Part shown: positions 1-64,000 of the stretch, piece after piece
How the letters are laid out: each line of letters begins with the position of its first letter
Position numbering within the stretch: the stretch's first letter is position 1
Assembly: GCA_030688315.1 (NCBI GenBank)
Contig: JAUYIT010000027.1
Span: forward strand, 33,135-97,134
Reading direction: 5' to 3'
DNA length: 64,000 nt
Source of the DNA: Candidatus Komeilibacteria bacterium
Lineage (GTDB): Bacteria; Patescibacteriota; Patescibacteriia; UBA1558; UBA10009
The notes under the pieces: generated by a model
What the model saw: only the letters and a program-made list of their open reading frames with translations
The model's database searches: none
What the model was told of the DNA's origin: nothing
Position numbers and translations under genes: made by a program

Positions 1-22
1 GGCGAGACAAGGAAGCTGAGTA

Positions 23-64
23 AAAACACTTGAGACGTAATACTATTACGTTGAAAGTGTTTTT
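23..64 (-). terminator. putative rho-independent terminator 3' of dsbA-like gene
   Basis: Hairpin aaaaacactt..(acgtaatactattacgt)..aagtgttttt followed by a T-run when read on the minus strand, directly downstream of the stop at 107. Confidence 0.35.
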
Positions 65-106
65 ATAAAAGCTGACGAAGTCGTAGCCAAAAATTTAAAT
101 TTCGCC

Positions 107-853
107 TTAGAGCTGTGAGTCAATAATTGACTTGACGGATTCAAAAGGCAAAGCGCCTCTAACCGGAACGCCGTTAACAAAACTGCCCGGAGTACCATCC
201 ACGCCATAGCTTAAACCTTCCTGATAGTCGGCTTCCACCTTTTGCTGATACTTGCGGGAGGAAACGCATTCTTTGAATTTATTCAGATTAGCCCCGGCTT
301 CTTGGGCTAATTGTTCGTACAAAGCCGTGCCCATGGTTTGCTGATTGGCGTAAATGCCGTCGGTAAACTTCCAAAAACCGTCATTGCCTTTTTGTTCGCC
401 CACGCATTCGCTGGCTTCAGCTGCCGGACGGGCCTGCGGATGCAAGCTGTCTAAAGGAAAATGCTTGTAGATCCAGGCCACTTGGTCGCCATATTCGGAC
501 ATGACCTGCTGCATGGTGGGATGAAATCTTGAGCAGAACGGGCACTGAAAATCGGAAAATTCCACGATTTTGACTTTGGCATCTTTATCGCCCCTAAAGT
601 ATTCGTCTCCGGACAGTTCAATATTAACCGGATTTTCCGCCGAAGGAGCTGGTGCCACATTGTCATTTTCCAAAACCACGGCTTGATTATTGCCCTTAGC
701 CGAAGACGAACCCTCTTTGCCCGAAATCACGCCGGTCAATAAAATAAAGAAACCCACCGTGCATAACAGCAACACTCCGGCGACTAAGCCGAAAATAAAA
801 GTGGTTTTAGGATTAAGCCCGGCAAAGAAACTGCCCTTTTGTTCATCAAACAT
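107..853 (-). CDS. membrane-anchored DsbA-family thiol:disulfide oxidoreductase (thioredoxin fold, CPFC active site)
   Basis: 248 aa. N-terminal TM helix, FSDFQCPFC active-site motif, DsbA/BdbD-like C-terminal region with a TPxxFVNG-like cis-Pro loop. Starts ATG, ends TAA. Confidence 0.8.
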   Translation of the reverse strand: MFDEQKGSFFAGLNPKTTFIFGLVAGVLLLCTVGFFILLTGVISGKEGSSSAKGNNQAVVLENDNVAPAPSAENPVNIELSGDEYFRGDKDAKVKIVEFSDFQCPFCSRFHPTMQQVMSEYGDQVAWIYKHFPLDSLHPQARPAAEASECVGEQKGNDGFWKFTDGIYANQQTMGTALYEQLAQEAGANLNKFKECVSSRKYQQKVEADYQEGLSYGVDGTPGSFVNGVPVRGALPFESVKSIIDSQL

Positions 854-901
854 AGAATTTAAGATTATTAAGGATTATTGAATAAAGACGGAAAAATTAT
901 T

Positions 902-1294
902 TTAAAAAGTTTTTGGCTGAACCAAACCGCCCGAGTAAGCCAATAACAAATCATCAAAGGGCTTAAGCCGCCCCAGGCCGGTTAAGGCATTTGATAAAAG
1001 TTTGAATTTTTCAAAAAATTCCTTTTTAATAACCTCGGTTAAAGAAAAAATCCGCCTTTTTAAAACAACGGCTAAAAAGAAATAAAATATCGCGGCCAAG
1101 CCAAAAATCAGCATGCCGCGCATCACGTTTAAATGGTCCAGATTGATTCCCCCGCAAGAATTGACGCTCAAATTGGTCTGACAGCTTAAAAGCATGTAAA
1201 AATTATGCATGCCGCAATTAGCCAAAGTCAGCGGCATTATAACCACCGACACCAAAAACAGGAGAGAAATGATAAATAAAACCCTGTGATTCAT
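902..1294 (-). CDS. small 2-TM membrane protein with Cys-containing extracytoplasmic loop (possible DsbA redox partner; function unproven)
   Basis: The track ORF 902..1450 overlaps the fusA 3' end. The internal ATG at 1294 (MNHRVLFIISLLF...) avoids the overlap and sits just after a TATAAT-like box. It has two hydrophobic helices and three Cys (NCGMHNFYMLLSC...NSCGG), lies adjacent to dsbA, and carries no recognisable DsbB/VKOR signature. Confidence 0.45.
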   Translation of the reverse strand: MNHRVLFIISLLFLVSVVIMPLTLANCGMHNFYMLLSCQTNLSVNSCGGINLDHLNVMRGMLIFGLAAIFYFFLAVVLKRRIFSLTEVIKKEFFEKFKLLSNALTGLGRLKPFDDLLLAYSGGLVQPKTF

Positions 1295-1382
1295 GAAAAT
1301 ATTATACCAAAAACACCTAAAAAAGAAAAGGATTAAAAAAAGTCCCGTTTTTAAACGGGACTTTTGATAAAACGATTTTAAT

Positions 1383-3464
1383 TTATTTCTTCCCTCTGGC
1401 TTCCACAATTTCCGCTTCCACGTTTTTGGGCACTTCGGCGTAATGGTCAAATTCCATGGAGTAAGAAGCCCGGCCCTGAGTTAACGAGCGGAGCGAAGTG
1501 GCGTAGCCAAACATGGCCGCGAGCGGCACCATGCCGTCAATCACCTTCATTTGCGACCGGTCGGTCATTTCATTAATCTGTCCGCGCTTGGAGTTAAGGT
1601 CGCCGATTACATCACCCATAAATTCTTCGGGCGTGACAATTTCAATTTTCATCACCGGTTCCAGCAGAACCAACCCGGCTTTACGTGCCGCTGACTGAAA
1701 AGCCATGGAGCCGGCAATTTTAAAAGCCGCTTCAGAAGAGTCAACATCGTGGTACGAACCATCGTACAGCGTGACTTCAAAATCGATAAACGGATAACCG
1801 GCTAGCACGCCATTGTCGGAGGCCTCTTTAATACCTTTTTGAATAGGCGTGATAAATTCCTTGGGAATGGCGCCGCCCTTAATTTCATCCACAAATTCAA
1901 AACCTTTACCTCTTTCCAACGGTTTGATCCTGATTAAGCAATGGCCGTATTGACCGCGGCCGCCCGATTGGCGGATGTACTTGCCTTCGGCTTCGGCTTC
2001 ACCTCTAATGGTTTCTTTGTATGCCACCTGGGGTTTACCCACGTTGCATTCAACTTTGAATTCACGTTTCATTCTATCAACAATAATATCCAAATGCAGT
2101 TCGCCCATGCCCGAGATAATGGTTTGCAAAGTTTCTTCGTCGGTTTTAACGCGGAAAGTGGGATCTTCTTCCATTAGTTTTTGCATAGCCATACCCATTC
2201 TTTCCTGATCCTGCTTAGTTTTGGGCTCAATAGCCACGGAAATAACCGGGTCAGGGAAAATAATGGATTCCAGCACCACACGGCGATCTTCGGAACACAA
2301 GGTATTGCCGGTGTAAGTTGACTTCATGCCCACCAAGGCGGCAATGTCGCCCGCGTAAACTTCATCCACCTCTTCGCGGTGGTTGGCGTGCATAATCAAC
2401 ACGCGGCCGACTCTTTCCCGTTCGCCGGAAGTGGTGTTATAAATATAAGAACCGGCCTTAAGCGAGCCCGAGTAAACCCGGAAAAAACACAGTTTGCCCA
2501 CAAACGGATCAGTAGCGATTTTAAAAGCCAGAGCGGTAAACGGCTCATTATCCACCGGCTTGCACAAAACTTTTTTATCCAAATCATCGGCCATGGAGGC
2601 CTCCAAAGGCGGTACATCCAACGGCGAAGGCAAATAATCACAGACCGCGTCTAGCAAAAACTGCACGCCTTTGTTTTTTAAAGCGCTGCCGCAAAAGATC
2701 AGCACCAATTGATTGGTAATCACGGCGTGGCGGGCGGCCTTTTTAAATTCCTCAATGGAAATTTCCTGGCCTTCCAGATATTTGGTCATTAAAGCGTCGT
2801 CGGTTCCGGCTACGGCCTCAAACAGCTGATCGCGGTATTTTTCCACCAGTTCTTTCATGTCTTCCGGCACTTCGGTTTCTTCCACATCTTTGCCCAAATC
2901 ATCGCGGTAATAATAGGCCTTGCGATTCAGTAAATCCACAATACCGGCAAAGGTATCGGCCGCGCCAATCGGCAATTGCACCGGATAAGCGGCTTTAGTT
3001 AAACGATTATGAATTGAGGCCTCGTCTTTATAAAAATCGGCGCCCATGCGGTCCATTTTATTGATGAAGCAAATGCGGGGCACGTGGAATTTTTCGGCCT
3101 GATGCCAAACGGTTTCGGATTGCGGTTCCACGCCGGCCACGCCGTCAAACACCACCACGCCGCCGTCTAAAACCCTTAAAGAGCGTTGAACTTCCACGGT
3201 AAAGTCAATGTGGCCCGGGGTGTCGATAATATTAATCTGGCAATCTTTCCAAAAACAGGTGGTAGCGGCGGAAGTAATGGTAATACCCCGTTCCTTTTCC
3301 TGTTCCATCCAGTCCATTTCGGCGGCGCCTTCGTGCACTTCGCCGATTTTGTGCTTTTTGCCGGTGTAAAACAAAATCCGTTCACTAACGGTGGTTTTAC
3401 CGGCGTCAATGTGGGCAATAATGCCGATGTTGCGGTATTTTTCTAAAGGATATTTTCGGGGCAT
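1383..3464 (-). CDS. fusA: elongation factor G
   Basis: 693 aa. GTPase G1 motif [20 protein letters not shown] domains II-V. Conserved str-operon position after rpsL-rpsG. Confidence 0.97.
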
Positions 3465-3498
3465 ATGATAGTTTATGAATTAATTGATGAGAAGCGAC

Positions 3499-3632
3499 GG
3501 TACAAAAGCCATTGCGGTCATTGCGAGGAGCTTCAGCGACGAAGCAATCCCGTTGTTTATGGTATGAGTATCGGGATTGCTTCGCCCCGACGTAAAGTCG
3601 GGGCTCGCAATGACAGTACGGGCTTTTGTACC
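3499..3632. repeat. GC-rich nested-palindrome (MITE/REP-like) repeat, copy 1, in the rpsG-fusA intergenic region
   Basis: Outer inverted repeat ggtacaaaagcc/gggcttttgtacc enclosing modules gtcattgcgagg...cctcgcaatgac, gacgaagcaatccc...gggattgcttcgcc and ccccgacgtaaagtcgggg. The same modules recur at 17738, 34097, 53351 and elsewhere. The 78-aa plus-strand track ORF 3465..3701 is simply its translation. Confidence 0.8.
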
Positions 3633-3655
3633 GGAGCGAGCGGGTCGCGGGGTGA

Positions 3656-4120
3656 TTATGCGAAGTGGGCAAAAGCCTTGTTGGCTTCAGCCATGCGATG
3701 AGTATCTTCACGCTTTTTAACGGCGTCGCCTTCGCCTTTGGCTGCCGACATCAGTTCGTTGGCCAATTTATCGGCCATGGGCTTGCCTTTGCGGCTGGCG
3801 GCGGCATTAATGATCCACCTAAACCCTAACGACAATTTGCGGTCGCCGGCCACCACCATCGGAATCTGATAGTTGGCGCCGCCGATTCTTTTACCCTTAA
3901 CTTCCACGGTGGGTGAAACGTGCTTTAAGGCCTCTTCAAAAACTTGCAAAGGATCGCTTTTGGTGGCCTCGGCAATTTTTTTAAAGGCGCCGTAAACAAT
4001 GCTCTGGGCCGTGGCCTTTTTGCCATCGCTCATAATGTAATTAATGAACTTGGCGATTTTAACGCTCTTAAACTGGGAATCCGGAGCGATTTTTCTTTTG
4101 GGTGCTTGTTTGCCTCTCAT
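3656..4120 (-). CDS. rpsG: 30S ribosomal protein S7
   Basis: 154 aa with S7 signature regions (KRKIAPD..., GKKATAQSIVYGAF..., PMVVAGDRK...). Lies between rpsL and fusA. Confidence 0.95.
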   Translation of the reverse strand: MRGKQAPKRKIAPDSQFKSVKIAKFINYIMSDGKKATAQSIVYGAFKKIAEATKSDPLQVFEEALKHVSPTVEVKGKRIGGANYQIPMVVAGDRKLSLGFRWIINAAASRKGKPMADKLANELMSAAKGEGDAVKKREDTHRMAEANKAFAHFA

Positions 4121-4162
4121 AGATGATAGTTAAAAAATTAAGATTGATGAAACGCTTAAAGA

Positions 4163-4588
4163 TTATTTCTTGGCTTTTTCTTTCTTGGCGCCGTACAGCG
4201 AACGGCTCTGCTTTCTGCCTTCCACGCCGCGGGAATCGTAGCGGCCGCGCACAATGTGATAACGCACACCGGGCAAATCTTTTACCCTGCCGCCGCGGAT
4301 CATCACAATGGAGTGTTCCTGCAAATTGTGGCCGATGCCCGGAATGTAAGCGGTAACTTCCATGCCGTTACTTAAACGGACCCTGGCAATTTTTCGCAAG
4401 GCCGAGTTCGGTTTTTTAGGCGTGGTAGTGGTAACCTTAACGCACACGCCGCGCTTAAAGGGCGAACCCTTCAATTCTTCTTTTTTGGTTCTTCTTAAAG
4501 TATTTTGCCTTAACAGCAAAGCCGGGGTCTTGGACTTTTTACCGCCCCTGCCACGGCCTTTTCTGACCAATTGATTGATTGTTGGCAT
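4163..4588 (-). CDS. rpsL: 30S ribosomal protein S12
   Basis: 141 aa. [12 protein letters not shown]..., [30 protein letters not shown]. Has the Gram-positive-type N-terminal insertion. Confidence 0.95.
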
Positions 4589-4807
4589 AGTTATGATTTG
4601 TCGAGCTTAGCTCGATTTGATTATAAATTGATGACTAACTTGATTTAATAAATTAAAAAAGATAACTGATCAAGATTTTCAAAACTAAAGTGAAATTTGA
4701 CCGGTTATCGTCAATGTCCGCTGGGTACTGTTATTCCCCAAGCGGAAATATTCACTTTTTCTTAAAAACTTAACTTGGCAGAATTATATCAAAGCGGACG
4801 AAATAAG

Positions 4808-5452
4808 TCAAGCAGCGCCAAACAGGCGGCCGATGAGGTTGAAAAAGAAATTAAACAAACCGGAAAAAACGCCGATGTTGGAAAAGTTATCAATCAAAAT
4901 CAGCCCGAGTAAAATAAACGGCCCGCGGGTGGCAAACTTGACCTTAAAATCATTAAACTTATCGGGCAAAGCGTTCATTAAAATATGCGACCCGTCCAAA
5001 GGCGGAATGGGCAGCAAATTAAAAACGCCGAGAATCAGATTAATTACCACCAGCATGTACACAAAATTGACCAGCAGATTTTCCGGACCCAAAGCGGTTT
5101 GCGTGGCCAAAAATTTGAATAAAAAACCGAAGATGATCACGCTGGCAAAATTAACCGCGATGCCGGCCAAGGAAACCAGATTGTCGCTTAATTTGCCGCG
5201 TTTGAGGTTATTAGGATTAACAGGCGTGGGGCGGCCCCAGCCAAAACCGGCCAAGACGAGCATCAAAATGCCGATGGCGTCAATGTGCACCAGCGGGTTT
5301 AACGTCAGCCGCCCCGCTTGTTTGGCCGTATCGTCGCCCTGCCAGTAAGCGGCCAAAGCGTGGGCGAATTCATGAACGGTAATGCCGTAAACAATGGCCA
5401 ACAACCAGGCCACAAACAACATTGGTTCTTGGAACAATAAATTCAAAATCAT
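4808..5452 (-). CDS. site-2 protease family (peptidase M50) membrane metalloprotease
   Basis: HEFAHALAA (HExxH) in a TM helix plus an NLLPIPPLDG (LDG) motif, polytopic. The track ORF extends to 5509 across the tRNA-Pro gene (the WFESS-type artefact MREVVGSNPTT); start trimmed to the ATG at 5452. Confidence 0.8.
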   Translation of the reverse strand: MILNLLFQEPMLFVAWLLAIVYGITVHEFAHALAAYWQGDDTAKQAGRLTLNPLVHIDAIGILMLVLAGFGWGRPTPVNPNNLKRGKLSDNLVSLAGIAVNFASVIIFGFLFKFLATQTALGPENLLVNFVYMLVVINLILGVFNLLPIPPLDGSHILMNALPDKFNDFKVKFATRGPFILLGLILIDNFSNIGVFSGLFNFFFNLIGRLFGAA

Positions 5453-5469
5453 ACTACTATAAGTAAAGT

Positions 5470-5546
5470 TGGTCGGGGTAGTCGGATTTGAACCGACGAC
5501 CTCACGCACCCCATGCGTGCGCGCTAGCCAACTGCGCTATACCCCG
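5470..5546 (-). tRNA. tRNA-Pro (anticodon GGG)
   Basis: Reverse complement gives CGGGGTA-TA-GCGC-AGTTGGCTA-GCGC-G-CACGC-ATGGGGT-GCGTG-AGGTC-GTCGG-TTCAAAT-CCGAC-TACCCCG-A-CCA. It has the C1:G72 pair typical of bacterial tRNA-Pro and an encoded CCA. Confidence 0.85.
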
Positions 5547-5636
5547 ATGCTAGTATTATAATGATAAATCTGGATTTGACAAGCTTTGGAAGAATTTTAC
5601 CGACGTGTTATAATAATTATGTAATCAATAAACCCT

Positions 5637-6167
5637 ATGAAAAAAATAGTCAATTACTTCATTTTAATCGTCATCTTGATTGTTATCGCGGTTTTAGCCG
5701 TTAGCTTTTGGCCTAAAAAACAAGTTGTAATCGTCAACAGCTTTGAAGATTGCGTAGCGGCCGGCTATCCGGTTATGGAATCTTACCCCCGCCAATGCCG
5801 GGCTAATGACCAAACTTTTGTTGAAGATATAGGTAATGAACTAGCCAAGGCGGATTTAATCAGGATCGACTATCCCCGCCCCAATCAGACCATTACCAGT
5901 CCTTTGGAAATTACCGGCCAAGCCAGAGGCACTTGGTATTTTGAAGCTAGCTTTCCGGTGGAATTAAGAGATGCCAACGGCAATCTGCTTATCCAGTATT
6001 ACGCGCAAGCCCAAGGCGAGTGGATGACCGCCGACTTTGTGCCGTTTAAATCAATTTTGGAATTTACCAAACCAAGCACACCCACCGGCCAATTAATTTT
6101 AAGAAAAGATAATCCGTCTGGTTTGCCGGAACATGATGACCAACTGATTGTGCCAATTAAATTCTAG
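5637..6167 (+). CDS. signal-anchored secreted protein (Ig-like/Gmad2-type domain), function unknown
   Basis: 176 aa. N-terminal hydrophobic helix followed by a beta-rich domain. No catalytic motifs. Confidence 0.5.
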   Translation: MKKIVNYFILIVILIVIAVLAVSFWPKKQVVIVNSFEDCVAAGYPVMESYPRQCRANDQTFVEDIGNELAKADLIRIDYPRPNQTITSPLEITGQARGTWYFEASFPVELRDANGNLLIQYYAQAQGEWMTADFVPFKSILEFTKPSTPTGQLILRKDNPSGLPEHDDQLIVPIKF

Positions 6168-6173
6168 CTGACT

Positions 6174-6881
6174 ATGAAACAAAAGCCATTGTTGGGTTTT
6201 TCTTTATCCAACTTTATTTTTTTTACCAATACCAAATTGGTTTTTATCTTGAAAAAATTAAAAGAAATCGCGCCCCAAGCCACGGCCGTGGAACTTTCAC
6301 ATCATTATCCTTTTACCGACATTCTTAAAAACGCTCAAGCCATTCAGCGCTATCAATACCGATCTTTTCATTTGCCCAAAAAGGGTTATGCCGCCTGCGT
6401 TAAAGCTCTTAATCGTTATCAGGATAAGTTAAAGCTTAACGCCCTGATTATGCATCCCTGCGATATCAAGGGCTGGTCCGGTTTAAAAAATTCCAAAATT
6501 CCCGTGCTGATTGAAAACATGGACAATCACAAAAAAAGCTTCCGCGCACCGGAAGAATTGGCTAAACTTTTTAAGAAACACGATTTTAATTTGTGTCTTG
6601 ATTTAAACCATTTAAAAACCAATGGCTATAACCGCCAACAATGGCTGAAACAATTTTCCTCTAGAATAAAGCAGGTCCACTTGGCCGGCGTGGACCATGG
6701 CCATTACAAAACCTCAACCGGCATCAACGAAATGCGCCACGCTTTATGCTTGTTTGATCAGGAGATAGTTAAAAATTTAAACGTCAAGCAATATCCTGTT
6801 ATTTTAGAAGGCGTTATGCCTCCCAACCGCTGGGATTTGGCCAAACAGGAGTTTGAGTTGGTCAGAAAAAGATTGCTTTAA
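6174..6881 (+). CDS. TIM-barrel sugar-phosphate isomerase/epimerase-like (xylose isomerase-like fold) protein
   Basis: 235 aa with a pattern of His/Asp/Glu-containing strands (LIMHPCD, VLIENMD, QVHLAGVDHGH) typical of AP-endonuclease-2 / xylose-isomerase-like TIM barrels. The assignment is weak. Confidence 0.4.
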   Translation: MKQKPLLGFSLSNFIFFTNTKLVFILKKLKEIAPQATAVELSHHYPFTDILKNAQAIQRYQYRSFHLPKKGYAACVKALNRYQDKLKLNALIMHPCDIKGWSGLKNSKIPVLIENMDNHKKSFRAPEELAKLFKKHDFNLCLDLNHLKTNGYNRQQWLKQFSSRIKQVHLAGVDHGHYKTSTGINEMRHALCLFDQEIVKNLNVKQYPVILEGVMPPNRWDLAKQEFELVRKRLL

Positions 6882-6920
6882 CCATCCGTGGAAATCCGTG
6901 TCCAATCAGTGCAATCGGTG

Positions 6921-8684
6921 TTATTGAATAAACCCGCCGGCCTGGCGTTCCCACAATTTTTTGTACAGGCCGTTTTTTTGTTTAAGCAATTGCTGATGAG
7001 TACCCTCTTCCACCACTTTGCCCTGATCTATAACCACAATCCGATCCATTTTCATGATGGTTGAAAGACGGTGAGCAATCACAATCACGGTTTTATCTTT
7101 CATTAAAGTATCCAGCGCTTCCTGAATCAAACGCTCCGACTCGCTATCCAAACTGGAAGTGGCCTCGTCCATCACCAAAATGGGGGCGTTTTTTAAAATG
7201 GCCCGGGCAATGGCCACGCGTTGGCGCTCGCCGCCCGAAAGCTTAATACCCCGTTCGCCCACATAGGTTTGATAGCCCTCGGAAAAACCACTAATAAAAT
7301 CGTGGGCGTTGGCCTGCCCGGCCGCGCCAACCGCCTCTTCATCGGTTGCCTCGGGCCGGCCATATTTAATATTTTCCATTAAAGTACGGTGGAATAAAAT
7401 AGGGTCTTGGGGAACCAAGGCGATATTTTGCCACAAACTATCCAATGTAACTTGGGAAAGTTTTTGCCCGTCAATTAAAATTTTGCCTTTTTCCAAATCG
7501 TAATTCCGTAACAGCAAATTAACCACGGTTGATTTACCCGCGCCCGAAGGCCCAATTAGGGCCACTCTTTCTTTGGGCTTGATAATTAAATTCAAATCGT
7601 CAATCACCCGCCGGGTTTGGTTGTAATTGAAAGTAACGGACTTAAATTCAATCGTTCCGTCAACAGCCGACAAATCCTTGGCCTTATGAACGTCCTTTAT
7701 TTCATGAGGTGTTTCCAAAATTTCCGTCATTTCATTGGCGTCGGCCAAGTGCTCATAATAGTGCCGGATGATCCGGCCAAAGTTCCACAGACGATGAAAA
7801 ATAGTCAGCAGATAGGCCTGAATCAAAACAAAATCGCCGATACTAACCAAACCCCGCTGCCACATTTTAACGGCAAAATAAAAAATGCCGATTTCCAAAA
7901 AAATCATTAAAATGCCCTGCACTGCCTCAAAGGCCGCGCCCAAGTTCCAGCAAAAAATTCTGATTTTTTTCAACCGGTTGTTAACCGAACCAAAAAAACT
8001 TTTTTCCCGTTCGTAGCCGTTAAACAATTTGATGTTCTGATGGTTGGTAATACTATCGGCCAACACCGCGGTAATCCGCGAATCGGCTTCGGTCCGCTGA
8101 AAATCGTACTTTAATTTATACAAACTGAAAAAATAATTAATGGTCAGGTAAATCGCCACCCAAACCAAAACAATCACGCCCAACAACCGATTGCGGACGG
8201 CCAAAATCACCGTTACAAAAACCACGTCCACAAAAATCGGTAAAAATTCAAAAATCAAAGTGTCAAAAATCTGTTCAAAGGAGCGTGAAAAACGGTTGGC
8301 CTTTTTAACCAGCGAACCCACAAAAGTATTATTGAAAAAATTTATGGAATGTTTATGGATGTAGGCAAAAGTGCTGTTGGCCAAATCCACCATAATAGTG
8401 TTTTGCAGATAACTTAAGCCAAAGGTGCCGATCCGCCAAAACACCCAGCCGATTAAATAAAAAGCCAGGGCTTTAACCAGTAGATCCACTAACAACGGCG
8501 CTTTGTCGGCCACTTCGCCGCTGCCCGCTAAAATATCAAAAAAATGCTTATAAAAAATCGGCACGATTAAATGCGCCGAGGAAGCCAAAATTACCGAAAC
8601 CACAATCACGCCGCCCAACAGCGAGTAACGGCGGACGTGTTGCCAATAAATTTTAAATGTTTGTTTGGTAAAACTTTTGGGCAT
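6921..8684 (-). CDS. ABC transporter, fused permease/ATP-binding protein (type I exporter, MsbA-like)
   Basis: 587 aa. Six-TM N-terminal domain, then Walker A GPSGAGKST, signature LSGGERQRVAIARAIL, Walker B ILVMDEATSSLD and an H-loop. Confidence 0.92.
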   Translation of the reverse strand: MPKSFTKQTFKIYWQHVRRYSLLGGVIVVSVILASSAHLIVPIFYKHFFDILAGSGEVADKAPLLVDLLVKALAFYLIGWVFWRIGTFGLSYLQNTIMVDLANSTFAYIHKHSINFFNNTFVGSLVKKANRFSRSFEQIFDTLIFEFLPIFVDVVFVTVILAVRNRLLGVIVLVWVAIYLTINYFFSLYKLKYDFQRTEADSRITAVLADSITNHQNIKLFNGYEREKSFFGSVNNRLKKIRIFCWNLGAAFEAVQGILMIFLEIGIFYFAVKMWQRGLVSIGDFVLIQAYLLTIFHRLWNFGRIIRHYYEHLADANEMTEILETPHEIKDVHKAKDLSAVDGTIEFKSVTFNYNQTRRVIDDLNLIIKPKERVALIGPSGAGKSTVVNLLLRNYDLEKGKILIDGQKLSQVTLDSLWQNIALVPQDPILFHRTLMENIKYGRPEATDEEAVGAAGQANAHDFISGFSEGYQTYVGERGIKLSGGERQRVAIARAILKNAPILVMDEATSSLDSESERLIQEALDTLMKDKTVIVIAHRLSTIMKMDRIVVIDQGKVVEEGTHQQLLKQKNGLYKKLWERQAGGFIQ

Positions 8685-8763
8685 AATTGATGAAAAAACA
8701 GGGCTGTTCTGTCATAATTAACAGGCCCCTCGTATAATAAGACGTAAAATTAGCCCTTTTGTT

Positions 8764-9017
8764 ACAAAAAACCTCTAAAATAAGAGGTTTTTGAGTACGG
8801 GGTAGCCCCTCCGACAGAAGAGCATGATTGGAAGTTACTCTATCCAGACGAGCCACTAGTTTCCTGGAGCCACTGAAGTTCATTACAACCTCTTCTTGAC
8901 TTTCGGAGAAAAAGTTACGGCTGCGGGATGTTCGCAAGAGTTCGACTGATAAGCCGCCTCTAATGTGGAACTTCCTATCATCTTAATTGTATAGCTCCAA
9001 TCCGCTTTTATCGGAGG
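8764..9017 (-). ncRNA. candidate structured small RNA (unclassified; 5'/3' ends can pair as in 6S-type or P1-type closing stems)
   Basis: 460-bp gap with no credible ORF. A minus-strand sigma70-like promoter (TTGCCA-17 nt-TATACT) sits at 9025-9053 and an intrinsic terminator (ACCTCT-aaaataag-AGAGGT + T-run) at about 8766-8795. The 5' segment GTACCCTCCGA is complementary to the 3' segment TCGGAGGGGCTAC. No RNase P P4, tmRNA T-arm/tag or SRP helix-8 consensus was recognised. Confidence 0.35.
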
Positions 9018-9053
9018 GTACTTTAAGTATAGCAATCCCGTGATGGACTGGCA
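9018..9053 (-). promoter_or_regulatory. sigma70-like promoter for the candidate ncRNA
   Basis: Minus strand reads ttgccagtccatcacgggattgctatactt: TTGCCA, a 17-nt spacer, then TATACT. Confidence 0.45.
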
Positions 9054-9148
9054 AGCTTTTTTTGATAAAAATAAGGTCTTTTACCTAGCTTTAGCCAATC
9101 ACAAAAAATATATAAGCAAAATAGTTTAACTCAAACAATTTTTGGATA

Positions 9149-9424
9149 CTATTTTTGAAAAGCTGAGCCTAATTTACTCTTTGGAATGCTTTCATCAACT
9201 ACAGCGTCATTCTTTTCTTTGGATTCTTTGGATGGCGCATTTGATTCCGTACCTGATGGTTGAAAAGCTCCGCCAAGTTTAACTTCAATGGGTGTTACCG
9301 GCACTTGTTCCTTATTTTGTCGTTCTAAAGCTTCCCTACCTAAATCTGCTAAATGTAAAAGATCTTTGCCTTTTTTTTCCTCACCCTCAGTAGGGTTAAA
9401 AACTGGTCCTTGTTCTATTCCCAT
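9149..9424 (-). CDS. hypothetical low-complexity Lys/Glu/Ser-rich protein
   Basis: 91-aa ORF with no motif and a weak start context. It may not be expressed. Confidence 0.25.
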   Translation of the reverse strand: MGIEQGPVFNPTEGEEKKGKDLLHLADLGREALERQNKEQVPVTPIEVKLGGAFQPSGTESNAPSKESKEKNDAVVDESIPKSKLGSAFQK

Positions 9425-9679
9425 ATTTTTATGTTACTTATTGGTTAAATTGAATATGTGAATTTAAATCATCCTCTTATTAACCCTTGATCGCGCCTTC
9501 AACCTGAAATTCTTTTCTGGACAAACCAAGGACAATAACGATAATTTCGAAAATATTCATGATAATATTATATCAAATCTTTTGGACTCAATAAAGGGTA
9601 TAACTTGGCCAAATCCTGAATTGCTTTAAAAAAAACCCGATGTTATAATTTAAATAGAAAACTTAAAACCTTAAATAAA

Positions 9680-10414
9680 ATGGCTAAAAAACCCTTATTA
9701 CCATCCAAAGCCCTGGAAAATTTTGATATCAGTGAAATAAAACAAGGTAAATACTTTACCGAAGGGCGCTATGGCGGAAAACTAGGTGATAGAAAATGGG
9801 GACTAAAAGGACAATTGGCCGCGTATAAACGTACCGGCAGATTTAGTGAAACAAAAAATTTATCAAAAAAGAATGTTGATGAGATATACAGACTAATTTC
9901 CGAGCGACTTAAAAAGCATCAAAAGGCTCAATCAGCGATAATTACCAGAAAAGATAAAATTAAAATAAACGCCGAGGGATTAAAATTACGCAGAACAGCC
10001 GGAAGCGGTTTTACCAAAGTCGATCAAAAAGATTTAAAAAAAATTGTTTCAACATTGCAACAACAAAGTCAAAGCGCGGTGTTTAATGATAAAAAACCGG
10101 GGGCTGAAAAACTTGCCAAGGTCAGACAAAGCCGAGTTATGGATAGAATTTTAGAGAAAGAACATGAACCGAATATTTTAGAAAGCAAAGATCCTGTTAA
10201 ACCCACAATTGCTATTAAACCCGCCCTTGCTTCTCCTCTGCCGCCAACTCATTCCCAAGCGGGTCAGTCATCGCCTGTTGTGATGGCGCCGACCAACTTT
10301 GCTCCCGGCCCAAACAGCGGTTCTCAAGAAGCCTATCAACCGCCCGCGCCGGCCGCTCCATTAACCGGCGAAACTAAACCAACATTTGAACCGCGGGACT
10401 TACAAATAGATTAA
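9680..10414 (+). CDS. hypothetical Lys-rich protein with Pro/Gln-rich C-terminal tail
   Basis: 244 aa. A TATAAT box lies about 30 nt upstream. Basic N-terminal half, PPAPAAP low-complexity C-terminus, no conserved motif recognised. Confidence 0.5.
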   Translation: MAKKPLLPSKALENFDISEIKQGKYFTEGRYGGKLGDRKWGLKGQLAAYKRTGRFSETKNLSKKNVDEIYRLISERLKKHQKAQSAIITRKDKIKINAEGLKLRRTAGSGFTKVDQKDLKKIVSTLQQQSQSAVFNDKKPGAEKLAKVRQSRVMDRILEKEHEPNILESKDPVKPTIAIKPALASPLPPTHSQAGQSSPVVMAPTNFAPGPNSGSQEAYQPPAPAAPLTGETKPTFEPRDLQID

Positions 10415-10524
10415 AGGATACCTTGGCTGATTTATTATCCGTGAAATCAATTTTTATCCGTGTAATCCGTGTTTAAAAAAAGACCGCCCACGTTATGTTG
10501 TGAGCGGCTGTTTTACTAACTCGG

Positions 10525-11364
10525 CTACTGCATGTTAATGGCGTCCGGATGATTGTAGTTAGCAACCTCAAAGAGTGAGCTTATCCACTGCTTTGAACGC
10601 AGACTGAGCGGGTTCGCTTCTGCAGATCGTCCGCCTCGGTAAAAAGCAACCGAACAGTCCGGTCGCTTTTTACCGAGGCGGACTGACCGAACATTGGCAA
10701 TGGGCATACCGCCATCGACGAACGCGCGGGCCGGACGGTATTGGCTAGAAATGACCTCCAGATTAACATCCCCGGTAAAAGCGATGTCCAATGGATTGGG
10801 TATAGCGCCCCAGTATTCCTCGTCGAGGTTGATACCAGCCAGACGCAGACAATCGGAACTAAGAAACAGTCCATCTTGCCTACAGGCGTTGCGAGCTAAA
10901 CCCCATGAACCGACCGCCGTCGCCACGACCATCCCGTCGCCTTTTAGCTCCAAACTGCCGCGGGCGCAGGCCAAACCGATGGTTAAATTCTGTCCAGAAT
11001 CCCTTTCCACCCAGGCCTCATTTAAACCGAAGTGAATTGACTGCCCACGATCAGTTTGACAAACCGCTTGCAGTAATGGCAACTCTCTGACCACCAAAGG
11101 TCTGCCTACCAACCTTGAAAAATCATTCTCATGATTTAACAGGAATCCCTTGGAACCGGTATTGAGCCCAAGAAACGGCAATCCCATATCGCCGTACAGA
11201 CCAACGGCCTTTAGCATTGCTCCGTCGCCGCCGAGACTAACAATAAGACTGGGGTTCTTGTTATCAATAAATGAGGCTAAACTACCAGCCAGCCGCGCCG
11301 ATGCTTCATGCTCAGGATTAAAATGAAGCAACAAGCGTGGTTCATCCAAAACGATCCTTTCCAT
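10525..11364 (-). CDS. nadK: NAD+ kinase
   Basis: 279 aa. GGDG(A/T)ML motif (SLGGDGAMLKA) and NE/D acceptor motif region. GC content is clearly above the window average and a perfect 17-bp inverted repeat lies inside the 3' end. Confidence 0.8.
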   Translation of the reverse strand: MERIVLDEPRLLLHFNPEHEASARLAGSLASFIDNKNPSLIVSLGGDGAMLKAVGLYGDMGLPFLGLNTGSKGFLLNHENDFSRLVGRPLVVRELPLLQAVCQTDRGQSIHFGLNEAWVERDSGQNLTIGLACARGSLELKGDGMVVATAVGSWGLARNACRQDGLFLSSDCLRLAGINLDEEYWGAIPNPLDIAFTGDVNLEVISSQYRPARAFVDGGMPIANVRSVRLGKKRPDCSVAFYRGGRSAEANPLSLRSKQWISSLFEVANYNHPDAINMQ

Positions 11365-11454
11365 TTTTCTCTCCCTTGGAAAGATGTTGTGTTTGTTCTA
11401 AAATTTTACCGGCAAAATAATTTTGCCCTTAACATCTTAAAACAAGTTATACTG

Positions 11455-11481
11455 AAAAAGCCGCCTAGTTGGCGGCTTTTT
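11455..11481 (-). terminator. intrinsic terminator downstream of ndk (bidirectional-capable)
   Basis: aaaaaGCCGCCtagttGGCGGCttttt, about 130 nt 3' of the ndk stop. Confidence 0.55.
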
Positions 11482-11610
11482 AAATTTATCTTAGGCAATA
11501 AAATTAAAAAACCGTCAACCGATTGCGGCTAAACAAGACGTAAATAATTTTAATAATATTGACTGACATATTAGTAGTATAGCAAATCCTGAAAAATCGT
11601 CAAATTTAAA

Positions 11611-12072
11611 TTAGCCTTTAAACTCGCTTTCGTAAACCATGTCGGTGCCGAGCTTGGCATAGCTGAACAATTCGTCATTGTTAAAGAAACGCTTGATTTC
11701 GCTCTCCGCCGTTTCTAAAGAATCAGAAGCGTGCACCAGATTCCAGTTGGTCATGGCCAAATCGCCACGAATGGTACCGGCATCGGCTTCCACGCCTTTG
11801 GTGGAACCGCAGATGATGCGCACGGCTTGAACAACTTCCGCGCCTTCCAACACCATCAGCAAGACGGGGGCGGACTTCATGAATTTTTTAAGGTTGCCAA
11901 AAAACGGCTTATCTTTGTGATGGGCGTAATGCTCTTCCAATTTTAAATCGTCCAGCTCCATCATTTTCATGCCCGCGATTTTAAGGCCTTTTTTTTCAAA
12001 CCGGCCGACGATTTCGCCTACTAAGCTTCTTTGCAGGGTGTCGGGCTTCATGATAATTAATGTTCTTTCCAT
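11611..12072 (-). CDS. ndk: nucleoside diphosphate kinase
   Basis: 153 aa. NDK fold motifs including IMKPD, the catalytic His region NLVHASD and the Kpn-loop. Confidence 0.93.
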   Translation of the reverse strand: MERTLIIMKPDTLQRSLVGEIVGRFEKKGLKIAGMKMMELDDLKLEEHYAHHKDKPFFGNLKKFMKSAPVLLMVLEGAEVVQAVRIICGSTKGVEADAGTIRGDLAMTNWNLVHASDSLETAESEIKRFFNNDELFSYAKLGTDMVYESEFKG

Positions 12073-12077
12073 ATTAT

Positions 12078-12455
12078 TTATTTTAAATATTCTTTAACCT
12101 TATTAACAACTTCAATCGGCGTCAAGTTGGCTTTAACCAAATAACCGGCAGCGCCTAAAGTTTGCCCTTTTTTAATATCTTCATCCTGCCCCAGGTTGGT
12201 GAGCAAAATAACCGGCACGCTTTTTAATTTATCGTTTTCCTTGATTTTTTTTAACACGGAAAAACCGTCCAGCTTAGGCATAATAATATCCAATAAAATA
12301 ATGTCGGGCTTAATCTCGCCGGCTAGCTGTAAGCCGGTTTCGCCGTCTAGGGCCTTGCGGATATCAAAACCTTCGTTTTTAAACTTGGTTTCGTACATGT
12401 TGGCCAGCATTTCCTCGTCTTCAATCAACAAAATGTTGTATTTTTTCTCGGTCAT
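12078..12455 (-). CDS. single-domain response regulator (CheY-like receiver)
   Basis: 125 aa. Acidic pocket D/E (LLIEDEE), phospho-acceptor Asp in ILLDIIMP, conserved T/K (LLTNLG...K). No output domain and no kinase in the window. Confidence 0.85.
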   Translation of the reverse strand: MTEKKYNILLIEDEEMLANMYETKFKNEGFDIRKALDGETGLQLAGEIKPDIILLDIIMPKLDGFSVLKKIKENDKLKSVPVILLTNLGQDEDIKKGQTLGAAGYLVKANLTPIEVVNKVKEYLK

Positions 12456-12525
12456 GGTTTTGTAAATATTAACTTAATTTATCCACATTATAACAGAATT
12501 TTAATATTTGACAAGGGCTTTTTGG

Positions 12526-13410
12526 TTAATCCACAATGATCTCCTGACCGTTAAAGGTGAGGGTTAAATCGCCATGTTGGTCGTTGCGATATATCTTAAC
12601 GCCCTGGCGGGTTAAAAGGTTAATAACCCTAAAATCCGGCAGGCCGAATTTATTTTGCTGACCGACTTGAATGACGGCATATTTTGGGCTTACTTTAGCT
12701 AAAAATTTATGACCAGTAGCGGTATCACTGCCATGATGGCCGACTTTTAACAAATCAGCTTTAACCTCTTGGCCCGAAGCCAGCAGACCTGCTTCGCCGT
12801 CAATTTCCAAATCACCGGCAAACAAGGCCGAATTTTGTTGATAAATCATTTTAATAACAACCGAGGTGTTATTTAAATTACCCCCATTATCCGAGGCCTG
12901 CCATTCTCCTCCTTTTTCCGCGATAGTTTGGCCGTGATAATTTTTTAACGGGGCCATTACTAAAAATTCAACTTGGCCAAAAATTAGTTTTTGTCCGGCT
13001 TGGGCGTAAATTACTTCAGCTTGTTCTTGATTGACCAATTTGAGCCATTCGTTATAAGCGGAACTTTGATAAACAACGCCCGTGGTCAGGACACGCTTGA
13101 CTTTATATCTCTCCAACACCGGAATCAAGCCGGTTAAATGATCGGCGTGCGGATGGGTTAACACCATCAGGTCAATAGTCCGATCGTAAAACGGCAGGGT
13201 CTGTCCAAGTTTTGACAAAAAAGAATTATCCGGCCCGCCGTCAATAACGATATTTTCATGGGTCGGGGTTCTGATTAGCATGCCGTCGCCTTGGCCGATG
13301 TTGAAAAAATAAATTTTCAATTCTAAACTTTGACTGCTTTGCCAAACGATGCTTGATAAAACCAAGAGCGAAGTTAATAGGCCGGTTAAAATTTTAATGG
13401 TTTTTTTCAT
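12526..13410 (-). CDS. exported metallo-beta-lactamase-fold hydrolase (ComEC C-terminal nuclease-domain homologue encoded as a separate protein)
   Basis: 294 aa. Signal peptide MKKTIKILTGLLTSLLVLSS, then the MBL motif THPHADHLTG and downstream His/Asp ligands. Lies immediately downstream of the ComEC channel gene. Confidence 0.75.
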   Translation of the reverse strand: MKKTIKILTGLLTSLLVLSSIVWQSSQSLELKIYFFNIGQGDGMLIRTPTHENIVIDGGPDNSFLSKLGQTLPFYDRTIDLMVLTHPHADHLTGLIPVLERYKVKRVLTTGVVYQSSAYNEWLKLVNQEQAEVIYAQAGQKLIFGQVEFLVMAPLKNYHGQTIAEKGGEWQASDNGGNLNNTSVVIKMIYQQNSALFAGDLEIDGEAGLLASGQEVKADLLKVGHHGSDTATGHKFLAKVSPKYAVIQVGQQNKFGLPDFRVINLLTRQGVKIYRNDQHGDLTLTFNGQEIIVD

Positions 13411-13422
13411 CAGCGACGTATT

Positions 13423-14817
13423 TTAGATTTCCAAATTAGACCAGTTAAATGAAGCCAGCGCACTGGCAATATTAAGGATATAGCTTAAACCCAGCCAAAC
13501 CGGCCAGGCAACCAGTTGCCCCAGCGGCAGCCAGATTAAGCCGAGAGTGACGGCAATAAACCCGAGCAGCATCATCATGGGAATGGAAGGCAGAACTAAA
13601 AGGTTAGCAAGCGGCGCGATGACTGACAGGCGGCCGAATTGCCACAAAATAAGGGGCGAGGTAAAAGCAATGGCCGATAAAGTGGTAGCCAATGATTCTC
13701 TGATGTTTAAGGGGTTGGGCAGCCATTTTAACCATTTGGACATGGTAGGCGAAAAATAAACCAAACCCAGAGTGGCTAAAAAAGACAGTTGAAACCCGGC
13801 GTCATAAATTAATACTTGAGGATTAAACAACAGCATGATTACGGCGGTAATAGCCAAAGTATTGGTTATTTTACCGGCCCGGCCCAACGTGGTGGACATT
13901 AAAACAATCGTACCCATCACGCCGGCTCTGATAATGGAAGCGGGAAAACCGGTAATAGCCACAAAAAAGGCAATGCCTAAAACAATCAAGCCAAATGCTC
14001 TTTGCCGGGAAAGGCCCAAGCCGATAAATAATGAAGTTAAAGCCACGGCGATAATAGTGATGTTATAACCGGAAACAGCGATGATGTGAGTAATGCCCGA
14101 GCGGGTAAAATCGTCTAACACATTTTGCGGCATCCCCTTTTTGGCGCCCCACAATAAACCGCCCAAAAACGCGGCTTGCGGTTCGGGCAGAATTTGCCCC
14201 GAAACCCAAATGAGTTTGGTTTTGATTTTTAAAATAGCTGACTTGATGATACTGCCGTGGTAATGGCCGGTTAACTTTAGCTGGCCGCGGTAGCAGACGG
14301 CATATATATTTTCCTTAGCCAAAAACTTATCGTACTTAAAATCCTCAATCGGCTGCGGCGCGGCCAGCTGGCAGTTTATTTCCAAAATATCGTTAAATTG
14401 ATACTGCGGATATAACGGCGCGTTAACCAAAACCAGACCTTTGATTACTTTTGCCTGACCGTTAATAACAATTTTTTCGGCAGCAATTTTATATTTTATC
14501 TGATCGGTCCTCACGTCCGGCTCATCGCCTATAACTCCATTAAAAATAACTTTTTGCTCATTATAAAAAGCAATATGTCGCTCATTGATATTGGGAATTG
14601 ACAATTGATAGCGGCTAACGCCTAAAACGAAAAACAACAAACATAGTCCGATCAACATCAAAAGCGACTTTATTCGACCAAAAATCAAAATAATGACGCC
14701 CAGTAATACCCAGCCGTAGATAATTTTCCAGTCAATAACAACAAACGACGCTAAACCAACGCCGGCAATAAATGACAGACACGAATATAAAACCAGCTGT
14801 GATTTTCTGAATTTCAT
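13423..14817 (-). CDS. comEC: ComEC/Rec2 family DNA internalisation channel (DUF4131 + competence domain), lacking the MBL domain
   Basis: Polytopic membrane protein with the ComEC competence-domain pattern. The track start at 14847 is a TTG; the ATG at 14817 (MKFRKSQ...) is preferred. Confidence 0.75.
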   Translation of the reverse strand: MKFRKSQLVLYSCLSFIAGVGLASFVVIDWKIIYGWVLLGVIILIFGRIKSLLMLIGLCLLFFVLGVSRYQLSIPNINERHIAFYNEQKVIFNGVIGDEPDVRTDQIKYKIAAEKIVINGQAKVIKGLVLVNAPLYPQYQFNDILEINCQLAAPQPIEDFKYDKFLAKENIYAVCYRGQLKLTGHYHGSIIKSAILKIKTKLIWVSGQILPEPQAAFLGGLLWGAKKGMPQNVLDDFTRSGITHIIAVSGYNITIIAVALTSLFIGLGLSRQRAFGLIVLGIAFFVAITGFPASIIRAGVMGTIVLMSTTLGRAGKITNTLAITAVIMLLFNPQVLIYDAGFQLSFLATLGLVYFSPTMSKWLKWLPNPLNIRESLATTLSAIAFTSPLILWQFGRLSVIAPLANLLVLPSIPMMMLLGFIAVTLGLIWLPLGQLVAWPVWLGLSYILNIASALASFNWSNLEI

Positions 14818-14889
14818 AAATCGCTTTTCACAAAAAAACAGAGCCAAAAAAATCTTTGACCCTGTTATTTAAATTTTGCTAATTATTTT

Positions 14890-15114
14890 CTAAGACAGTC
14901 GATGTTCCAAATTGACAATTCTTTTTTTGTGATCGACTAACATGGCACCATGGTAACTAATACTTGATTCATGCCTGCCCGTGATATCCAAAACCAAATC
15001 AAACTTTTTATCCATCTGGACAATCACTTTTTCCAGATGATTTAACTGTTCATCGGTACGGTTGGCATCTTCTTTAATAGAGGTAAAAAAACCTCTTAAC
15101 TCTGCGTCTTTCAT
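14890..15114 (-). CDS. hypothetical small coiled-coil protein
   Basis: 74 aa, charged and helical, no motif. Confidence 0.35.
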   Translation of the reverse strand: MKDAELRGFFTSIKEDANRTDEQLNHLEKVIVQMDKKFDLVLDITGRHESSISYHGAMLVDHKKRIVNLEHRLS

Positions 15115-15218
15115 ATTCGCTTTTCTGGCTATTTTTAGTTTATGGCCTTATTAATAGTTATCCCCAAGTTTCTTAAGCTTGGTTGACCCATGCTGTTATA
15201 ATAATTGAACGAAAAAAT

Positions 15219-16592
15219 TTAGTCAACTTTATACCCGCCGTCAGACAAATCCTTGATTTTAATACCCCGTTTTTCCAACTGCTCACGAAGTTCATCGGAC
15301 TTTTGATAGTCCTTATTTTGACGCGCTTGCTGACGTTCATCTATCAAACGTTGAACGTCAGAACTTATTTTTTTCGCAACCTTGTACTGATTCAAATTCA
15401 AGCCCAAAACTTTGTCAAATTCAATGATGGTTTGGCGTTTTTTTGATGAGGGTTTATCGGACTTTAATAATTCTTGAACCACGGCCAAAGAAGCGGATAT
15501 ATTTAAATCATCATTAATTGCCTGCGTAAATTTTCCAAGGCAAGTATCGCAAGCCTGCCCTGGTTTATCCAAAACGGAAATATCCCTGATTAAATTATCA
15601 TAACCTGTTTGCGCCGCTTGCAGGGCCTCCCAGCTAAAATTGAGTTTTGACCGGTAATGGGCTTGCAAACAAAAATAACGATAAGCCAAAGGATTAATAC
15701 CTTTATCTTTCAAACTCTGCATGGTAATAAAGTTGCCATCGGACTTAGCCATCTTATCATTATTGATGACCAAAAACTCTCCATGAACCCAAAATCTAAC
15801 AACTTCTTTACCAAGCAAGCCCCAATTTTGCGCCCGCTCATTGGTATGATGAACCGGAATATGGTCAATGCCGCCGGTATGAATATCAAATTCCTTACCC
15901 AACGCCTTAATACTGATGGCCGAACATTCCAAATGCCAGCCCGGAAAACCAATTCCCCAAGGACTTTTCCATTCCATTTGCCTTTTTGAGCCGGCCGGAG
16001 AAAATTTCCATAAAGCAAAATCGGTCGGATTCTTTTTTTCATTATTAATTTCCACACGACTGCCTTCCTGTTGACCCGCCAAATTCAATTTAGCCAGACG
16101 CACGTAATCGGAATACTTGGAAGTATCAAAATATATTCCATCGGAAGTTTGATAAGTCAAACCCCTTTTTTCAAGTTTTTTAACAAAATCAATCTGTTCT
16201 TTAATTGTCTCGGTCGCTTTAATCCATTTATGCGGTTCCTGAATATTCAAATCCTTAAGATCCTGCCGAAATGTTTTGGTATAAAACTCGGCAATTTCCC
16301 AAACGCTTTTACCCTCCCTGGCCGAGCCCTTTTCCAGTTTATCCTCGCCGCTATCGGCATCAGAGGTTAAGTGGCCCACATCGGTAATGTTCATGACCTG
16401 TTTGACTTTATAGTCATTGAATTCCAAAACCCGACGCAAAATATCTTCAAAAAGATAAGTCCGCAAATTGCCGATATGCGCCCAGTTATAAACCGTTGGC
16501 CCGCAGGTATATAAACCCGCTTTCCCCTTTTTTATGGGGATAAATTCCTGCTTTTGCCGGGTTAGGGTGTTGTATAATTTAAGCTTATTCAT
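15219..16592 (-). CDS. cysS: cysteine--tRNA ligase
   Basis: 457 aa. Class I HIGH-type motif (CGPTVYNWAHIGN) and KMSKS (KMAKSDGN). Zn-binding Cys residues. Confidence 0.95.
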   Translation of the reverse strand: MNKLKLYNTLTRQKQEFIPIKKGKAGLYTCGPTVYNWAHIGNLRTYLFEDILRRVLEFNDYKVKQVMNITDVGHLTSDADSGEDKLEKGSAREGKSVWEIAEFYTKTFRQDLKDLNIQEPHKWIKATETIKEQIDFVKKLEKRGLTYQTSDGIYFDTSKYSDYVRLAKLNLAGQQEGSRVEINNEKKNPTDFALWKFSPAGSKRQMEWKSPWGIGFPGWHLECSAISIKALGKEFDIHTGGIDHIPVHHTNERAQNWGLLGKEVVRFWVHGEFLVINNDKMAKSDGNFITMQSLKDKGINPLAYRYFCLQAHYRSKLNFSWEALQAAQTGYDNLIRDISVLDKPGQACDTCLGKFTQAINDDLNISASLAVVQELLKSDKPSSKKRQTIIEFDKVLGLNLNQYKVAKKISSDVQRLIDERQQARQNKDYQKSDELREQLEKRGIKIKDLSDGGYKVD

Positions 16593-16601
16593 GAGATAAT
16601 T

Positions 16602-17702
16602 TTACCCAATTTGGCTTCTTAAGTAAACTTCAATAAAACTATCCAGCTCGCCGTTTAAAACAGCGTCGGGCTCGTGCTCTTCATAATCGGTCCGATGGTC
16701 TTTAACCATTTTGTAAGGATGCAGCACGTAAGAACGGATTTGATTGCCCCAAGCCGCTTCGGTCAGTTCCCCGCGGATGCGCATGCGCTCTTCTTCTTGC
16801 TGCGCTTCATAATACTTGGCTAATTTGCCCTGCAAAATTTTGAGGGCGGTTTCTCGGTTTTGCTGTTGACTGCGTTCATTTTGGCACGAAACTTTGATAC
16901 CGGTGGGAATATGAGTCAGGCGGATAGCCGAATAAGTAGTATTGACCGACTGGCCGCCGTGGCCGGTGGCGGTATTGGCCTCTATCTTTAAGTCATCCGA
17001 TTTAATCTCCAACTCCGAACCGACCGAAGAGTCCAATTCGGGCGTAACTTCCACCATGGCAAACGAAGTGTGTCGGGCATGGTCGGCGTCAAAGGGCGAC
17101 AAACGGACTAAGCGATGCACACCCGATTCAGCTTTTAAAAAGCCGTACACAAAATCGCCGGAAATTTCCAGCATCACGCTTTTAATGCCCGCTTCATTGC
17201 CGCGCGACTCATTGATAATTTTAATTGGCCAGTTTTTATTTTCACAAAACCTTAAATACATTCTTTTGAGCATTTCCGCCCAATCCTGCGCTTCGGTGCC
17301 GCCGGCGCCGGCGTAAATGGTGAGCACGGCATTAGCGGAATCGTACTTGCCGTTTAAAACGGTTTTAATTTCCAATTGGCTAAATTGTTTTTCCAGTTTG
17401 TAAAACTGATCGGTAAGATCTTTGGTTAAACTAGCGGACTGCTCAACTTCATCTTCCTGCGACAAGGCCGATAAATCCTTGATTTCCTGTTCCAGATTTT
17501 GCCAGCCGCTGACTTCAGTTTTTAAATTAGCCGCCTGCTGGGAAACAAGGCGCGCCTGAACCTGATCCTGCCAAAAAGCAGGATCGCTCATTTTGGCTTC
17601 CAAATTGTTAATCTCATTTTGCTTGGAAACCAAATTAACCCGATTTATTAAATCCTGGATTTTACCGGCTAAAGCTTGAATTTTATCGGTTAATTCTTTC
17701 AC
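16602..17702 (-). CDS. prfB: peptide chain release factor 2 (no programmed frameshift)
   Basis: 366 aa. SPF tripeptide (RLSPFD), GGQ motif (ATGHGGQSVNTT). Single uninterrupted ORF. Confidence 0.92.
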   Translation of the reverse strand: MKELTDKIQALAGKIQDLINRVNLVSKQNEINNLEAKMSDPAFWQDQVQARLVSQQAANLKTEVSGWQNLEQEIKDLSALSQEDEVEQSASLTKDLTDQFYKLEKQFSQLEIKTVLNGKYDSANAVLTIYAGAGGTEAQDWAEMLKRMYLRFCENKNWPIKIINESRGNEAGIKSVMLEISGDFVYGFLKAESGVHRLVRLSPFDADHARHTSFAMVEVTPELDSSVGSELEIKSDDLKIEANTATGHGGQSVNTTYSAIRLTHIPTGIKVSCQNERSQQQNRETALKILQGKLAKYYEAQQEEERMRIRGELTEAAWGNQIRSYVLHPYKMVKDHRTDYEEHEPDAVLNGELDSFIEVYLRSQIG

Positions 17703-17737
17703 TATGGTATTCTACCAAATCCACGGATAAAATGAAA

Positions 17738-17770
17738 ACCCGCCCCGACTTTACGTCGGGGCGGGTTTAT
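17738..17770 (-). terminator. intrinsic terminator built from a repeat-family hairpin module
   Basis: aaaCCCGCCCCGACtttacGTCGGGGCGGGttt. The inner ccccgac(gtaaa/tttac)gtcgggg matches the module in the 3499-3632 repeat. Confidence 0.5.
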
Positions 17771-17814
17771 GGTTAATCGGAATATTATTTTTAAAAATGA
17801 CTTACTTAGTGGGC

Positions 17815-18204
17815 TTATTGACTGTTATATAAATCCAAAATATTTTTATAGGAATTAATTGCTCCGCCGTTTTGCTGGATCAGCTTGATTAAATCTTCCT
17901 GCTTTAAATCGCCGTTCTGCAATAACTCTTCAACGCCCTTGGCTTGGGTATTTTCTTGCCTTTGATTAAACACGCCGGGAAAAATATTGCCGATAAAACC
18001 CTGCAGCAGGGGCGGCAAATAAATCACACCCAGCACCAGCATGGCCACGACCAAAAAAATCTTGACCCAGCTCATAATGATGCCGAGCATCATGTAATTT
18101 TTAACCTTTTTGGTCATTAAATAAATCTGCTTGGAATAAGCCAGATTCTGCTCCAGCATTTTTTTCATTTGTTCATCCGGCGGCGCGGCGTTGTAATTGG
18201 TCAT
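17815..18204 (-). CDS. hypothetical membrane protein
   Basis: 129 aa with one or two TM helices. Its start overlaps the upstream gene's stop by 4 nt (ATGA). Confidence 0.45.
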   Translation of the reverse strand: MTNYNAAPPDEQMKKMLEQNLAYSKQIYLMTKKVKNYMMLGIIMSWVKIFLVVAMLVLGVIYLPPLLQGFIGNIFPGVFNQRQENTQAKGVEELLQNGDLKQEDLIKLIQQNGGAINSYKNILDLYNSQ

Positions 18205-18680
18205 AGATTGGAAATTAACTTTACGAATTTTATTTCCACCACATCTCTGGCTTTTAATTTAACCTGATTGAGTGGTTCGGTACGCAGTTGATTATTGACC
18301 CACAACAGCCAGCTGGCTCCGTTGGCGGTATTTTTAAGGCCGGCTAAAGAAAAATTTTTTAATTCCCCGCTCTGTTGATCAAGCTCAGCGATAAAATTAA
18401 AATTTGAATCCACTTGATTGATTTTTTCCAGGAGCTGATAAACGGTTTGGCCGTAATTTAACTGCTGATCCTGATAAACTGCTACGCGTCCTCCGCCTTG
18501 ATCAACCATTAAACTGACTTTAATGGACGGATTGCGATTGATTATATTGCTAAAGCCGCCTTCCGGATTTAATATAGTTACGGTTTGTTCCTGACCGATA
18601 ATTACTCCGGCAATCCAAATCACCACGGCCAAACAGATGGCAATAATTAATCTCGTGGTGGTATTAAAACGTTCCAGCAT
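18201..18680 (-). CDS. hypothetical N-terminally anchored extracytoplasmic protein
   Basis: 159 aa, signal-anchor helix then a soluble domain. Translationally coupled to the downstream ORF. Confidence 0.45.
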   Translation of the reverse strand: MLERFNTTTRLIIAICLAVVIWIAGVIIGQEQTVTILNPEGGFSNIINRNPSIKVSLMVDQGGGRVAVYQDQQLNYGQTVYQLLEKINQVDSNFNFIAELDQQSGELKNFSLAGLKNTANGASWLLWVNNQLRTEPLNQVKLKARDVVEIKFVKLISNL

Positions 18681-19181
18681 TTATTTTTTCTTAATAATCC
18701 TTAAACTCTTAACGGTTTTTTTAAGCAGGGCCGGCTTAAGCAAACTATTCAGTTCGTGCTGAAAGGTTTTTACATCTTCAAACGCCCGGTAAACGGAAGC
18801 GAATCTGATATAGGCCACCTTGTCAAAAAACTTCAGCCGTTTCATGACGATTTCGCCGATGGCCGCGCTGGTAATTTCGTCCTGCTTTCTTTTTTGAATA
18901 TCGCGCTCCACGGTGCTGACCAATTTTTTAAAATCTTCCAGCGTATAGGGCCGTTTTTCCAAAGATTTTTTGAGGCCCGATTCCAGTTTGTCGCGCGAAT
19001 ACGGCTCTTTAACTCCGTTCCTTTTTACCACCAGCAGGTTGAGAATTTCCATCTGCTCGTAAGTGGAAAATCTGAACGAACATTTTTGGCATTCCCGCCG
19101 CCGTTTGATGGCAAAGCCGTCCTCGCTTAACCGCGAATCATTAACCTTGGTATCTTGAGCCAAACAAGCGGGACATTTCAT
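18681..19181 (-). CDS. nrdR: transcriptional repressor NrdR
   Basis: 166 aa. N-terminal Zn ribbon (CPAC...CQKC) followed by an ATP-cone. Confidence 0.92.
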   Translation of the reverse strand: MKCPACLAQDTKVNDSRLSEDGFAIKRRRECQKCSFRFSTYEQMEILNLLVVKRNGVKEPYSRDKLESGLKKSLEKRPYTLEDFKKLVSTVERDIQKRKQDEITSAAIGEIVMKRLKFFDKVAYIRFASVYRAFEDVKTFQHELNSLLKPALLKKTVKSLRIIKKK

Positions 19182-19189
19182 AATTTTGT

Positions 19190-20395
19190 CTACTTTCCCA
19201 TCTTCTTTCTTATGAAAGGCGGGATTTCCAGCTCTTCCTCTTCTTTGGATTGAGGGGGTAAATCAACTTTATTAGTATCCACGCTTTTGCCTTTTTTGGA
19301 AAAAATGCTTTTAGTTGCAAGATTGCTGGGCCGTTCCTCCATTGGCTGCTGCATAACCGGTTTGACCCCGCTAAACGGCCGATCTTCTTTTTGCATTCTT
19401 TCCACTTCGGATTCCGTTCTGATGCTAGGGCTAAAGCCAGTGGCAATAACCGTGATTTTAATTTCATCGCCCATGGCCTCGTCAATCACGGCGCCAAAAA
19501 TTACTTTGGCGTTGGAATCAATGGCGGAAGTAATTACCTCGGCCGCTTCGTTTACTTCGTGCATGCTTAAATCAACCCCGCCGGTAATGGTAAACAACAC
19601 GCCTTTGGCGCCTTTAATGGACAGTTCCAACAGCGGGCTTTCAATGGCGGCCCGGGCCGCTTCCACCGCGCGGTTCTCGCCACTGGCGCGGCCGATACCC
19701 ATTAAAGCCGAGCCAGCATCTTTCATAATCGCTTTAACGTCGGCAAAGTCCACGTTAACCAAGCCGGGAATGGTGATAATTTCGGAAATGCCCTGCACGC
19801 CCTGTTTTAAAACCTCGTCCACGATGGCAAAGGCGTCTAATAGTGAAGTTTTTTTATCAATCACTTGCAATAAACGGTCATTGGGAATTGTAATAATCGT
19901 GTCCACTTTATCAATCAATTTATCCAAACCGCGTTCGGCAATACTACGCCGTTGCGCGCCTTCAAAACTGAACGGCCGGGTAACCACCGCGATAGTTAAA
20001 GCACCCAGCTCCCGGGCCGTAGCCGCGATAATCGGCGCCGCGCCCGTGCCCGTGCCTCCGCCCAAACCGCAAGTGATAAAAACCATGTCCGCGCCTTCCA
20101 AAGCCGATCTGATTTCTTCCTCGTCCTCTTCAGCCGATTGCGCGCCCTGCTCCGGATCCATGCCCGCGCCCAAGCCCCGGGTGGTGCTTTTGCCGATATG
20201 AACTTTTCTGGAGGCACTATTGCTGTTTAACGCCTGCGCGTCGGTGTTAACCGCGATAAAATCCACGCCCCGGATTTTGGAACGAATCATCCGGTTAATG
20301 GCGGAACCGCCGGAACCGCCCACGCCCATAACCTTGATTTTGGCAAAGGTTTCCAGCTCGGGCTTAACCTCCATTGGCTTTGATTTGATATTCAT
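19190..20395 (-). CDS. ftsZ: cell division GTPase FtsZ
   Basis: 401 aa. Tubulin signature [14 protein letters not shown]7 loop, and a C-terminal conserved peptide (EIPPFIRKK). Confidence 0.97.
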
Positions 20396-20454
20396 AATAA
20401 TTTTTTACTTATGTGTTTACTTGATTTGATAATTCCAAATGGTTTCCAATTCGG

Positions 20455-20560
20455 GATTCCAAAGGGGCTTTGCTCCTTTGGTCAAGCCCGCCGAATCGGC
20501 GGGCGCGAAGTCTTCGGGGTCCCTAAGAGCAGGCGAGCCAAAGGCGAGCGGGTCTTGGGG
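20455..20560. repeat. GC-rich multi-hairpin repeat element between ftsA and ftsZ
   Basis: ccaaaggggctttgctcctttgg hairpin, the gcccgccgaatcggcgggc module (shared with copies at 34110 and 53440), and a ggggtccct...gcgagccaaaggcgagcggg segment. No ORF. Confidence 0.7.
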
Positions 20561-20564
20561 TGTT

Positions 20565-21824
20565 TTATGGCAATAATGATTTAAACCAGCCCTTCATTTT
20601 ATCAACCACCTGATCCACCGAAGAAAAACTGGGCAAATTAAGGCGGCCTTTACCACTACCTGTTGCGCGGGCGCCTTGAGTGCCCCAGATAGCCAAACCA
20701 ACAGCCGTGGCATAAGCCGGGTCATTAACTTTATCAATAGCATTATTTTCCAAACCCAAAGGCAAGCCGGCAAACACCGGTAATTTTAATTTGGCTTTAC
20801 CTAGTTCCAACAGGCCGGGCAGTTTGGCGCCGCCGCCGGTTAAAACCACGCCCGAAGGCAATAAGCCGGAACGGTTGATTTTTTTTAGTTCCTTGTCAAT
20901 CAAAGAAAAAATTTCTTCGCATCTGGCCTGAACAATTTCAGCCACCTGTTTTAAGGGAATCATGGTTCGCTCCTGTTCATTGACTGAAAATTTAGCCAGG
21001 TCCACTTCGTCGCGCTTGTTGACTTTATCCGCGTCGGCCTGGGCAACTTCCAATTTTAAAGTTTCGGCAGTTTCCATGGCGATCCTTAAACAGATCGCCA
21101 AATCAGCGGTAATGTGGTTGGAACCGATCGGTAAAACCGCGGTATGCAAAACATCGCCTTCTTCGTAAACAATTAAACTGGTGGTTTGAGCGCCCAAGCT
21201 GACCAAGGCCACGCCTAACTCTTTTTGCTTTTTAACCAGCGTGCTTTCAGCCGCCGCTAAAATACCAAAAACCAAATCGTCAATATCAACCCCGGTGCGG
21301 TAAACACATTTGGTCAGGTTTTTAACCTGCGAAGACAAGCCCATGATAATCTGGGTGGCCACTTCCAAGCGGATACCGTTCATGCCCACCGGATCTTTAA
21401 CGCCGGCCTGCCCGTCAATGGTAAAATCTTTAGGAATAACATGCAAAATTTCGTAATTAGCAGGCGTGGCCACGGCTTGAGCCGCTTCAATGGCTCTATC
21501 CACGTCTTCATCGGTAATTTCCTTATCGGCTTTGGCCACGGCCACAACTCCGGTTGAGGCCAGAGTTTTAATGTGCGTACCGGAAATGCCCACTACCGCC
21601 CGCTCCACGGGCAGGCCGGTCATTCTTTCCGACTGCTCCAAACACTGGGAAATGGAAGAAACCAAATCCTCGATGTTTGTGACCATGCCTTTAGCCATGC
21701 CTTCGGCCGGCTGTTCGCTGGCGCCAATAATCTGCCAAGAACCATCAGAAGAACTTTGCAAAACAACCGCCCTGATTGAACTGGAGCCGATATCCAAACC
21801 GGTAATAATGTGAGGTTGAGCCAT
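20565..21824 (-). CDS. ftsA: cell division protein FtsA
   Basis: 419 aa actin-fold protein (ITGLDIGSSSIR phosphate-1, DIGGGTT-like phosphate-2, adenosine motif). Lies upstream of ftsZ. Confidence 0.93.
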   Translation of the reverse strand: MAQPHIITGLDIGSSSIRAVVLQSSSDGSWQIIGASEQPAEGMAKGMVTNIEDLVSSISQCLEQSERMTGLPVERAVVGISGTHIKTLASTGVVAVAKADKEITDEDVDRAIEAAQAVATPANYEILHVIPKDFTIDGQAGVKDPVGMNGIRLEVATQIIMGLSSQVKNLTKCVYRTGVDIDDLVFGILAAAESTLVKKQKELGVALVSLGAQTTSLIVYEEGDVLHTAVLPIGSNHITADLAICLRIAMETAETLKLEVAQADADKVNKRDEVDLAKFSVNEQERTMIPLKQVAEIVQARCEEIFSLIDKELKKINRSGLLPSGVVLTGGGAKLPGLLELGKAKLKLPVFAGLPLGLENNAIDKVNDPAYATAVGLAIWGTQGARATGSGKGRLNLPSFSSVDQVVDKMKGWFKSLLP

Positions 21825-22059
21825 CTAACTTAAAATTACGAGATAAACTTTAATCCCGACTGTTTATGATCTTATTAATTTTCGCTTTTGCTATACCTAA
21901 TTATACTTCGTGTAATTACTCGTTCGATTGAAAAGAAAGCAAGCTTTCTTTTCTCTCTCACTCCTAATTATAATAAAAAAAACCAATTAAGGCAATGAAA
22001 AAACTTTTCCACATTTGAACAATAAAACTGTTCAGTCGTCAAGTTTGAATAAACCGCCT

Positions 22060-22458
22060 TTAGCCCAGCACTTTATCGACCAACCGAGCCATTTCTGCCG
22101 CTCCCCGATCGGTTTCATCTTCAAAACCCAACAAATGCAACAAGCCGTGAACGAAGAGGATGGATAATTCTCGTTTTACGGAATGTTGATGTTCTTTGGC
22201 CTGGCTGTTTGCTTTGGAGTAACAAATCATCAGCTCGTTTAAGCCCTCAAAAGACAATACATCCGTAGCTTTATTTTTATTACGGTAACGGCGATTGACT
22301 TGCCTGATGGCGGCCGGAGCAACGACTGCCAAAGATACCGTCATGGGCCGGCGGATTTTTAACATTGTCAGGGTGGCGTTACCCAGTTGTTTAAAAAGCG
22401 CCTCGTACTTAAAGGGCGCTTTGACTAAATTATTGATTTCCAAATTAAAAACCGCCAT
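22060..22458 (-). CDS. ybeY: rRNA maturation endoribonuclease YbeY
   Basis: 132 aa with the HGLLHLLGFEDETD (H3xH5xH) zinc motif. Confidence 0.9.
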   Translation of the reverse strand: MAVFNLEINNLVKAPFKYEALFKQLGNATLTMLKIRRPMTVSLAVVAPAAIRQVNRRYRNKNKATDVLSFEGLNELMICYSKANSQAKEHQHSVKRELSILFVHGLLHLLGFEDETDRGAAEMARLVDKVLG

Positions 22459-22468
22459 AAGCCGAAGT

Positions 22469-23755
22469 TTATTCCGTCTTGGGTTCGATAAAAATGAAGC
22501 TCTTTAAGAACAACTGATAAGTGGTGTAAAAATTCATTTGCTGTTGGTTGCCGGTATCGTAAACCAAAACGTAAATACTGGAACCCACCGCCAGATAGGT
22601 ATTTAAGCCGTCGGGCGTTTGAATGGCCGGCAAGCCGCCTACCAGCACGCTTTTGAGAGCGGCGGCGTCAGCCGATTTGTTTTTATCCAAATACCAGTTT
22701 TTAGCCGAAAGACCCAAAGGATTTTCCTGAACTATCACTTCAATAAATTCGCCGGTGTTGGAAGTAAAAATCACTTCGCTGTTTTGGATGTTTAAAGACC
22801 GGGCCGGCCAGGGCACGGGATAAAAAACCGAATAATTATAACTGGGATTTTGGTAAATCCCAATCAGGCCGGAATCAACCAAGCGCCCATCGCCCTTGGG
22901 ATTGAAAAAATTCAAAATTTCCGAGGCGTCCACATAGCCGTCATTATCGGTATCGGCTTTGGCCGAATCGGTCTGAAAAATATTCTCTTCAATGTCGGTC
23001 AGCTGGTCGCCGTCAGAATCCTGACCTTTAGCCGGAGTTTGCGGAACGGTTGGCGTGCTTGGCAAATCCGTGCCGGGGTTTTCATCGGAAACTTCTTCGT
23101 TGGTCTGTTCTTCCAGCTGACTGGCGGGGAAAATGACTTCGGCCGTGGCCACGTAATCTCCCGCGGCCAATTTAAGCGTTCCCCAAACAGCATCAGCTTC
23201 TAAAGCAAAGGCCAGAAGATACCCTTTTTGCTCGGCCGTGGACGAATAAAGATAACTCTGCCCGCCCGGTTCGGGATTAGTTGGCAAAACTTCCATAAAA
23301 GGCCCGACTAAATTGCTTAAGGAATTAGGAAAAACCTGGTAAGTGCCGGCGTAAAGATTTAAGGCACTGCGGATATCGCCAATATCATTAAGGCGCTTGG
23401 CATCACGGGATGAGGCCGTGCTTAAAGTATCATTAGAGTTGGTATTGGCGTTATTATTGCTATTGTTGTTATCATTGCTATTGTCATTAACGTTTTCATT
23501 GGCATTAGTGTTAATAACCGGCAATTCCACAATCGGCATTGGCTCGGACTGTTTGTTTAAAAACCAAATCACGCCGGCAATAACGCCGCCTAAAGCCAAA
23601 AAAATAACAATACCCAACACCAGCCAGTTAAGGCGCTTGCCCTGCGGCGGCTGCATGGAATTTTGCCGAAACTGATCGGGCATGGTATGGATATCGCCGT
23701 CCGCTTCTTCCGCTGGCAGATCGGGGAGTTCAGAATTTTCTTTGGGTGTAAACAT
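22469..23755 (-). CDS. TM-anchored surface protein with pseudopilin-like core and thrombospondin-type-3 Ca-binding repeats (paralogue of 23780..24658)
   Basis: 428 aa. Cytoplasmic N-tail, one TM (WLVLGIVIFLALGGVIAGVIWFL), an Asn-rich linker, a segment SRDAKRLNDIGDIRSALNLYAGTYQVFP resembling the GspG/type IV pilin globular-domain start, DSDGDQLTD / DTDNDGYVDASE D-x-D-x-D-G repeats, and an NPKGDGRL motif. Confidence 0.65.
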   Translation of the reverse strand: MFTPKENSELPDLPAEEADGDIHTMPDQFRQNSMQPPQGKRLNWLVLGIVIFLALGGVIAGVIWFLNKQSEPMPIVELPVINTNANENVNDNSNDNNNSNNNANTNSNDTLSTASSRDAKRLNDIGDIRSALNLYAGTYQVFPNSLSNLVGPFMEVLPTNPEPGGQSYLYSSTAEQKGYLLAFALEADAVWGTLKLAAGDYVATAEVIFPASQLEEQTNEEVSDENPGTDLPSTPTVPQTPAKGQDSDGDQLTDIEENIFQTDSAKADTDNDGYVDASEILNFFNPKGDGRLVDSGLIGIYQNPSYNYSVFYPVPWPARSLNIQNSEVIFTSNTGEFIEVIVQENPLGLSAKNWYLDKNKSADAAALKSVLVGGLPAIQTPDGLNTYLAVGSSIYVLVYDTGNQQQMNFYTTYQLFLKSFIFIEPKTE

Positions 23756-23779
23756 TAAGTGAATTTAAGTTGCTGATCA

Positions 23780-24658
23780 TTAAAAATTAGCTTCCAATAA
23801 AGTGCCGGCCCCTTTGGGATTGTAGCCGCTGTTAACTTCAGCGCCGTCCAAATAACCGTCTCCGTCGGAATCAGGGTTTAAAGGATCCGTTAGGTATACC
23901 TTGACTTCCTCGCGATCCGATAACCCATCGTTGTCGCTATCGGGTTCCATGGGATTGGTGCCCAGATTATTTTCTTCCTGATCGCTTAAGCCGTCTTTAT
24001 CCGAATCCATGGCCGGCTCGGGCTGGTTGGAATTGGCATTGCTGTCCGCGGAATCTTCCGGACTGGGCAAAATCAAATTGTCATTGACGTTTTGATTATC
24101 GTTGGAATTCTGATTCTGATTATTATCAACGGTATCGTTAGCGTTAGCGTTATTATTGCCGAAATTAATAACATCATCCTGAAACTGGCGGTTGACCTCG
24201 GCCGGAGATAGACTGTTAATATTAAATTGAGGCAAATTTACGGCCGGATCGGCAAAAAACTTGGCATAAGCAAAATAGCCGCCCACTGCCAAAATAACGA
24301 TTAACACCGCCAAACCCACCCAAAAAAACTTTTTATTGCCGCCGGACTCATCTTCCAAATCATCCGGTAACTGCATTAAAGGTTCGGGCAAAACCGGATT
24401 AACCGGCGTATTAGCAACCCCGGACTGTTGCTGGGCATTTTGATTTAAGGAAACCGGTCTGGCGGCCTGATCAGTTTCGGCAAAAATATCCTCCATGCCC
24501 TGACCTTGAGGTGCTGAAGGCCCGCCTGCCGGCGAGGCAGGCGTAAAAGATCCGCCTTGCGGCGAAGCGGGCGCGCTTGGCTTTTGAGCCATTGATTCGC
24601 TTAAATTAATGCCGTCAACCAAGTTGGGTGCCGCGGGGTTGGGTTTTGGATCAAACAT
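23780..24658 (-). CDS. TM-anchored surface protein with thrombospondin-type-3 Ca-binding repeats (paralogue of 22469..23755)
   Basis: 292 aa. One TM (FFWVGLAVLIVILAVGGYFAYAKFF), an N/Q-rich linker, three DSD(K/N/G)DG(L/Y)xD repeats, and C-terminal NPKGAGTLLEANF. Confidence 0.65.
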   Translation of the reverse strand: MFDPKPNPAAPNLVDGINLSESMAQKPSAPASPQGGSFTPASPAGGPSAPQGQGMEDIFAETDQAARPVSLNQNAQQQSGVANTPVNPVLPEPLMQLPDDLEDESGGNKKFFWVGLAVLIVILAVGGYFAYAKFFADPAVNLPQFNINSLSPAEVNRQFQDDVINFGNNNANANDTVDNNQNQNSNDNQNVNDNLILPSPEDSADSNANSNQPEPAMDSDKDGLSDQEENNLGTNPMEPDSDNDGLSDREEVKVYLTDPLNPDSDGDGYLDGAEVNSGYNPKGAGTLLEANF

Positions 24659-24714
24659 ACGATTAAATAAAAATTTTAAAATTTATTGCCTTTATTATAC
24701 AACAATTTTCCAAT

Positions 24715-27700
24715 TTAAGGAATGTAGACCTGGAAATCATCATACCAGCTAGTAGAACAATCACCCCAAACCGCCACGCCAAAAGTCCGGCCGTTTAAGG
24801 CATTGTCATTATCAGTTGCATTATGCCAATCAGCCACGGCCGGCATGGCCTCGCCATCCTGCCAGTCAATGTATTTAATGTTTGCCCTGTTGCCGCTGTG
24901 GCTTATTTTCATGGCTAGCCAGTACCAGGTTTCGGACGGCACTAATGACGGTTGGTTCTCAACAACTGGACTAAATTGATCTAAGACGCTCATAACTCCG
25001 TCAGTGCCCGAGTGCTCGTCCATGCGGTTGACTTTAACCAAACTCAAACGATGTTGATTGTTAATGTTAGGCCATAAAGCGTAAGCGGATTCCTGCCCGG
25101 CATTTTGGGCGTTGTAATCATAATTGCCTAAAATTAAAGTGTTGGGATTACCCTGTTTGATTTTAATTCTGGACACAATCGTCACGTTCTGGTTTTGATT
25201 TTGCACATCAAAAACCGGCGGCACCAAGGCCTTAAGAAACCATCTATCACTGCTACCACACTGCGGATCTCCGTCGCTCGGATTTGCGCCCTGCAAAGTA
25301 AAAGGGTTATTATCATCGTTTAACTGCACGATCGACCAGACGGCGGGTTCAAAATTGCCGTGCTCTCTGGCTAACCAACTTTCGCCCGTGGGCACGGAAT
25401 AAACTCCCGCGTCGTCAAAATTATCCAAAAAGATTCTTTGGCCCAAATCAAAGCCGGAACAATCAGCGCGGCAGTAATTTCCATTTCCGTTGTTAGGGCC
25501 ATCATCACAGGCCTCGCCTACTTCAATCACATCATTGCCGCATTCAGCACTGGCAACGCAAACATCGCCTTCACGATGATAACCATCATTACAATTAAAT
25601 GAACAGCCCCAACCACCTCTAACAGCGGAACAAACGGCTGAGCTATGAGCGGGTTGAGGACAACGATGACCGCACCTGCCGCAATGGTTGATGTCATAGG
25701 CAATGTTAGTTTCACAGCCGTTAGCCACACTGCCGCCATCAATACAGGCGTCATATCCATCTAAACAACGTAATAATTGACAGCTGTTAGCACAATAATT
25801 GTTTTGCGAAACACCGATTTGTCCATCGCATAATTCTTCCGGCTGTTTATACCCGTCGCCACAACGGCCATAATATGCACCGCCAGAATCACAACTGACC
25901 CCGCAGGTGTTGTTGTTGCAGCTGGGAGTACTGCCATCCTGGCAGCTCCAGCCATTGGCATTGCCATCGCATTGTTCGCCGTAAAATGACTGCACAATGT
26001 TATCACCGCACCAACCGCCGATATCGCGGCAACTGGCGCTGCAAGCGTATTGATTGTCTCGGTCACTACCGTTGATAACGCCGTTAGAAAAACCGTCAGC
26101 ACCGGCTTCGGCGGAAATATCGCATTGTTCAGCTGGGCTGATTTGATAGTCCCAATCAGCGCTGTTTAAAATCCCGTCGCCGCAATAACCGCCGCAACGC
26201 TGACCAATGGACAAATTATCCCAATCATCGCCGTAATTATCAGGGTTGACCCAGGTGCATTCGCCGAATTTGGAACCGACCGCTTCACAACCCAAATAAC
26301 GCGGCGTGTACCATCTGGCTCCGGCCGGACAGTAATTATTGCTCATGCCCGGTTCGCACTGCTCATTGCCGTTAACCACGCCGTCGCCGCAACGCGCGCC
26401 GATCGGCTGGGTATTGCAACCCAAAACGCCGGCCGTACTTAAACGAAAATGCGGATTAAACCGATTAGCTTGATCTTGATCGCTTAGCCAAGTGGCGGTG
26501 GTTTCCATTTTGGCGGCTAATAGATAATTGTTATTGCCGATGGTTTCATAAGAATAAAAATAGGAATCGGCATCGCAGGCAAAAGCGCCCCGGCTTTGGT
26601 TGGCATCAGGGTTCCAACAAGTTTGGCGGTCATAGCCGCAATTACCGCCCTGCGTTTGAATTGTTGCCTGATCAACATAAAAGGTGGCGGCGCCTTCGTG
26701 GGAACGGATAAAGATAAAATTATTACTGCCGTTAGCTCCGCCGCCAACAGCCGGATTGGTAACCAAACGGTTCTTGAGCAAAACCCAGCCGGTCACGTCA
26801 GGCGGGGTCAGCCATTCATTGCCGTAATCATTGCCGTCAAAGGTTAAATGAGCGCGGCCGGAAACAACATAAACCCAGGCACTTAGTTCATAAGTTGTGT
26901 TAGGTAATAAGCTGATTGGCTGAACAATGCCGGTTTGAGCGTTTCTGGACAAAATCCCGAGTGAAGCGCTGCCTTCTTTAACAAAACTCCTGTTGGTATT
27001 ATGCGAAACGCCAAGCCCCGCGCGCTCCAAAGTCAAACGCCAGCCGCTTTCATCGTTAAGACCGGGATCCCCGGCGGCAGCTGGGCCTGCCAGATCATTA
27101 GGATCTTCAAAGCCGGCATTAACCAGTTCCGGTTCCGTACAAACTACACACTTATTAAACTTATTAATCGGATCAACCGGCAAACTGGCGGACAATGCCG
27201 GAGCTAAGGTTTGGTTCCAAGAAGGCCACTTGCTGTTACTGCGGCCGCTTAAAAAGGAACCAGCGGTTAAAGCAGGCACGGCACCGTTGTGGCCGGCCTG
27301 ATAAGCTTCCACGGTTTGGGTAACCGCGGTCAAATCGGCCAACCGCTTAACGTCGCGCCGTAATTTTTCCTTTAAATCGGGATTATCAATGTTGCTGTTA
27401 AACTGCCATTTAGCCATCAGCCGTTTAACTATTTCCATGGTTTTAGGGCTGGCGTTTTGATTGTATGACAAAAGATAAATATTAGTGTAAGCGTTATTGA
27501 TTCTATTAACGCGATAACCAACATTAATCACCCTAAAATCATTGGCGTTAAAATTAGGAACAACAACATTTAAATCGCCGGCCAAATCATCAGCGTTTGC
27601 TTGTAAAGCATCTAGCTGTTTTTCAAAATCCGTCAAATCACTGGTTTGCAGGCCATTACTTAGGCCTTGGTTAAAATTATTAAAATCAGCGATAAAACGA

Positions 27701-30700
27701 TCGGCCTGTTGACCGGTAATTTGCAGGCGGTTCAGTTCGTTTAACAAATTCTGCAAATCGGTTTGGCCGTTAACCAAGCCCTGATAGCGCGTTAAATCGG
27801 CCGCCAAGTTTGCCAGCTGTGCTTCGTAAGCGTTAAGTTCTTGGGGGCTAACGCCCTCTTGGACCAGCGCCGCGCGATTGTAATCAGCGCGGGCTTGATT
27901 TAAATCCGCCTGCGCGCCGGCCAAATCCGCCGGCCTAAACCCTTCATTGGCAAAACGATTGGCTACAACATTAAAGTTCTGAAAATTTTGCTGGAAAGCG
28001 GCCACGGGCGGCGTACCGGGCGGCGCCACGGCGGCCAAAATATTATTGACGCTTAAATCAGCTAAAACATTTTTTAACCCTTGCCAAAGATTGGCCAGCC
28101 AGCCGTCAGCTTTGACGAAAACAGGATTATTATCGGAATTATAAGACAAACTGCCCTGCGGGACATTGGCCGCGGCCACGTAAACGGTGCGTCCATCTTG
28201 AATGGCTTCATAACCGTCCACCTCCGTGTTGGAGGGGTTACCCTGGACAGCGGCATTAATATTTTTTTGATACCAAGCCCGCGGATTAAGATGTAGATTA
28301 TTTTTATAAACTCTTAAGCCCAAAACATCGCCGGTGGTGGGCACGGGAATCAAGTATTCGCGGAGCAGATCGTCTTTGGCCGGATCATTATCAGAGCTGA
28401 TATCAAGGGGCTGGGGTTCAAACAAAGCCGGCAAATCGTCCATAGTTCCGGCGCCGCCGGCATCGCGGCAGTAGCTTAAAGAAAAGTTGTAAGTGGGATC
28501 AATAAATTTGTAATCTGGATTGAGATCTCCCGTGATGGGGTTCCAACGGTTTTCACAAATATCCACAATGGCTTTGGCTGATGCGGATAAAGCGGGTTTT
28601 TGATAAACAGCCGGAAAGACGGCGCTGGCAATAATATTTGACTGGCCGTTTTTATTTTGCGCCTTTACCACCATAAAGCCGGGTCCGCTTTGATCCAAAG
28701 CAGCCACGCTTTGATTGGAGGTTTGCCACTGCCAGTTCCATTCATAAACGCCGGCAATAGCGGCCAGTTGCTCGCCCGTTTGGCTAAAACCACTGGCTGT
28801 GTACTTTTTATCGCCATCATAAATTGTGTCAAATTTTTCAGCGTTTTCGCCTTCAACATTATTGTCCGTTTCATTATCAAAACTGGTGGTAAAGGTCCAA
28901 TCCTTTTGACCGGACTCCTGATCGGCCGCCACGGTTACAAAATCCAAATCGCAAACATCGGGGCCGGTTCGGAAAGAATAACTGAAATTGCCGGCCAGGG
29001 GCTGGCCGTTAACCGCTTTAACGCCGTTCTCGCCACCCACAACAGTTGCTCTCACGGTTGAAACTACCGGCAACGCTTGGGTTAAGGAAAAATACACCTG
29101 GCTTTGTCCGCCCGCGTGTTCTTCCAGCCATTGGCCCGCTACAGGACACCAATACGCAACCGCTTGCGCCCGGTTGAACAAGCTGTTCCAGAGGGAACTA
29201 AAAATTTTGCCGGCCAGATTATTAAGCCATTGGCCGATCAAGTTATCGGCTGACAGCCAATTGCCTGAATTTTGATGATAAACCACTTCTTCGCGGCAGC
29301 CAGCGGGCTGGCTGGCGGCCTCCACCTGATATTCCAACTGGAAATTATTTTGTTTAACCGTATCTTTATTTAGTAACTTATCAAAATCAACTTTAACCAT
29401 GGCGTTGCGGCAAACGCTTTGGGCTCCGTCCTGCGGCACAACACCGGTAATAGCCGGACCGTTTAAAATGTCGTTAACCCTAATTGAGGCCGTGCCGGGA
29501 GGAGCGTTGCCGATAATGGCGGCGATAACGGTTTCGCCCTCACCAATGCCCCGTGATTGAGCCCGGGAAGTATCGCCCTCGCTAAAATCAACCGTGGCAA
29601 TGTTGGCGTTGGCTGTGCGCCAATTTTCAATGGGATCAGACAATAACTCGCCTTCAGCCGAAACTGCGTAAGCCGACCATTCCTGCCAGGTGCCGATATT
29701 AATGGTCGCGCTTGCGGGCGTCACTTCAATGGCGGCCACTTCGCACCTGTTTTGACCCACGGTAAATGACCAAGAACAAGCGGCAGTGCCGGCATCCCAA
29801 ATCATCCCCTGCCCGCAACCGCGTTGGGCTAGTTCTTCTTCATCCGCCGTTTTAATGCCCTCGGCATTGCCGCGGATTTTGATTTCATAGCGGGTCTGTT
29901 GTTTCCAAAGGTTATTATTTTCTTGGGGCAATAAACTGATGATGGTTTTATCCTGATTAAAACTGATGTCGGTTAAAACCGCGCAACCCGCCTCGGGACA
30001 ATCGTTGCCATGTTCAACCACTATAAAATTGGCCGGGGTGATTAAGTCCTGATTTATACCGAGATTAAAGCGGACTTGGCCAAGCGCGTTTTGGCAAACA
30101 TTTTCACCGCTCGGGTGATGTTGGGTAATGGTCAGATAAATATCTTCGCCCTGACTGACTGTCAGCTTGCCATTGTTACCGGTGTTTTCCTCGCCCAAGG
30201 CCTGCGCCCTAATTTTGGTTTCGCCGATTTCTTTGGCCAGCGCGCTGTTTTGATGGTTATTACTTTGGCCGACCTCGGCCACGGTTTCGTTTTCAGATAG
30301 CCATGACCAACGCAGATCATTAGGTTCTTTAAGCAACTGGCAGGATTCTCGGTCAACTGTTTCGGCTGAATAATTCTGGCTTTCTTGCGGTTGCAAAATG
30401 GCAGTACCCGGAATAACCAGCACGGTGTTAAACTGACACAGCTCGTTCCCGCTTTGGGTTTTAAACTGCCAGCTTCTGGCGCCAATAAACTGTCCGCCGT
30501 CAACATTGGCCAAATTATTATTTAAACTGACCTCATACCAAGTGTTGGGCAAAAGATTTTGCTCTGACTCAAAGATCACGCCGCGCAAACCGTTACGGCC
30601 GCCGGCTTCATAATATATTCCCCCAGCCATAGTAACAGCCACGGTTTGATTGTTGCCCCGTTGCTTTAAAGTTAAGGCATCGGCCGCCAGCAAGCCATCG

Positions 30701-33700
30701 GTTATAATCGAGTTGAACTGCACCGCGATTTTGGCATTAAGGCAGGCGTTTTGGTAAGAAGGATAGGGCGAGGGGCTTTGCGGCTGAATGGAGCACGACT
30801 GGCTGAATAAAATGCCAAAATCGCGGGGCACAATTTCCACTTGCGCCGTGCCTTGTCCGCTCTGGCCCTCATCGTTGCTGGCTTGAGCCGTAATATTAAC
30901 CGGACTTTGCGTGATTGCCTTAGCCGTCATCAAACTTTGGTTAACGCGGGATTCCGTGTCAATTTCCGCCTGATTTGGATTGGAAGAATTCCATGACCAG
31001 CTAAATGTATCCGGACAAATATTGCAGTTTTCGGCGTTATAAGGATAACCGCTATATGTTACCTCATCATTTAAATACACCGGATTGTTGTTTCTGATCA
31101 ATCGCTGATTGGGGTTTACGCTGACAGCGTTAATTTGGCAAACTTCATTATTATCTCTAGTTTTAAAAAACCAAACATACGGCTCGGCCATGGCCAAATT
31201 TTCTTGCTCGCTTCTTAAATCACCTAAGGTAACTTGATACCAAGTTGAAGGTTGCAAAGCCGAAGACAAACTTAAAACAAAATATTCACCGCTGTTGCCT
31301 TGGCCGAATTCAAATTCGCCATCAATATTTTGAACTTGGGCGCAGTTCCCGGGCGTTTCACCGTTGCCGCATGACTTAACAACCACCGTTGAACCAAGAT
31401 CAAACGATGCGTTGTTCATGTCGGTATTAAAGGTGGCGGAAATTTGAGTATTAACAAAATTATTCAAACTGTTTTTAAGCGGTGTGGGTGAAGCTAGCCC
31501 TAATTGACACGATTGGCTTTCCACCACTTCGGGCACCACGCAGTTTTCACAAGTGGTAAACTGCCATTGATAATATGAATCGGGTGATTCTTCTTCTCCG
31601 CCTGCTCCGCCGGTCACTGAAAAATCCAAACTATTGCTTTGCAACTCGTTATTAATAACTACTTTAACCGGGCCGGAGCGGGCGCCCTCGGGCACGGGCA
31701 CGTTGTTAAAATGCTGGTTCTGATTATCGGGCCGGGCGTTTAAATTCTGCTCGCCCAGTTTTAAAGTTCCACCATTAAAATACTCGCCGGCCACTTCAAA
31801 GGTGGATCCAACTTGGCCTTCGCGCGGATATAAACTGCAAATGCCCGGTGCCAGATCGGCTTCGGCCTGATAATCAAAGGACTGGTCAGTGGTATCCTGC
31901 CGGCCGTCAGCTCTTTGCACCATAATGGTGCCATCAGCCGCGCCTTCAGGGACTTTAACAATAATATGATCGTCCTGCCAAAAACTGCTATCAGCGCGGC
32001 ACTCCACCGGAAAATCAAAAGTACCTTCAACATTATCAGTAAAAATAACTTTGCTTTGACCTTCCTGATATTGGCCGAAATCGGAACCGTAAATATTAAC
32101 GTACTGGCCAACGTTGCCGTTCTTAGGTTCAAAATCAACGATGTTGGGATAATTATTTTCCGGCAAAACCGTAATGGCCAAAGCGTTGCTATCTTGTCCG
32201 TCAATCCTGACCCTAACCGAAGTTTGACCCGGATTTAAATTAGGCAAATTTGCCGAAACAAAGGCGCGACCCTCTACCGCCCGCCACACCGGACCCGCGG
32301 CAGCAAGATTTTGCTCCGCCCGGCCAAAATAAACACTCTTTTCCTGATTGGGATCGTTAATGTTGCCAAACTGATAGCCGACCAAGGTAAAATTTGCGCC
32401 GGGCGGATTCTGGTCGGGCACCAACATGCAAATACCCGGACGTTCAATGTCATTGACCGAAAAATCAACCCTGTTGCTGGTTAAATTCTGGCTGGTGATC
32501 ACGCTTAATTGAGTATTGCCTAAATCCAATTCAATCGGCAATTCCAAAATAATTTGCGTATCGGTCCAGCTGGCCTGGCAAAATCTGGGCAAGCGACCCT
32601 CAACATCGCCGATAAAAATTTGGCCGGGAGTATTGCCAAAACCGCGGCCGCTAATGGTGACCCAGTTGCCTTTGGCGCCATTATCCGGGCTAACCGCCAT
32701 AATTCTGGGCGGTTGTTGGCACAAGCAGGAATCAACATTGCAAACATTGGAAGCGCAGATTTGATTGTCAGCGTCAGTACAGCGATTCTCGATAACTTCG
32801 CCGCAAGGGTCGCCTGCGCAGGCGCCGCAAGCACCACCGCAATCTACGCCGGTTTCTTCAAAGTTTTCGTCTTGAATATTATTAAAACAGTGCGCCGGCC
32901 TGATTAACACGCTAGCCCGCCCTAAGGCGGACTCATGGCCGGCCGCGTCATAAGCGCGGGTAGTTAGTTCAAAAGCTTGGGGCTGAAGATTGTTAGTGGG
33001 CCATTCCGTCTGCGCCAAAAATTCCAGGGGCGTATCTTGGCCCGCTTCATTGGTATTTAAAAAATTGCCGGCCACAAAAAAATCAACTGAAGTAAGCCCG
33101 CCGTCATCGGTGGCTTGAGCGAATAAATTATAAACTTCATCAAGCGAAAAAATCGCCCGGCCGGTTAAATCAAAATGCTGGCCGGCGCGGTTAACTGCTT
33201 CAGTAAAATCCACCGAGGGATTTTGGGTATCCACCAAACCGCCGACCCTGAATTCCCCCACGCAACTATTGCCATTACAGGTCACGGCCAGCCCGCCCAC
33301 GCTTCTTAAGGAAACACCGGCCTCGGATAAAACCGTGACGCGGTAAAGATTTAGGTCAGCGTTGTTTTCATCATAACCAAAGCAGAACAATCGCTCATTG
33401 GGTTCCGGACAATTGGTTTGCGGCGTAAATTTAACCCGTTGCTGATTATTAGGATCAATGGTCAAAGTTCCGGCTACTCTTTCAAACCCGCCCTGGCCGT
33501 TGGCGCGTTCAACTCTAATACCTTCCTGATTTGTTAATACATTATTTTCGTCGATTAAAGCGGGATTAATAACTTGGCTAAAGCTGATTTGAGGGACAAC
33601 ATTTCTGATTCTTTGCTGGCCACGGGGCAGAATGCTGGTCACCCTAAACTGACGTTGAAGATCGGGAATGTCGGGGTCACCCGGCCCGCCTGGCCCGCCA

Positions 33701-34086
33701 GGCACGCCGGTGGCGCTGCTTAAACGGCTGATTATAAAAGCGGTAATAGCGTAGGCCGATAAAATAACAGCCAGGCCAATCACGGCATTAGTCATGATTT
33801 TTTTGGCGTCGGCGATTTTGTCTTCTTCGCCGCCCGCCGTCATCCATAAAAAACCGGCGTAGATGATTAAACCCGTGGCAATCACGCCTAAAAACCCGAG
33901 AAAAATATTAATGATTAATGCGATGGTGTCCTTGAGTCCGCGCGTGCCTAAATTAACACTAGTCAAATCATTAACGCCGTAATTATCAATATTTTGCGCC
34001 AAAACCGCTGACGGGGCGATTACAACAACCGCGCTAATAAACAGCAGGAAGATAAGTATTAATTTGGTTTTGCGTTTTATAAACAT
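24715..34086 (-). CDS. giant (3123 aa) Cys-rich cell-surface protein: N-terminal VirB2/TrbC-like pilin module + Ig-like + IPT/TIG + coiled coil + CGDG...EQCD Cys repeats + C-terminal lectin/ConA-like domain
   Basis: Single uninterrupted ORF (ATG...TAA). Residues 1-120 carry a signal peptide and a two-helix hairpin (IINIFLGFLGVIATGLIIYAGFLWMTAGGEEDKIADAKKIMTNAVIGLAVILSAYAI). Several IPT/TIG-like segments follow (e.g. PRIMAVSPDNGAKGNWVTISGRGFG, PNIVDFEPKNGNVGQYVNIYGSDFG), then a long Q/N/L-rich coiled coil (residues ~1980-2130) and at least 8 CGDG(I/V)xxxxEQCD Cys-rich repeats (~2560-2870). The terminal ~250 aa are beta-rich and lectin-like. More than 150 Cys overall. Confidence 0.85.
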   Translation of the reverse strand: MFIKRKTKLILIFLLFISAVVVIAPSAVLAQNIDNYGVNDLTSVNLGTRGLKDTIALIINIFLGFLGVIATGLIIYAGFLWMTAGGEEDKIADAKKIMTNAVIGLAVILSAYAITAFIISRLSSATGVPGGPGGPGDPDIPDLQRQFRVTSILPRGQQRIRNVVPQISFSQVINPALIDENNVLTNQEGIRVERANGQGGFERVAGTLTIDPNNQQRVKFTPQTNCPEPNERLFCFGYDENNADLNLYRVTVLSEAGVSLRSVGGLAVTCNGNSCVGEFRVGGLVDTQNPSVDFTEAVNRAGQHFDLTGRAIFSLDEVYNLFAQATDDGGLTSVDFFVAGNFLNTNEAGQDTPLEFLAQTEWPTNNLQPQAFELTTRAYDAAGHESALGRASVLIRPAHCFNNIQDENFEETGVDCGGACGACAGDPCGEVIENRCTDADNQICASNVCNVDSCLCQQPPRIMAVSPDNGAKGNWVTISGRGFGNTPGQIFIGDVEGRLPRFCQASWTDTQIILELPIELDLGNTQLSVITSQNLTSNRVDFSVNDIERPGICMLVPDQNPPGANFTLVGYQFGNINDPNQEKSVYFGRAEQNLAAAGPVWRAVEGRAFVSANLPNLNPGQTSVRVRIDGQDSNALAITVLPENNYPNIVDFEPKNGNVGQYVNIYGSDFGQYQEGQSKVIFTDNVEGTFDFPVECRADSSFWQDDHIIVKVPEGAADGTIMVQRADGRQDTTDQSFDYQAEADLAPGICSLYPREGQVGSTFEVAGEYFNGGTLKLGEQNLNARPDNQNQHFNNVPVPEGARSGPVKVVINNELQSNSLDFSVTGGAGGEEESPDSYYQWQFTTCENCVVPEVVESQSCQLGLASPTPLKNSLNNFVNTQISATFNTDMNNASFDLGSTVVVKSCGNGETPGNCAQVQNIDGEFEFGQGNSGEYFVLSLSSALQPSTWYQVTLGDLRSEQENLAMAEPYVWFFKTRDNNEVCQINAVSVNPNQRLIRNNNPVYLNDEVTYSGYPYNAENCNICPDTFSWSWNSSNPNQAEIDTESRVNQSLMTAKAITQSPVNITAQASNDEGQSGQGTAQVEIVPRDFGILFSQSCSIQPQSPSPYPSYQNACLNAKIAVQFNSIITDGLLAADALTLKQRGNNQTVAVTMAGGIYYEAGGRNGLRGVIFESEQNLLPNTWYEVSLNNNLANVDGGQFIGARSWQFKTQSGNELCQFNTVLVIPGTAILQPQESQNYSAETVDRESCQLLKEPNDLRWSWLSENETVAEVGQSNNHQNSALAKEIGETKIRAQALGEENTGNNGKLTVSQGEDIYLTITQHHPSGENVCQNALGQVRFNLGINQDLITPANFIVVEHGNDCPEAGCAVLTDISFNQDKTIISLLPQENNNLWKQQTRYEIKIRGNAEGIKTADEEELAQRGCGQGMIWDAGTAACSWSFTVGQNRCEVAAIEVTPASATINIGTWQEWSAYAVSAEGELLSDPIENWRTANANIATVDFSEGDTSRAQSRGIGEGETVIAAIIGNAPPGTASIRVNDILNGPAITGVVPQDGAQSVCRNAMVKVDFDKLLNKDTVKQNNFQLEYQVEAASQPAGCREEVVYHQNSGNWLSADNLIGQWLNNLAGKIFSSLWNSLFNRAQAVAYWCPVAGQWLEEHAGGQSQVYFSLTQALPVVSTVRATVVGGENGVKAVNGQPLAGNFSYSFRTGPDVCDLDFVTVAADQESGQKDWTFTTSFDNETDNNVEGENAEKFDTIYDGDKKYTASGFSQTGEQLAAIAGVYEWNWQWQTSNQSVAALDQSGPGFMVVKAQNKNGQSNIIASAVFPAVYQKPALSASAKAIVDICENRWNPITGDLNPDYKFIDPTYNFSLSYCRDAGGAGTMDDLPALFEPQPLDISSDNDPAKDDLLREYLIPVPTTGDVLGLRVYKNNLHLNPRAWYQKNINAAVQGNPSNTEVDGYEAIQDGRTVYVAAANVPQGSLSYNSDNNPVFVKADGWLANLWQGLKNVLADLSVNNILAAVAPPGTPPVAAFQQNFQNFNVVANRFANEGFRPADLAGAQADLNQARADYNRAALVQEGVSPQELNAYEAQLANLAADLTRYQGLVNGQTDLQNLLNELNRLQITGQQADRFIADFNNFNQGLSNGLQTSDLTDFEKQLDALQANADDLAGDLNVVVPNFNANDFRVINVGYRVNRINNAYTNIYLLSYNQNASPKTMEIVKRLMAKWQFNSNIDNPDLKEKLRRDVKRLADLTAVTQTVEAYQAGHNGAVPALTAGSFLSGRSNSKWPSWNQTLAPALSASLPVDPINKFNKCVVCTEPELVNAGFEDPNDLAGPAAAGDPGLNDESGWRLTLERAGLGVSHNTNRSFVKEGSASLGILSRNAQTGIVQPISLLPNTTYELSAWVYVVSGRAHLTFDGNDYGNEWLTPPDVTGWVLLKNRLVTNPAVGGGANGSNNFIFIRSHEGAATFYVDQATIQTQGGNCGYDRQTCWNPDANQSRGAFACDADSYFYSYETIGNNNYLLAAKMETTATWLSDQDQANRFNPHFRLSTAGVLGCNTQPIGARCGDGVVNGNEQCEPGMSNNYCPAGARWYTPRYLGCEAVGSKFGECTWVNPDNYGDDWDNLSIGQRCGGYCGDGILNSADWDYQISPAEQCDISAEAGADGFSNGVINGSDRDNQYACSASCRDIGGWCGDNIVQSFYGEQCDGNANGWSCQDGSTPSCNNNTCGVSCDSGGAYYGRCGDGYKQPEELCDGQIGVSQNNYCANSCQLLRCLDGYDACIDGGSVANGCETNIAYDINHCGRCGHRCPQPAHSSAVCSAVRGGWGCSFNCNDGYHREGDVCVASAECGNDVIEVGEACDDGPNNGNGNYCRADCSGFDLGQRIFLDNFDDAGVYSVPTGESWLAREHGNFEPAVWSIVQLNDDNNPFTLQGANPSDGDPQCGSSDRWFLKALVPPVFDVQNQNQNVTIVSRIKIKQGNPNTLILGNYDYNAQNAGQESAYALWPNINNQHRLSLVKVNRMDEHSGTDGVMSVLDQFSPVVENQPSLVPSETWYWLAMKISHSGNRANIKYIDWQDGEAMPAVADWHNATDNDNALNGRTFGVAVWGDCSTSWYDDFQVYIP
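33712..34086 (-). other. VirB2/TrbC-like pilin module (signal peptide + two hydrophobic helices with GGEEDKIADAKK loop) at the N-terminus of the giant protein
   Basis: Near-identical to residues 1-125 of the 592-aa paralogue and similar to residues 140-213 of the 327-aa protein at 56932..57915. Confidence 0.6.
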
Positions 34087-34096
34087 TTATCTTTTT

Positions 34097-34142
34097 GTCA
34101 TTGCTTCGTCGCCCGCCGATTCGGCGGGCTCCTGGCAATGAC
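34097..34142. repeat. short repeat-family copy (gtcattgc-ttcgtcg-cccgccgattcggcgggc-tcctg-gcaatgac) between the two pilin-module paralogues
   Basis: Shares the gtcattgc/gcaatgac terminal inverted repeat with copies at 3520 and 53368 and the gcccgccgattcggcgggc hairpin with 20478 and 53440. It may act as the terminator of the 592-aa gene. Confidence 0.7.
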
Positions 34143-34143
34143 G

Positions 34144-35922
34144 TTACTGGCAGTTAGGACTAACCTGCCCATCATCGCACGGGCCAACGGCCGGATTCAA
34201 ACAATTTTGATACATGTCCTGGATGCCGGCGGTCAGGCGCGGATTATAAACCGTTAACGGATTCAAATAAGGCGAGTAAGTCCTGATTACAGCCGTTGTT
34301 GCCCGATCAACATTTTGCTTGTAAACATTAAAACCGCCTTCCGGATAGCAAGTTAGGTCATCAGGAAATTCCGCCCCGTCGCAGGCGAATTTATAAACGG
34401 TATAGTTATCGCTGTTAACGGTGGAAGAGCGCAACAGTTCGCTAAAGCGCGCGTTGATCCGGCTGTTTTTGGGCACAGTGTCGGAACCCTGCTCCGGAGT
34501 GATACTTCTAACGGTTGGGGGCGTTAAATCCAGTTCATCGGTGGTATTAAAAGAAGAAGTGTAATTATCGTCGGGCTGGCCTTGAGCCGCGCCGTTAGCG
34601 TTGCCGTCCAAAGAATTGCCCGCGGCATCGGTAATACCCGATAACGGATCAAGCGTTTCGTTGTTGTTGACAATGGCGGCCTTAGCCAAAATAGCCAGCA
34701 GTTCGCTGCCCGGCAAACATTTGGGCGTTACCCCGCAGGAATTTTGTTCAACCGGCTGGCCGTTAACCTCACATACGGCAACCGGAATAAATTCCACGGT
34801 TCTAAAACGGTTGCTGATCATAAACTCGCCCGCTAAATATTGAACCGCTTCCTGTTCATTTTCATAACTGATTAAAATATTATTAAACGGTTCCTGGGCA
34901 TTGCCAGTCGCCACGCCAGTGGCGCTAAGCAAATTAACGGCCTCATTAAAATTGATTTGGAAAATAGCGTTTTTAGGTACGTTTGCACCGGCGGCCGGTT
35001 CCACGCTTTCCACTTGAGGCGGGGTTAAATCCGATAAATTGGAAACCTGGAACGACCAGTTAAAACCGCCGCTAAAGAAAGCTCTGTTGCCGCCAACTTT
35101 GGCAATCTGGTCGCTTAAATTAACCGTGTAATCGCTATTACCGTCCCCCGAACCCAGTAAAGGATTGGGATTAAAAACAAAATCACGGTTATTGCGGGTT
35201 AAGGCGATTACCTGGTTGGCCGCCAAAAAAGAATTGTCCGCGCTTCTGTTAATAATCTTGACTGACGGCACAACGGAATTGTCGCGCAAAGTAAATTCTT
35301 TAAGGTTGCCGCAAATTATTTCTTGAGGCAGGCCGGCGCATTCTTGCGGACGATTTTGAGTGTTAATGATGGTGGCCGTATCCATGGCTTCCTTAAAACT
35401 GACCATCAGCAGTACGTTGCGCGGAACGTCTCTGGCGCCCGGTTCCGGATAAACGTCGCGTAAAATTCCCCCGCCCAAAGCGCCGATGTTAACGTCAAAA
35501 GACCCTCTGCCCCCGCTGGGATCTTCGCCTCCCCGAGTGGCTTCATCCAGCCGGCTGATAATAAAACGGGCAATTAAATATGAAGACATGATAATAGCCA
35601 GGCCAATGACGGCGTTGCGGATGATTTTTTTGGCGTCGGCGATTTTGTCTTCTTCGCCGCCTGAAGTCATCCATAACCAGCCGGCATAGATAATGAGGCC
35701 CGTGGCAATCACCCCCAAAAACCCGAGAAATATATTAATGACCAAGGCGATAGTATCCTTAAGTTGGCGCGTGCCCAAATTGACCGAATCAAGATCATTA
35801 ATACCAAAATCGTCAGCGCTTTGCGCCAGTGCCAAAGCCGGTAAAACAAAAACAGCCACAATAAAGATACTCATCAATAAAGTAGCTGTTTTAAAGTTTA
35901 AGTTAAAAACCCTTAAAAGCAT
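34144..35922 (-). CDS. 592-aa surface protein: N-terminal VirB2/TrbC-like pilin module + Ig-like (SbsA/Big-type) domains, Cys-rich C-terminus; paralogue of the giant protein N-terminus
   Basis: Residues 40-125 (LKDTIALVINIFLGFLGVIATGLIIYAGWLWMTSGGEEDKIADAKKIIRNAVIGLAIIMSSY) are about 85% identical to the giant protein. The remainder is beta-rich and ends CLNPAVGPCDDGQVSPNCQ. Confidence 0.8.
   Translation of the reverse strand: MLLRVFNLNFKTATLLMSIFIVAVFVLPALALAQSADDFGINDLDSVNLGTRQLKDTIALVINIFLGFLGVIATGLIIYAGWLWMTSGGEEDKIADAKKIIRNAVIGLAIIMSSYLIARFIISRLDEATRGGEDPSGGRGSFDVNIGALGGGILRDVYPEPGARDVPRNVLLMVSFKEAMDTATIINTQNRPQECAGLPQEIICGNLKEFTLRDNSVVPSVKIINRSADNSFLAANQVIALTRNNRDFVFNPNPLLGSGDGNSDYTVNLSDQIAKVGGNRAFFSGGFNWSFQVSNLSDLTPPQVESVEPAAGANVPKNAIFQINFNEAVNLLSATGVATGNAQEPFNNILISYENEQEAVQYLAGEFMISNRFRTVEFIPVAVCEVNGQPVEQNSCGVTPKCLPGSELLAILAKAAIVNNNETLDPLSGITDAAGNSLDGNANGAAQGQPDDNYTSSFNTTDELDLTPPTVRSITPEQGSDTVPKNSRINARFSELLRSSTVNSDNYTVYKFACDGAEFPDDLTCYPEGGFNVYKQNVDRATTAVIRTYSPYLNPLTVYNPRLTAGIQDMYQNCLNPAVGPCDDGQVSPNCQ
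35548..35922 (-). other. VirB2/TrbC-like pilin module of the 592-aa paralogue
   Basis: See 33712..34086. Confidence 0.6.
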
Positions 35923-35961
35923 GGCGGGATTTTAATTCACAATCAACCAGTGATTGTTGTT

Positions 35962-36405
35962 TTATTTTAGTTTTTCCTTAACCAAAGCGGAAATTCTTTG
36001 ACCGGCAACCGTGCCTTTGGTTTCGGCCATCACCATTTTCATGGCCTGGCCAAAATCCTTGGCCTCAAAATTGTTGGCACCGATTACTTTATCAACAATG
36101 ACGGCCAAATCAGCGTCATTCATTTCGGCCGGCAGATAACCGATCAAATGCTCAAGTTCGCCTGTTTCCTTATCTACCAAATCCTGCCGACTGGCCTGCT
36201 GGTAGCTGGCAATGGAATCGTTTCTTTTTTTGATTTCCGAACGCAAGGCCTTGACCATTTCCTCTTCCGTCAAGTCGCCCATTTTTTGAATCTGGGCGTT
36301 TTTTAAAGCCGCCTTGAACATTCGCAAAGTACCCACCTTGCTTTCGTTTTTAGCTTTTTGGGCTAAGATTAAATCCGCGTCAATTTGTTCAGCCAAGTTT
36401 GGCAT
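35962..36405 (-). CDS. yqeY: GatB/YqeY domain protein
   Basis: 147 aa with the YqeY family pattern. Directly follows rpsU, as in many Firmicutes-type operons. Confidence 0.85.
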   Translation of the reverse strand: MPNLAEQIDADLILAQKAKNESKVGTLRMFKAALKNAQIQKMGDLTEEEMVKALRSEIKKRNDSIASYQQASRQDLVDKETGELEHLIGYLPAEMNDADLAVIVDKVIGANNFEAKDFGQAMKMVMAETKGTVAGQRISALVKEKLK

Positions 36406-36437
36406 GCTAAATTTAGTTAGCGAATCTTAGATAAATT

Positions 36438-36692
36438 TTAACGTCTTTTTTTGCCGCGGCTGTTGCGGTCCAAAACGTCGTCCAGTTTGCCGATTTTGCG
36501 CAAATATTCGCGTTCGCTCCTGATTTCACCGCGCCTGATAGCGCTGGCTTTTTGCGCCCGTTTGCTGATGGGTTTTTGGTGAAAGCGGACTTTTTTGGCC
36601 TGGATCAGCTTGCCGCTCTGAATGGTTTTGCGGGTGAATCTTCTGATTAAGGATTCAAAGCTTTCGTTGTCTTTCTTTTTTACTTCTAGCAC
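36438..36692 (-). CDS. rpsU: 30S ribosomal protein S21
   Basis: 84 aa, basic, with an RRF..K...G and KR..KASA.RR core resembling S21. Confidence 0.7.
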   Translation of the reverse strand: MLEVKKKDNESFESLIRRFTRKTIQSGKLIQAKKVRFHQKPISKRAQKASAIRRGEIRSEREYLRKIGKLDDVLDRNSRGKKRR

Positions 36693-36812
36693 AATAATAC
36701 ACCTTCCTTTCTTAATAAGATAATTTCCCGGCTTTTAGCCGAAAAAAATACTATATAACTCATATAGTAATAACACATTTAAAAAAATTAGTAAAGTGTA
36801 AAACTAATCAAA

Positions 36813-38147
36813 CTACTGGTCGCTGACCACGGATTTTTCCAAACGTTTTTTAATTTCGGTCACGGCTTTATGGAAATCCACCACTTCCTGAATGCCGTTT
36901 TCCATATCCCTAATCATCACAGTGTCATCAATAATTTCTTTTTGCCCTAAAATAATAGTGAACTTAACGCCCAGTTTATCGGCCATTTCTAATTGAGGTT
37001 TTAAACCGCTTTTGGCAAAATTTTCCGCCACCCTAATGCCGGCCTGTTGCAGTTCTTCAAATAAAACAATGGCTTTTTTTCTGGCTTCCGGCCCTAGTTG
37101 GCCCAAAAAAATCTCGGGCTTGGGTTTTTCCGGCACCTTGGCGTCGGTTTCCTTTATTTGAGCGATAAATCTTTCCACGCCGCAGGCAAAACCGGAAGCC
37201 GGCGTGGGATTACCGCCCAGTAATTCCAATAAACCATCGTAACGGCCTCCCCCGCCCAAAGCGCTTTGGCGGCCGGCTTCGGAACTAGGAGAACCCGCTT
37301 CATCGGCACCGGACCAAATTTCAAAAGTTGTTTTGGTGTAATAATCCAAACCGCGCACAATGGTGGGGTTAAGAGCGTACGGCACACCCAGATCATCAAG
37401 ATATTCCAGCACCTGCGTAAAATGGTTACGACAATCTTCGCATAAAAAATCAATCTGCTGAGGTGCTTCGGCAATAATGGGCAGATCTTCTTTTTCCTTG
37501 GAATCCAAAACCCGCATGGGATTTTTTAACAATCGGGCCTGCGAAACTTCGCTTAATTTACTTTTCTGTTTTTTTAAATAATCTTTAAGCTCATTTTCAA
37601 AATCCGGCCGGCACGAAGGGCAACCGATGCTGTTGATTTGAATGTTGACAGGTAAATTGATGGCCTGGTAAATTTTGCTGGCAATTAAAATCAGCTGGGC
37701 GTCAATAATCGCGTCGGGTTCGCCAATTACTTCAAAACCAAATTGGTAGTGCTGGCGATAACGGCCGGCCTGGGGCCGATCGCGCCTAAACATTGGTTCA
37801 AAATAGTACAACTTGACGGGCTGGGGCAAATTTAACATGCCATGCTCAATGTAAGCCCGACCAACAGCGGCCGTGCCTTCGGGCCGCAAAGCCAAATTAT
37901 CTTCGCCCTGATCCACAAAAGAATACATTTCTTTTTCCACAATATCGGTAGAAGTACCCACGGCCCGCACAAACAAATCCGAAAATTCCAGCACCGGCGT
38001 ATCAATTCTGGAAAAACCGTATGACTTGGCCACCCGGTCGATTAAATCCCTGGTAAAATCCCAATAACGCTGTTCTTCGGGCAAAATATCGCGCATGCCT
38101 TTAACCAGCTGAAACGGTTTTCTTTTTTTAACTTCTTTTTTTAACAT
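36813..38147 (-). CDS. hisS: histidine--tRNA ligase
   Basis: 444 aa. Class II motifs (LRPEGTAAV motif 2 region, GGGRYDGL motif 3) and a C-terminal anticodon-binding domain. Confidence 0.93.
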   Translation of the reverse strand: MLKKEVKKRKPFQLVKGMRDILPEEQRYWDFTRDLIDRVAKSYGFSRIDTPVLEFSDLFVRAVGTSTDIVEKEMYSFVDQGEDNLALRPEGTAAVGRAYIEHGMLNLPQPVKLYYFEPMFRRDRPQAGRYRQHYQFGFEVIGEPDAIIDAQLILIASKIYQAINLPVNIQINSIGCPSCRPDFENELKDYLKKQKSKLSEVSQARLLKNPMRVLDSKEKEDLPIIAEAPQQIDFLCEDCRNHFTQVLEYLDDLGVPYALNPTIVRGLDYYTKTTFEIWSGADEAGSPSSEAGRQSALGGGGRYDGLLELLGGNPTPASGFACGVERFIAQIKETDAKVPEKPKPEIFLGQLGPEARKKAIVLFEELQQAGIRVAENFAKSGLKPQLEMADKLGVKFTIILGQKEIIDDTVMIRDMENGIQEVVDFHKAVTEIKKRLEKSVVSDQ

Positions 38148-38159
38148 AATCTTTCTGGT

Positions 38160-38801
38160 TTAAGGCAAAATATTAATCGGAGTTTTAAATAAAGTAAATT
38201 TGTTGAAAGGAAATGCCCGCAACAGCGCCTTGCCTTTAATGTTAGCGGTGGTAATGGGTCCGATGCGTCGGGAATCCAAACTATTGGCGCGGTTATCGCC
38301 TACCACATAATACTGCTCGTCGGTTAATAAAACCCGGCTTTCTTCATTAACCTGATTTTGAGTTAGGTAACCGGATTCATCAATTACCTGCCCTTGAGGG
38401 AACTCATTATTATATATAAAAATCTTGCCGTCTTTTAGCTCCACGGTTTCGGCAGGCAAACCGATGATTCTTTTGATGTAGTAAACGTTGGGTGAAAGGG
38501 GCGGATGAAAAATAACCACGTCGCCCCGTTGCGGCGTTTTAAAACGGTAGCTGATTTCGTCAACAATCAAATATTCACCGTCATGAAAATTGGGCACCAT
38601 GGAATCGCCTTCCACTATAAACGGCTGAACCACAAACATTCTAACGGGGATAATGATGGCCAAAGAAAAAACAATGATTTTAACGATTTCAAAAAAATAT
38701 TCCTTAAAACCGTGGCCCGAAGAACTTGGCTCTAAATTGGGTTCTTGACCCAAGGTAGTTTGTTGATCGTCCGTTTCGCCTCTTAAATCAATAATGTTCA
38801 T
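38160..38801 (-). CDS. lepB: signal peptidase I
   Basis: Catalytic Ser box GDSMVPNF, Lys box YIKRIIGLPAE, GDNRANSLDSR box. The track ORF extends to 39011 across the tRNA-Val gene (the GQLAQLVRALH..WFESS artefact); trimmed to the ATG at 38801. Confidence 0.88.
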   Translation of the reverse strand: MNIIDLRGETDDQQTTLGQEPNLEPSSSGHGFKEYFFEIVKIIVFSLAIIIPVRMFVVQPFIVEGDSMVPNFHDGEYLIVDEISYRFKTPQRGDVVIFHPPLSPNVYYIKRIIGLPAETVELKDGKIFIYNNEFPQGQVIDESGYLTQNQVNEESRVLLTDEQYYVVGDNRANSLDSRRIGPITTANIKGKALLRAFPFNKFTLFKTPINILP

Positions 38802-38865
38802 TAAAATATTTATGGTTGAATTGTACTTAATGTAACAGATAAGCCGGGCTAAAGCAAATTTAAAC

Positions 38866-38942
38866 TGGTGGACAATGCTGGATTCGAACCAGCGACCTTT
38901 GCAATGTGAATGCAACGCTCTAACCAGCTGAGCTAATTGTCC
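38866..38942 (-). tRNA. tRNA-Val (anticodon CAC)
   Basis: Reverse complement gives GGACAAT-TA-GCTC-AGCTGGTTA-GAGC-G-TTGCA-TTCACAT-TGCAA-AGGTC-GCTGG-TTCGAAT-CCAGC-ATTGTCC-A-CCA. Confidence 0.85.
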
Positions 38943-39073
38943 ATTTACACAAAAATACCTTATTTTTTGAAAAATTAAGGTAATAATAGCACTTAAAAAG
39001 CTAAAAATCAAGCCCGTAGGAAAGCCGGCTTTTGATTGACTGAAAACCTTATTTTTATTATAATTGGCTTACT

Positions 39074-40807
39074 ATGTCGCCTTTAGACGGACTAAAAAGA
39101 ATCCTGCCTAACAAAGATAAAATTTACCGACCTAACAGCCGGATTAATTTTTTAATAAACCAGCCCGCCTCGCCTGACGAGCAGGCTCGTCGAGGCGGGC
39201 CCTCTTCGCCTTCGACTTATCGAGGCGAGCCAACTGCCGACCTGGACGAGCCCAGGCGGGTGCCGTTAGCCGACCAAAACGAGACGATAAAATCGACTGG
39301 TTCCGGCCAAAATTATCATCAACCCTCCCCCGAAAGGTTTTCCCGGCCGGCCATGGACGGGAAAAAGCACGCTTTGATAAAAATCATTTTGATCAGTTTT
39401 TTGATCATTATCATTTCCGGCGTCATGTATCTTTCGGAAAAACTGTTTGGCTCGGGCATGGGCGTAAATTTAAATCCGTTGTCGGGCATTAAGTGGCTGG
39501 TGAGCCCGGCTGATAAAAGGATTGACGGCGAGCTAAACGACCGCGTTAACATTTTAGCCATGGGTGTGGGCGGTGAAGGCCATGACGGACCGTATTTGAC
39601 CGACACCATCATCGTCATCAGCATTAAACCCTCTACCGGCGAAGTGGGCCTGCTCTCTTTGCCGCGCGACATGATTGTTAAAATAAAAAATGGCGGCTGG
39701 CCAAAAATAAATTCTGTTTATACCTTGGGCCGGACGCAAGACCCCGATCACGCGGAAGAATATGTTGCTCAAGTTATCGGCGAATTACTGGATCTGCCCA
39801 TCCATTATTACGGCATTATTACCTTTAGCGGCTTTGAAAAATTTATTGATGAAATCGGCGGCATCAGCGTTAACGTACCCAGAGCTTTTACCGATTACTT
39901 GTACCCCACCAAAAATTACAAAGTGCAAACCGTGGGCTTTAAGGCGGGCCTGCAAAACATGGACGGCGAAGATGCCTTGATTTACGCCCGCAGTAGGCAC
40001 GGCAATAATTTTGAGGGTTCGGATTTTGCCCGCAGCCGCCGTCAGCAATTGATTCTGCAGGCGGTTAAGGAAAAGCTGTTTAAATTTTCCACCCTTTTAA
40101 GTCCAAATAAAATGGGAGCGATTATGGATTTGCTGGGAGAAAGCGTGGAAACCAATCTATCTATCTGGCAAGGTTTAAAAATCGCTCAAATGCTTGAAAA
40201 AACCGATGACGACAAAATTTACCGCTTGGTTTTGGATGATTCACCCGACAGCTTATTGGAACCCGGTTACGCTCCCGATGGCGCCTGGATTTTACAACCC
40301 AAAGACGGCAACTATCAAACTTTGGCCCGCCAGTTTAAAAATATTTTTAACATTGGAAAAATCAAGACGGAGGGCGCCAAACTGGAAATTCAAAACGGCA
40401 CCGAAATTGAAGGGTTGGCTTACTGGACCAATGCTTATTTAGCCAAATTGGGCTATACTATTATTAAATACGGCAACGCGCCCACGCAGGATTACCAAAG
40501 AACCGTTATTTACGATTTAAGCGACGGCCAAAAAAATACCACCTTAAAATGGCTTAAGCAGGAATTAAACGCTTACACCACCGAAGCGGTTGAAACGGAT
40601 TTAACCAAAAATGAAGCGCCAGTTGACGCAGCCAATTCAACCGAAGCACAGAAACAGCCGGACTTTTTAATAATCCTGGGCACCGACTATTCTTCAACTT
40701 TTAAACTGCCCGAACCAAAACCCGTTCAAACAACTTCTACCAAACCTCTTTTGCCCGGCGACGAGTCCGTTGATTTGTCCACTTCCACAAAAGAGCTAAC
40801 CGAATAA
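39074..40807 (+). CDS. LytR-CpsA-Psr (LCP) family cell-envelope phosphotransferase
   Basis: LCP domain (DTIIVISIKPSTGEVGLLSLPRDM...) after a TM helix. Contains the 39163-39200 palindrome in its first 93 codons; the alternative start MDGKK at 39353 would place that palindrome in the leader instead. Confidence 0.85.
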   Translation: MSPLDGLKRILPNKDKIYRPNSRINFLINQPASPDEQARRGGPSSPSTYRGEPTADLDEPRRVPLADQNETIKSTGSGQNYHQPSPERFSRPAMDGKKHALIKIILISFLIIIISGVMYLSEKLFGSGMGVNLNPLSGIKWLVSPADKRIDGELNDRVNILAMGVGGEGHDGPYLTDTIIVISIKPSTGEVGLLSLPRDMIVKIKNGGWPKINSVYTLGRTQDPDHAEEYVAQVIGELLDLPIHYYGIITFSGFEKFIDEIGGISVNVPRAFTDYLYPTKNYKVQTVGFKAGLQNMDGEDALIYARSRHGNNFEGSDFARSRRQQLILQAVKEKLFKFSTLLSPNKMGAIMDLLGESVETNLSIWQGLKIAQMLEKTDDDKIYRLVLDDSPDSLLEPGYAPDGAWILQPKDGNYQTLARQFKNIFNIGKIKTEGAKLEIQNGTEIEGLAYWTNAYLAKLGYTIIKYGNAPTQDYQRTVIYDLSDGQKNTTLKWLKQELNAYTTEAVETDLTKNEAPVDAANSTEAQKQPDFLIILGTDYSSTFKLPEPKPVQTTSTKPLLPGDESVDLSTSTKELTE

Positions 40808-40812
40808 CTAAA

Positions 40813-42141
40813 ATGCCACAACTGCCTAAAATCGCTTTGATCGGCCGGGCCAATACCGGTAAATCCACTTTGTTCAACCGTTTGACCGAACAAAAAAAGG
40901 CCATCGTTTCTACCATTGCCGGCACCACCCGCGACCGCAACTACGGCAACGTTAGTTGGCGCGGCCTTAACTTTACCGTGATTGACACGGGCGGGCTGGA
41001 CCTGGTTCATGACAAAAATTTTGAACAGGACGTGTTTAAACAGGCCAACTTTGCTTTGGCCGAAGCCGATTTGATTCTGCTGGTAGTTTCCGCCAAAGAC
41101 GGCCTAATGCCGCAGGATAAGGAAGTGGCCCAGGTTTTGCGCAAAGCCAAAAAACCGGTCATCATCGTGGTTAACAAAGCGGACAATAATTATTTAAAAA
41201 AACAAATTGAAGATTTTTATCGTTTGGGCCTAGGTACGCCGGTTGCTCTTTCGGCCTTAAACGGGAGTGGTTCCGGCGATTTGCTGGATGTGATTCAAAC
41301 CAAATTAAAAAAGAAAGCCAAGGCGCCCAAGATTGATGAAAAAATTATTAAGATCGCCATTATCGGCAAACCCAACGTGGGCAAATCAAGTTTGGTCAAC
41401 GCCATTTTAGGCGAAGAGCGGGTGATTGTTTCTTCAGTCCCCTACACCACCCGCGACCCGCAAGACACGCGCTTCCATTACCAAAAAATCGATTGGCTGT
41501 TAATTGACACGGCGGGCATAAGGAAACAGGTTAAAATCAACGATCGCTTGGAACGCTTAAGCGTGGATAAATCCATTGATACCATTGCCCAGGCCGATGT
41601 GGTTTTGCTGGTGACCGAGGCCGATAAACCGCTGGGGCGGCAGGACCAGCATTTATCGGAAATGATTTTGGATCAAAAAAAATCCTTGATTATTGTGGCC
41701 AACAAGTGGGATTTAATCGGCGAAAAAGACGAAGCCACCATTAATAAATTTACCGCCTACTACCGCCGGTTTTTCCCCTATCTGGCTTACGCGCCCATTA
41801 TTTTTACCTCGGCTTTGGAAAGCCAGCGGGTTAAAAAAATCTTGGATCTAGCTTTGGAAATTTACCAGGAAAGATTTAGGGAAATTACCGAAAACGCTTT
41901 GGATAAATTCTTGAAAACTTTACTTAAAAAACACGCCCCAGCCAGGGGCAAGGGCGTTCATCATCCCAGAATTTTTGGCTTTAAGCAAACTCGCACCAAT
42001 CCGCCGGAATTTGAAATTGTTAAAGATTTTGCTTCGGATCTGCATTATTCCTATTTGCGTTTTATGGAAAACCAGTTGCGTGCCAAGTTCGGCTTTTCCG
42101 GCACGCCAATCGTTATTAGAGCTAGAAGAATTAAACTCTAA
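40813..42141 (+). CDS. der: ribosome biogenesis GTPase Der (EngA)
   Basis: Tandem GTPase domains (GRANTGKSTLFN; GKPNVGKSSLVN) and a KH-like C-terminus. Confidence 0.95.
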   Translation: MPQLPKIALIGRANTGKSTLFNRLTEQKKAIVSTIAGTTRDRNYGNVSWRGLNFTVIDTGGLDLVHDKNFEQDVFKQANFALAEADLILLVVSAKDGLMPQDKEVAQVLRKAKKPVIIVVNKADNNYLKKQIEDFYRLGLGTPVALSALNGSGSGDLLDVIQTKLKKKAKAPKIDEKIIKIAIIGKPNVGKSSLVNAILGEERVIVSSVPYTTRDPQDTRFHYQKIDWLLIDTAGIRKQVKINDRLERLSVDKSIDTIAQADVVLLVTEADKPLGRQDQHLSEMILDQKKSLIIVANKWDLIGEKDEATINKFTAYYRRFFPYLAYAPIIFTSALESQRVKKILDLALEIYQERFREITENALDKFLKTLLKKHAPARGKGVHHPRIFGFKQTRTNPPEFEIVKDFASDLHYSYLRFMENQLRAKFGFSGTPIVIRARRIKL

Positions 42142-42144
42142 CCT

Positions 42145-42702
42145 ATGAAGCTTATCGTTGGCCTAGGCAATCCAGGCAAGGAATACGAAAAAACCAGACA
42201 CAACGCCGGCTTTATGGCCGTTGATTTGTTAGCTCAAGGTGAAAAATGGCAGCATAGCAAAAACGCCAAAGCCGATTACATCCGGTTGAACTTAAACAGA
42301 CAAGATGTGGAGCTGTTAAAACCGGTGGACTTTATGAACAACTCCGGTTTTAGCGTGGCGCGCGCCATTAAAAATCATAATCTTAATGTTGAAGACGTGA
42401 TTGTGGTTTACGATGAACTGGATTTGCCTTTGGGAAAAATCCGCGTGGGCAGATTTGATTCGGCCGGCGGTCACAACGGCCTTAAATCCATCATTGAACA
42501 CTTGGACGCCAAAAACTTTATCCGGGTCCGCATCGGCATTGCCAATAACAACTCCGCCAAAGTTCCGGCTGAAATATTCGTTTTGCAAAAATTCGGCTTG
42601 TTGGAAAAATCCAAAATCAATCAGTCAACCAAGCTGGCCGCCGAAGCCATAAACATGTTAATGTCGGAACCATTGGAAAAAGTGATGAATAAATTCAATT
42701 AA
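42145..42702 (+). CDS. pth: peptidyl-tRNA hydrolase
   Basis: 185 aa. GLGNPG...HN(A/V)GF and catalytic His/Asp pattern. Confidence 0.93.
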   Translation: MKLIVGLGNPGKEYEKTRHNAGFMAVDLLAQGEKWQHSKNAKADYIRLNLNRQDVELLKPVDFMNNSGFSVARAIKNHNLNVEDVIVVYDELDLPLGKIRVGRFDSAGGHNGLKSIIEHLDAKNFIRVRIGIANNNSAKVPAEIFVLQKFGLLEKSKINQSTKLAAEAINMLMSEPLEKVMNKFN

Positions 42703-42942
42703 AATAAACTACTTGGACTAAACAAAAAACCGCCTATTTAGGCAGTCTTTTGTTAGGGGGTCTACTTAAGGACGGAACCTCAAGATCGCCCTTCCTATCG
42801 TGATTATTTCAATTATAGCAAAAATCGTTATCATGTCAAGCATACAAAGAAAGAGCGCCGCTTAAGGACAAAACCTTAAGAAACGCTCTTTCATAGAAAT
42901 CTATTATGATAGTATAACGACTGATTTTTATGTCAAGTGGAT

Positions 42943-42978
42943 AAAAAAATCTGCCCGTGATCACGCTGATCCGGGCAG
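42943..42978 (-). terminator. intrinsic terminator of the lipoprotein gene
   Basis: CTGCCCGtgatcacgctgatcCGGGCAG followed by a T-run on the minus strand, 10 nt after the stop at 42988. Confidence 0.5.
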
Positions 42979-42987
42979 TTATAGAGG

Positions 42988-43575
42988 TTACTGGAATAAC
43001 AGTCCTTGAGCCTGATGGCGCAAAGACGTTTGTTTGAACTGCTCAAGGTAATTTTCCCTCAAGTTTTGACCTGTTCCGGTAATTTGGATTGTGCCGTCTG
43101 AATTGAGGAAGACCTCTATTTCAAAGACGGCCTCAACCCAGGAATCCTCTAGATGATCAAAGAACCCCTGACCAATTGATTGCAGAAAGAAAATCACTCC
43201 GCCTGGCAAAGTTCGATAGACCACCAATCTTACATAAATCCGCGTATTTAACGGAAGTGTAGTCCCGGTGGCCGGATGATTGTTGCCCGCGCCCGTGTAG
43301 CCCTCGCCGAAGTAATAGATGCTTCTATTTTCGGCATTGGTAATGTCCAGACCGACCGCGCGAGCAGGGCCGTTGATGAGCCAGATGGCGTCGCCCTGCA
43401 TGGTTGACTTAATCAAAAGTAAATCGACATTGCCCAGCAACTCGCCGCTGGGTATGCGATAGACCATGTCGGCATTGCTGTCGGTCAGGTGAACCTGGGT
43501 AGGCGGTTCAATCACCTCCTTAGAGCAAGACCCTAGGAAGACCAGCGCCAACATTGTGAGAAAAATTTTTCTCAA
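42988..43575 (-). CDS. hypothetical lipoprotein
   Basis: 195 aa. Lipobox LVFLGSC, beta-rich, no catalytic motif. Confidence 0.6.
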   Translation of the reverse strand: MRKIFLTMLALVFLGSCSKEVIEPPTQVHLTDSNADMVYRIPSGELLGNVDLLLIKSTMQGDAIWLINGPARAVGLDITNAENRSIYYFGEGYTGAGNNHPATGTTLPLNTRIYVRLVVYRTLPGGVIFFLQSIGQGFFDHLEDSWVEAVFEIEVFLNSDGTIQITGTGQNLRENYLEQFKQTSLRHQAQGLLFQ

Positions 43576-43869
43576 TTTTATCCCTCCTTAATTTAGAAGA
43601 CCTATGAAACCAAAAACCCGTCCTTGATAACCAAAAACGGGCCTGGTTGAAGTGTGCAATGGAAGCACGACAAAGGTCGCGTTTGCCCGAAAATACTACC
43701 TGCCAGCGTGAAGCCCCGTTACAAGAACAAGGCCCCAACTTGGTGGCTACTAACCAGGGCTAGGAGGGCAACCCGGCGTTGGCTGCTGGCAAGCAGAACT
43801 TTAGGGCAAAATAGGGCTATTTAAATAACATTTGGATTTTTATCTTAACACTTTTTTTCGGGCTGTCAA

Positions 43870-43903
43870 CCCCTTACCAGTTTTTTAAAAAACTGGTAAG
43901 GGG
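43870..43903. promoter_or_regulatory. perfect 17+17 bp palindrome in the divergent lipoprotein/dprA intergenic region
   Basis: ccccttaccagtttttt|aaaaaactggtaagggg with no mismatch. It lies more than 290 nt from any gene end, so it is not a simple 3' terminator. Confidence 0.4.
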
Positions 43904-44047
43904 TCAAGGGTATTTGACTGAATAAAATAAATCCTCTAAGATAAGCAAATATGAGCGCATATAAGCTCCTCGGCTCGGAAATATGAAAGCTTCGCTTTCC
44001 TATTTCTCTCGCTCTACGTCGCCTATAATCAACTGAAAAGCGATTTT

Positions 44048-45136
44048 ATGGACAAATATCTTTTGGCGTTAAGCCAAGTGGACGGCCTTGGGTCAGCCAC
44101 TTTAATAAAATTAATCAAGCAGTTTGGATCCGCGGAAGCCCTTTTTAAGGCTTCTGTTTTTGATTTAAAAAAATATGAGTTAAGCTCGGGCCTGATTGAT
44201 TTAATTAAACAAGCTCAAAAAATAGAAACCAATGACTTAATTAAAGAAATTGACCGGGAACAGTTGAGTGTTTGCTCATATTATGACGAATGCTATCCAA
44301 AGATGTTAAAAGAGATTTTTGACCCGCCGATTCTGTTTTATTATCGCGGCAATTTAAAGCTGGCTGATAAACCGGCCTTGGCCGTGGTGGGTTCCCGAAG
44401 AATTTCCGGTTACGCCCAGCAAATTATGCCCAAACTTTTACAGCCGGTTATTGAATCCGGCATTACCATTGTGTCCGGTTTAGCTTACGGCGTGGACGGA
44501 CTTTCGCATCAACTGGCTTTGGAATATGGAGGACAAACCATCGCGGTGGTGGGCTCGGGTTTGGGCTGGAACAGGATTTATCCTCCGGGCAACGTTAAGC
44601 TGGCCCAAAAAATCATTGCCCAAAACGGCTTGCTGATTTCGGAAAATCCGCCCTTGTTTGAAGCACTGCCTTTTACCTTTCCGCGCCGCAACCGGATAAT
44701 TTCCGGTTTAGCAAAAGCGACCTTGATTGTGGAAGCCGCTCAAAAATCCGGCGCCCTAATTACCGCCGCCTGCGCGGCCGAGCAAAACCGCGAGGTGCTG
44801 GCCGTGCCCCAAAATATTTATTCCCCAACCTCGGCCGGAGTCAACAACCTGCTTAAAAACGGCGCCAAAGCCGTGACTTCGGCCGAAGACATTTTGGAAA
44901 TTTTTAACCTTAAAGCCGATATAAATATTAATAATCCAGTGACCGAAAAAATGCTGGTAGAACTTAATAATGATGAAAAAACCGTTTATAACAGTTTAAG
45001 CGCCAGCCCTGTCCACATTGACAAAATCATAGAAAACTGTAATCTTAACACGTCTTTGGTCAATAGCTGGCTAGTTCAGCTGGAGATTAAGGGTTTAATT
45101 AAAAATCTGGGCAACCAGAATTACGTTAAAACGTGA
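44048..45136 (+). CDS. dprA: DNA processing protein DprA (Smf)
   Basis: 362 aa. N-terminal SAM-like region, Rossmann DprA core (LAVVGSRRIS...GVDG...), C-terminal wHTH. Ends with TGA. Confidence 0.9.
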   Translation: MDKYLLALSQVDGLGSATLIKLIKQFGSAEALFKASVFDLKKYELSSGLIDLIKQAQKIETNDLIKEIDREQLSVCSYYDECYPKMLKEIFDPPILFYYRGNLKLADKPALAVVGSRRISGYAQQIMPKLLQPVIESGITIVSGLAYGVDGLSHQLALEYGGQTIAVVGSGLGWNRIYPPGNVKLAQKIIAQNGLLISENPPLFEALPFTFPRRNRIISGLAKATLIVEAAQKSGALITAACAAEQNREVLAVPQNIYSPTSAGVNNLLKNGAKAVTSAEDILEIFNLKADININNPVTEKMLVELNNDEKTVYNSLSASPVHIDKIIENCNLNTSLVNSWLVQLEIKGLIKNLGNQNYVKT

Positions 45137-45151
45137 TTAACCAAAAAAATA

Positions 45152-45802
45152 ATGCCTAAACTTTCCTTGGAAAACAAGACCGACATTTTAGCGGCAATTT
45201 TTTTAACCGGCCTTATTACCGCTAATCTGCTTGGTAATAAAATCACCACCTTACTGGGTATTTCCGTTTCAGTGGCGATTTTTACTTATCCGCTGACTTT
45301 TTTAATGACGGACATAATCGCCGAAGTGCACGGCAAAAAAAAGGCCAACAGCCTGATTTTGGCGGGCTTTGTTTCTTTACTCATCTTACTGGGCGTTACA
45401 TACCTATCCATTGTTTTACCGGCTAATTCTCGTTATCCTCACAATGAAAGCTATGTCACGGTTTTTTCCAGCTCGGTCAGGATTATTTTGGCCAGTTTAA
45501 TCGCTTTCATCCTTTCGCAAATCCACGATATCTGGTCGTTCCATTTTTGGAAGGAAAAAACCAAGGGCAAATGGCTGTGGCTGCGGAACAACGCCTCCAC
45601 CGTTGTCAGTCAGTTTATTGATACCGTGATTTTTATGTTCATTGCTTTTTACCAGGTCGCGCCAATGTTTGACTTTGCCTTTATGTGGCACATGATTATC
45701 CCCTACTACCTCTTTAAGATCGCTTTCGCGCTGATTGACACGCCCTTGGTTTATCTGGGCGTTAACTGGCTCAAAAAATCATCCCAAGAACAAACTAAAT
45801 GA
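45152..45802 (+). CDS. queuosine precursor transporter (YhhQ/VUT family)
   Basis: 216 aa with six TM helices and the VUT/DUF165 pattern (YPLTFLMTDII.E.HGKK). Confidence 0.8.
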   Translation: MPKLSLENKTDILAAIFLTGLITANLLGNKITTLLGISVSVAIFTYPLTFLMTDIIAEVHGKKKANSLILAGFVSLLILLGVTYLSIVLPANSRYPHNESYVTVFSSSVRIILASLIAFILSQIHDIWSFHFWKEKTKGKWLWLRNNASTVVSQFIDTVIFMFIAFYQVAPMFDFAFMWHMIIPYYLFKIAFALIDTPLVYLGVNWLKKSSQEQTK

Positions 45803-47070
45803 CCTTTGCCGATTATCATCAAGCGGTAAACTTTCTGGAATCTCTTCTGAATTTGCCGATTCCCGATTATTTGCTTAAAACGACTGACCGCTCCATTTAC
45901 TTAAAACGCTTGGAGCGGTTTTTGGCTATTTTAGGCAATCCGGAAAAAAATATGAAATTTATCCATATTACGGGCACGGCCGGCAAAGGCACCACCGTCA
46001 ATTGTTTGCACCAAATTATCCAAGCCGGTGGCAAAAAAGTCGGCTCCTATTATTCGCCTCATCCCACTACGGCTTTGGAAAGAATCAAGGTCAATGATTT
46101 GTATATCAGCCCGGCGGATTTTAGCCGGCTGACTGAAAAAATTAAAACGGCTCTGGACACAACTTTAGCCAAATCGCCTTTTGGTCAGCCATCCTATTTT
46201 GAAACTTTTTTGGCTTTGGCCTTGCTGTATTTTAAGGAACAAAAATGCGATTACGTGATTTTGGAAGCCGGTTTGGGCGGCACGCACGACGCCACCAACG
46301 TGATTGCCAAACCGCTGATAACGGCTATTACCAATATTGATTATGATCACACCGAAATTTTAGGCAAAACTTTAAGCAAAATCGCTAAGGATAAGGCGGG
46401 TATTATTAAAAGGGGCTGTCAATTTTTTACCACCGAAACCAAAGAGGCGCAGATTAAAATCTTTCAAGCTAAATGCGACTCGCTGGGAGTTAAATATCAT
46501 CTTGTTCCGGCCAAAGACGCTGACATTAATCCTAATCTCGCCCTGGCTCAAGCTATTGCCGACCAACTTGGTTTTAGCCAACATGTTATTGCGCAAGGCC
46601 TAAAATCAGCCAAATTACCCTGCCGTTCGGAAGTTATCCAAACCAGGCCGCTGGTAATAATTGACGGTTCCCATAACCCTATTAAACTTAAATTTTTAGC
46701 CAAAAAAATCCACTCGCTTTATCCGGATAAAAAAGTCAATCTTATTTTAGGCATGGCCGCCGATAAAAATCTGGAGGATTCGCTTAAAGAAATTTTACCG
46801 GCAGTTGAGCGAGCGATCTTTACCCGGTTTTTAATGCCTTACCGCAGATCAGCCGATATTACCGAACTCGCCAGAATAAGTAAAAAAATAAAACCAATTG
46901 CGCCGGTTAAGGTTTTTACCGACCCCTGGCAGGCGTTGGATTACGGCTTAAAGATGACCAAAAAAAATGAACTTCTTTTAATTACCGGCTCCTTCTTTTT
47001 GGCCGGCGAATTACGGACGCGTTGGATTACCGAGGAACAAATTCTCAAAACACGATCGAGTTTTTTATAA
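45799..47070 (+). CDS. folC: Mur-ligase-family folylpolyglutamate synthase/dihydrofolate synthase-like protein
   Basis: 423 aa. P-loop HITGTAGKGTT and a Mur ligase middle/C-terminal domain. The start overlaps the yhhQ stop (ATGA). Confidence 0.75.
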   Translation: MTFADYHQAVNFLESLLNLPIPDYLLKTTDRSIYLKRLERFLAILGNPEKNMKFIHITGTAGKGTTVNCLHQIIQAGGKKVGSYYSPHPTTALERIKVNDLYISPADFSRLTEKIKTALDTTLAKSPFGQPSYFETFLALALLYFKEQKCDYVILEAGLGGTHDATNVIAKPLITAITNIDYDHTEILGKTLSKIAKDKAGIIKRGCQFFTTETKEAQIKIFQAKCDSLGVKYHLVPAKDADINPNLALAQAIADQLGFSQHVIAQGLKSAKLPCRSEVIQTRPLVIIDGSHNPIKLKFLAKKIHSLYPDKKVNLILGMAADKNLEDSLKEILPAVERAIFTRFLMPYRRSADITELARISKKIKPIAPVKVFTDPWQALDYGLKMTKKNELLLITGSFFLAGELRTRWITEEQILKTRSSFL

Positions 47071-47071
47071 C

Positions 47072-47168
47072 AAGGCCTTGCCCGCCTTTGTCATCACGAT
47101 TTTTCGTAGAGACGCACAATTGCGCGTCTCTACCTTGTATTACGATGACCATCTGCGGGCAAGGCCTT
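47072..47168. repeat. nested-palindrome repeat copy between folC and rel
   Basis: Outer inverted repeat aaggccttgcccgc/gcgggcaaggcctt (the same outer repeat as the 53351 copy) enclosing the agagacgcacaattgcgcgtctct hairpin. Confidence 0.7.
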
Positions 47169-47230
47169 TTTGATTTGACTTGCCGCTGATTTATCATTAC
47201 AATAAATTCACCCCATCCTAAGGGGTAGCT

Positions 47231-48697
47231 ATGCATACTATTGATCAAATAATCGAAAAAATCCGGTCCTACAATCCGCTGGTAGATGAAAAACTCCTCC
47301 GCGATGCCTATGAATTCGCGGCCATGGCCCATGCCGGCCAAAAACGCTTAACCGGCGAAGATTACATCCAGCATTCATTGGCCACCATGTCCAACTTGGC
47401 TTCATTAAGAATGGACACGCCCACTTTGGTGGCCGGCTTGCTTCATGATGTGCCGGAAGATACGAGTTATACGCTGGAGGATATCCGGAAAAAATTCGGC
47501 AAAGAAGTAGCCAAACTAGTGGAAGGCATTACCAAGCTTGGTACTTTAAAATACCGCGGCCTGGAGCGCTACGCCGAAAACCTGCGCAAAATGTTTATTG
47601 CCATGGCCGAGGATATTAGAATCATCATTATAAAATTTGCCGACCGGCTGAATAATTTACAAACCTTAAGCCATTTGCGGCCCGATAAAAGAAAACGAAT
47701 CGCTTTGGAAACTTTGGAAATTTACGCGCCCATTGCCAACCGGTTAGGCATGGGCGATATGAAAGGCAATCTGGAAGATTTGGCTTTTCCTTACGCCATG
47801 CCCAAGGAATATACCTGGGTGGTGGGTATTTCCCAAAGCCGGCTAAAAATTGAAAAAAAATATTTGGAAAAAATCAAAAAAATCCTGCATAAGGAACTGC
47901 TGGAAAACAGCATTCCGGTTACCTCCATTGACGTGCGCATCAAGCACCTATACTCTCTCTATAAAAAAATCTTGGAAAAAGAGCGCGATATTGATAAGGT
48001 TTACGATTTAATCGCCGTTCGCATCATCTGTAAAAGCGTGGCCGATTGCTACCGCGTGTTGGGCGCGATTCATAAAAAATGGGTGCCCTTAAAAGGCCGC
48101 ATCAAGGATTACATTGCCCAGCCCAAACCCAACGGCTACCAATCTTTACACACCACCGTTTTTGCCGATAAGGGTAAAATCGTGGAATTCCAAATCCGCG
48201 ATGAAGAAATGCACGAGCTGGCCGAATACGGCGTGGCCGCCCACTTGAGGTACAAGGAATTCGGCGCTAAAAAAATGAGCAAGGAAAAAACCGAGTGGCT
48301 GAAAAACCTGTTGATCATCCAAAAAAAAATCGCCGACAACAACGCTTATCTGGCGGAAGTAAAAGTGGATGTATTCCAAAACCGGATTTTTGTGTTTACG
48401 CCCAAGGGCGACGTAATTGATCTGCCCGAAAACGCCACGCCGGTGGATTTTGCCTATCACATCCACACCGATATCGGCGACAAGTGCGCCAGCGCCATCA
48501 TCAATGACCAGATTGCCCCGCTCTCCAGTAGGTTAAGAAGCGGCGACGTGGTGGAAATAAAAATCAATAAAAACCGGACCGTGCCTAATGAGGACTGGCT
48601 CAATTTTGTGCGCACCAATTTGGCCAAAGATAAAATCCGCCAATCTTTAAGGCAAAAACAAGAAGGCGTAATTAGCCGCCTTCTGAATAGGGAATGA
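47231..48697 (+). CDS. rel: RelA/SpoT-homologue (p)ppGpp synthetase/hydrolase, short form (HD + synthetase + TGS, no ACT/C-terminal regulatory domain)
   Basis: 488 aa. HD motif HDVPEDT, synthetase-domain pattern, TGS domain (VFTPKGDVIDLPENATPVDFAY). Ends with TGA. Confidence 0.85.
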   Translation: MHTIDQIIEKIRSYNPLVDEKLLRDAYEFAAMAHAGQKRLTGEDYIQHSLATMSNLASLRMDTPTLVAGLLHDVPEDTSYTLEDIRKKFGKEVAKLVEGITKLGTLKYRGLERYAENLRKMFIAMAEDIRIIIIKFADRLNNLQTLSHLRPDKRKRIALETLEIYAPIANRLGMGDMKGNLEDLAFPYAMPKEYTWVVGISQSRLKIEKKYLEKIKKILHKELLENSIPVTSIDVRIKHLYSLYKKILEKERDIDKVYDLIAVRIICKSVADCYRVLGAIHKKWVPLKGRIKDYIAQPKPNGYQSLHTTVFADKGKIVEFQIRDEEMHELAEYGVAAHLRYKEFGAKKMSKEKTEWLKNLLIIQKKIADNNAYLAEVKVDVFQNRIFVFTPKGDVIDLPENATPVDFAYHIHTDIGDKCASAIINDQIAPLSSRLRSGDVVEIKINKNRTVPNEDWLNFVRTNLAKDKIRQSLRQKQEGVISRLLNRE

Positions 48698-48709
48698 CAA
48701 AATAAAAAT

Positions 48710-49621
48710 TCAACTTAATTTTTCAACCAACGAATTCAATTCTTCAGCCGAGTAATAATCAATGGTGACGGTACCGCCGTCGCCTTTTTGGTTGATGTTG
48801 ACTTTAGTACCTAACGCCCTTCTTAATGTTTCTTCCTTAGCTTGAATTTCCACGTCTTTACCCGTACTGCGTCGGTAACTTTTGACTGTGACCTGCCGGG
48901 CTTCGCCTTCTGCTTGCCTGACCGTAAGATTTAAAGATAAAATTTTCTTAAACAGTTTTAATCTTTCGCCATCACCCGGCTGACCCAAAATTATTTTAGC
49001 ATGTCCGGGCGAAAGCTTTTTCTCCATCAGCGCATCTTGAATTTCCTTGGGCAAACCCAACAGGCGCAAAGCGTTGGCAATGGTGGTTCTTTTTTTACCC
49101 ACCCGTTCGCCCACTTCTTCCTGGGTTAAGCTGAATTCGTCAATCAATTTTTGATAAGCCCTAGCTTCTTCAATGGGGTTTAAATCGGCGCGCTGTAAAT
49201 TTTCCACCAAAGCAATTTCCAGTTGCTCCAACTCCTCGGCCTGCCGCACTAAACACGGCACCGTGGGCAGTTCCAAAATGGTGGCCGCTCTAAAGCGCCG
49301 CTCGCCGGCAATTAATTGAAATTTGCCCGCTTCGCCCGCGAAGCGAGGCGAGTTGTTTTTGCCGGGAATGACGATTAACGGCTGTAAAATGCCGTGCTTT
49401 TTAATGGAATTAACCAGATCTTCCAACTCGTCATAGGCAAAATGCTCGCGCGGCTGATGCGGATTGGCGACAATATCGGCCAGCTTGATTTTCCTCACCC
49501 GCTCATCGGTATCTTCCAAAACCGCCGCCAACGGAGCTACCGAAGCGGTTGAATCTTGAGATAATTTATTGGGAATTAAGGAACTTAATCCCCTGCCTAA
49601 GCCTCCTTTTTGCATGGACAT
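48710..49621 (-). CDS. parB: chromosome partitioning protein ParB/Spo0J
   Basis: 303 aa. ParB box GERRFRAA, HTH, C-terminal dimerisation region. Confidence 0.9.
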   Translation of the reverse strand: MSMQKGGLGRGLSSLIPNKLSQDSTASVAPLAAVLEDTDERVRKIKLADIVANPHQPREHFAYDELEDLVNSIKKHGILQPLIVIPGKNNSPRFAGEAGKFQLIAGERRFRAATILELPTVPCLVRQAEELEQLEIALVENLQRADLNPIEEARAYQKLIDEFSLTQEEVGERVGKKRTTIANALRLLGLPKEIQDALMEKKLSPGHAKIILGQPGDGERLKLFKKILSLNLTVRQAEGEARQVTVKSYRRSTGKDVEIQAKEETLRRALGTKVNINQKGDGGTVTIDYYSAEELNSLVEKLS

Positions 49622-49625
49622 AAAA

Positions 49626-50399
49626 TTAATACTGACCGCCTGATAAAATTACTTCTCTGGCTAATCTTTCGTAAGCCTTGGCGCCTTTGCCGTACGGATC
49701 ATATTCCAAAATCGTTTGTCCGTAAGAAGGCGCTTCGGCCAAGCGCACGTTGCGCGGGATAATCGACCTAAAAATCTTTTTGGGAAAATGCTGATACAGT
49801 TCGTTAAAAACCGCTTCGGATAAACTGTTGCGGCCATCGTACATGGTCAGCACCGCGCCTAAAATATTCAAATCGGGTTTTAAGTTGTTTTGAATCAAGT
49901 CAATCGTGTACAATAACTGCGATAAACCCTCCAAAGCGTAATACTCGCACTGTACCGGAATCAGCAGTTCGCTGGAAGCCACCATGCCGTTGATGGTTAA
50001 CAGCCCCAGCGACGGCGGGTTATCAATCAAAATAAAATCGTAATCCTCCAAAATCGGGCGCAAGTTGTCGCTCAAACGGAATTCGCGTCGGTCAACGCCC
50101 ACCAGTTCCACGGCCGCCCCGGCCAGATTCAAATTGGCGGGCGCCAGATGCAGATTATCAACTCTGGTTTTTACTAACACGTCGGTCATGGTAACGGGAT
50201 CAACCATCATTACATCATAAATGCCTTTTTCAATATTTTGGTAATCCACGCCCAAACCCGAGGAAGCGTTGCCCTGGGGATCAATATCAATCAACATCAC
50301 CTTTTGTCCGTAGGCAGCCAAATAAGCGGCCAAATTGACCGCCGTGGTGGTTTTACCCACTCCGCCTTTTTGATTGATGATGGAAATTACTCGAGCCAT
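49626..50399 (-). CDS. parA: chromosome partitioning ATPase ParA/Soj
   Basis: Deviant Walker A KGGVGKTTTAVNLAAYLA. The track start at 50462 is a TTG; the ATG at 50399 (MARVISIINQKGG...) is preferred. Confidence 0.9.
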   Translation of the reverse strand: MARVISIINQKGGVGKTTTAVNLAAYLAAYGQKVMLIDIDPQGNASSGLGVDYQNIEKGIYDVMMVDPVTMTDVLVKTRVDNLHLAPANLNLAGAAVELVGVDRREFRLSDNLRPILEDYDFILIDNPPSLGLLTINGMVASSELLIPVQCEYYALEGLSQLLYTIDLIQNNLKPDLNILGAVLTMYDGRNSLSEAVFNELYQHFPKKIFRSIIPRNVRLAEAPSYGQTILEYDPYGKGAKAYERLAREVILSGGQY

Positions 50400-50547
50400 A
50401 TTGAGGTAATTATACTGAAAATTTGAGAAATTATCAATCATGCCCCACCAAACCCTTGACAAATATTATTAATTGTGATAGTTTGATATGAAATCTAAAA
50501 TAACTCTTAGATTCAACTAAACCGCACTTTCAAAAAAGGGAGGAAGT

Positions 50548-50970
50548 ATGTGGAGTGAGGAATGGCAAGAAACTATTCACCAAGATACACCTTGGCGGGT
50601 AATAGCATCAACTCTTAGAAGGATTTGTGAACAAATCCCCTCAGAACCAGACACAACCCTGGAAATTAATTTCGGGCGGGCAAAAAAGGGGCCCAACGAA
50701 TTCTATAAGGTAAACAAAATCTACGCGAGTTACTTTTTAAGATTTATCCCGCTTGAGGAGCGGGAAACTGTACTTTCGATATGCTTACCTTTGGATCTCT
50801 ACGATCATGAGCTCTACTTTAGTGTCAATGAAACCATTGTAGACATCGTGATATCGGTATTTGGTTGTGAAGAGTTTAGGGCCTTTGCAAAAGAACATCA
50901 TTTGACCGTCATGATAAACCAACTAACCGTGTTTGTCAGAGGTACACACAGGCCCATCGGAGCTGACTAA
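50548..50970 (+). CDS. hypothetical protein (unusually strong SD AAGGGAGGAAG)
   Basis: 140 aa with no recognisable motif. Preceded by a TTGACA-17-nt promoter-like box and a consensus SD, which is rare in this window. Confidence 0.45.
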   Translation: MWSEEWQETIHQDTPWRVIASTLRRICEQIPSEPDTTLEINFGRAKKGPNEFYKVNKIYASYFLRFIPLEERETVLSICLPLDLYDHELYFSVNETIVDIVISVFGCEEFRAFAKEHHLTVMINQLTVFVRGTHRPIGAD

Positions 50971-51051
50971 CAACAACCTCAGCTCCGATTTTTTTATCAT
51001 CAACAATTGACAAAATAATCAAATTGCTTTATTATTGAAAACGATATTTAG

Positions 51052-51138
<87 letters not shown>

Positions 51139-51285
51139 CGTCGTAATTCGGTTACAGCTTCCGTTTTTCGACTGAGTCGAAAAACTCCAGCTTTCACCAA
51201 ATTACTCCTTTTAAAAATCCCTTTCGCTTACGCTCAAGGGATTTTTATTATTTATTAAATGGACCGAACCTGCTAAAATAGGGAT

Positions 51286-53349
51286 ATGTTGACTTTAGAG
51301 ACATCTATTGAAAACCTGACCAAAGTGGGAAAAACAGTGGCCTCGCGTTTACAAAACCTGGGGATTTTTAACGTTTTGGATTTGCTCAATTACTACCCCT
51401 TCCGCTATGACGATTTTTCCACTTTAAAAAAAATCAAAGATTTACAGCCGGGTGATATTGCCACGGTAAAAGGCAAAATTGAACTACTGGCCAATAAACG
51501 CTCGTTTAAGAAAAAAATGTTTATTACCGAGTGTTTTTTAAGCGACGAGACCGGCTCCATTAAAGCAACTTGGTTTGCCCAGCCCTTTATTGCCAAAGTC
51601 CTTAAAAACGGCGATGAAGTTTACTTTTCCGGCAAAGTTGACGGCGACCTGTTTAATCATTACCTCAAAAATCCGTCTTACGAAAAAGTGAGCGACCAAA
51701 CCACGCATACGGCCCGTTTGGTGCCGATCTATGCCGCCACCGAAGGCATTAGCCAAAAACAACTGCGCTTTTTAATCAAGCAGGCCTTAAGCGTTGTTGA
51801 TCTAATTGAGGATGATTTGCCGGAGCAAATTAAAACCTTCTGGCAGTTGATTGACTTAACTCGCGCCCTTAAGCAAATTCATTTTCCGGAAAACAAGGCG
51901 GAGCTGGAACAGGCCAGAACCCGGCTCAAGTTTAACGAACTACTGGGCTGGCATTTACAGAACATATTATTAAAAAAAGATGTACAAGAAAGTTTAGCCG
52001 CGCCCATTCAATTTAACGAAGAGCAGACCAAAAAGTTGGTCAATAATTTGAGCTTCCAGCTTACCGATGCTCAACGGAAGAGCGCCTGGCAAATTTTAAT
52101 TGACATGGCTAAAACCAAACCCATGAACCGCTTGCTGGAAGGCGATGTGGGCGCCGGTAAAACCGTGGTGGCCGCTTTGGCCATTGCCAATGCCGGGCTG
52201 AATGGGTTTCAGTCCGCCCTTTTGGCGCCCACGGAAATTCTGGCTTTCCAGCATTTTTTGGCTTTTAAGGAAATCTTAGGTCCGCTCAACCTCAATGTGG
52301 CCTTGTTAACCAGAAGTAAGGGCCAGGTTTTTAATACGGCCGATAACGCCCCCACAACATTAAGCAAAGCCAAACTGCTTAAAACCATAGCCAACGGTGA
52401 AATACAATTGGTCATTGGCACGCAGGCCTTATTGGAAGATAAAGTTATTTTTAACAAGTTAGGTTTGGCGGTAATTGACGAACAACATCGTTTTGGCGTG
52501 GAGCAACGGCAAAAGCTAAGGGAAAAATCGGGCGACCCCGCTACCACTCCTCACTTTTTATCCATGACGGCCACGCCTATCCCCCGCACGCTGGCGCTGA
52601 CCTGGTACGGCGATTTGGATATTTCCGTTTTGGATGAGCTGCCGCCCGACCGGAAAAAACCGATTACTCAATTATTCAGTCCGAACAAAAGAAATCAGGC
52701 CTATGAATTTATTTTGGAAAAGATTAAGGAAGGACGACAGGCCTTTATCATCTGTCCGCTAATTGAAGAATCGGATAAATTGGGCGTTAAGTCGGCCACC
52801 GAAGAATATCAAAAACTGAAGGAAGAAATTTTTCCGCAACTAAACATCGGGTTGTTGCACGGCAAACTTAAGCCCAAGGAAAAAGACCGAATAATGGCCG
52901 AGTTCGCGGGTGGCCAAACTGATATTTTAGTGGCCACTTCGGTGGTGGAAGTTGGCGTTAACGTGCCCAACGCCAGCGTGATGATTATTGAATCTGCGGA
53001 ACGGTTCGGCCTGGCCCAGCTACATCAGTTTAGAGGCCGAGTCAACCGCTCCAGACATCAGGCGTACTGCCTTTTGTTTACCGCCAGCCAGGCCGAAAAG
53101 TCTTTAAATCGCCTTAACACCCTGGTTAATTGCTATGACGGTTTTAAACTGGCCGAAGAGGATTTAAAACAAAGGGGGGCGGGCAATTTGCTCGGCCTCC
53201 AGCAATCAGGAGTTTGGAATTTTAAACTGGCTTCATTTGCCGATACCAACCTCCTGGAGCAAACCAAAAAAGCCGCCGACCTTATTGCCAGCGACTATCC
53301 TGAATTTATGCAAAGGTTGAAAGACACAACCGTCATCCATCCCGAATAA
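51286..53349 (+). CDS. recG: ATP-dependent DNA helicase RecG
   Basis: 687 aa. Wedge/OB N-terminus, helicase motifs I GDVGAGKT, II DEQHRFG, VI QLHQFRGRVNR. Confidence 0.93.
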   Translation: MLTLETSIENLTKVGKTVASRLQNLGIFNVLDLLNYYPFRYDDFSTLKKIKDLQPGDIATVKGKIELLANKRSFKKKMFITECFLSDETGSIKATWFAQPFIAKVLKNGDEVYFSGKVDGDLFNHYLKNPSYEKVSDQTTHTARLVPIYAATEGISQKQLRFLIKQALSVVDLIEDDLPEQIKTFWQLIDLTRALKQIHFPENKAELEQARTRLKFNELLGWHLQNILLKKDVQESLAAPIQFNEEQTKKLVNNLSFQLTDAQRKSAWQILIDMAKTKPMNRLLEGDVGAGKTVVAALAIANAGLNGFQSALLAPTEILAFQHFLAFKEILGPLNLNVALLTRSKGQVFNTADNAPTTLSKAKLLKTIANGEIQLVIGTQALLEDKVIFNKLGLAVIDEQHRFGVEQRQKLREKSGDPATTPHFLSMTATPIPRTLALTWYGDLDISVLDELPPDRKKPITQLFSPNKRNQAYEFILEKIKEGRQAFIICPLIEESDKLGVKSATEEYQKLKEEIFPQLNIGLLHGKLKPKEKDRIMAEFAGGQTDILVATSVVEVGVNVPNASVMIIESAERFGLAQLHQFRGRVNRSRHQAYCLLFTASQAEKSLNRLNTLVNCYDGFKLAEEDLKQRGAGNLLGLQQSGVWNFKLASFADTNLLEQTKKAADLIASDYPEFMQRLKDTTVIHPE

Positions 53350-53350
53350 C

Positions 53351-53478
53351 AGGCCTTGCCTTTCACCGTCATTGCGAGGAGCGGAGCGACGAAGCAATCC
53401 CGATGTTTATACTAGTAATAACGGGATTGCCGCGCCCGCCTAATCGGCGGGCTCGCAATGACCGCTATGGCAAGGCCT
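53351..53478. repeat. nested-palindrome repeat copy filling the convergent recG/radA gap
   Basis: Outer inverted repeat aggccttgcc/ggcaaggcct, inner gtcattgcgagg...ctcgcaatgac, gacgaagcaatcccg...cgggattgc and gcccgcctaatcggcgggc modules. Confidence 0.8.
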
Positions 53479-53481
53479 GCG

Positions 53482-54819
53482 TTAATTCAACAGTCCGATA
53501 ATTTCCTTAACCTCTTTAACCTTAACCAACCCGGCCGAGGCGCCTTCAAAATAAGGCAGAATAATTTTGTTAAAACCCAATTTAACCGACTCCTTAACTC
53601 TCTCTTTGGTTTTGGCAACCGACCTCACTTCTCCGGCCAAACCCACTTCGCCAAAAATCACCGTTTTAGCCGGCACCACTCTATCCTGATAAGCGGATAT
53701 AATACTGGCACACACGGCCAAATCCAAAGCCGGTTCTTTTAAAGTTAAGCCACCGGCGATATTTAAATAAATATCAAAATTACTTAAATTAATCGCCGCT
53801 CTTTTACTTAATACCGTGGCCAGCATTTCCAAACGCCTTTGATCAAAACCCGAAGCGGAACGTTTAGGATAATTATTTGAAGTTTTGGCCACCAAGGCCT
53901 GCACTTCCACCAAAAACACCTGCGAACCCTCGGCTACGGCGCAAATAACCGAGCCGGGCTGATGATGACTTTCCGCTAAAAATATTTTTGAAGGGTTAAC
54001 CACGGCTTTTAAACCCTCTTTAACCATTTCCAAAATCGCCACTTCATCGGTGGGGCCAAAACGGTTTTTGGAAGCGCGCAACAAGCGATATTGTTTGTAT
54101 TTATCGCCTTCCAAATACAGCACTGTATCCACCAAATGCTCCATGGTTTTGGGCCCGGCCAAATCTCCTTCTTTGGTTACGTGGCCGATAATAATGATGG
54201 CGGTTTTGCCGCTCTTAGCTAAAGTCAGCAACTTGGCGGTACAGGCCTTAATTTGATTTAAATTGCCGACCGCGTTGGTAATTTCTTCGGTATAAACGGT
54301 TTGAATGGAATCAATCACGGCCAGTTTTGGCTGTTCACTTTCAATGGTGGCGATAATCGTTTCCAAATGATCTTCATTTAAAAACCTTAATCCGCCTTGG
54401 CCTTTGCCTAAACGTGACAAACGACCAGATACCTGATCAGTTGATTCTTCAGCGGAAACATACAACACTCCGTCTTTAAAACTATTGACGATTTGCAAAG
54501 CCAAAGTTGATTTGCCCACGCCCGGATCGCCGCCCAGCAAAATCAAACTACCCGGAGTAATTCCGCCCCCCAGCACTTTATCAAATTCAGCAAAACCCGT
54601 AGGCAATTTTTTCGCCCGCGACCCGCTTATGGAAAGATGGGTTAATTCCACGACGTCTTTTGATGCCTTGGAACTTGGACCTTGAACCTTTTTTGTTGAT
54701 TGACTCTTGTTAGTCGTTTCTTCGGTCAGCGTTCCCCACGCCCCGCACTCCAAACACCGCCCCGCCCATTTAATGGCCTGTGCGTCACACTTGGAACAGG
54801 TAAAGATTGTGTTACTCAT
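53482..54819 (-). CDS. radA: DNA repair protein RadA/Sms
   Basis: 445 aa. C4 zinc finger CSKC...CLEC, RecA-like Walker A GGDPGVGKSTL, KNRFG motif, Lon-protease-like C-domain. Confidence 0.93.
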   Translation of the reverse strand: MSNTIFTCSKCDAQAIKWAGRCLECGAWGTLTEETTNKSQSTKKVQGPSSKASKDVVELTHLSISGSRAKKLPTGFAEFDKVLGGGITPGSLILLGGDPGVGKSTLALQIVNSFKDGVLYVSAEESTDQVSGRLSRLGKGQGGLRFLNEDHLETIIATIESEQPKLAVIDSIQTVYTEEITNAVGNLNQIKACTAKLLTLAKSGKTAIIIIGHVTKEGDLAGPKTMEHLVDTVLYLEGDKYKQYRLLRASKNRFGPTDEVAILEMVKEGLKAVVNPSKIFLAESHHQPGSVICAVAEGSQVFLVEVQALVAKTSNNYPKRSASGFDQRRLEMLATVLSKRAAINLSNFDIYLNIAGGLTLKEPALDLAVCASIISAYQDRVVPAKTVIFGEVGLAGEVRSVAKTKERVKESVKLGFNKIILPYFEGASAGLVKVKEVKEIIGLLN

Positions 54820-55147
54820 TTTCTATTTCTTGCAAAATTACAGCTAAATGATACTCAAGATCCTTCTGGTTGATATTTTCCGTATTACCCTTAAAATAAA
54901 TAGTGATGGGAATCAAGGTATTCCTGAATTCCCAAAGAAAAACAATAACCCGAAATGACTTGCTCTTGCCCCTAGGTAAATCTGAACTTTTCAGACGCAG
55001 TTTATATAACTTATGACCCAAGGGTGTAACTAAATCTTTATTAAAATCCTTTAACTGCTTAATTAAATCATCAGTTAAGCCCGGGTATTTCTTTAAAAGA
55101 GATTTTAGTTGTCTTAAAAAATGAACTGCTAAATAAATCTCATACAT
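54812..55147 (-). CDS. RelE/ParE-superfamily toxin-like protein (type II TA toxin)
   Basis: 111 aa, basic. Its start overlaps the radA stop region and it sits 2 nt downstream of an RHH protein gene. The pattern KLYKLRLKSSDLPRGKSKSFRVIVF..IYFKG is consistent with the RelE/HigB fold. Confidence 0.5.
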   Translation of the reverse strand: MYEIYLAVHFLRQLKSLLKKYPGLTDDLIKQLKDFNKDLVTPLGHKLYKLRLKSSDLPRGKSKSFRVIVFLWEFRNTLIPITIYFKGNTENINQKDLEYHLAVILQEIENE

Positions 55148-55151
55148 AAAC

Positions 55152-55415
55152 TTACAAGTCCGCTAATTTAGATAGTTGCTTTTTAATGGAAGGAATGTTC
55201 CTCTTTTTATATTTCTTTTCCAAGGCGCTCTCCAGAGCTCCACTTAGATAAGCGAATCGAGGGTTGCCTTCCAAAGGCATCTTACCTTCTTCATCAATGT
55301 ATTTTATTACGGCAAAACGAAAAAATTCCGCCTTACTCGGAAAGCCCTTAACTTTTATCGTCTGGCTGATCTTTTGCTCTAAGACCCGGGGAATGGAGAA
55401 ATTAATTATAGGCAT
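55152..55415 (-). CDS. ribbon-helix-helix (CopG/RHH) antitoxin-like protein
   Basis: 87 aa. N-terminal beta-strand IINFSIPRVLEQKI followed by two helices. Encoded immediately upstream of the toxin-like gene. Confidence 0.5.
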   Translation of the reverse strand: MPIINFSIPRVLEQKISQTIKVKGFPSKAEFFRFAVIKYIDEEGKMPLEGNPRFAYLSGALESALEKKYKKRNIPSIKKQLSKLADL

Positions 55416-55426
55416 AAGTATATTGA

Positions 55427-55906
55427 TTACATATTTAATACATATATAATATCAAATTGCCAAAAACTTGTCAAATGACCACTTAACAGGTACTTGTTAA
55501 ACATTCTGGTGCGTTTAGTAGCTAGCTCAGGATCCTCAATTTCTTTAACCCTCTCATAACCTACTTTAGCCAGCCAACGTTTGAATGGCTCAGCTTTAGG
55601 GGATGGGATTGATTGGATTATGCGAAAAATACCTTCTGTGTTAGCGCAGTCGGTTTCGTACTTTTTACCGTCAGAGGACTCTAATTTCAGTTGTTTACAA
55701 ATTGTAGACAACTGAACTCCATCCTCATCTTTGACCCGGGCTTTCATTGCGCTCCAATAAACACTGGGCTTAGCGCTATCCGTCAGCACTTCTACCACAT
55801 CCACAACCGAAAACCACCATTCGTTGTTGTGAATAACTTTACGGACTTCTTTGCCTTTAAAAACAACGATTTTAATTGTTTCTGGGTGATTATTTGATTC
55901 CTGCAT
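55427..55906 (-). CDS. Bro-N domain protein (phage/mobile-element-associated DNA-binding domain)
   Basis: IKIVVFKGKEVRKVIHNNEWWFSVVDVVEVLTDSAKPSVYW matches the Bro-N/AntA N-terminal pattern. The track start at 55957 is a TTG; the ATG at 55906 is preferred. Confidence 0.6.
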   Translation of the reverse strand: MQESNNHPETIKIVVFKGKEVRKVIHNNEWWFSVVDVVEVLTDSAKPSVYWSAMKARVKDEDGVQLSTICKQLKLESSDGKKYETDCANTEGIFRIIQSIPSPKAEPFKRWLAKVGYERVKEIEDPELATKRTRMFNKYLLSGHLTSFWQFDIIYVLNM

Positions 55907-56154
55907 ATGTTTTATATTATTACTTATTAGCTTAAAAAGCAAACAAAACAGGGTCAAAAACCATTAGCCCCAAAGAGGCGGTAATTGACCCTGTTTTAAT
56001 TATTGTTATCTTAATTGAACCTCAAAAATCTGTCAAGTTGATAAGGTGGCGGCTGTTTTAAGCAACCAAAAAATCCTTTACCCCCGAAGCTCAAAGAGCG
56101 GAGGGGGCAACTGCCTAAAAACGATTGAGGGTTAAAATAATTTTGATTTACTCT

Positions 56155-56826
56155 TTACTGATCTCGGCAAGAAGCAGTACTAATATGATAGTGGTTACTA
56201 TTCTCCAATGCATGATAGCCTACATATCTTGCACACTGACTGATAGCTCTTTCAAAATATTGAAAATTTTCTTCATCACCAAAATCAACCGCGTATGACT
56301 TACCATCATTGACATCTCCTCCGTAATGGCATGAGTTCCAAAGATGGTCGCAATTTGCCGGCTTGTTGTTCTGAACATGACAGGCGCCCAAATTACCAAT
56401 ATAATCGGAATCGCTGATTGAGGAAATTCTGCCAATTACTACCGGCGGACTCCCTTCACGGCTAAGTTGTCTTTCAAATTCATTAAATTTTGGCCTTAAA
56501 CAATTTAAAAGATTTATTAATCCCTGGGAAGCATCAGATAGTTGCGCCTGAATACCGTCATCAAAGTGCCAACCGCCCGTAACACCCGCCTCATCAGCTC
56601 CTCCAAAATTTCTCTCCATACATGTTTTAGGCCCAATTGGAGGGTTAGCTACATAACAAATTTTATTACCCGGCAACCAGGTTACATTGTTGTTTGGGTT
56701 AGGAGAAGGACAAATACCTGATTTGCTAAAATTACCCATAACATCTTTGGTACAGATCATATCTTTAAATTTTGAACCTATATCTCCTGTAAAGGAGCTT
56801 AAGGCCAATCCCCCGACTTTCGCCAC
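56155..56826 (-). CDS. Cys-rich protein with possible LAS-type (M15/M23-like) zinc peptidoglycan-hydrolase motifs; in frame with the upstream 327-aa ORF across a single TAA
   Basis: 223 aa with 12 Cys. H-x6-D in CHYGGDVND and HxH in NHYHIS. GTG start at 56826 (first ATG at 56760). No signal peptide of its own. A strong hairpin terminator (aacagggtcaa...ttgaccctgtt) lies 3' of it. Confidence 0.4.
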   Translation of the reverse strand: MAKVGGLALSSFTGDIGSKFKDMICTKDVMGNFSKSGICPSPNPNNNVTWLPGNKICYVANPPIGPKTCMERNFGGADEAGVTGGWHFDDGIQAQLSDASQGLINLLNCLRPKFNEFERQLSREGSPPVVIGRISSISDSDYIGNLGACHVQNNKPANCDHLWNSCHYGGDVNDGKSYAVDFGDEENFQYFERAISQCARYVGYHALENSNHYHISTASCRDQ

Positions 56827-56931
56827 ACCATTATAATCAAAGCAATCATCTATCGTGGAACAATCAACATCAATTAACGCGCAAGTATTACCAATAATCT
56901 CATGTTTAAAGCTTGTTGAAAAAGTGCATAT

Positions 56932-57915
56932 TTACTTACGATTCGTCTCTTGAAAAGTTGGCGTGAAGAGATTGCAACCATTTTCGTTTTTAGGTATGCC
57001 GTACTTGTCCATAGTAGTATTATCAACCTGATCACACTTCAAGCAATTTGCTTCTCCTAAACGTTGGTTAAAATAACAAACCGCGCCATCTAGATATTCC
57101 GAGCAACCCCTGCCTATACATTCTTGGTTTGTACCCTTAACCTTGGCTTTTTGACCGCAACTAAGATTTTGTCCAATATCATCCTTACCGTCAACTGTAA
57201 CAGCTGCATCGGGTTCACAAAAATCTCCCACCTGCGACTTATTAATTTTACTGACGTCCAGCGGCGAAAATTCAACCAATTTAGGGTTAATCGTATTCAA
57301 AATAAGCCACGAGCCAAGGACTAAAATTAAACCGATGATGGCGCCGATGATAATTTCCTTGGCTTTCGTGATTTTTCCAGAATCGCCGCTGGAAAAAAGC
57401 CATAACAATCCGCCAATAGCGATCATAATAACCGCCACAATACCGGCCACGCCCACTAAAAATTTGTATAAAGCACTAATATAATTTCCAAGCAAACTAT
57501 TATCAACGTTACTGGTTTTAGGAAAACCTGGTAATGAAATATTAGGAGTAAACTTCAAATCCTCCCTAGGAATGGCTCTTTCTCCAACTGCCGAAGGTGC
57601 TGGGCATAAGTCAGAATTATAACAATAATCTAAAGAGCATGTTACACCGCCAACTAATCCTGTTTGACTAGGATCAAGATTAGGATTAGCTATAACCACG
57701 CCTTGACTTTCACATGTTGCTTGTGTTATATACCTGGTACAAGATCTTACTTCTCTATCATCTCCAGCTGACCTATTTATTTCTCTACAAATACAACACT
57801 TACCGCTATCTTCGGATGGACCGATGAAACCCTGGGCTAAAGCATTTTGCGGAACAACAATAAAACCAAGACCTAAAAGGTAAAATGATAATAATACTAT
57901 TTTAACTGATTTCAT
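56932..57915 (-). CDS. secreted Cys-rich protein with internal VirB2/TrbC-like pilin hairpin module (third copy)
   Basis: 327 aa. Signal peptide, Cys-rich N-domain (CCICREINRS...), then LYKFLVGVAGIVAVIMIAIGGLLWLFSSGDSGKITKAKEIIIGAIIGLILVLGSWLIL (two TM plus a basic loop, compare GGEEDKIADAKK in the giant protein), then a Cys-rich C-domain. Confidence 0.7.
   Translation of the reverse strand: MKSVKIVLLSFYLLGLGFIVVPQNALAQGFIGPSEDSGKCCICREINRSAGDDREVRSCTRYITQATCESQGVVIANPNLDPSQTGLVGGVTCSLDYCYNSDLCPAPSAVGERAIPREDLKFTPNISLPGFPKTSNVDNSLLGNYISALYKFLVGVAGIVAVIMIAIGGLLWLFSSGDSGKITKAKEIIIGAIIGLILVLGSWLILNTINPKLVEFSPLDVSKINKSQVGDFCEPDAAVTVDGKDDIGQNLSCGQKAKVKGTNQECIGRGCSEYLDGAVCYFNQRLGEANCLKCDQVDNTTMDKYGIPKNENGCNLFTPTFQETNRK
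57277..57498 (-). other. VirB2/TrbC-like pilin hairpin module inside the 327-aa protein
   Basis: See 33712..34086. Shared G(L)LW(L/M)xSGG(E/D)xxKIxxAKxxIxxAxIGL signature. Confidence 0.55.
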
Positions 57916-57934
57916 AAGACGACTTAATTATATC

Positions 57935-58615
57935 TTACTTTAGCGCCTTTTCCAACTGCTCTAGCGTTATTTCCTGATTAAACCTCTGGTTATTAACAAA
58001 CAAATAAGGCGTGCCGTCTAAACGGAGGCCCTGGCCTTCCTGAAAATCTTCCATAATTAAAGGCAGAGTTTGCTGATTATCATAACACTGGCTGAATTTA
58101 GCCAGATCCAATTTTAAAGCCGAGGCGACTTGGGTATATAAATTTGAACCCAACTGGTCCTGATTGGCGTAAAGGTAATCATGGAATTCCCAGAATTTAT
58201 TTTGAACTTGGGCGCAACGGGCGGCAATGGCCGCGCGCTGGCTTTGCTGATAATCGGGATTGGGATAATCTTTCCAAATCAATAACACATCGGCGGGATG
58301 ATTTTGTAACAGTTGGCCCAAAACTTGTTCCGCGTCCGCGCAATGCGGACACTGAAAATCGCTATAAATAACCAGCTGGTTTTTGGCGGTTGTTTGGCCT
58401 AAAGCCGGGTCGGTGGCTCTTAACACCGGCGCGGTTAACAAGGGTTGAGTTACTTGCTGACTGACATTATTTAACGACTCCAAATATTCTTGATCATCTT
58501 TTAAAACTTTGGCGCCATAATAGTAACGAGTTACAATCAAAATCGTAAAAACAAGCAACAGCCCCAAGGCGAGGTAAACTAAGCGGTTGACTTGTTTGGG
58601 GTTAAGGTCAGACAT
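57935..58615 (-). CDS. membrane-anchored DsbA-family thiol:disulfide oxidoreductase (second copy, inside the T4SS-like operon)
   Basis: 226 aa. TM anchor, active site FQCPHC, DsbA-like C-terminal cis-Pro region (DGTPYLFVNNQ). Confidence 0.8.
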   Translation of the reverse strand: MSDLNPKQVNRLVYLALGLLLVFTILIVTRYYYGAKVLKDDQEYLESLNNVSQQVTQPLLTAPVLRATDPALGQTTAKNQLVIYSDFQCPHCADAEQVLGQLLQNHPADVLLIWKDYPNPDYQQSQRAAIAARCAQVQNKFWEFHDYLYANQDQLGSNLYTQVASALKLDLAKFSQCYDNQQTLPLIMEDFQEGQGLRLDGTPYLFVNNQRFNQEITLEQLEKALK

Positions 58616-58617
58616 GA

Positions 58618-59865
58618 TTACAATTTAATGCTGTAAACCTTCCCGTTATTGGCATCTTGGAAAAACAGGGTTTTTTCATCCGGCGATAAGGAAACATTGC
58701 TAGCGGAATAAGCATTTAAATCGCCCACCGGAGTAGCTAACACCGAAATCTGGCCGGTTTGCAAATCCACTTTGTAAAAAGCATCGGCGGAATTTTTGGC
58801 CAATTGCGGATACAAACCGCTGCCGCTGGGCAAATAATCGGGCACCCCACAATAAGCAGTAATGCCATCGGCGGCCAGAGCGCATTTTTCCGGCCAGGTG
58901 GCTAAGCCCAAATCCAAATTGCCCGCGCCCGCGTTATCGCCGCCGGCCTGGACCGATTGCAGGATTGGTTTAAAATCATTATCGGTGCGGTAAACACTGT
59001 ACAATAGACGATCGCCTTTAGCCGACCATTTGCCTTTAAAGCCGTGACCGTTAACCGTAAGCGATTGAAAATTTTCCTGATTGCGACCGATAAAAATGAC
59101 TTCTTGAGCGTTGTTGCCCGTGTTTTTGCGGTACATAGCCACCATTTGCCCGTTGGGGGACCAGTTGATATCCACATCGGCGGACTTGGCGCCCAACCGT
59201 TCCACAAACTGAATATTGGAACCGTCGGGGTTGGCCGTAACGATCCAGTTATTTTCTTCCTGTGGACCGATAGCCGCGGCCGCCAATTGTCCGGCATCAG
59301 TGGAAAAAGAGAATTTTTCCAGTTCTTTAGGCAAAGCGTATTGCTGTTTTTTAACAAAATCATAAACGATATTGGAACCGTCGGGATATTCCAGCACGGC
59401 GCTGTTGCCTTTAGGCGCCCAGGTAATGTTTTGCACGGCGTAAAAACGCTGATCTGTCAGCTGGCTAACGGATCCGTCCGCGTTGATTTTGTAAAAACGG
59501 CCTTCGGCGGAATTAAAATAATTAACTCCCCCGTTTTGATTGACTGTAGGCGCAACCACGCGCGACGAACTAAAATTGTTAACCAAAGTATAGCTGCCAT
59601 TGGCGGTTTCGGAAACTGTCACGTCTTCCGGGATCTGACTGATAAAAGGCAATCCGGCGTTGACGTTTAAACCACCGACGCGATTAACATTACCTTCCGG
59701 CAATTCCGGCAATTGGCCGGCCGGAGTATTAACGTTAATCAAATTGCCCGGAGGCAAAGCCGCTTGCGGCGGTTTAAAGAAAAAATAATACATTAAATAG
59801 CCAAGACCAATCACCGCGCCCGCGAACAGAATGATGATGATTGTTTTTTTTATTCGTTCATTCAT
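58618..59865 (-). CDS. TM-anchored beta-propeller protein (TolB/PD40-like repeats)
   Basis: 415 aa. N-terminal TM helix, then repeated SP(D/N)G..(I/V)AF-type blades (NWSPNGQMVAMY, SLSPDEKTLFF, TANPDGSNIQF). Confidence 0.6.
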   Translation of the reverse strand: MNERIKKTIIIILFAGAVIGLGYLMYYFFFKPPQAALPPGNLINVNTPAGQLPELPEGNVNRVGGLNVNAGLPFISQIPEDVTVSETANGSYTLVNNFSSSRVVAPTVNQNGGVNYFNSAEGRFYKINADGSVSQLTDQRFYAVQNITWAPKGNSAVLEYPDGSNIVYDFVKKQQYALPKELEKFSFSTDAGQLAAAAIGPQEENNWIVTANPDGSNIQFVERLGAKSADVDINWSPNGQMVAMYRKNTGNNAQEVIFIGRNQENFQSLTVNGHGFKGKWSAKGDRLLYSVYRTDNDFKPILQSVQAGGDNAGAGNLDLGLATWPEKCALAADGITAYCGVPDYLPSGSGLYPQLAKNSADAFYKVDLQTGQISVLATPVGDLNAYSASNVSLSPDEKTLFFQDANNGKVYSIKL

Positions 59866-59879
59866 ATTAATATGGATAA

Positions 59880-60698
59880 TTATTTACCCAAAAATTTTAC
59901 TTTGCCTAATTCCGCCTCCATTTCATCGGCCGCTGACTTTAAACTGCCGATATGCTTATCGTTTTTAATCTTAATCAACAGAACCATAAAAATATAAGTC
60001 GGAAACATAGTAACGAACGGAAGAAACTCCACTAAAATCGCCAAAATGGCCTTACCAGCGAATTTTTTTATTAACCATGTTTTAAACCAAACTCCCTGAA
60101 AGCTGACGACCATTAAAAGGGCCATGGTAATAAAAATATTAACAATTGAACTGCTGATGCCTGTCGGCTCCAGCATATCCCAAAAATCCTTGATAAACGC
60201 CAACAGTATGGCTAGTAAAAAAGAACTGAATCTGCCGGAAGCAATTCCCTGCCTTAAACTTTGACCCAATAAAAATCCTTCTTTGATGGCACCAAGCGGG
60301 GTTTTAATGCTGGCCGCGTTTTTAAAACGCTCGTAATCATGCTTAAACTGTTTATCGCCTAATTCGTTTAAAGATCGGCTTTCCACGATGTTTTGGGCCT
60401 GATTAATAAAACTTTTCGCCCTTTGCCGGTTTGATGGTTGATTGTTTGAGGATTGAGCGGATTGATCTTGAGGCGTTGGTTGATTTTCCTCCTGATCCTG
60501 TTGATTATTGTCAGTCGGTTGGTTAGGAGTCGGCCCCGCTTGAGCGGGCAACGGACTTTGATTCGTCCCTTGTCCGGCAGGTAAAGAAGAAGATTGTTTT
60601 TTATGTCTGCCGCTCTGCCGGTCCTTTTTTTTGACAACGGTCAACAATCTGGCCAACTCTTGTTCTACCCCCTGGTCTAATTTACGGGCATCAGCCAT
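59880..60698 (-). CDS. hypothetical polytopic membrane protein with Q/N/P-rich disordered N-terminus (T4SS-like operon member)
   Basis: 272 aa. Residues ~35-100 are low complexity, and 3-4 TM helices lie in the C-terminal half. Confidence 0.5.
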   Translation of the reverse strand: MADARKLDQGVEQELARLLTVVKKKDRQSGRHKKQSSSLPAGQGTNQSPLPAQAGPTPNQPTDNNQQDQEENQPTPQDQSAQSSNNQPSNRQRAKSFINQAQNIVESRSLNELGDKQFKHDYERFKNAASIKTPLGAIKEGFLLGQSLRQGIASGRFSSFLLAILLAFIKDFWDMLEPTGISSSIVNIFITMALLMVVSFQGVWFKTWLIKKFAGKAILAILVEFLPFVTMFPTYIFMVLLIKIKNDKHIGSLKSAADEMEAELGKVKFLGK

Positions 60699-60716
60699 AC
60701 TATTTAATCAACTTTA

Positions 60717-61292
60717 TTATTCCTGCCAAACGGCGCTATCCACCAACCAGCTGTCGTCGGATTTGACCAATGATAATTCAAGGTCCTGATAATAAACAAA
60801 ATCCTCGGCGCCGTCCTTGCGTTCGCTTCGTTGCAAACTGACCGTAACTTGGGCCGTGCCGGCCCCTTCATCCAAATTAGTGATTTCCGTTTTTAAGGCC
60901 TTGGAAGAAACGCCGTAAAATGTTTGACCGGATGCTGACGTTAACATTTCCGCCTTCAACTGATTGATGTCTAATTGCATGTTGGCGGTAGCCATTAGTT
61001 TGACTTCTTCCAGATTTAAAAACTGGCTGTCGGTAGAAAAACTGGCGTAGCGTTCGGCAAAATTACGGGCCGTGTTGACCGCGGTTTGTTCAGCCGGCTT
61101 AAGAGTAACAATCGACACAATTGGCACCGCGCCTTTGTTGACTTCGGGTACGGCCGTATTAACGTTCTGGTTGGTTTTTGCCTCTGGCTGATTAGGAGTA
61201 AAAAACGACTGATCGGTCAGCAACAAAGCAATGGCCAGCCCGGCCAGAACTAAGACGATAATGGCGATGATGATTATTTTTTTTCTGTTCAT
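60717..61292 (-). CDS. N-terminally TM-anchored extracytoplasmic protein (size and topology compatible with a VirB8-like scaffold; unproven)
   Basis: 191 aa. One TM (IIIIAIIVLVLAGLAIALLL) then a soluble domain. Confidence 0.4.
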   Translation of the reverse strand: MNRKKIIIIAIIVLVLAGLAIALLLTDQSFFTPNQPEAKTNQNVNTAVPEVNKGAVPIVSIVTLKPAEQTAVNTARNFAERYASFSTDSQFLNLEEVKLMATANMQLDINQLKAEMLTSASGQTFYGVSSKALKTEITNLDEGAGTAQVTVSLQRSERKDGAEDFVYYQDLELSLVKSDDSWLVDSAVWQE

Positions 61293-61302
61293 ATAATTTT
61301 AA

Positions 61303-63153
61303 TTATTGCTGGCCGCTCATGGCCGTATCAAATTCCTTTTTAGCCGCTTCAATTTCCAACAGCTGTTTGGGATCGGAAGTAATAATCTGGTCTTCGGTGT
61401 AACTGGCTTTGACTAAAATAGCCACGTGCTTATCGCCCGCGAAAAAGATGCCTTCGCCCACGTTGCCTTCCAACAGTAAATACTTTTCGCCCTCCGTAAG
61501 CATAAAGGTATCCTTAATCATATTAATGCCGGCCGGCGACTGCTTTAACAACAGCTGGAGCGACGAGTTGGTCACGATGGCCTTGCCATAAGGCGAACTC
61601 AAAAAATCCGTCACATCTTGGGTAATGGTGGTTACGCCCAAATAATACTTGCGGCAGCGCTTGACCAAGGCGAAAATGAATTTGGCGCTATCTTCCCTTT
61701 GCATCAGCCACCAGGCCTCATCAATCACTAAAATTCTCTTTTTTAGCTCGCTGCGCACAATTGTCCAGATGTAATTAACAATAGAGTAAATAGCAATGGG
61801 CTTAAGCTCGTCTTCCAAATCGCGCACCGAAAAACAGATCATTTGATTTTTAACGTCAATGTTGGTGGGGCTGTTAAACAAACCGGCAAAAGTTCCGGTG
61901 GTATATTTTTTTAAGCGCATCACCAAAGATTCGCCGCCGGCCATGCCGCCCAGCACTTCTTCAAAATCCCTCATCAGCGGGGCTTCCACGTTGCTTAAAT
62001 CGCTTTCGGGCGTAATATCCTTTTTTGCGTAAGTTTCCAGCAAGGCCCGGTCCACCAAAGAGTCCTCTTCATGGGAAAGCTCCCCGAGCATTAAGCGCAC
62101 CAAACCCTTTAAAGTAATAACCGCGCTGCGGATAATATCGGCCGGTTTACTATCTTCACCGATGCCCTTGGGCAAATCAAACGGATTGAGCTTGGTTTCG
62201 GAATTAAGGGAAATATTGATGTACGCTCCGCCCACCGCGTCGGCCAGATATTTGTATTCGTTTTCCGGATCAATAATCATCACTTCAATACCCATCATCA
62301 TACTGCGTAAAACCTCCAGCTTAATGGCGTAGCTTTTGCCCGCGCCGGAAGTGGCAAATACTACCGAGTTGGGGTTTTGCAAACTAAAACGGTCAAAAAT
62401 TATCAAACTGTTATTGTGGCGGTTAATGCCGTATAAAATGCCGTCATTACCCGTTAGTTCGGAAGAAATAAAAGGGAACGAAGAAGCCACGGGCGAAGAA
62501 TTCATGTTAAACGAAATCTGCAATTCATCATTAGCCAAGGGCAAACAGGAATTAAAGGCCTGCTCCGACTGGTACAAAGCGCGTTTGGAATAAACAAGTT
62601 TGGAGCCAAACAAGGATTCGATTTTTTCCACCATCAATTCCAGTTTTTCTTTGGTATCGGCGTAAATGGTAACATACAAAGCGAACTGAAAAAACTTTTC
62701 CGTGCCCTGAGTTAAATCGTCGCGCAAAGTTTCAATATCCCTTAAGGCCGTTTCACGCAACGGGTCGCGAGGCGCGCCTTTTTCGGCGTCGGCCATCAGC
62801 TGGGCCTGCACCGCGCCGACCTTGTTCTTAAGTTGTTTTAAAATAATTTCCGTTTTAACTGGGTAAAAAAACATGGCCACATCCAAGGGCGAGCTGTAAT
62901 TGATAATGGGCGAAAACCAGCCCACGTTGATGTAACGCGGATAGTTAATGGCAAACAAAGTGGTTAAAAATTTGCCGTTAAGCTCTACCGACCGCGGATC
63001 CACTTTCATGCTGGCCGGGGCGATAATATCCTTAACCGAAGTTACGCCCTCGCGGTAAATTTTTTCCGCCTCCAACAACTCCCGGGCTTCGGTTGAACTA
63101 ACCTTGGCCTGGCTCTTTTTTATTTCTTGTTCCGGTTTTATTTTAAATGCCAT
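61303..63153 (-). CDS. VirB4/TrbE/CagE-family type IV secretion ATPase
   Basis: 616 aa. Walker A FATSGAGKSYAIK, Walker B RILVIDEAWWLM, N-terminal NYPRY(I)NVGWF motif typical of Gram-positive-type VirB4 (PrgJ/TraE/TcpF-like). Confidence 0.88.
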   Translation of the reverse strand: MAFKIKPEQEIKKSQAKVSSTEARELLEAEKIYREGVTSVKDIIAPASMKVDPRSVELNGKFLTTLFAINYPRYINVGWFSPIINYSSPLDVAMFFYPVKTEIILKQLKNKVGAVQAQLMADAEKGAPRDPLRETALRDIETLRDDLTQGTEKFFQFALYVTIYADTKEKLELMVEKIESLFGSKLVYSKRALYQSEQAFNSCLPLANDELQISFNMNSSPVASSFPFISSELTGNDGILYGINRHNNSLIIFDRFSLQNPNSVVFATSGAGKSYAIKLEVLRSMMMGIEVMIIDPENEYKYLADAVGGAYINISLNSETKLNPFDLPKGIGEDSKPADIIRSAVITLKGLVRLMLGELSHEEDSLVDRALLETYAKKDITPESDLSNVEAPLMRDFEEVLGGMAGGESLVMRLKKYTTGTFAGLFNSPTNIDVKNQMICFSVRDLEDELKPIAIYSIVNYIWTIVRSELKKRILVIDEAWWLMQREDSAKFIFALVKRCRKYYLGVTTITQDVTDFLSSPYGKAIVTNSSLQLLLKQSPAGINMIKDTFMLTEGEKYLLLEGNVGEGIFFAGDKHVAILVKASYTEDQIITSDPKQLLEIEAAKKEFDTAMSGQQ

Positions 63154-63162
63154 GTTGATTTG

Positions 63163-63843
63163 TTATTCAACTCTTAATTTATTTATATCCGCCAGTTTTT
63201 GCGCGTCCGCCACTTCGGGATTATAGGTATTGTAAAACAATTCAATCAAACTCTGCGTATCCAAGGGCACCGATTTTAGGCCAATGGACGAAAGGCCGGA
63301 AATCACAAAATCCACCCTTTTCATTAATTCATCGCGGGAACGGTTAAATTTTTTCTGACTCAAGTTAATGGCCCGAGCCGGCGAAATTGCGTCCATGGTC
63401 CGCTCCCAAAACTTCTTTTTTTCATGGTTGGCGCCGCTGTAAGGCACGGCCACGTAAAACTTTTTGGTCATAATTTCGCCCAAATCCAGCAGGTCGCGCA
63501 AAAAGGCGCGGTAATCGGCAATCTGCAAACGCAACAATTCATTGGTCTGTTCTTTTTCCAAATTTTCCAGCTTGGTTAAATAGCCGTCAATATTAAGATT
63601 GCGGGATTGAATCACGATTTGCAAAGGGAATGATAAAGAATTTAAAAAACTGACGTACGCTTGAATAATAGCGTTTTGCTCGTCTTCGCCTTTAAGCGCG
63701 AAGTTAATGGAAGAAACCAGCAGAACCGCGCGCGTGCCGCCATCGCGCAACACCACCGTGTCGTCTTTGATTTCGGCAATGTCCAAATATCGTTGCGTTG
63801 ATTGGCTTGGTTTTGAACCGGCTAATTTGTTTTTTTCAGGCAT
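63163..63843 (-). CDS. VirB4 N-terminal-domain-like protein, in frame with the VirB4 ATPase across a single TAA
   Basis: The segment VLRDGGTRAVLLVSSINFALKGEDEQNAIIQAYVSFLNSLSFPLQIVIQSRN resembles the VirB4/TraC N-terminal region. The track start at 63906 is a TTG and would overlap the upstream gene; the ATG at 63843 (preceded by TATAAT) is preferred. Confidence 0.5.
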   Translation of the reverse strand: MPEKNKLAGSKPSQSTQRYLDIAEIKDDTVVLRDGGTRAVLLVSSINFALKGEDEQNAIIQAYVSFLNSLSFPLQIVIQSRNLNIDGYLTKLENLEKEQTNELLRLQIADYRAFLRDLLDLGEIMTKKFYVAVPYSGANHEKKKFWERTMDAISPARAINLSQKKFNRSRDELMKRVDFVISGLSSIGLKSVPLDTQSLIELFYNTYNPEVADAQKLADINKLRVE

Positions 63844-63844
63844 A

Positions 63845-64000
63845 TTATAATTTAAATGAAACGTCTTTTTCCCGTTCTTCGCCGTGATAAACCCCGCCGG
63901 TATCAATCAACAGGGTCAGCTCGGCCAAATGGGAACGGTTAATGGGACGATGGGTTATGGGAGCAACTGTTGCCGGAGCACCCTGATCGGCATTATCTTT
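63845..64000 (-). CDS. 3' end of an upstream minus-strand gene running off the window (unknown product)
   Basis: The frame is open from the window edge (KDNADQGAPATVAPITHRPINRSHLAELTLLIDTGGVYHGEEREKDVSFKL*) with a TAA at 63845-63847, one nt before the ATG of the next gene. Confidence 0.35.
   Translation of the reverse strand, partial: KDNADQGAPATVAPITHRPINRSHLAELTLLIDTGGVYHGEEREKDVSFKL

Follow-up and report, generated by a model that had tools for sequence, protein, structure and literature searches.

Two membrane-anchored DsbA-family proteins in Candidatus Komeilibacteria, one in a conserved T4SS-like operon and the other linked to a four-TM CxxC family

Two DsbA-family genes in the window

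The window analysed here (the whole stretch of DNA, 64 kb) comes from an ultra-small bacterium, Candidatus Komeilibacteria (Patescibacteria, CPR). It carries two true membrane-anchored DsbA-family genes, designated DsbA1 and DsbA2, whose products are 29% identical (Table 1). The original prediction had spoken of two membrane-anchored CP(F/H)C thioredoxin-fold proteins, and Pfam confirms both, with CPHC in DsbA2 and CPFC in DsbA1. Its premise that small genomes often lack Dsb systems is wrong for the CPR, where an MdbA-like thiol-disulfide oxidoreductase family is enriched, often with VKOR adjoining, and where homologues have already been likened to MdbA (PMC6744442). The enrichment of DsbA/MdbA in the CPR has thus been known since that 2019 publication, while the linkage of a DsbA to a T4SS and the four-TM (4-TM) partner described below appear to be undescribed in the literature searched: we found no paper in which the Patescibacterial T4SS is tied to a DsbA or a thioredoxin, and a look-up of the adjacent families in the supplement of Meheust et al. 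returned nothing. A scan of GTDB representative genomes with an 11-sequence alignment gave a best match of 62%; for the window organism itself, DNA around and beyond the window was available as two Logan contigs of 1.6 kb and 12 kb. The observations on genes and families, that is, the identity of the DsbAs, their position and the Cys counts, are far beyond chance.

Table 1. Positions in the window of the genes and gene block discussed
Feature	Position	Strand	Basis
DsbA1, membrane-anchored DsbA-family protein	107..853	-	Pfam, PDB sequence matches
130-aa small membrane protein, narrow lineage-specific family linked to DsbA1	902..1294	-	homologues, alignment
Giant 3123-aa VirB2-module fusion (84 Cys; Big_5, CBM_4_9)	within 24715..35922	-	Pfam
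592-aa VirB2-module fusion (10 Cys; Big_5)	within 24715..35922	-	Pfam
223-aa Cys-rich ORF, 10 Cys, signal peptide absent	56155..56826	-	tblastn; no Pfam/PDB match
327-aa Cys-rich VirB2-pilin fusion, 16 Cys	56932..57915	-	Pfam T4SS_pilin 5e-11
DsbA2, N-terminally membrane-anchored DsbA-family thiol:disulfide oxidoreductase	57935..58615	-	Pfam, AF2, Foldseek, alignment
415-aa membrane-anchored propeller-like protein	58618..59865	-	weak PD40/TolB matches (Pfam, NCBIfam)
Upstream T4SS-like gene block, whole	59880..63906	-	Pfam; Logan contig L001
272-aa three-TM protein	59880..60698	-	same T4SS-like operon
191-aa single-TM protein	60717..61292	-	same T4SS-like operon
VirB4 ATPase	61303..63153	-	Pfam P-loop_TraG 3.9e-28
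TraC-like/TrsD-like	63163..63906	-	same T4SS-like operon, upstream part

DsbA2 is a protein of 226 aa with a single N-terminal TM segment (residues ~8-33). Its Pfam matches to Thioredoxin_4 (E=6.4e-29) and DSBA (E=2.5e-16) are both well over the gathering scores; the DsbA-family bit scores are 101.7 for DsbA2 and 103.8 for DsbA1, with a cut-off of 23.2. The CPHC motif occupies residues 89-92 (window 58351..58340). In the AF2 model (pLDDT 93.7), helix 90-105 begins directly past C89, and a helical insertion of five helices (125-196) is placed between strand 110-116 and strand 204-207. The Thr-Pro loop, T202-P203 (window 58012..58007), is invariant in an alignment of 29 orthologues, as is a second Cys pair, C134/C177, across the orthologue alignment. 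DsbA2 therefore has the features that define the DsbA family, namely a CxxC at the start of helix 1, an inserted helical domain and a Pro loop facing the active site; this loop was judged from the sequence, and its cis conformation is predicted. The top Foldseek matches of the model (BdbD, Wolbachia alpha-DsbA1/2, ScsC, MdbA, TsdA and BcfH) are all DsbA-type, with TMt of 0.6-0.84.

The case that would have spoken against the original prediction, an active-site context of CcmG/ResA-like reductases, came out against reductases. Both proteins have the helical insertion and are of DsbA type, neither matches the Redoxin, AhpC-TSA or Thioredoxin_8 profiles of Pfam, and the window's polytopic membrane proteins include no CcdA, ResB or CcsA. 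With the TrbB models (NCBIfam TIGR02738 / NF010288), DsbA2 gives no match and DsbA1 reaches 15.7 bits against a cut-off of 132 (E=0.009).

The dipeptide within the CxxC varies across the DsbA2 clade, and the first Cys is the sole invariant Cys of the motif. Several orthologues carry CxxS in its place (CPYS, CGYS, CPFS): the CPYS forms at loci L171 and L172 are in an otherwise identical operon position, and at L027/L038 a CGYS/CPFS DsbA lies directly 5' of 26-Cys pilin fusions. Since a CxxS protein is unable to cycle as a classical oxidase, not all members of the clade can be oxidases. Hence, an isomerase or chaperone role is possible for DsbA2, and the variable dipeptide means that a role as isomerase, holdase or mixed-disulfide partner may apply.

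The T4SS-like operon and its Cys-rich proteins

DsbA2 starts 2 nt past the propeller-like gene and ends 19 nt before the 327-aa pilin-fusion gene, which places it between the two just as predicted. The Patescibacterial MPF-FATA-like T4SS has been described by Quinonero-Coronel et al. 2025 (PMC12102498). We defined it as VirB4 with TrsD/TraC-like and PrgI/VirB3 genes, VirB2-like pilins nearby, and the outer-membrane core absent. The operon of DsbA2 has VirB4, TrsD/TraC-like and PrgI/VirB3 neighbours together with the T4SS_pilin match of 5e-11; PrgI/VirB3 is situated past the right window edge, and PrgI and a TraC-like gene lie upstream on Logan contig L001. Promoter and terminator scans gave nothing over background that alters the operon picture.

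The order VirB4...propeller-DsbA repeats in 12 distinct CPR loci (window/L001, L002/L007, L004/L010, L008, L009, L011, L012, L013, L014, L171, L172 and L173), with identity falling from 79% to ~30% and a spacing of 2-20 nt. The proposal of a dedicated DsbA inside a T4SS-like operon thus holds as conserved synteny. A rough NJ tree groups the propeller-linked DsbAs in a single clade, and the non-CPR DsbA matches have no T4SS neighbours. At L172 and L173, the genes downstream of DsbA2 are a prepilin peptidase and a TIM gene instead of a pilin fusion.

Of the neighbours of DsbA2, the propeller protein is conserved best; it has exactly two Cys (KC...YC[AG]VP), invariant in all 10 of the 10 aligned orthologues. 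The Cys-rich pilin-module protein had been put forward as a substrate; this is plausible, but the partner that is conserved best is the propeller with its invariant Cys pair and not the pilin fusion alone. The 327-aa fusion consists of a signal peptide, a Cys-rich N-domain, a VirB2-like T4SS_pilin two-TM module and a Cys-rich C-domain, and it is likely a DsbA2 substrate. The pilin fusions found downstream of DsbA2 contain 16, 30, 12, 18, 12, 20, 26, 26 and 22 Cys, every count being even; at L009, the protein downstream of the DsbA has just 3 Cys.

Elsewhere in the window, the giant and the 592-aa proteins match T4SS_pilin (1.6e-07 and 7e-08, respectively) and Big_5 (1e-28 and 7e-23), and their sequences make them candidate disulfide-bonded surface proteins. 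The Cys counts quoted earlier for the giant, 592-aa, 327-aa and 223-aa proteins (84, 10, 16 and 10) are correct. That all four would be obvious substrates is plausible in view of the even counts and of the VirB2-like modules in three of them, but the 223-aa ORF lacks a signal peptide in this genome and so, when taken on its own, cannot be called an obvious substrate. By tblastn, this ORF matches the C-terminal part of a 585-aa pilin fusion in relatives (L002 11911-12504, 55% identity). HxxxD and HxH motifs were spotted in it by eye. An M15 peptidase was considered and rejected: Pfam and PDB gave no match, and comparison with the Peptidase_M15-containing fusion of L004 showed no significant similarity; given these negative comparisons, the motifs are an eye-level lead.

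DsbA1 and its membrane-protein neighbours

DsbA1 has 248 aa, one TM segment, CPFC at residues 104-107 (window 544..533) and GTP at the place of the Thr-Pro loop; the second Cys pair of DsbA2 is also present. Pfam returns Thioredoxin_4 (1.4e-29) and DSBA (1.7e-18), and the best PDB sequence matches are C. diphtheriae DsbA 4pwp (9.5e-13) and ScsC 6nen (4.7e-11). In the NJ tree, DsbA1 groups with DsbA genes that precede a 4-TM CxxC family. The slot beside DsbA holds VKOR (L034) or DsbB/DsbD_2 (L005) in other CPR; L005 has an HMA-DsbD_2-cupredoxin protein in the slot downstream of DsbA1 and a DsbB in the same cluster. In a close relative, DsbA1 is followed 4 kb downstream by a canonical DsbB, and tblastn of the 64-kb window with the relative's DsbB was negative.

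On the other side of DsbA1 lies the 130-aa membrane protein, which had been described as a two-TM protein with three loop cysteines and suggested as the re-oxidant of DsbA1. It is a real gene: a word-indexed search gave 3 relatives, with homologues at 93, 78 and 59% identity, and an exhaustive HMM search yielded 12 representatives among 1.8 billion proteins. In this family, a signal/TM1 is followed by an outward loop that retains a Cys pair and a His, then by TM2 and by a C-terminal tail that is also conserved (KPFDxLxxAYxxGxxQPKxF). The description is accurate as to the two hydrophobic segments and the three Cys between them, but only two of these three Cys are conserved across the wider family. 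The earlier remark that no DsbB/VKOR motif is recognisable agrees with our results, there being no CxxC and no Pfam, NCBIfam or PDB match. DsbB (PF02600) and VKOR (PF07884) are defined by four TM, a CxxC with a second loop Cys pair and a profile match, and by these the 130-aa protein is neither; the same tools recognised a true DsbB in L005 and a true VKOR in L034. A DsbB/VKOR analogue was accordingly rejected after empty Pfam, NCBIfam and PDB profile searches, and the re-oxidant suggestion is not upheld for a two-TM protein without CxxC, without relatives in these databases and with a 12-member family. The order fusA-small-DsbA1 is kept within the lineage (L005, L094, L118). Possible distant look-alikes occur upstream of DsbA in L087 and L147.

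The gene on the downstream side of DsbA1 begins 83 nt outside the left window edge (P0135, on a 100%-identical Logan contig) and encodes a member of the 4-TM CxxC family; in this genome, the DsbA1/4-TM link is contained in that one 1.6-kb contig. The family is CPR-only, its members are ~180 aa long, and it has an invariant GxGCASCGS with the CxxC within TM3. C178 is present in ~90% of members, and this C-terminal Cys lies on the cytoplasmic side; the positive-inside rule and the existence of fusions with an exported Cys-rich domain both predict an N-in/C-in topology. In 61 of 72 metagenome loci, and in 39 of 47 clusters after dereplication, the gene just upstream encodes a DsbA, mostly with gaps of 0-13 nt. 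The family has no Pfam, NCBIfam or PDB match, and no sequence or fold similarity to DsbB, VKOR, MauE or CcdA was detected. Given its invariant CxxC and its position almost always right after DsbA in the CPR, the 4-TM protein is a much better candidate partner for DsbA1 than the 130-aa protein.

In other CPR, the DsbA-4TM pair is often found within copper-homeostasis islands, with Cu-ATPase, CsoR, multicopper oxidase, Csp, YHS, DUF3105, BlaR1-like M56 and BlaI/CopY-family regulators as neighbours, and the 4-TM family could instead be a metal transporter of these islands. In the window, DsbA1 comes after fusA and the small membrane protein, not after a regulator pair.

Interpretation and comparison with known systems

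We propose, with a probability of about 0.6 for the explanation as a whole, that one Komeilibacteria cell has two separate extracytoplasmic thiol-disulfide modules. In the first, DsbA2 would be a fixed accessory gene of a chromosomal monoderm-type T4SS-like operon in a CPR subgroup to which Komeili-, Kerfeld- and Uhrbacteria belong. The encoded protein would be a membrane-tethered oxidoreductase of DsbA/MdbA/BdbD type with the catalytic domain facing outward, which most likely forms, and possibly reshuffles, disulfides in T4SS-associated surface proteins as they exit the Sec translocon. It would probably act on the propeller, at its one invariant Cys pair, and on the many Cys of the VirB2-pilin fusions, a targeting step that we infer from gene order and Cys patterns. 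In the second, DsbA1 would belong to another DsbA lineage, found CPR-wide and nearly invariant in its CPFC, almost always encoded directly 5' of the 4-TM protein. The 4-TM protein, rather than the 130-aa protein, is taken as its putative membrane redox partner, with electron flow in either direction, and the 130-aa protein would be a lineage-specific accessory or substrate. The BlaI/BlaR1-like-regulated copper islands of other CPR point to envelope thiol protection or repair under copper or oxidative stress, along with general oxidative folding. Judged from the sequences, the proposal is open to isomerase or reductive roles, given the CxxS orthologues and the copper-island context.

For DsbA2, the reading that comes nearest to competing, though we consider it doubtful, is that of an isomerase, chaperone or T4SS assembly factor, TrbB-like and not an oxidase, whose N-terminal Cys would be joined to the propeller or the pilin fusions in mixed disulfides. 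This would suit the CxxS orthologues in identical operon slots (L171, L172, L027/L038), the invariance of the first Cys alone beside a variable dipeptide, and the Thr before the cis-Pro, which is also found in DsbC and DsbG. However, the window copy has CPHC, the motif of the strongly oxidising E. coli DsbA, a DsbC-like dimerisation domain was not detected, and no DsbD-like reductant is seen in the operon. That a T4SS can have such a factor is known from TrbB of the F T4SS, an isomerase and chaperone (PMC11315126). It is improbable that the operon position is incidental and that DsbA2 is a general housekeeping DsbA parked by T4SS genes. MdbA-like proteins are indeed general oxidases in Actinobacteria and enriched CPR-wide (PMC6744442), and the genes downstream at L172 and L173 are unrelated; nevertheless, adjacency to the propeller is kept in all 12 loci down to ~30% identity at 2-20 nt spacing, the propeller-linked DsbAs are a clade of their own, and these genomes have another DsbA paralogue besides (the window; L005/L007).

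For DsbA1, and possibly DsbA2, a reductive or protective pathway of ScsC/ScsB type is unlikely but deserves mention: the 4-TM protein would send cytoplasmic electrons outward and keep DsbA1 reduced, and DsbA1 would bind Cu(I) or mend the non-native disulfides that copper induces. The copper islands (Cu-ATPase, CsoR, multicopper oxidase, Csp, YHS, BlaI/CopY-family) are consistent with this, as are the ScsC structures among the best PDB matches of DsbA1, the HMA-DsbD_2-cupredoxin protein downstream of DsbA1 in L005, and the combination of a cytoplasmic-side Cys with an intramembrane CxxC, which resembles a CcdA-type relay. Against it, oxidising actinobacterial DsbA and MdbA score equal to ScsC, L005 has DsbB in its cluster too, DsbA1 of the window follows fusA and the small membrane protein with no regulator pair, and sequence similarity of the 4-TM protein to CcdA or DsbD was not found. 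We give very little credence to the 130-aa protein as a minimal DsbB/VKOR substitute that re-oxidises DsbA1. Its adjacency to fusA and DsbA1 is conserved in the lineage, its outward loop bears the conserved Cys pair and His, and there are the possible look-alikes 5' of DsbA in L087 and L147; but it has just two TM, no CxxC, an unconserved third Cys, no similarity in Pfam, NCBIfam or PDB and no resemblance to a quinone or other acceptor site. Furthermore, its 12 representatives contrast with the CPR-wide DsbA1 type, and other partners are at hand, namely the CxxC 4-TM protein and, in relatives, DsbB.

Within the two-module proposal, a more specific and tentative joint reading is possible, in which the GCASCGS family would be a new DsbA membrane redox partner. 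It would stand either as the fourth such class, after DsbB, VKOR and MauE, or as a minimal analogue of CcdA, and the DsbA2 clade, CxxS forms included, would be specialised in assembling surface proteins of the Cys-stapled propeller and VirB2-fusion kinds.

The passages in PMC12102498 and PMC12857230 that cite work on Southlakia epibionticum give its Patescibacterial T4SS as essential for epibiotic growth, and the non-canonical parts of this system are poorly understood. The conserved set of DsbA, two-Cys propeller and Cys-rich VirB2 fusions suggests a concrete, testable route of assembly and names the proteins that are likely exposed on the surface and stabilised by disulfides. If DsbA2 is a specialised assembly factor, it would serve surface proteins that epibionts need in host contact. 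The question is also raised of how DsbA is re-oxidised in organisms without a respiratory chain. MauE has been added as a DsbB substitute, with more pathways still to find (2026 preprint 10.64898/2026.03.05.709764). If the 4-TM partner is true, extracytoplasmic disulfide chemistry would be possible in respiration-less, quinone-poor ultra-small bacteria; if the reductive reading is true, the module would be a compact envelope defence against copper.

Among known systems, DsbB, VKOR and MauE share with the 4-TM CxxC family a small, polytopic protein with essential-looking Cys and a gene next to DsbA. Unlike them, the 4-TM protein has a single CxxC inside TM3, no loop Cys pair and no sequence or fold match. 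A quinone acceptor for it is doubtful, as CPR generally have no respiratory chain (PMC12857230). The DsbA-4TM pair is like ScsC/ScsB and the CcdA-dependent relays in that, in a setting of copper stress, a membrane thiol protein accompanies a DsbA-like one, and ScsC structures match both DsbAs. It differs from them in its membrane partner, which in the CPR has 180 aa and 4 TM and no similarity to ScsB, DsbD or CcdA, and no trimerisation stalk was demonstrated.

DsbA2 resembles TrbB and DsbC-like proteins of F-like conjugative T4SS, as a thioredoxin-fold thiol-disulfide protein encoded in a T4SS/pilus operon (PMC11315126), and also BcfH of the Salmonella bcf fimbrial operon, 7jve being among its structural matches. 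TrbB and BcfH act on components of their own operon, as DsbA2 is proposed to do. TrbB is soluble, periplasmic and from a diderm, unlike the chromosomal, monoderm, MPF-FATA-like CPR system. The other relevant proteins are MdbA (Actinomyces oris, Corynebacterium diphtheriae) and BdbD (Bacillus subtilis), membrane-anchored DsbA-type oxidases of monoderms that are needed in pilus or pseudopilus assembly. Unlike these, DsbA2 is inside a T4SS-like operon beside a propeller, has a variable dipeptide and sometimes CxxS, and is not adjoined by VKOR or BdbC. It shares with them the N-terminal anchor, the DsbA fold with helical insertion, the CxxC and Thr-cisPro (structural matches 3eu3, 4z7x, 5c00), the monoderm envelope and, as predicted here, pilin-type substrates.

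Identity of the two DsbA proteins

Both thioredoxin-fold proteins, DsbA1 and DsbA2, score far over the gathering thresholds of Pfam Thioredoxin_4 (E=1e-29 and 6e-29, respectively) and DSBA (E=1.7e-18 and 2.5e-16). Among PDB sequences they come closest to P. aeruginosa DsbA2, C. diphtheriae DsbA/TsdA, ScsC and BdbD, and they share 29% identity with each other. DsbA2 is 100% identical to an NCBI protein entered under Candidatus Komeilibacteria. The AF2 model of DsbA2, made from 29 orthologues (pLDDT 93.7), has a long helix at the N-terminus, and the thioredoxin fold after it carries an insertion of five helices. With this model, Foldseek retrieved DsbA-type structures only (E 1e-10 to 1e-7), including 3gyk, Wolbachia alpha-DsbA1/2, BdbD, ScsC, MdbA, TsdA, BcfH and SaDsbA. 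The predicted presence of two membrane-anchored CxxC DsbA proteins is thus confirmed by Pfam and PDB comparison, and for DsbA2 also by AF2 and Foldseek. The original prediction had considered that they might instead be CcmG/ResA-type reductases; this check was run, and since neither protein matched any Redoxin or AhpC-TSA-type profile, that reading was discarded.

Features of the window considered in this analysis
Feature	Position	Strand	Description
DsbA1	107..853	-	248 aa; one TM segment; CPFC
130-aa ORF	902..1294	-	neighbour of DsbA1
ComEC part 1	within 12526-14847	-	474 aa; Competence/DUF4131 membrane part
ComEC part 2	within 12526-14847	-	294 aa; separate metallo-beta-lactamase protein
Giant protein	24715-34086	-	3123 aa; 84 Cys; starts with VirB2-like T4SS_pilin, E=1.6e-07
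592-aa protein	34144-35922	-	10 Cys; starts with VirB2-like T4SS_pilin, E=7e-08
DsbA2	57935..58615	-	226 aa; one N-terminal TM; CPHC at residues 89-92; Thr-Pro 202-203
272-aa protein		-	3 TM segments; between 191-aa and 415-aa propeller-like proteins
VirB4		-	Pfam P-loop_TraG, 3.9e-28

DsbA2 in the T4SS-like operon

The genes around DsbA2 are all on the minus strand and tightly packed (spacers of 2-19 nt), in the order TraC-like, VirB4, 191-aa, 272-aa, 415-aa propeller-like, DsbA2, 327-aa T4SS_pilin fusion and 223-aa ORF, with PrgI/VirB3 just past the right window edge. This order agrees with the predicted location of DsbA2 between the propeller gene and a Cys-rich pilin-module gene, and the layout fits the monoderm-type (MPF-FATA-like) T4SS known from Patescibacteria (PMC12102498). 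DsbA, thioredoxin and disulfides are mentioned neither there nor in a 2025 T4SS review. Among the neighbourhoods of DsbA2 homologues, the VirB4...propeller-DsbA order is shared by 12 distinct loci, down to ~30% identity (window/L001, L002/L007, L004/L010, L008, L009, L011, L012, L013, L014, L171, L172 and L173; L-numbers denote retrieved loci). These include Komeili-, Kerfeld- and Uhrbacteria, with RadA usually further along, and a rough NJ tree places the DsbAs linked to a propeller in a single clade. No T4SS-type neighbours occur beside DsbA matches from Acidobacteriota, Myxococcota, Cyanobacteria and other groups.

Several of these loci show peculiarities of their own. L009 and L012 have the CPR-type propeller-DsbA-pilin(-RadA) arrangement under the label 'uncultured Gammaproteobacteria bacterium'; the label or the binning is probably wrong. 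L002 and L007 are contig copies from one organism; the propeller gene is whole in the JGI copy (L007:8740-9989) and two overlapping ORFs in the GTDB/NCBI copy (L002:8739-9989), likely an assembly frameshift. A DoxX/MauE-like protein (L173:11759-12181), an alternative partner of known type, lies 4 kb from the T4SS-linked DsbA of that locus. In the window, segment 54812-55957 separates the operon from radA and encodes a RelE-like toxin (E=3e-4) with a small upstream ORF, and a Bro-N domain protein (E=4.7e-17); relatives have radA directly after the operon, and the segment looks like a small mobile insertion. Elsewhere in the window, ComEC is encoded as two adjacent ORFs.

All ten aligned orthologues of the propeller protein have exactly two cysteines, both invariant (KC-x10-12-YC[AG]VP). 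The gene after DsbA2 usually encodes a protein with 12-30 Cys (3-5% Cys) that has a VirB2 module and a signal peptide, and the Cys counts of the complete downstream pilin fusions are all even (16, 30, 12, 18, 12, 20, 26, 26 and 22). The exceptions are L009, whose downstream protein has only 3 Cys, L172 and L173, where no pilin fusion follows DsbA2, and L027 and L038, which keep the DsbA-pilin pair alone. The two Cys patterns point to the propeller Cys pair and the Cys-rich pilin fusions as candidate DsbA2 substrates. The giant and 592-aa proteins also begin with T4SS_pilin modules, here fused to Big_5 Ig-like and CBM domains; this brings the pilin-module fusions in the window to three, two of them far from the virB4 operon.

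Because the giant and 592-aa proteins carry such modules too, the predicted list of Cys-rich substrates is reasonable for them and for the 327-aa protein; the one caveat is the 223-aa ORF, which is Cys-rich, has a GTG start and lacks a signal peptide in the window. A stop and ~105 nt set it apart from the 327-aa pilin gene (window 56155-56932), a split repeated on the independent Logan contig L001, and the counterparts of both are one 585-aa pilin fusion in relatives L002/L007. The 223-aa ORF has no match in Pfam or PDB; HxxxD and HxH motifs are visible by eye, and the equivalent C-terminal part is Peptidase_M15 in L004 and L171.

Of the active-site cysteines, only the first is invariant among DsbA2 orthologues, as are T202-P203 and a second, probably structural pair (C134/C177), also present in DsbA1. 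Unlike the DsbA1-type lineage, which has CPFC almost throughout, the DsbA2 clade varies in its active-site dipeptide (PH, PY, AA, SY, PT, PS), and the motif is CPYS, CGYS or CPFS in several orthologues whose place in the operon is unchanged. The first Cys is retained in the CxxS forms (CPYS, CGYS, CPFS, CSYS), as is the second pair; such T4SS-linked genes lie at L171:4393-5070, L172:7001-7726, L027:2322-3161 and L038:9944-10678, and such proteins include P0008, P0025 and P0026. CPHC is the classical oxidising motif, and an oxidase is for this reason the favoured reading of the window's DsbA2. For the clade as a whole, a serious rival is that it would act as an isomerase or chaperone, by analogy with TrbB of the F T4SS (PMC11315126).

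Candidate membrane partners of DsbA1

The 130-aa ORF, which has homologues at 93, 78 and 59% identity, is a real gene and stays between fusA and DsbA1 in L005, L094 and L118. Only 12 family members turned up when 1.8 billion representatives were searched exhaustively with a profile. The 130-aa protein had been put forward as a possible re-oxidant of DsbA1, with two TM segments and three loop cysteines. The TM segments stand; in the family alignment C27, a second Cys ~20 residues on and His54 are conserved, and the third Cys is not. Having just two TM segments and lacking a CxxC, the protein failed every defining feature of DsbB/VKOR, its Pfam, NCBIfam and PDB searches were empty, and the proposal was abandoned. 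The same tools found a true DsbB (CKLCWFQR) downstream of DsbA1 in the relative L005 (L005:13033-13599), where an HMA-DsbD_2-cupredoxin fusion also lies downstream, and a true VKOR directly upstream of DsbA in Andersenbacteria (L034:9574-9990).

On the other side of DsbA1, a 1.6-kb Logan contig, which agrees with the window base for base over DsbA1 and the 3' end of the 130-aa gene, runs past the left edge, and the next gene begins 83 nt outside. Its full-length product (P0135, 181 aa) belongs to a CPR-restricted family for which Pfam, NCBIfam, PDB and Foldseek searches gave nothing similar. Four TM helices are present, with N-in/C-in topology predicted by the positive-inside rule; GxGCASCGS, at a helix break within TM3, and P147/G150/E152/F153, in the outer loop, are invariant, and a C-terminal Cys occurs in ~90% of members. 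Of the 80 loci from a metagenome scan, 72 reach far enough upstream to be scored; in 61/72 (39/47 dereplicated clusters) the gene directly upstream, on the same strand, encodes a DsbA, mostly with gaps of 0-13 nt. The 4-TM protein is hence the likely membrane partner of DsbA1.

It may act as an oxidant, analogous to DsbB/VKOR/MauE, or as a reductant, analogous to CcdA/ScsB, and the latter fits the copper context. The DsbA-4TM pair is typically near a BlaI/CopY-family repressor, a BlaR1-like M56 protease with a Cys-bearing tail, DUF3105, a multicopper oxidase, Cu-ATPases, CsoR and Csp; the order in the window's own lineage (L118) is fusA, small gene, DsbA1, 10-Cys protein, 4-TM, Cu-ATPase. In L089 (4170-5156) and 16 more loci, a BlaR1-like Peptidase_M56 protein is encoded two genes before the 4-TM gene (position -2); it ends in an extracytoplasmic tail with 2-4 cysteines and is often preceded by a Penicillinase_R repressor of the BlaI/CopY family, and the two may form a thiol- or copper-sensing regulatory pair. 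Some 4-TM proteins are joined via a fifth TM to an exported, unannotated Cys-rich domain (GSCCSPMNWHRY...PCCCKCWRW...DGCGG) with weak matches only (DUF5714, E=0.011; MbdU, E=0.013). This domain, fused or as the next gene, was seen in L128:5001-6152, L134, L136, L165 and L089:6537-7184, the last as a separate gene.

Relation to known Dsb systems

The oxidative-folding reading is partly supported: DsbA identity and the T4SS-operon link stand and most of the listed substrates are plausible, but neither the 130-aa re-oxidant nor the premise that small genomes often lack Dsb systems found support. That premise is outdated for CPR: Meheust et al. 2019 (PMC6744442) reported enrichment there of an MdbA-like family of thiol-disulfide oxidoreductases, with CxxC conserved in 89% of members, an adjoining VKOR in 88/750 genomes and a proposed role in pilin folding. 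Given that report, DsbA presence in CPR is not new by itself, and DsbA1 and DsbA2 are members of an already known kind. In the papers searched and read, we found no description of a DsbA clade fixed in a T4SS-like operon beside a two-Cys propeller, of its CxxS variants, or of the DsbA-adjacent 4-TM CxxC family, all of which appear to be undescribed. It is a tentative and rather doubtful proposition that the 4-TM proteins make up a novel class of redox partners for DsbA. According to the MauE preprint, new DsbB substitutes are still turning up, and one fifth of species are without any known one (10.64898/2026.03.05.709764).
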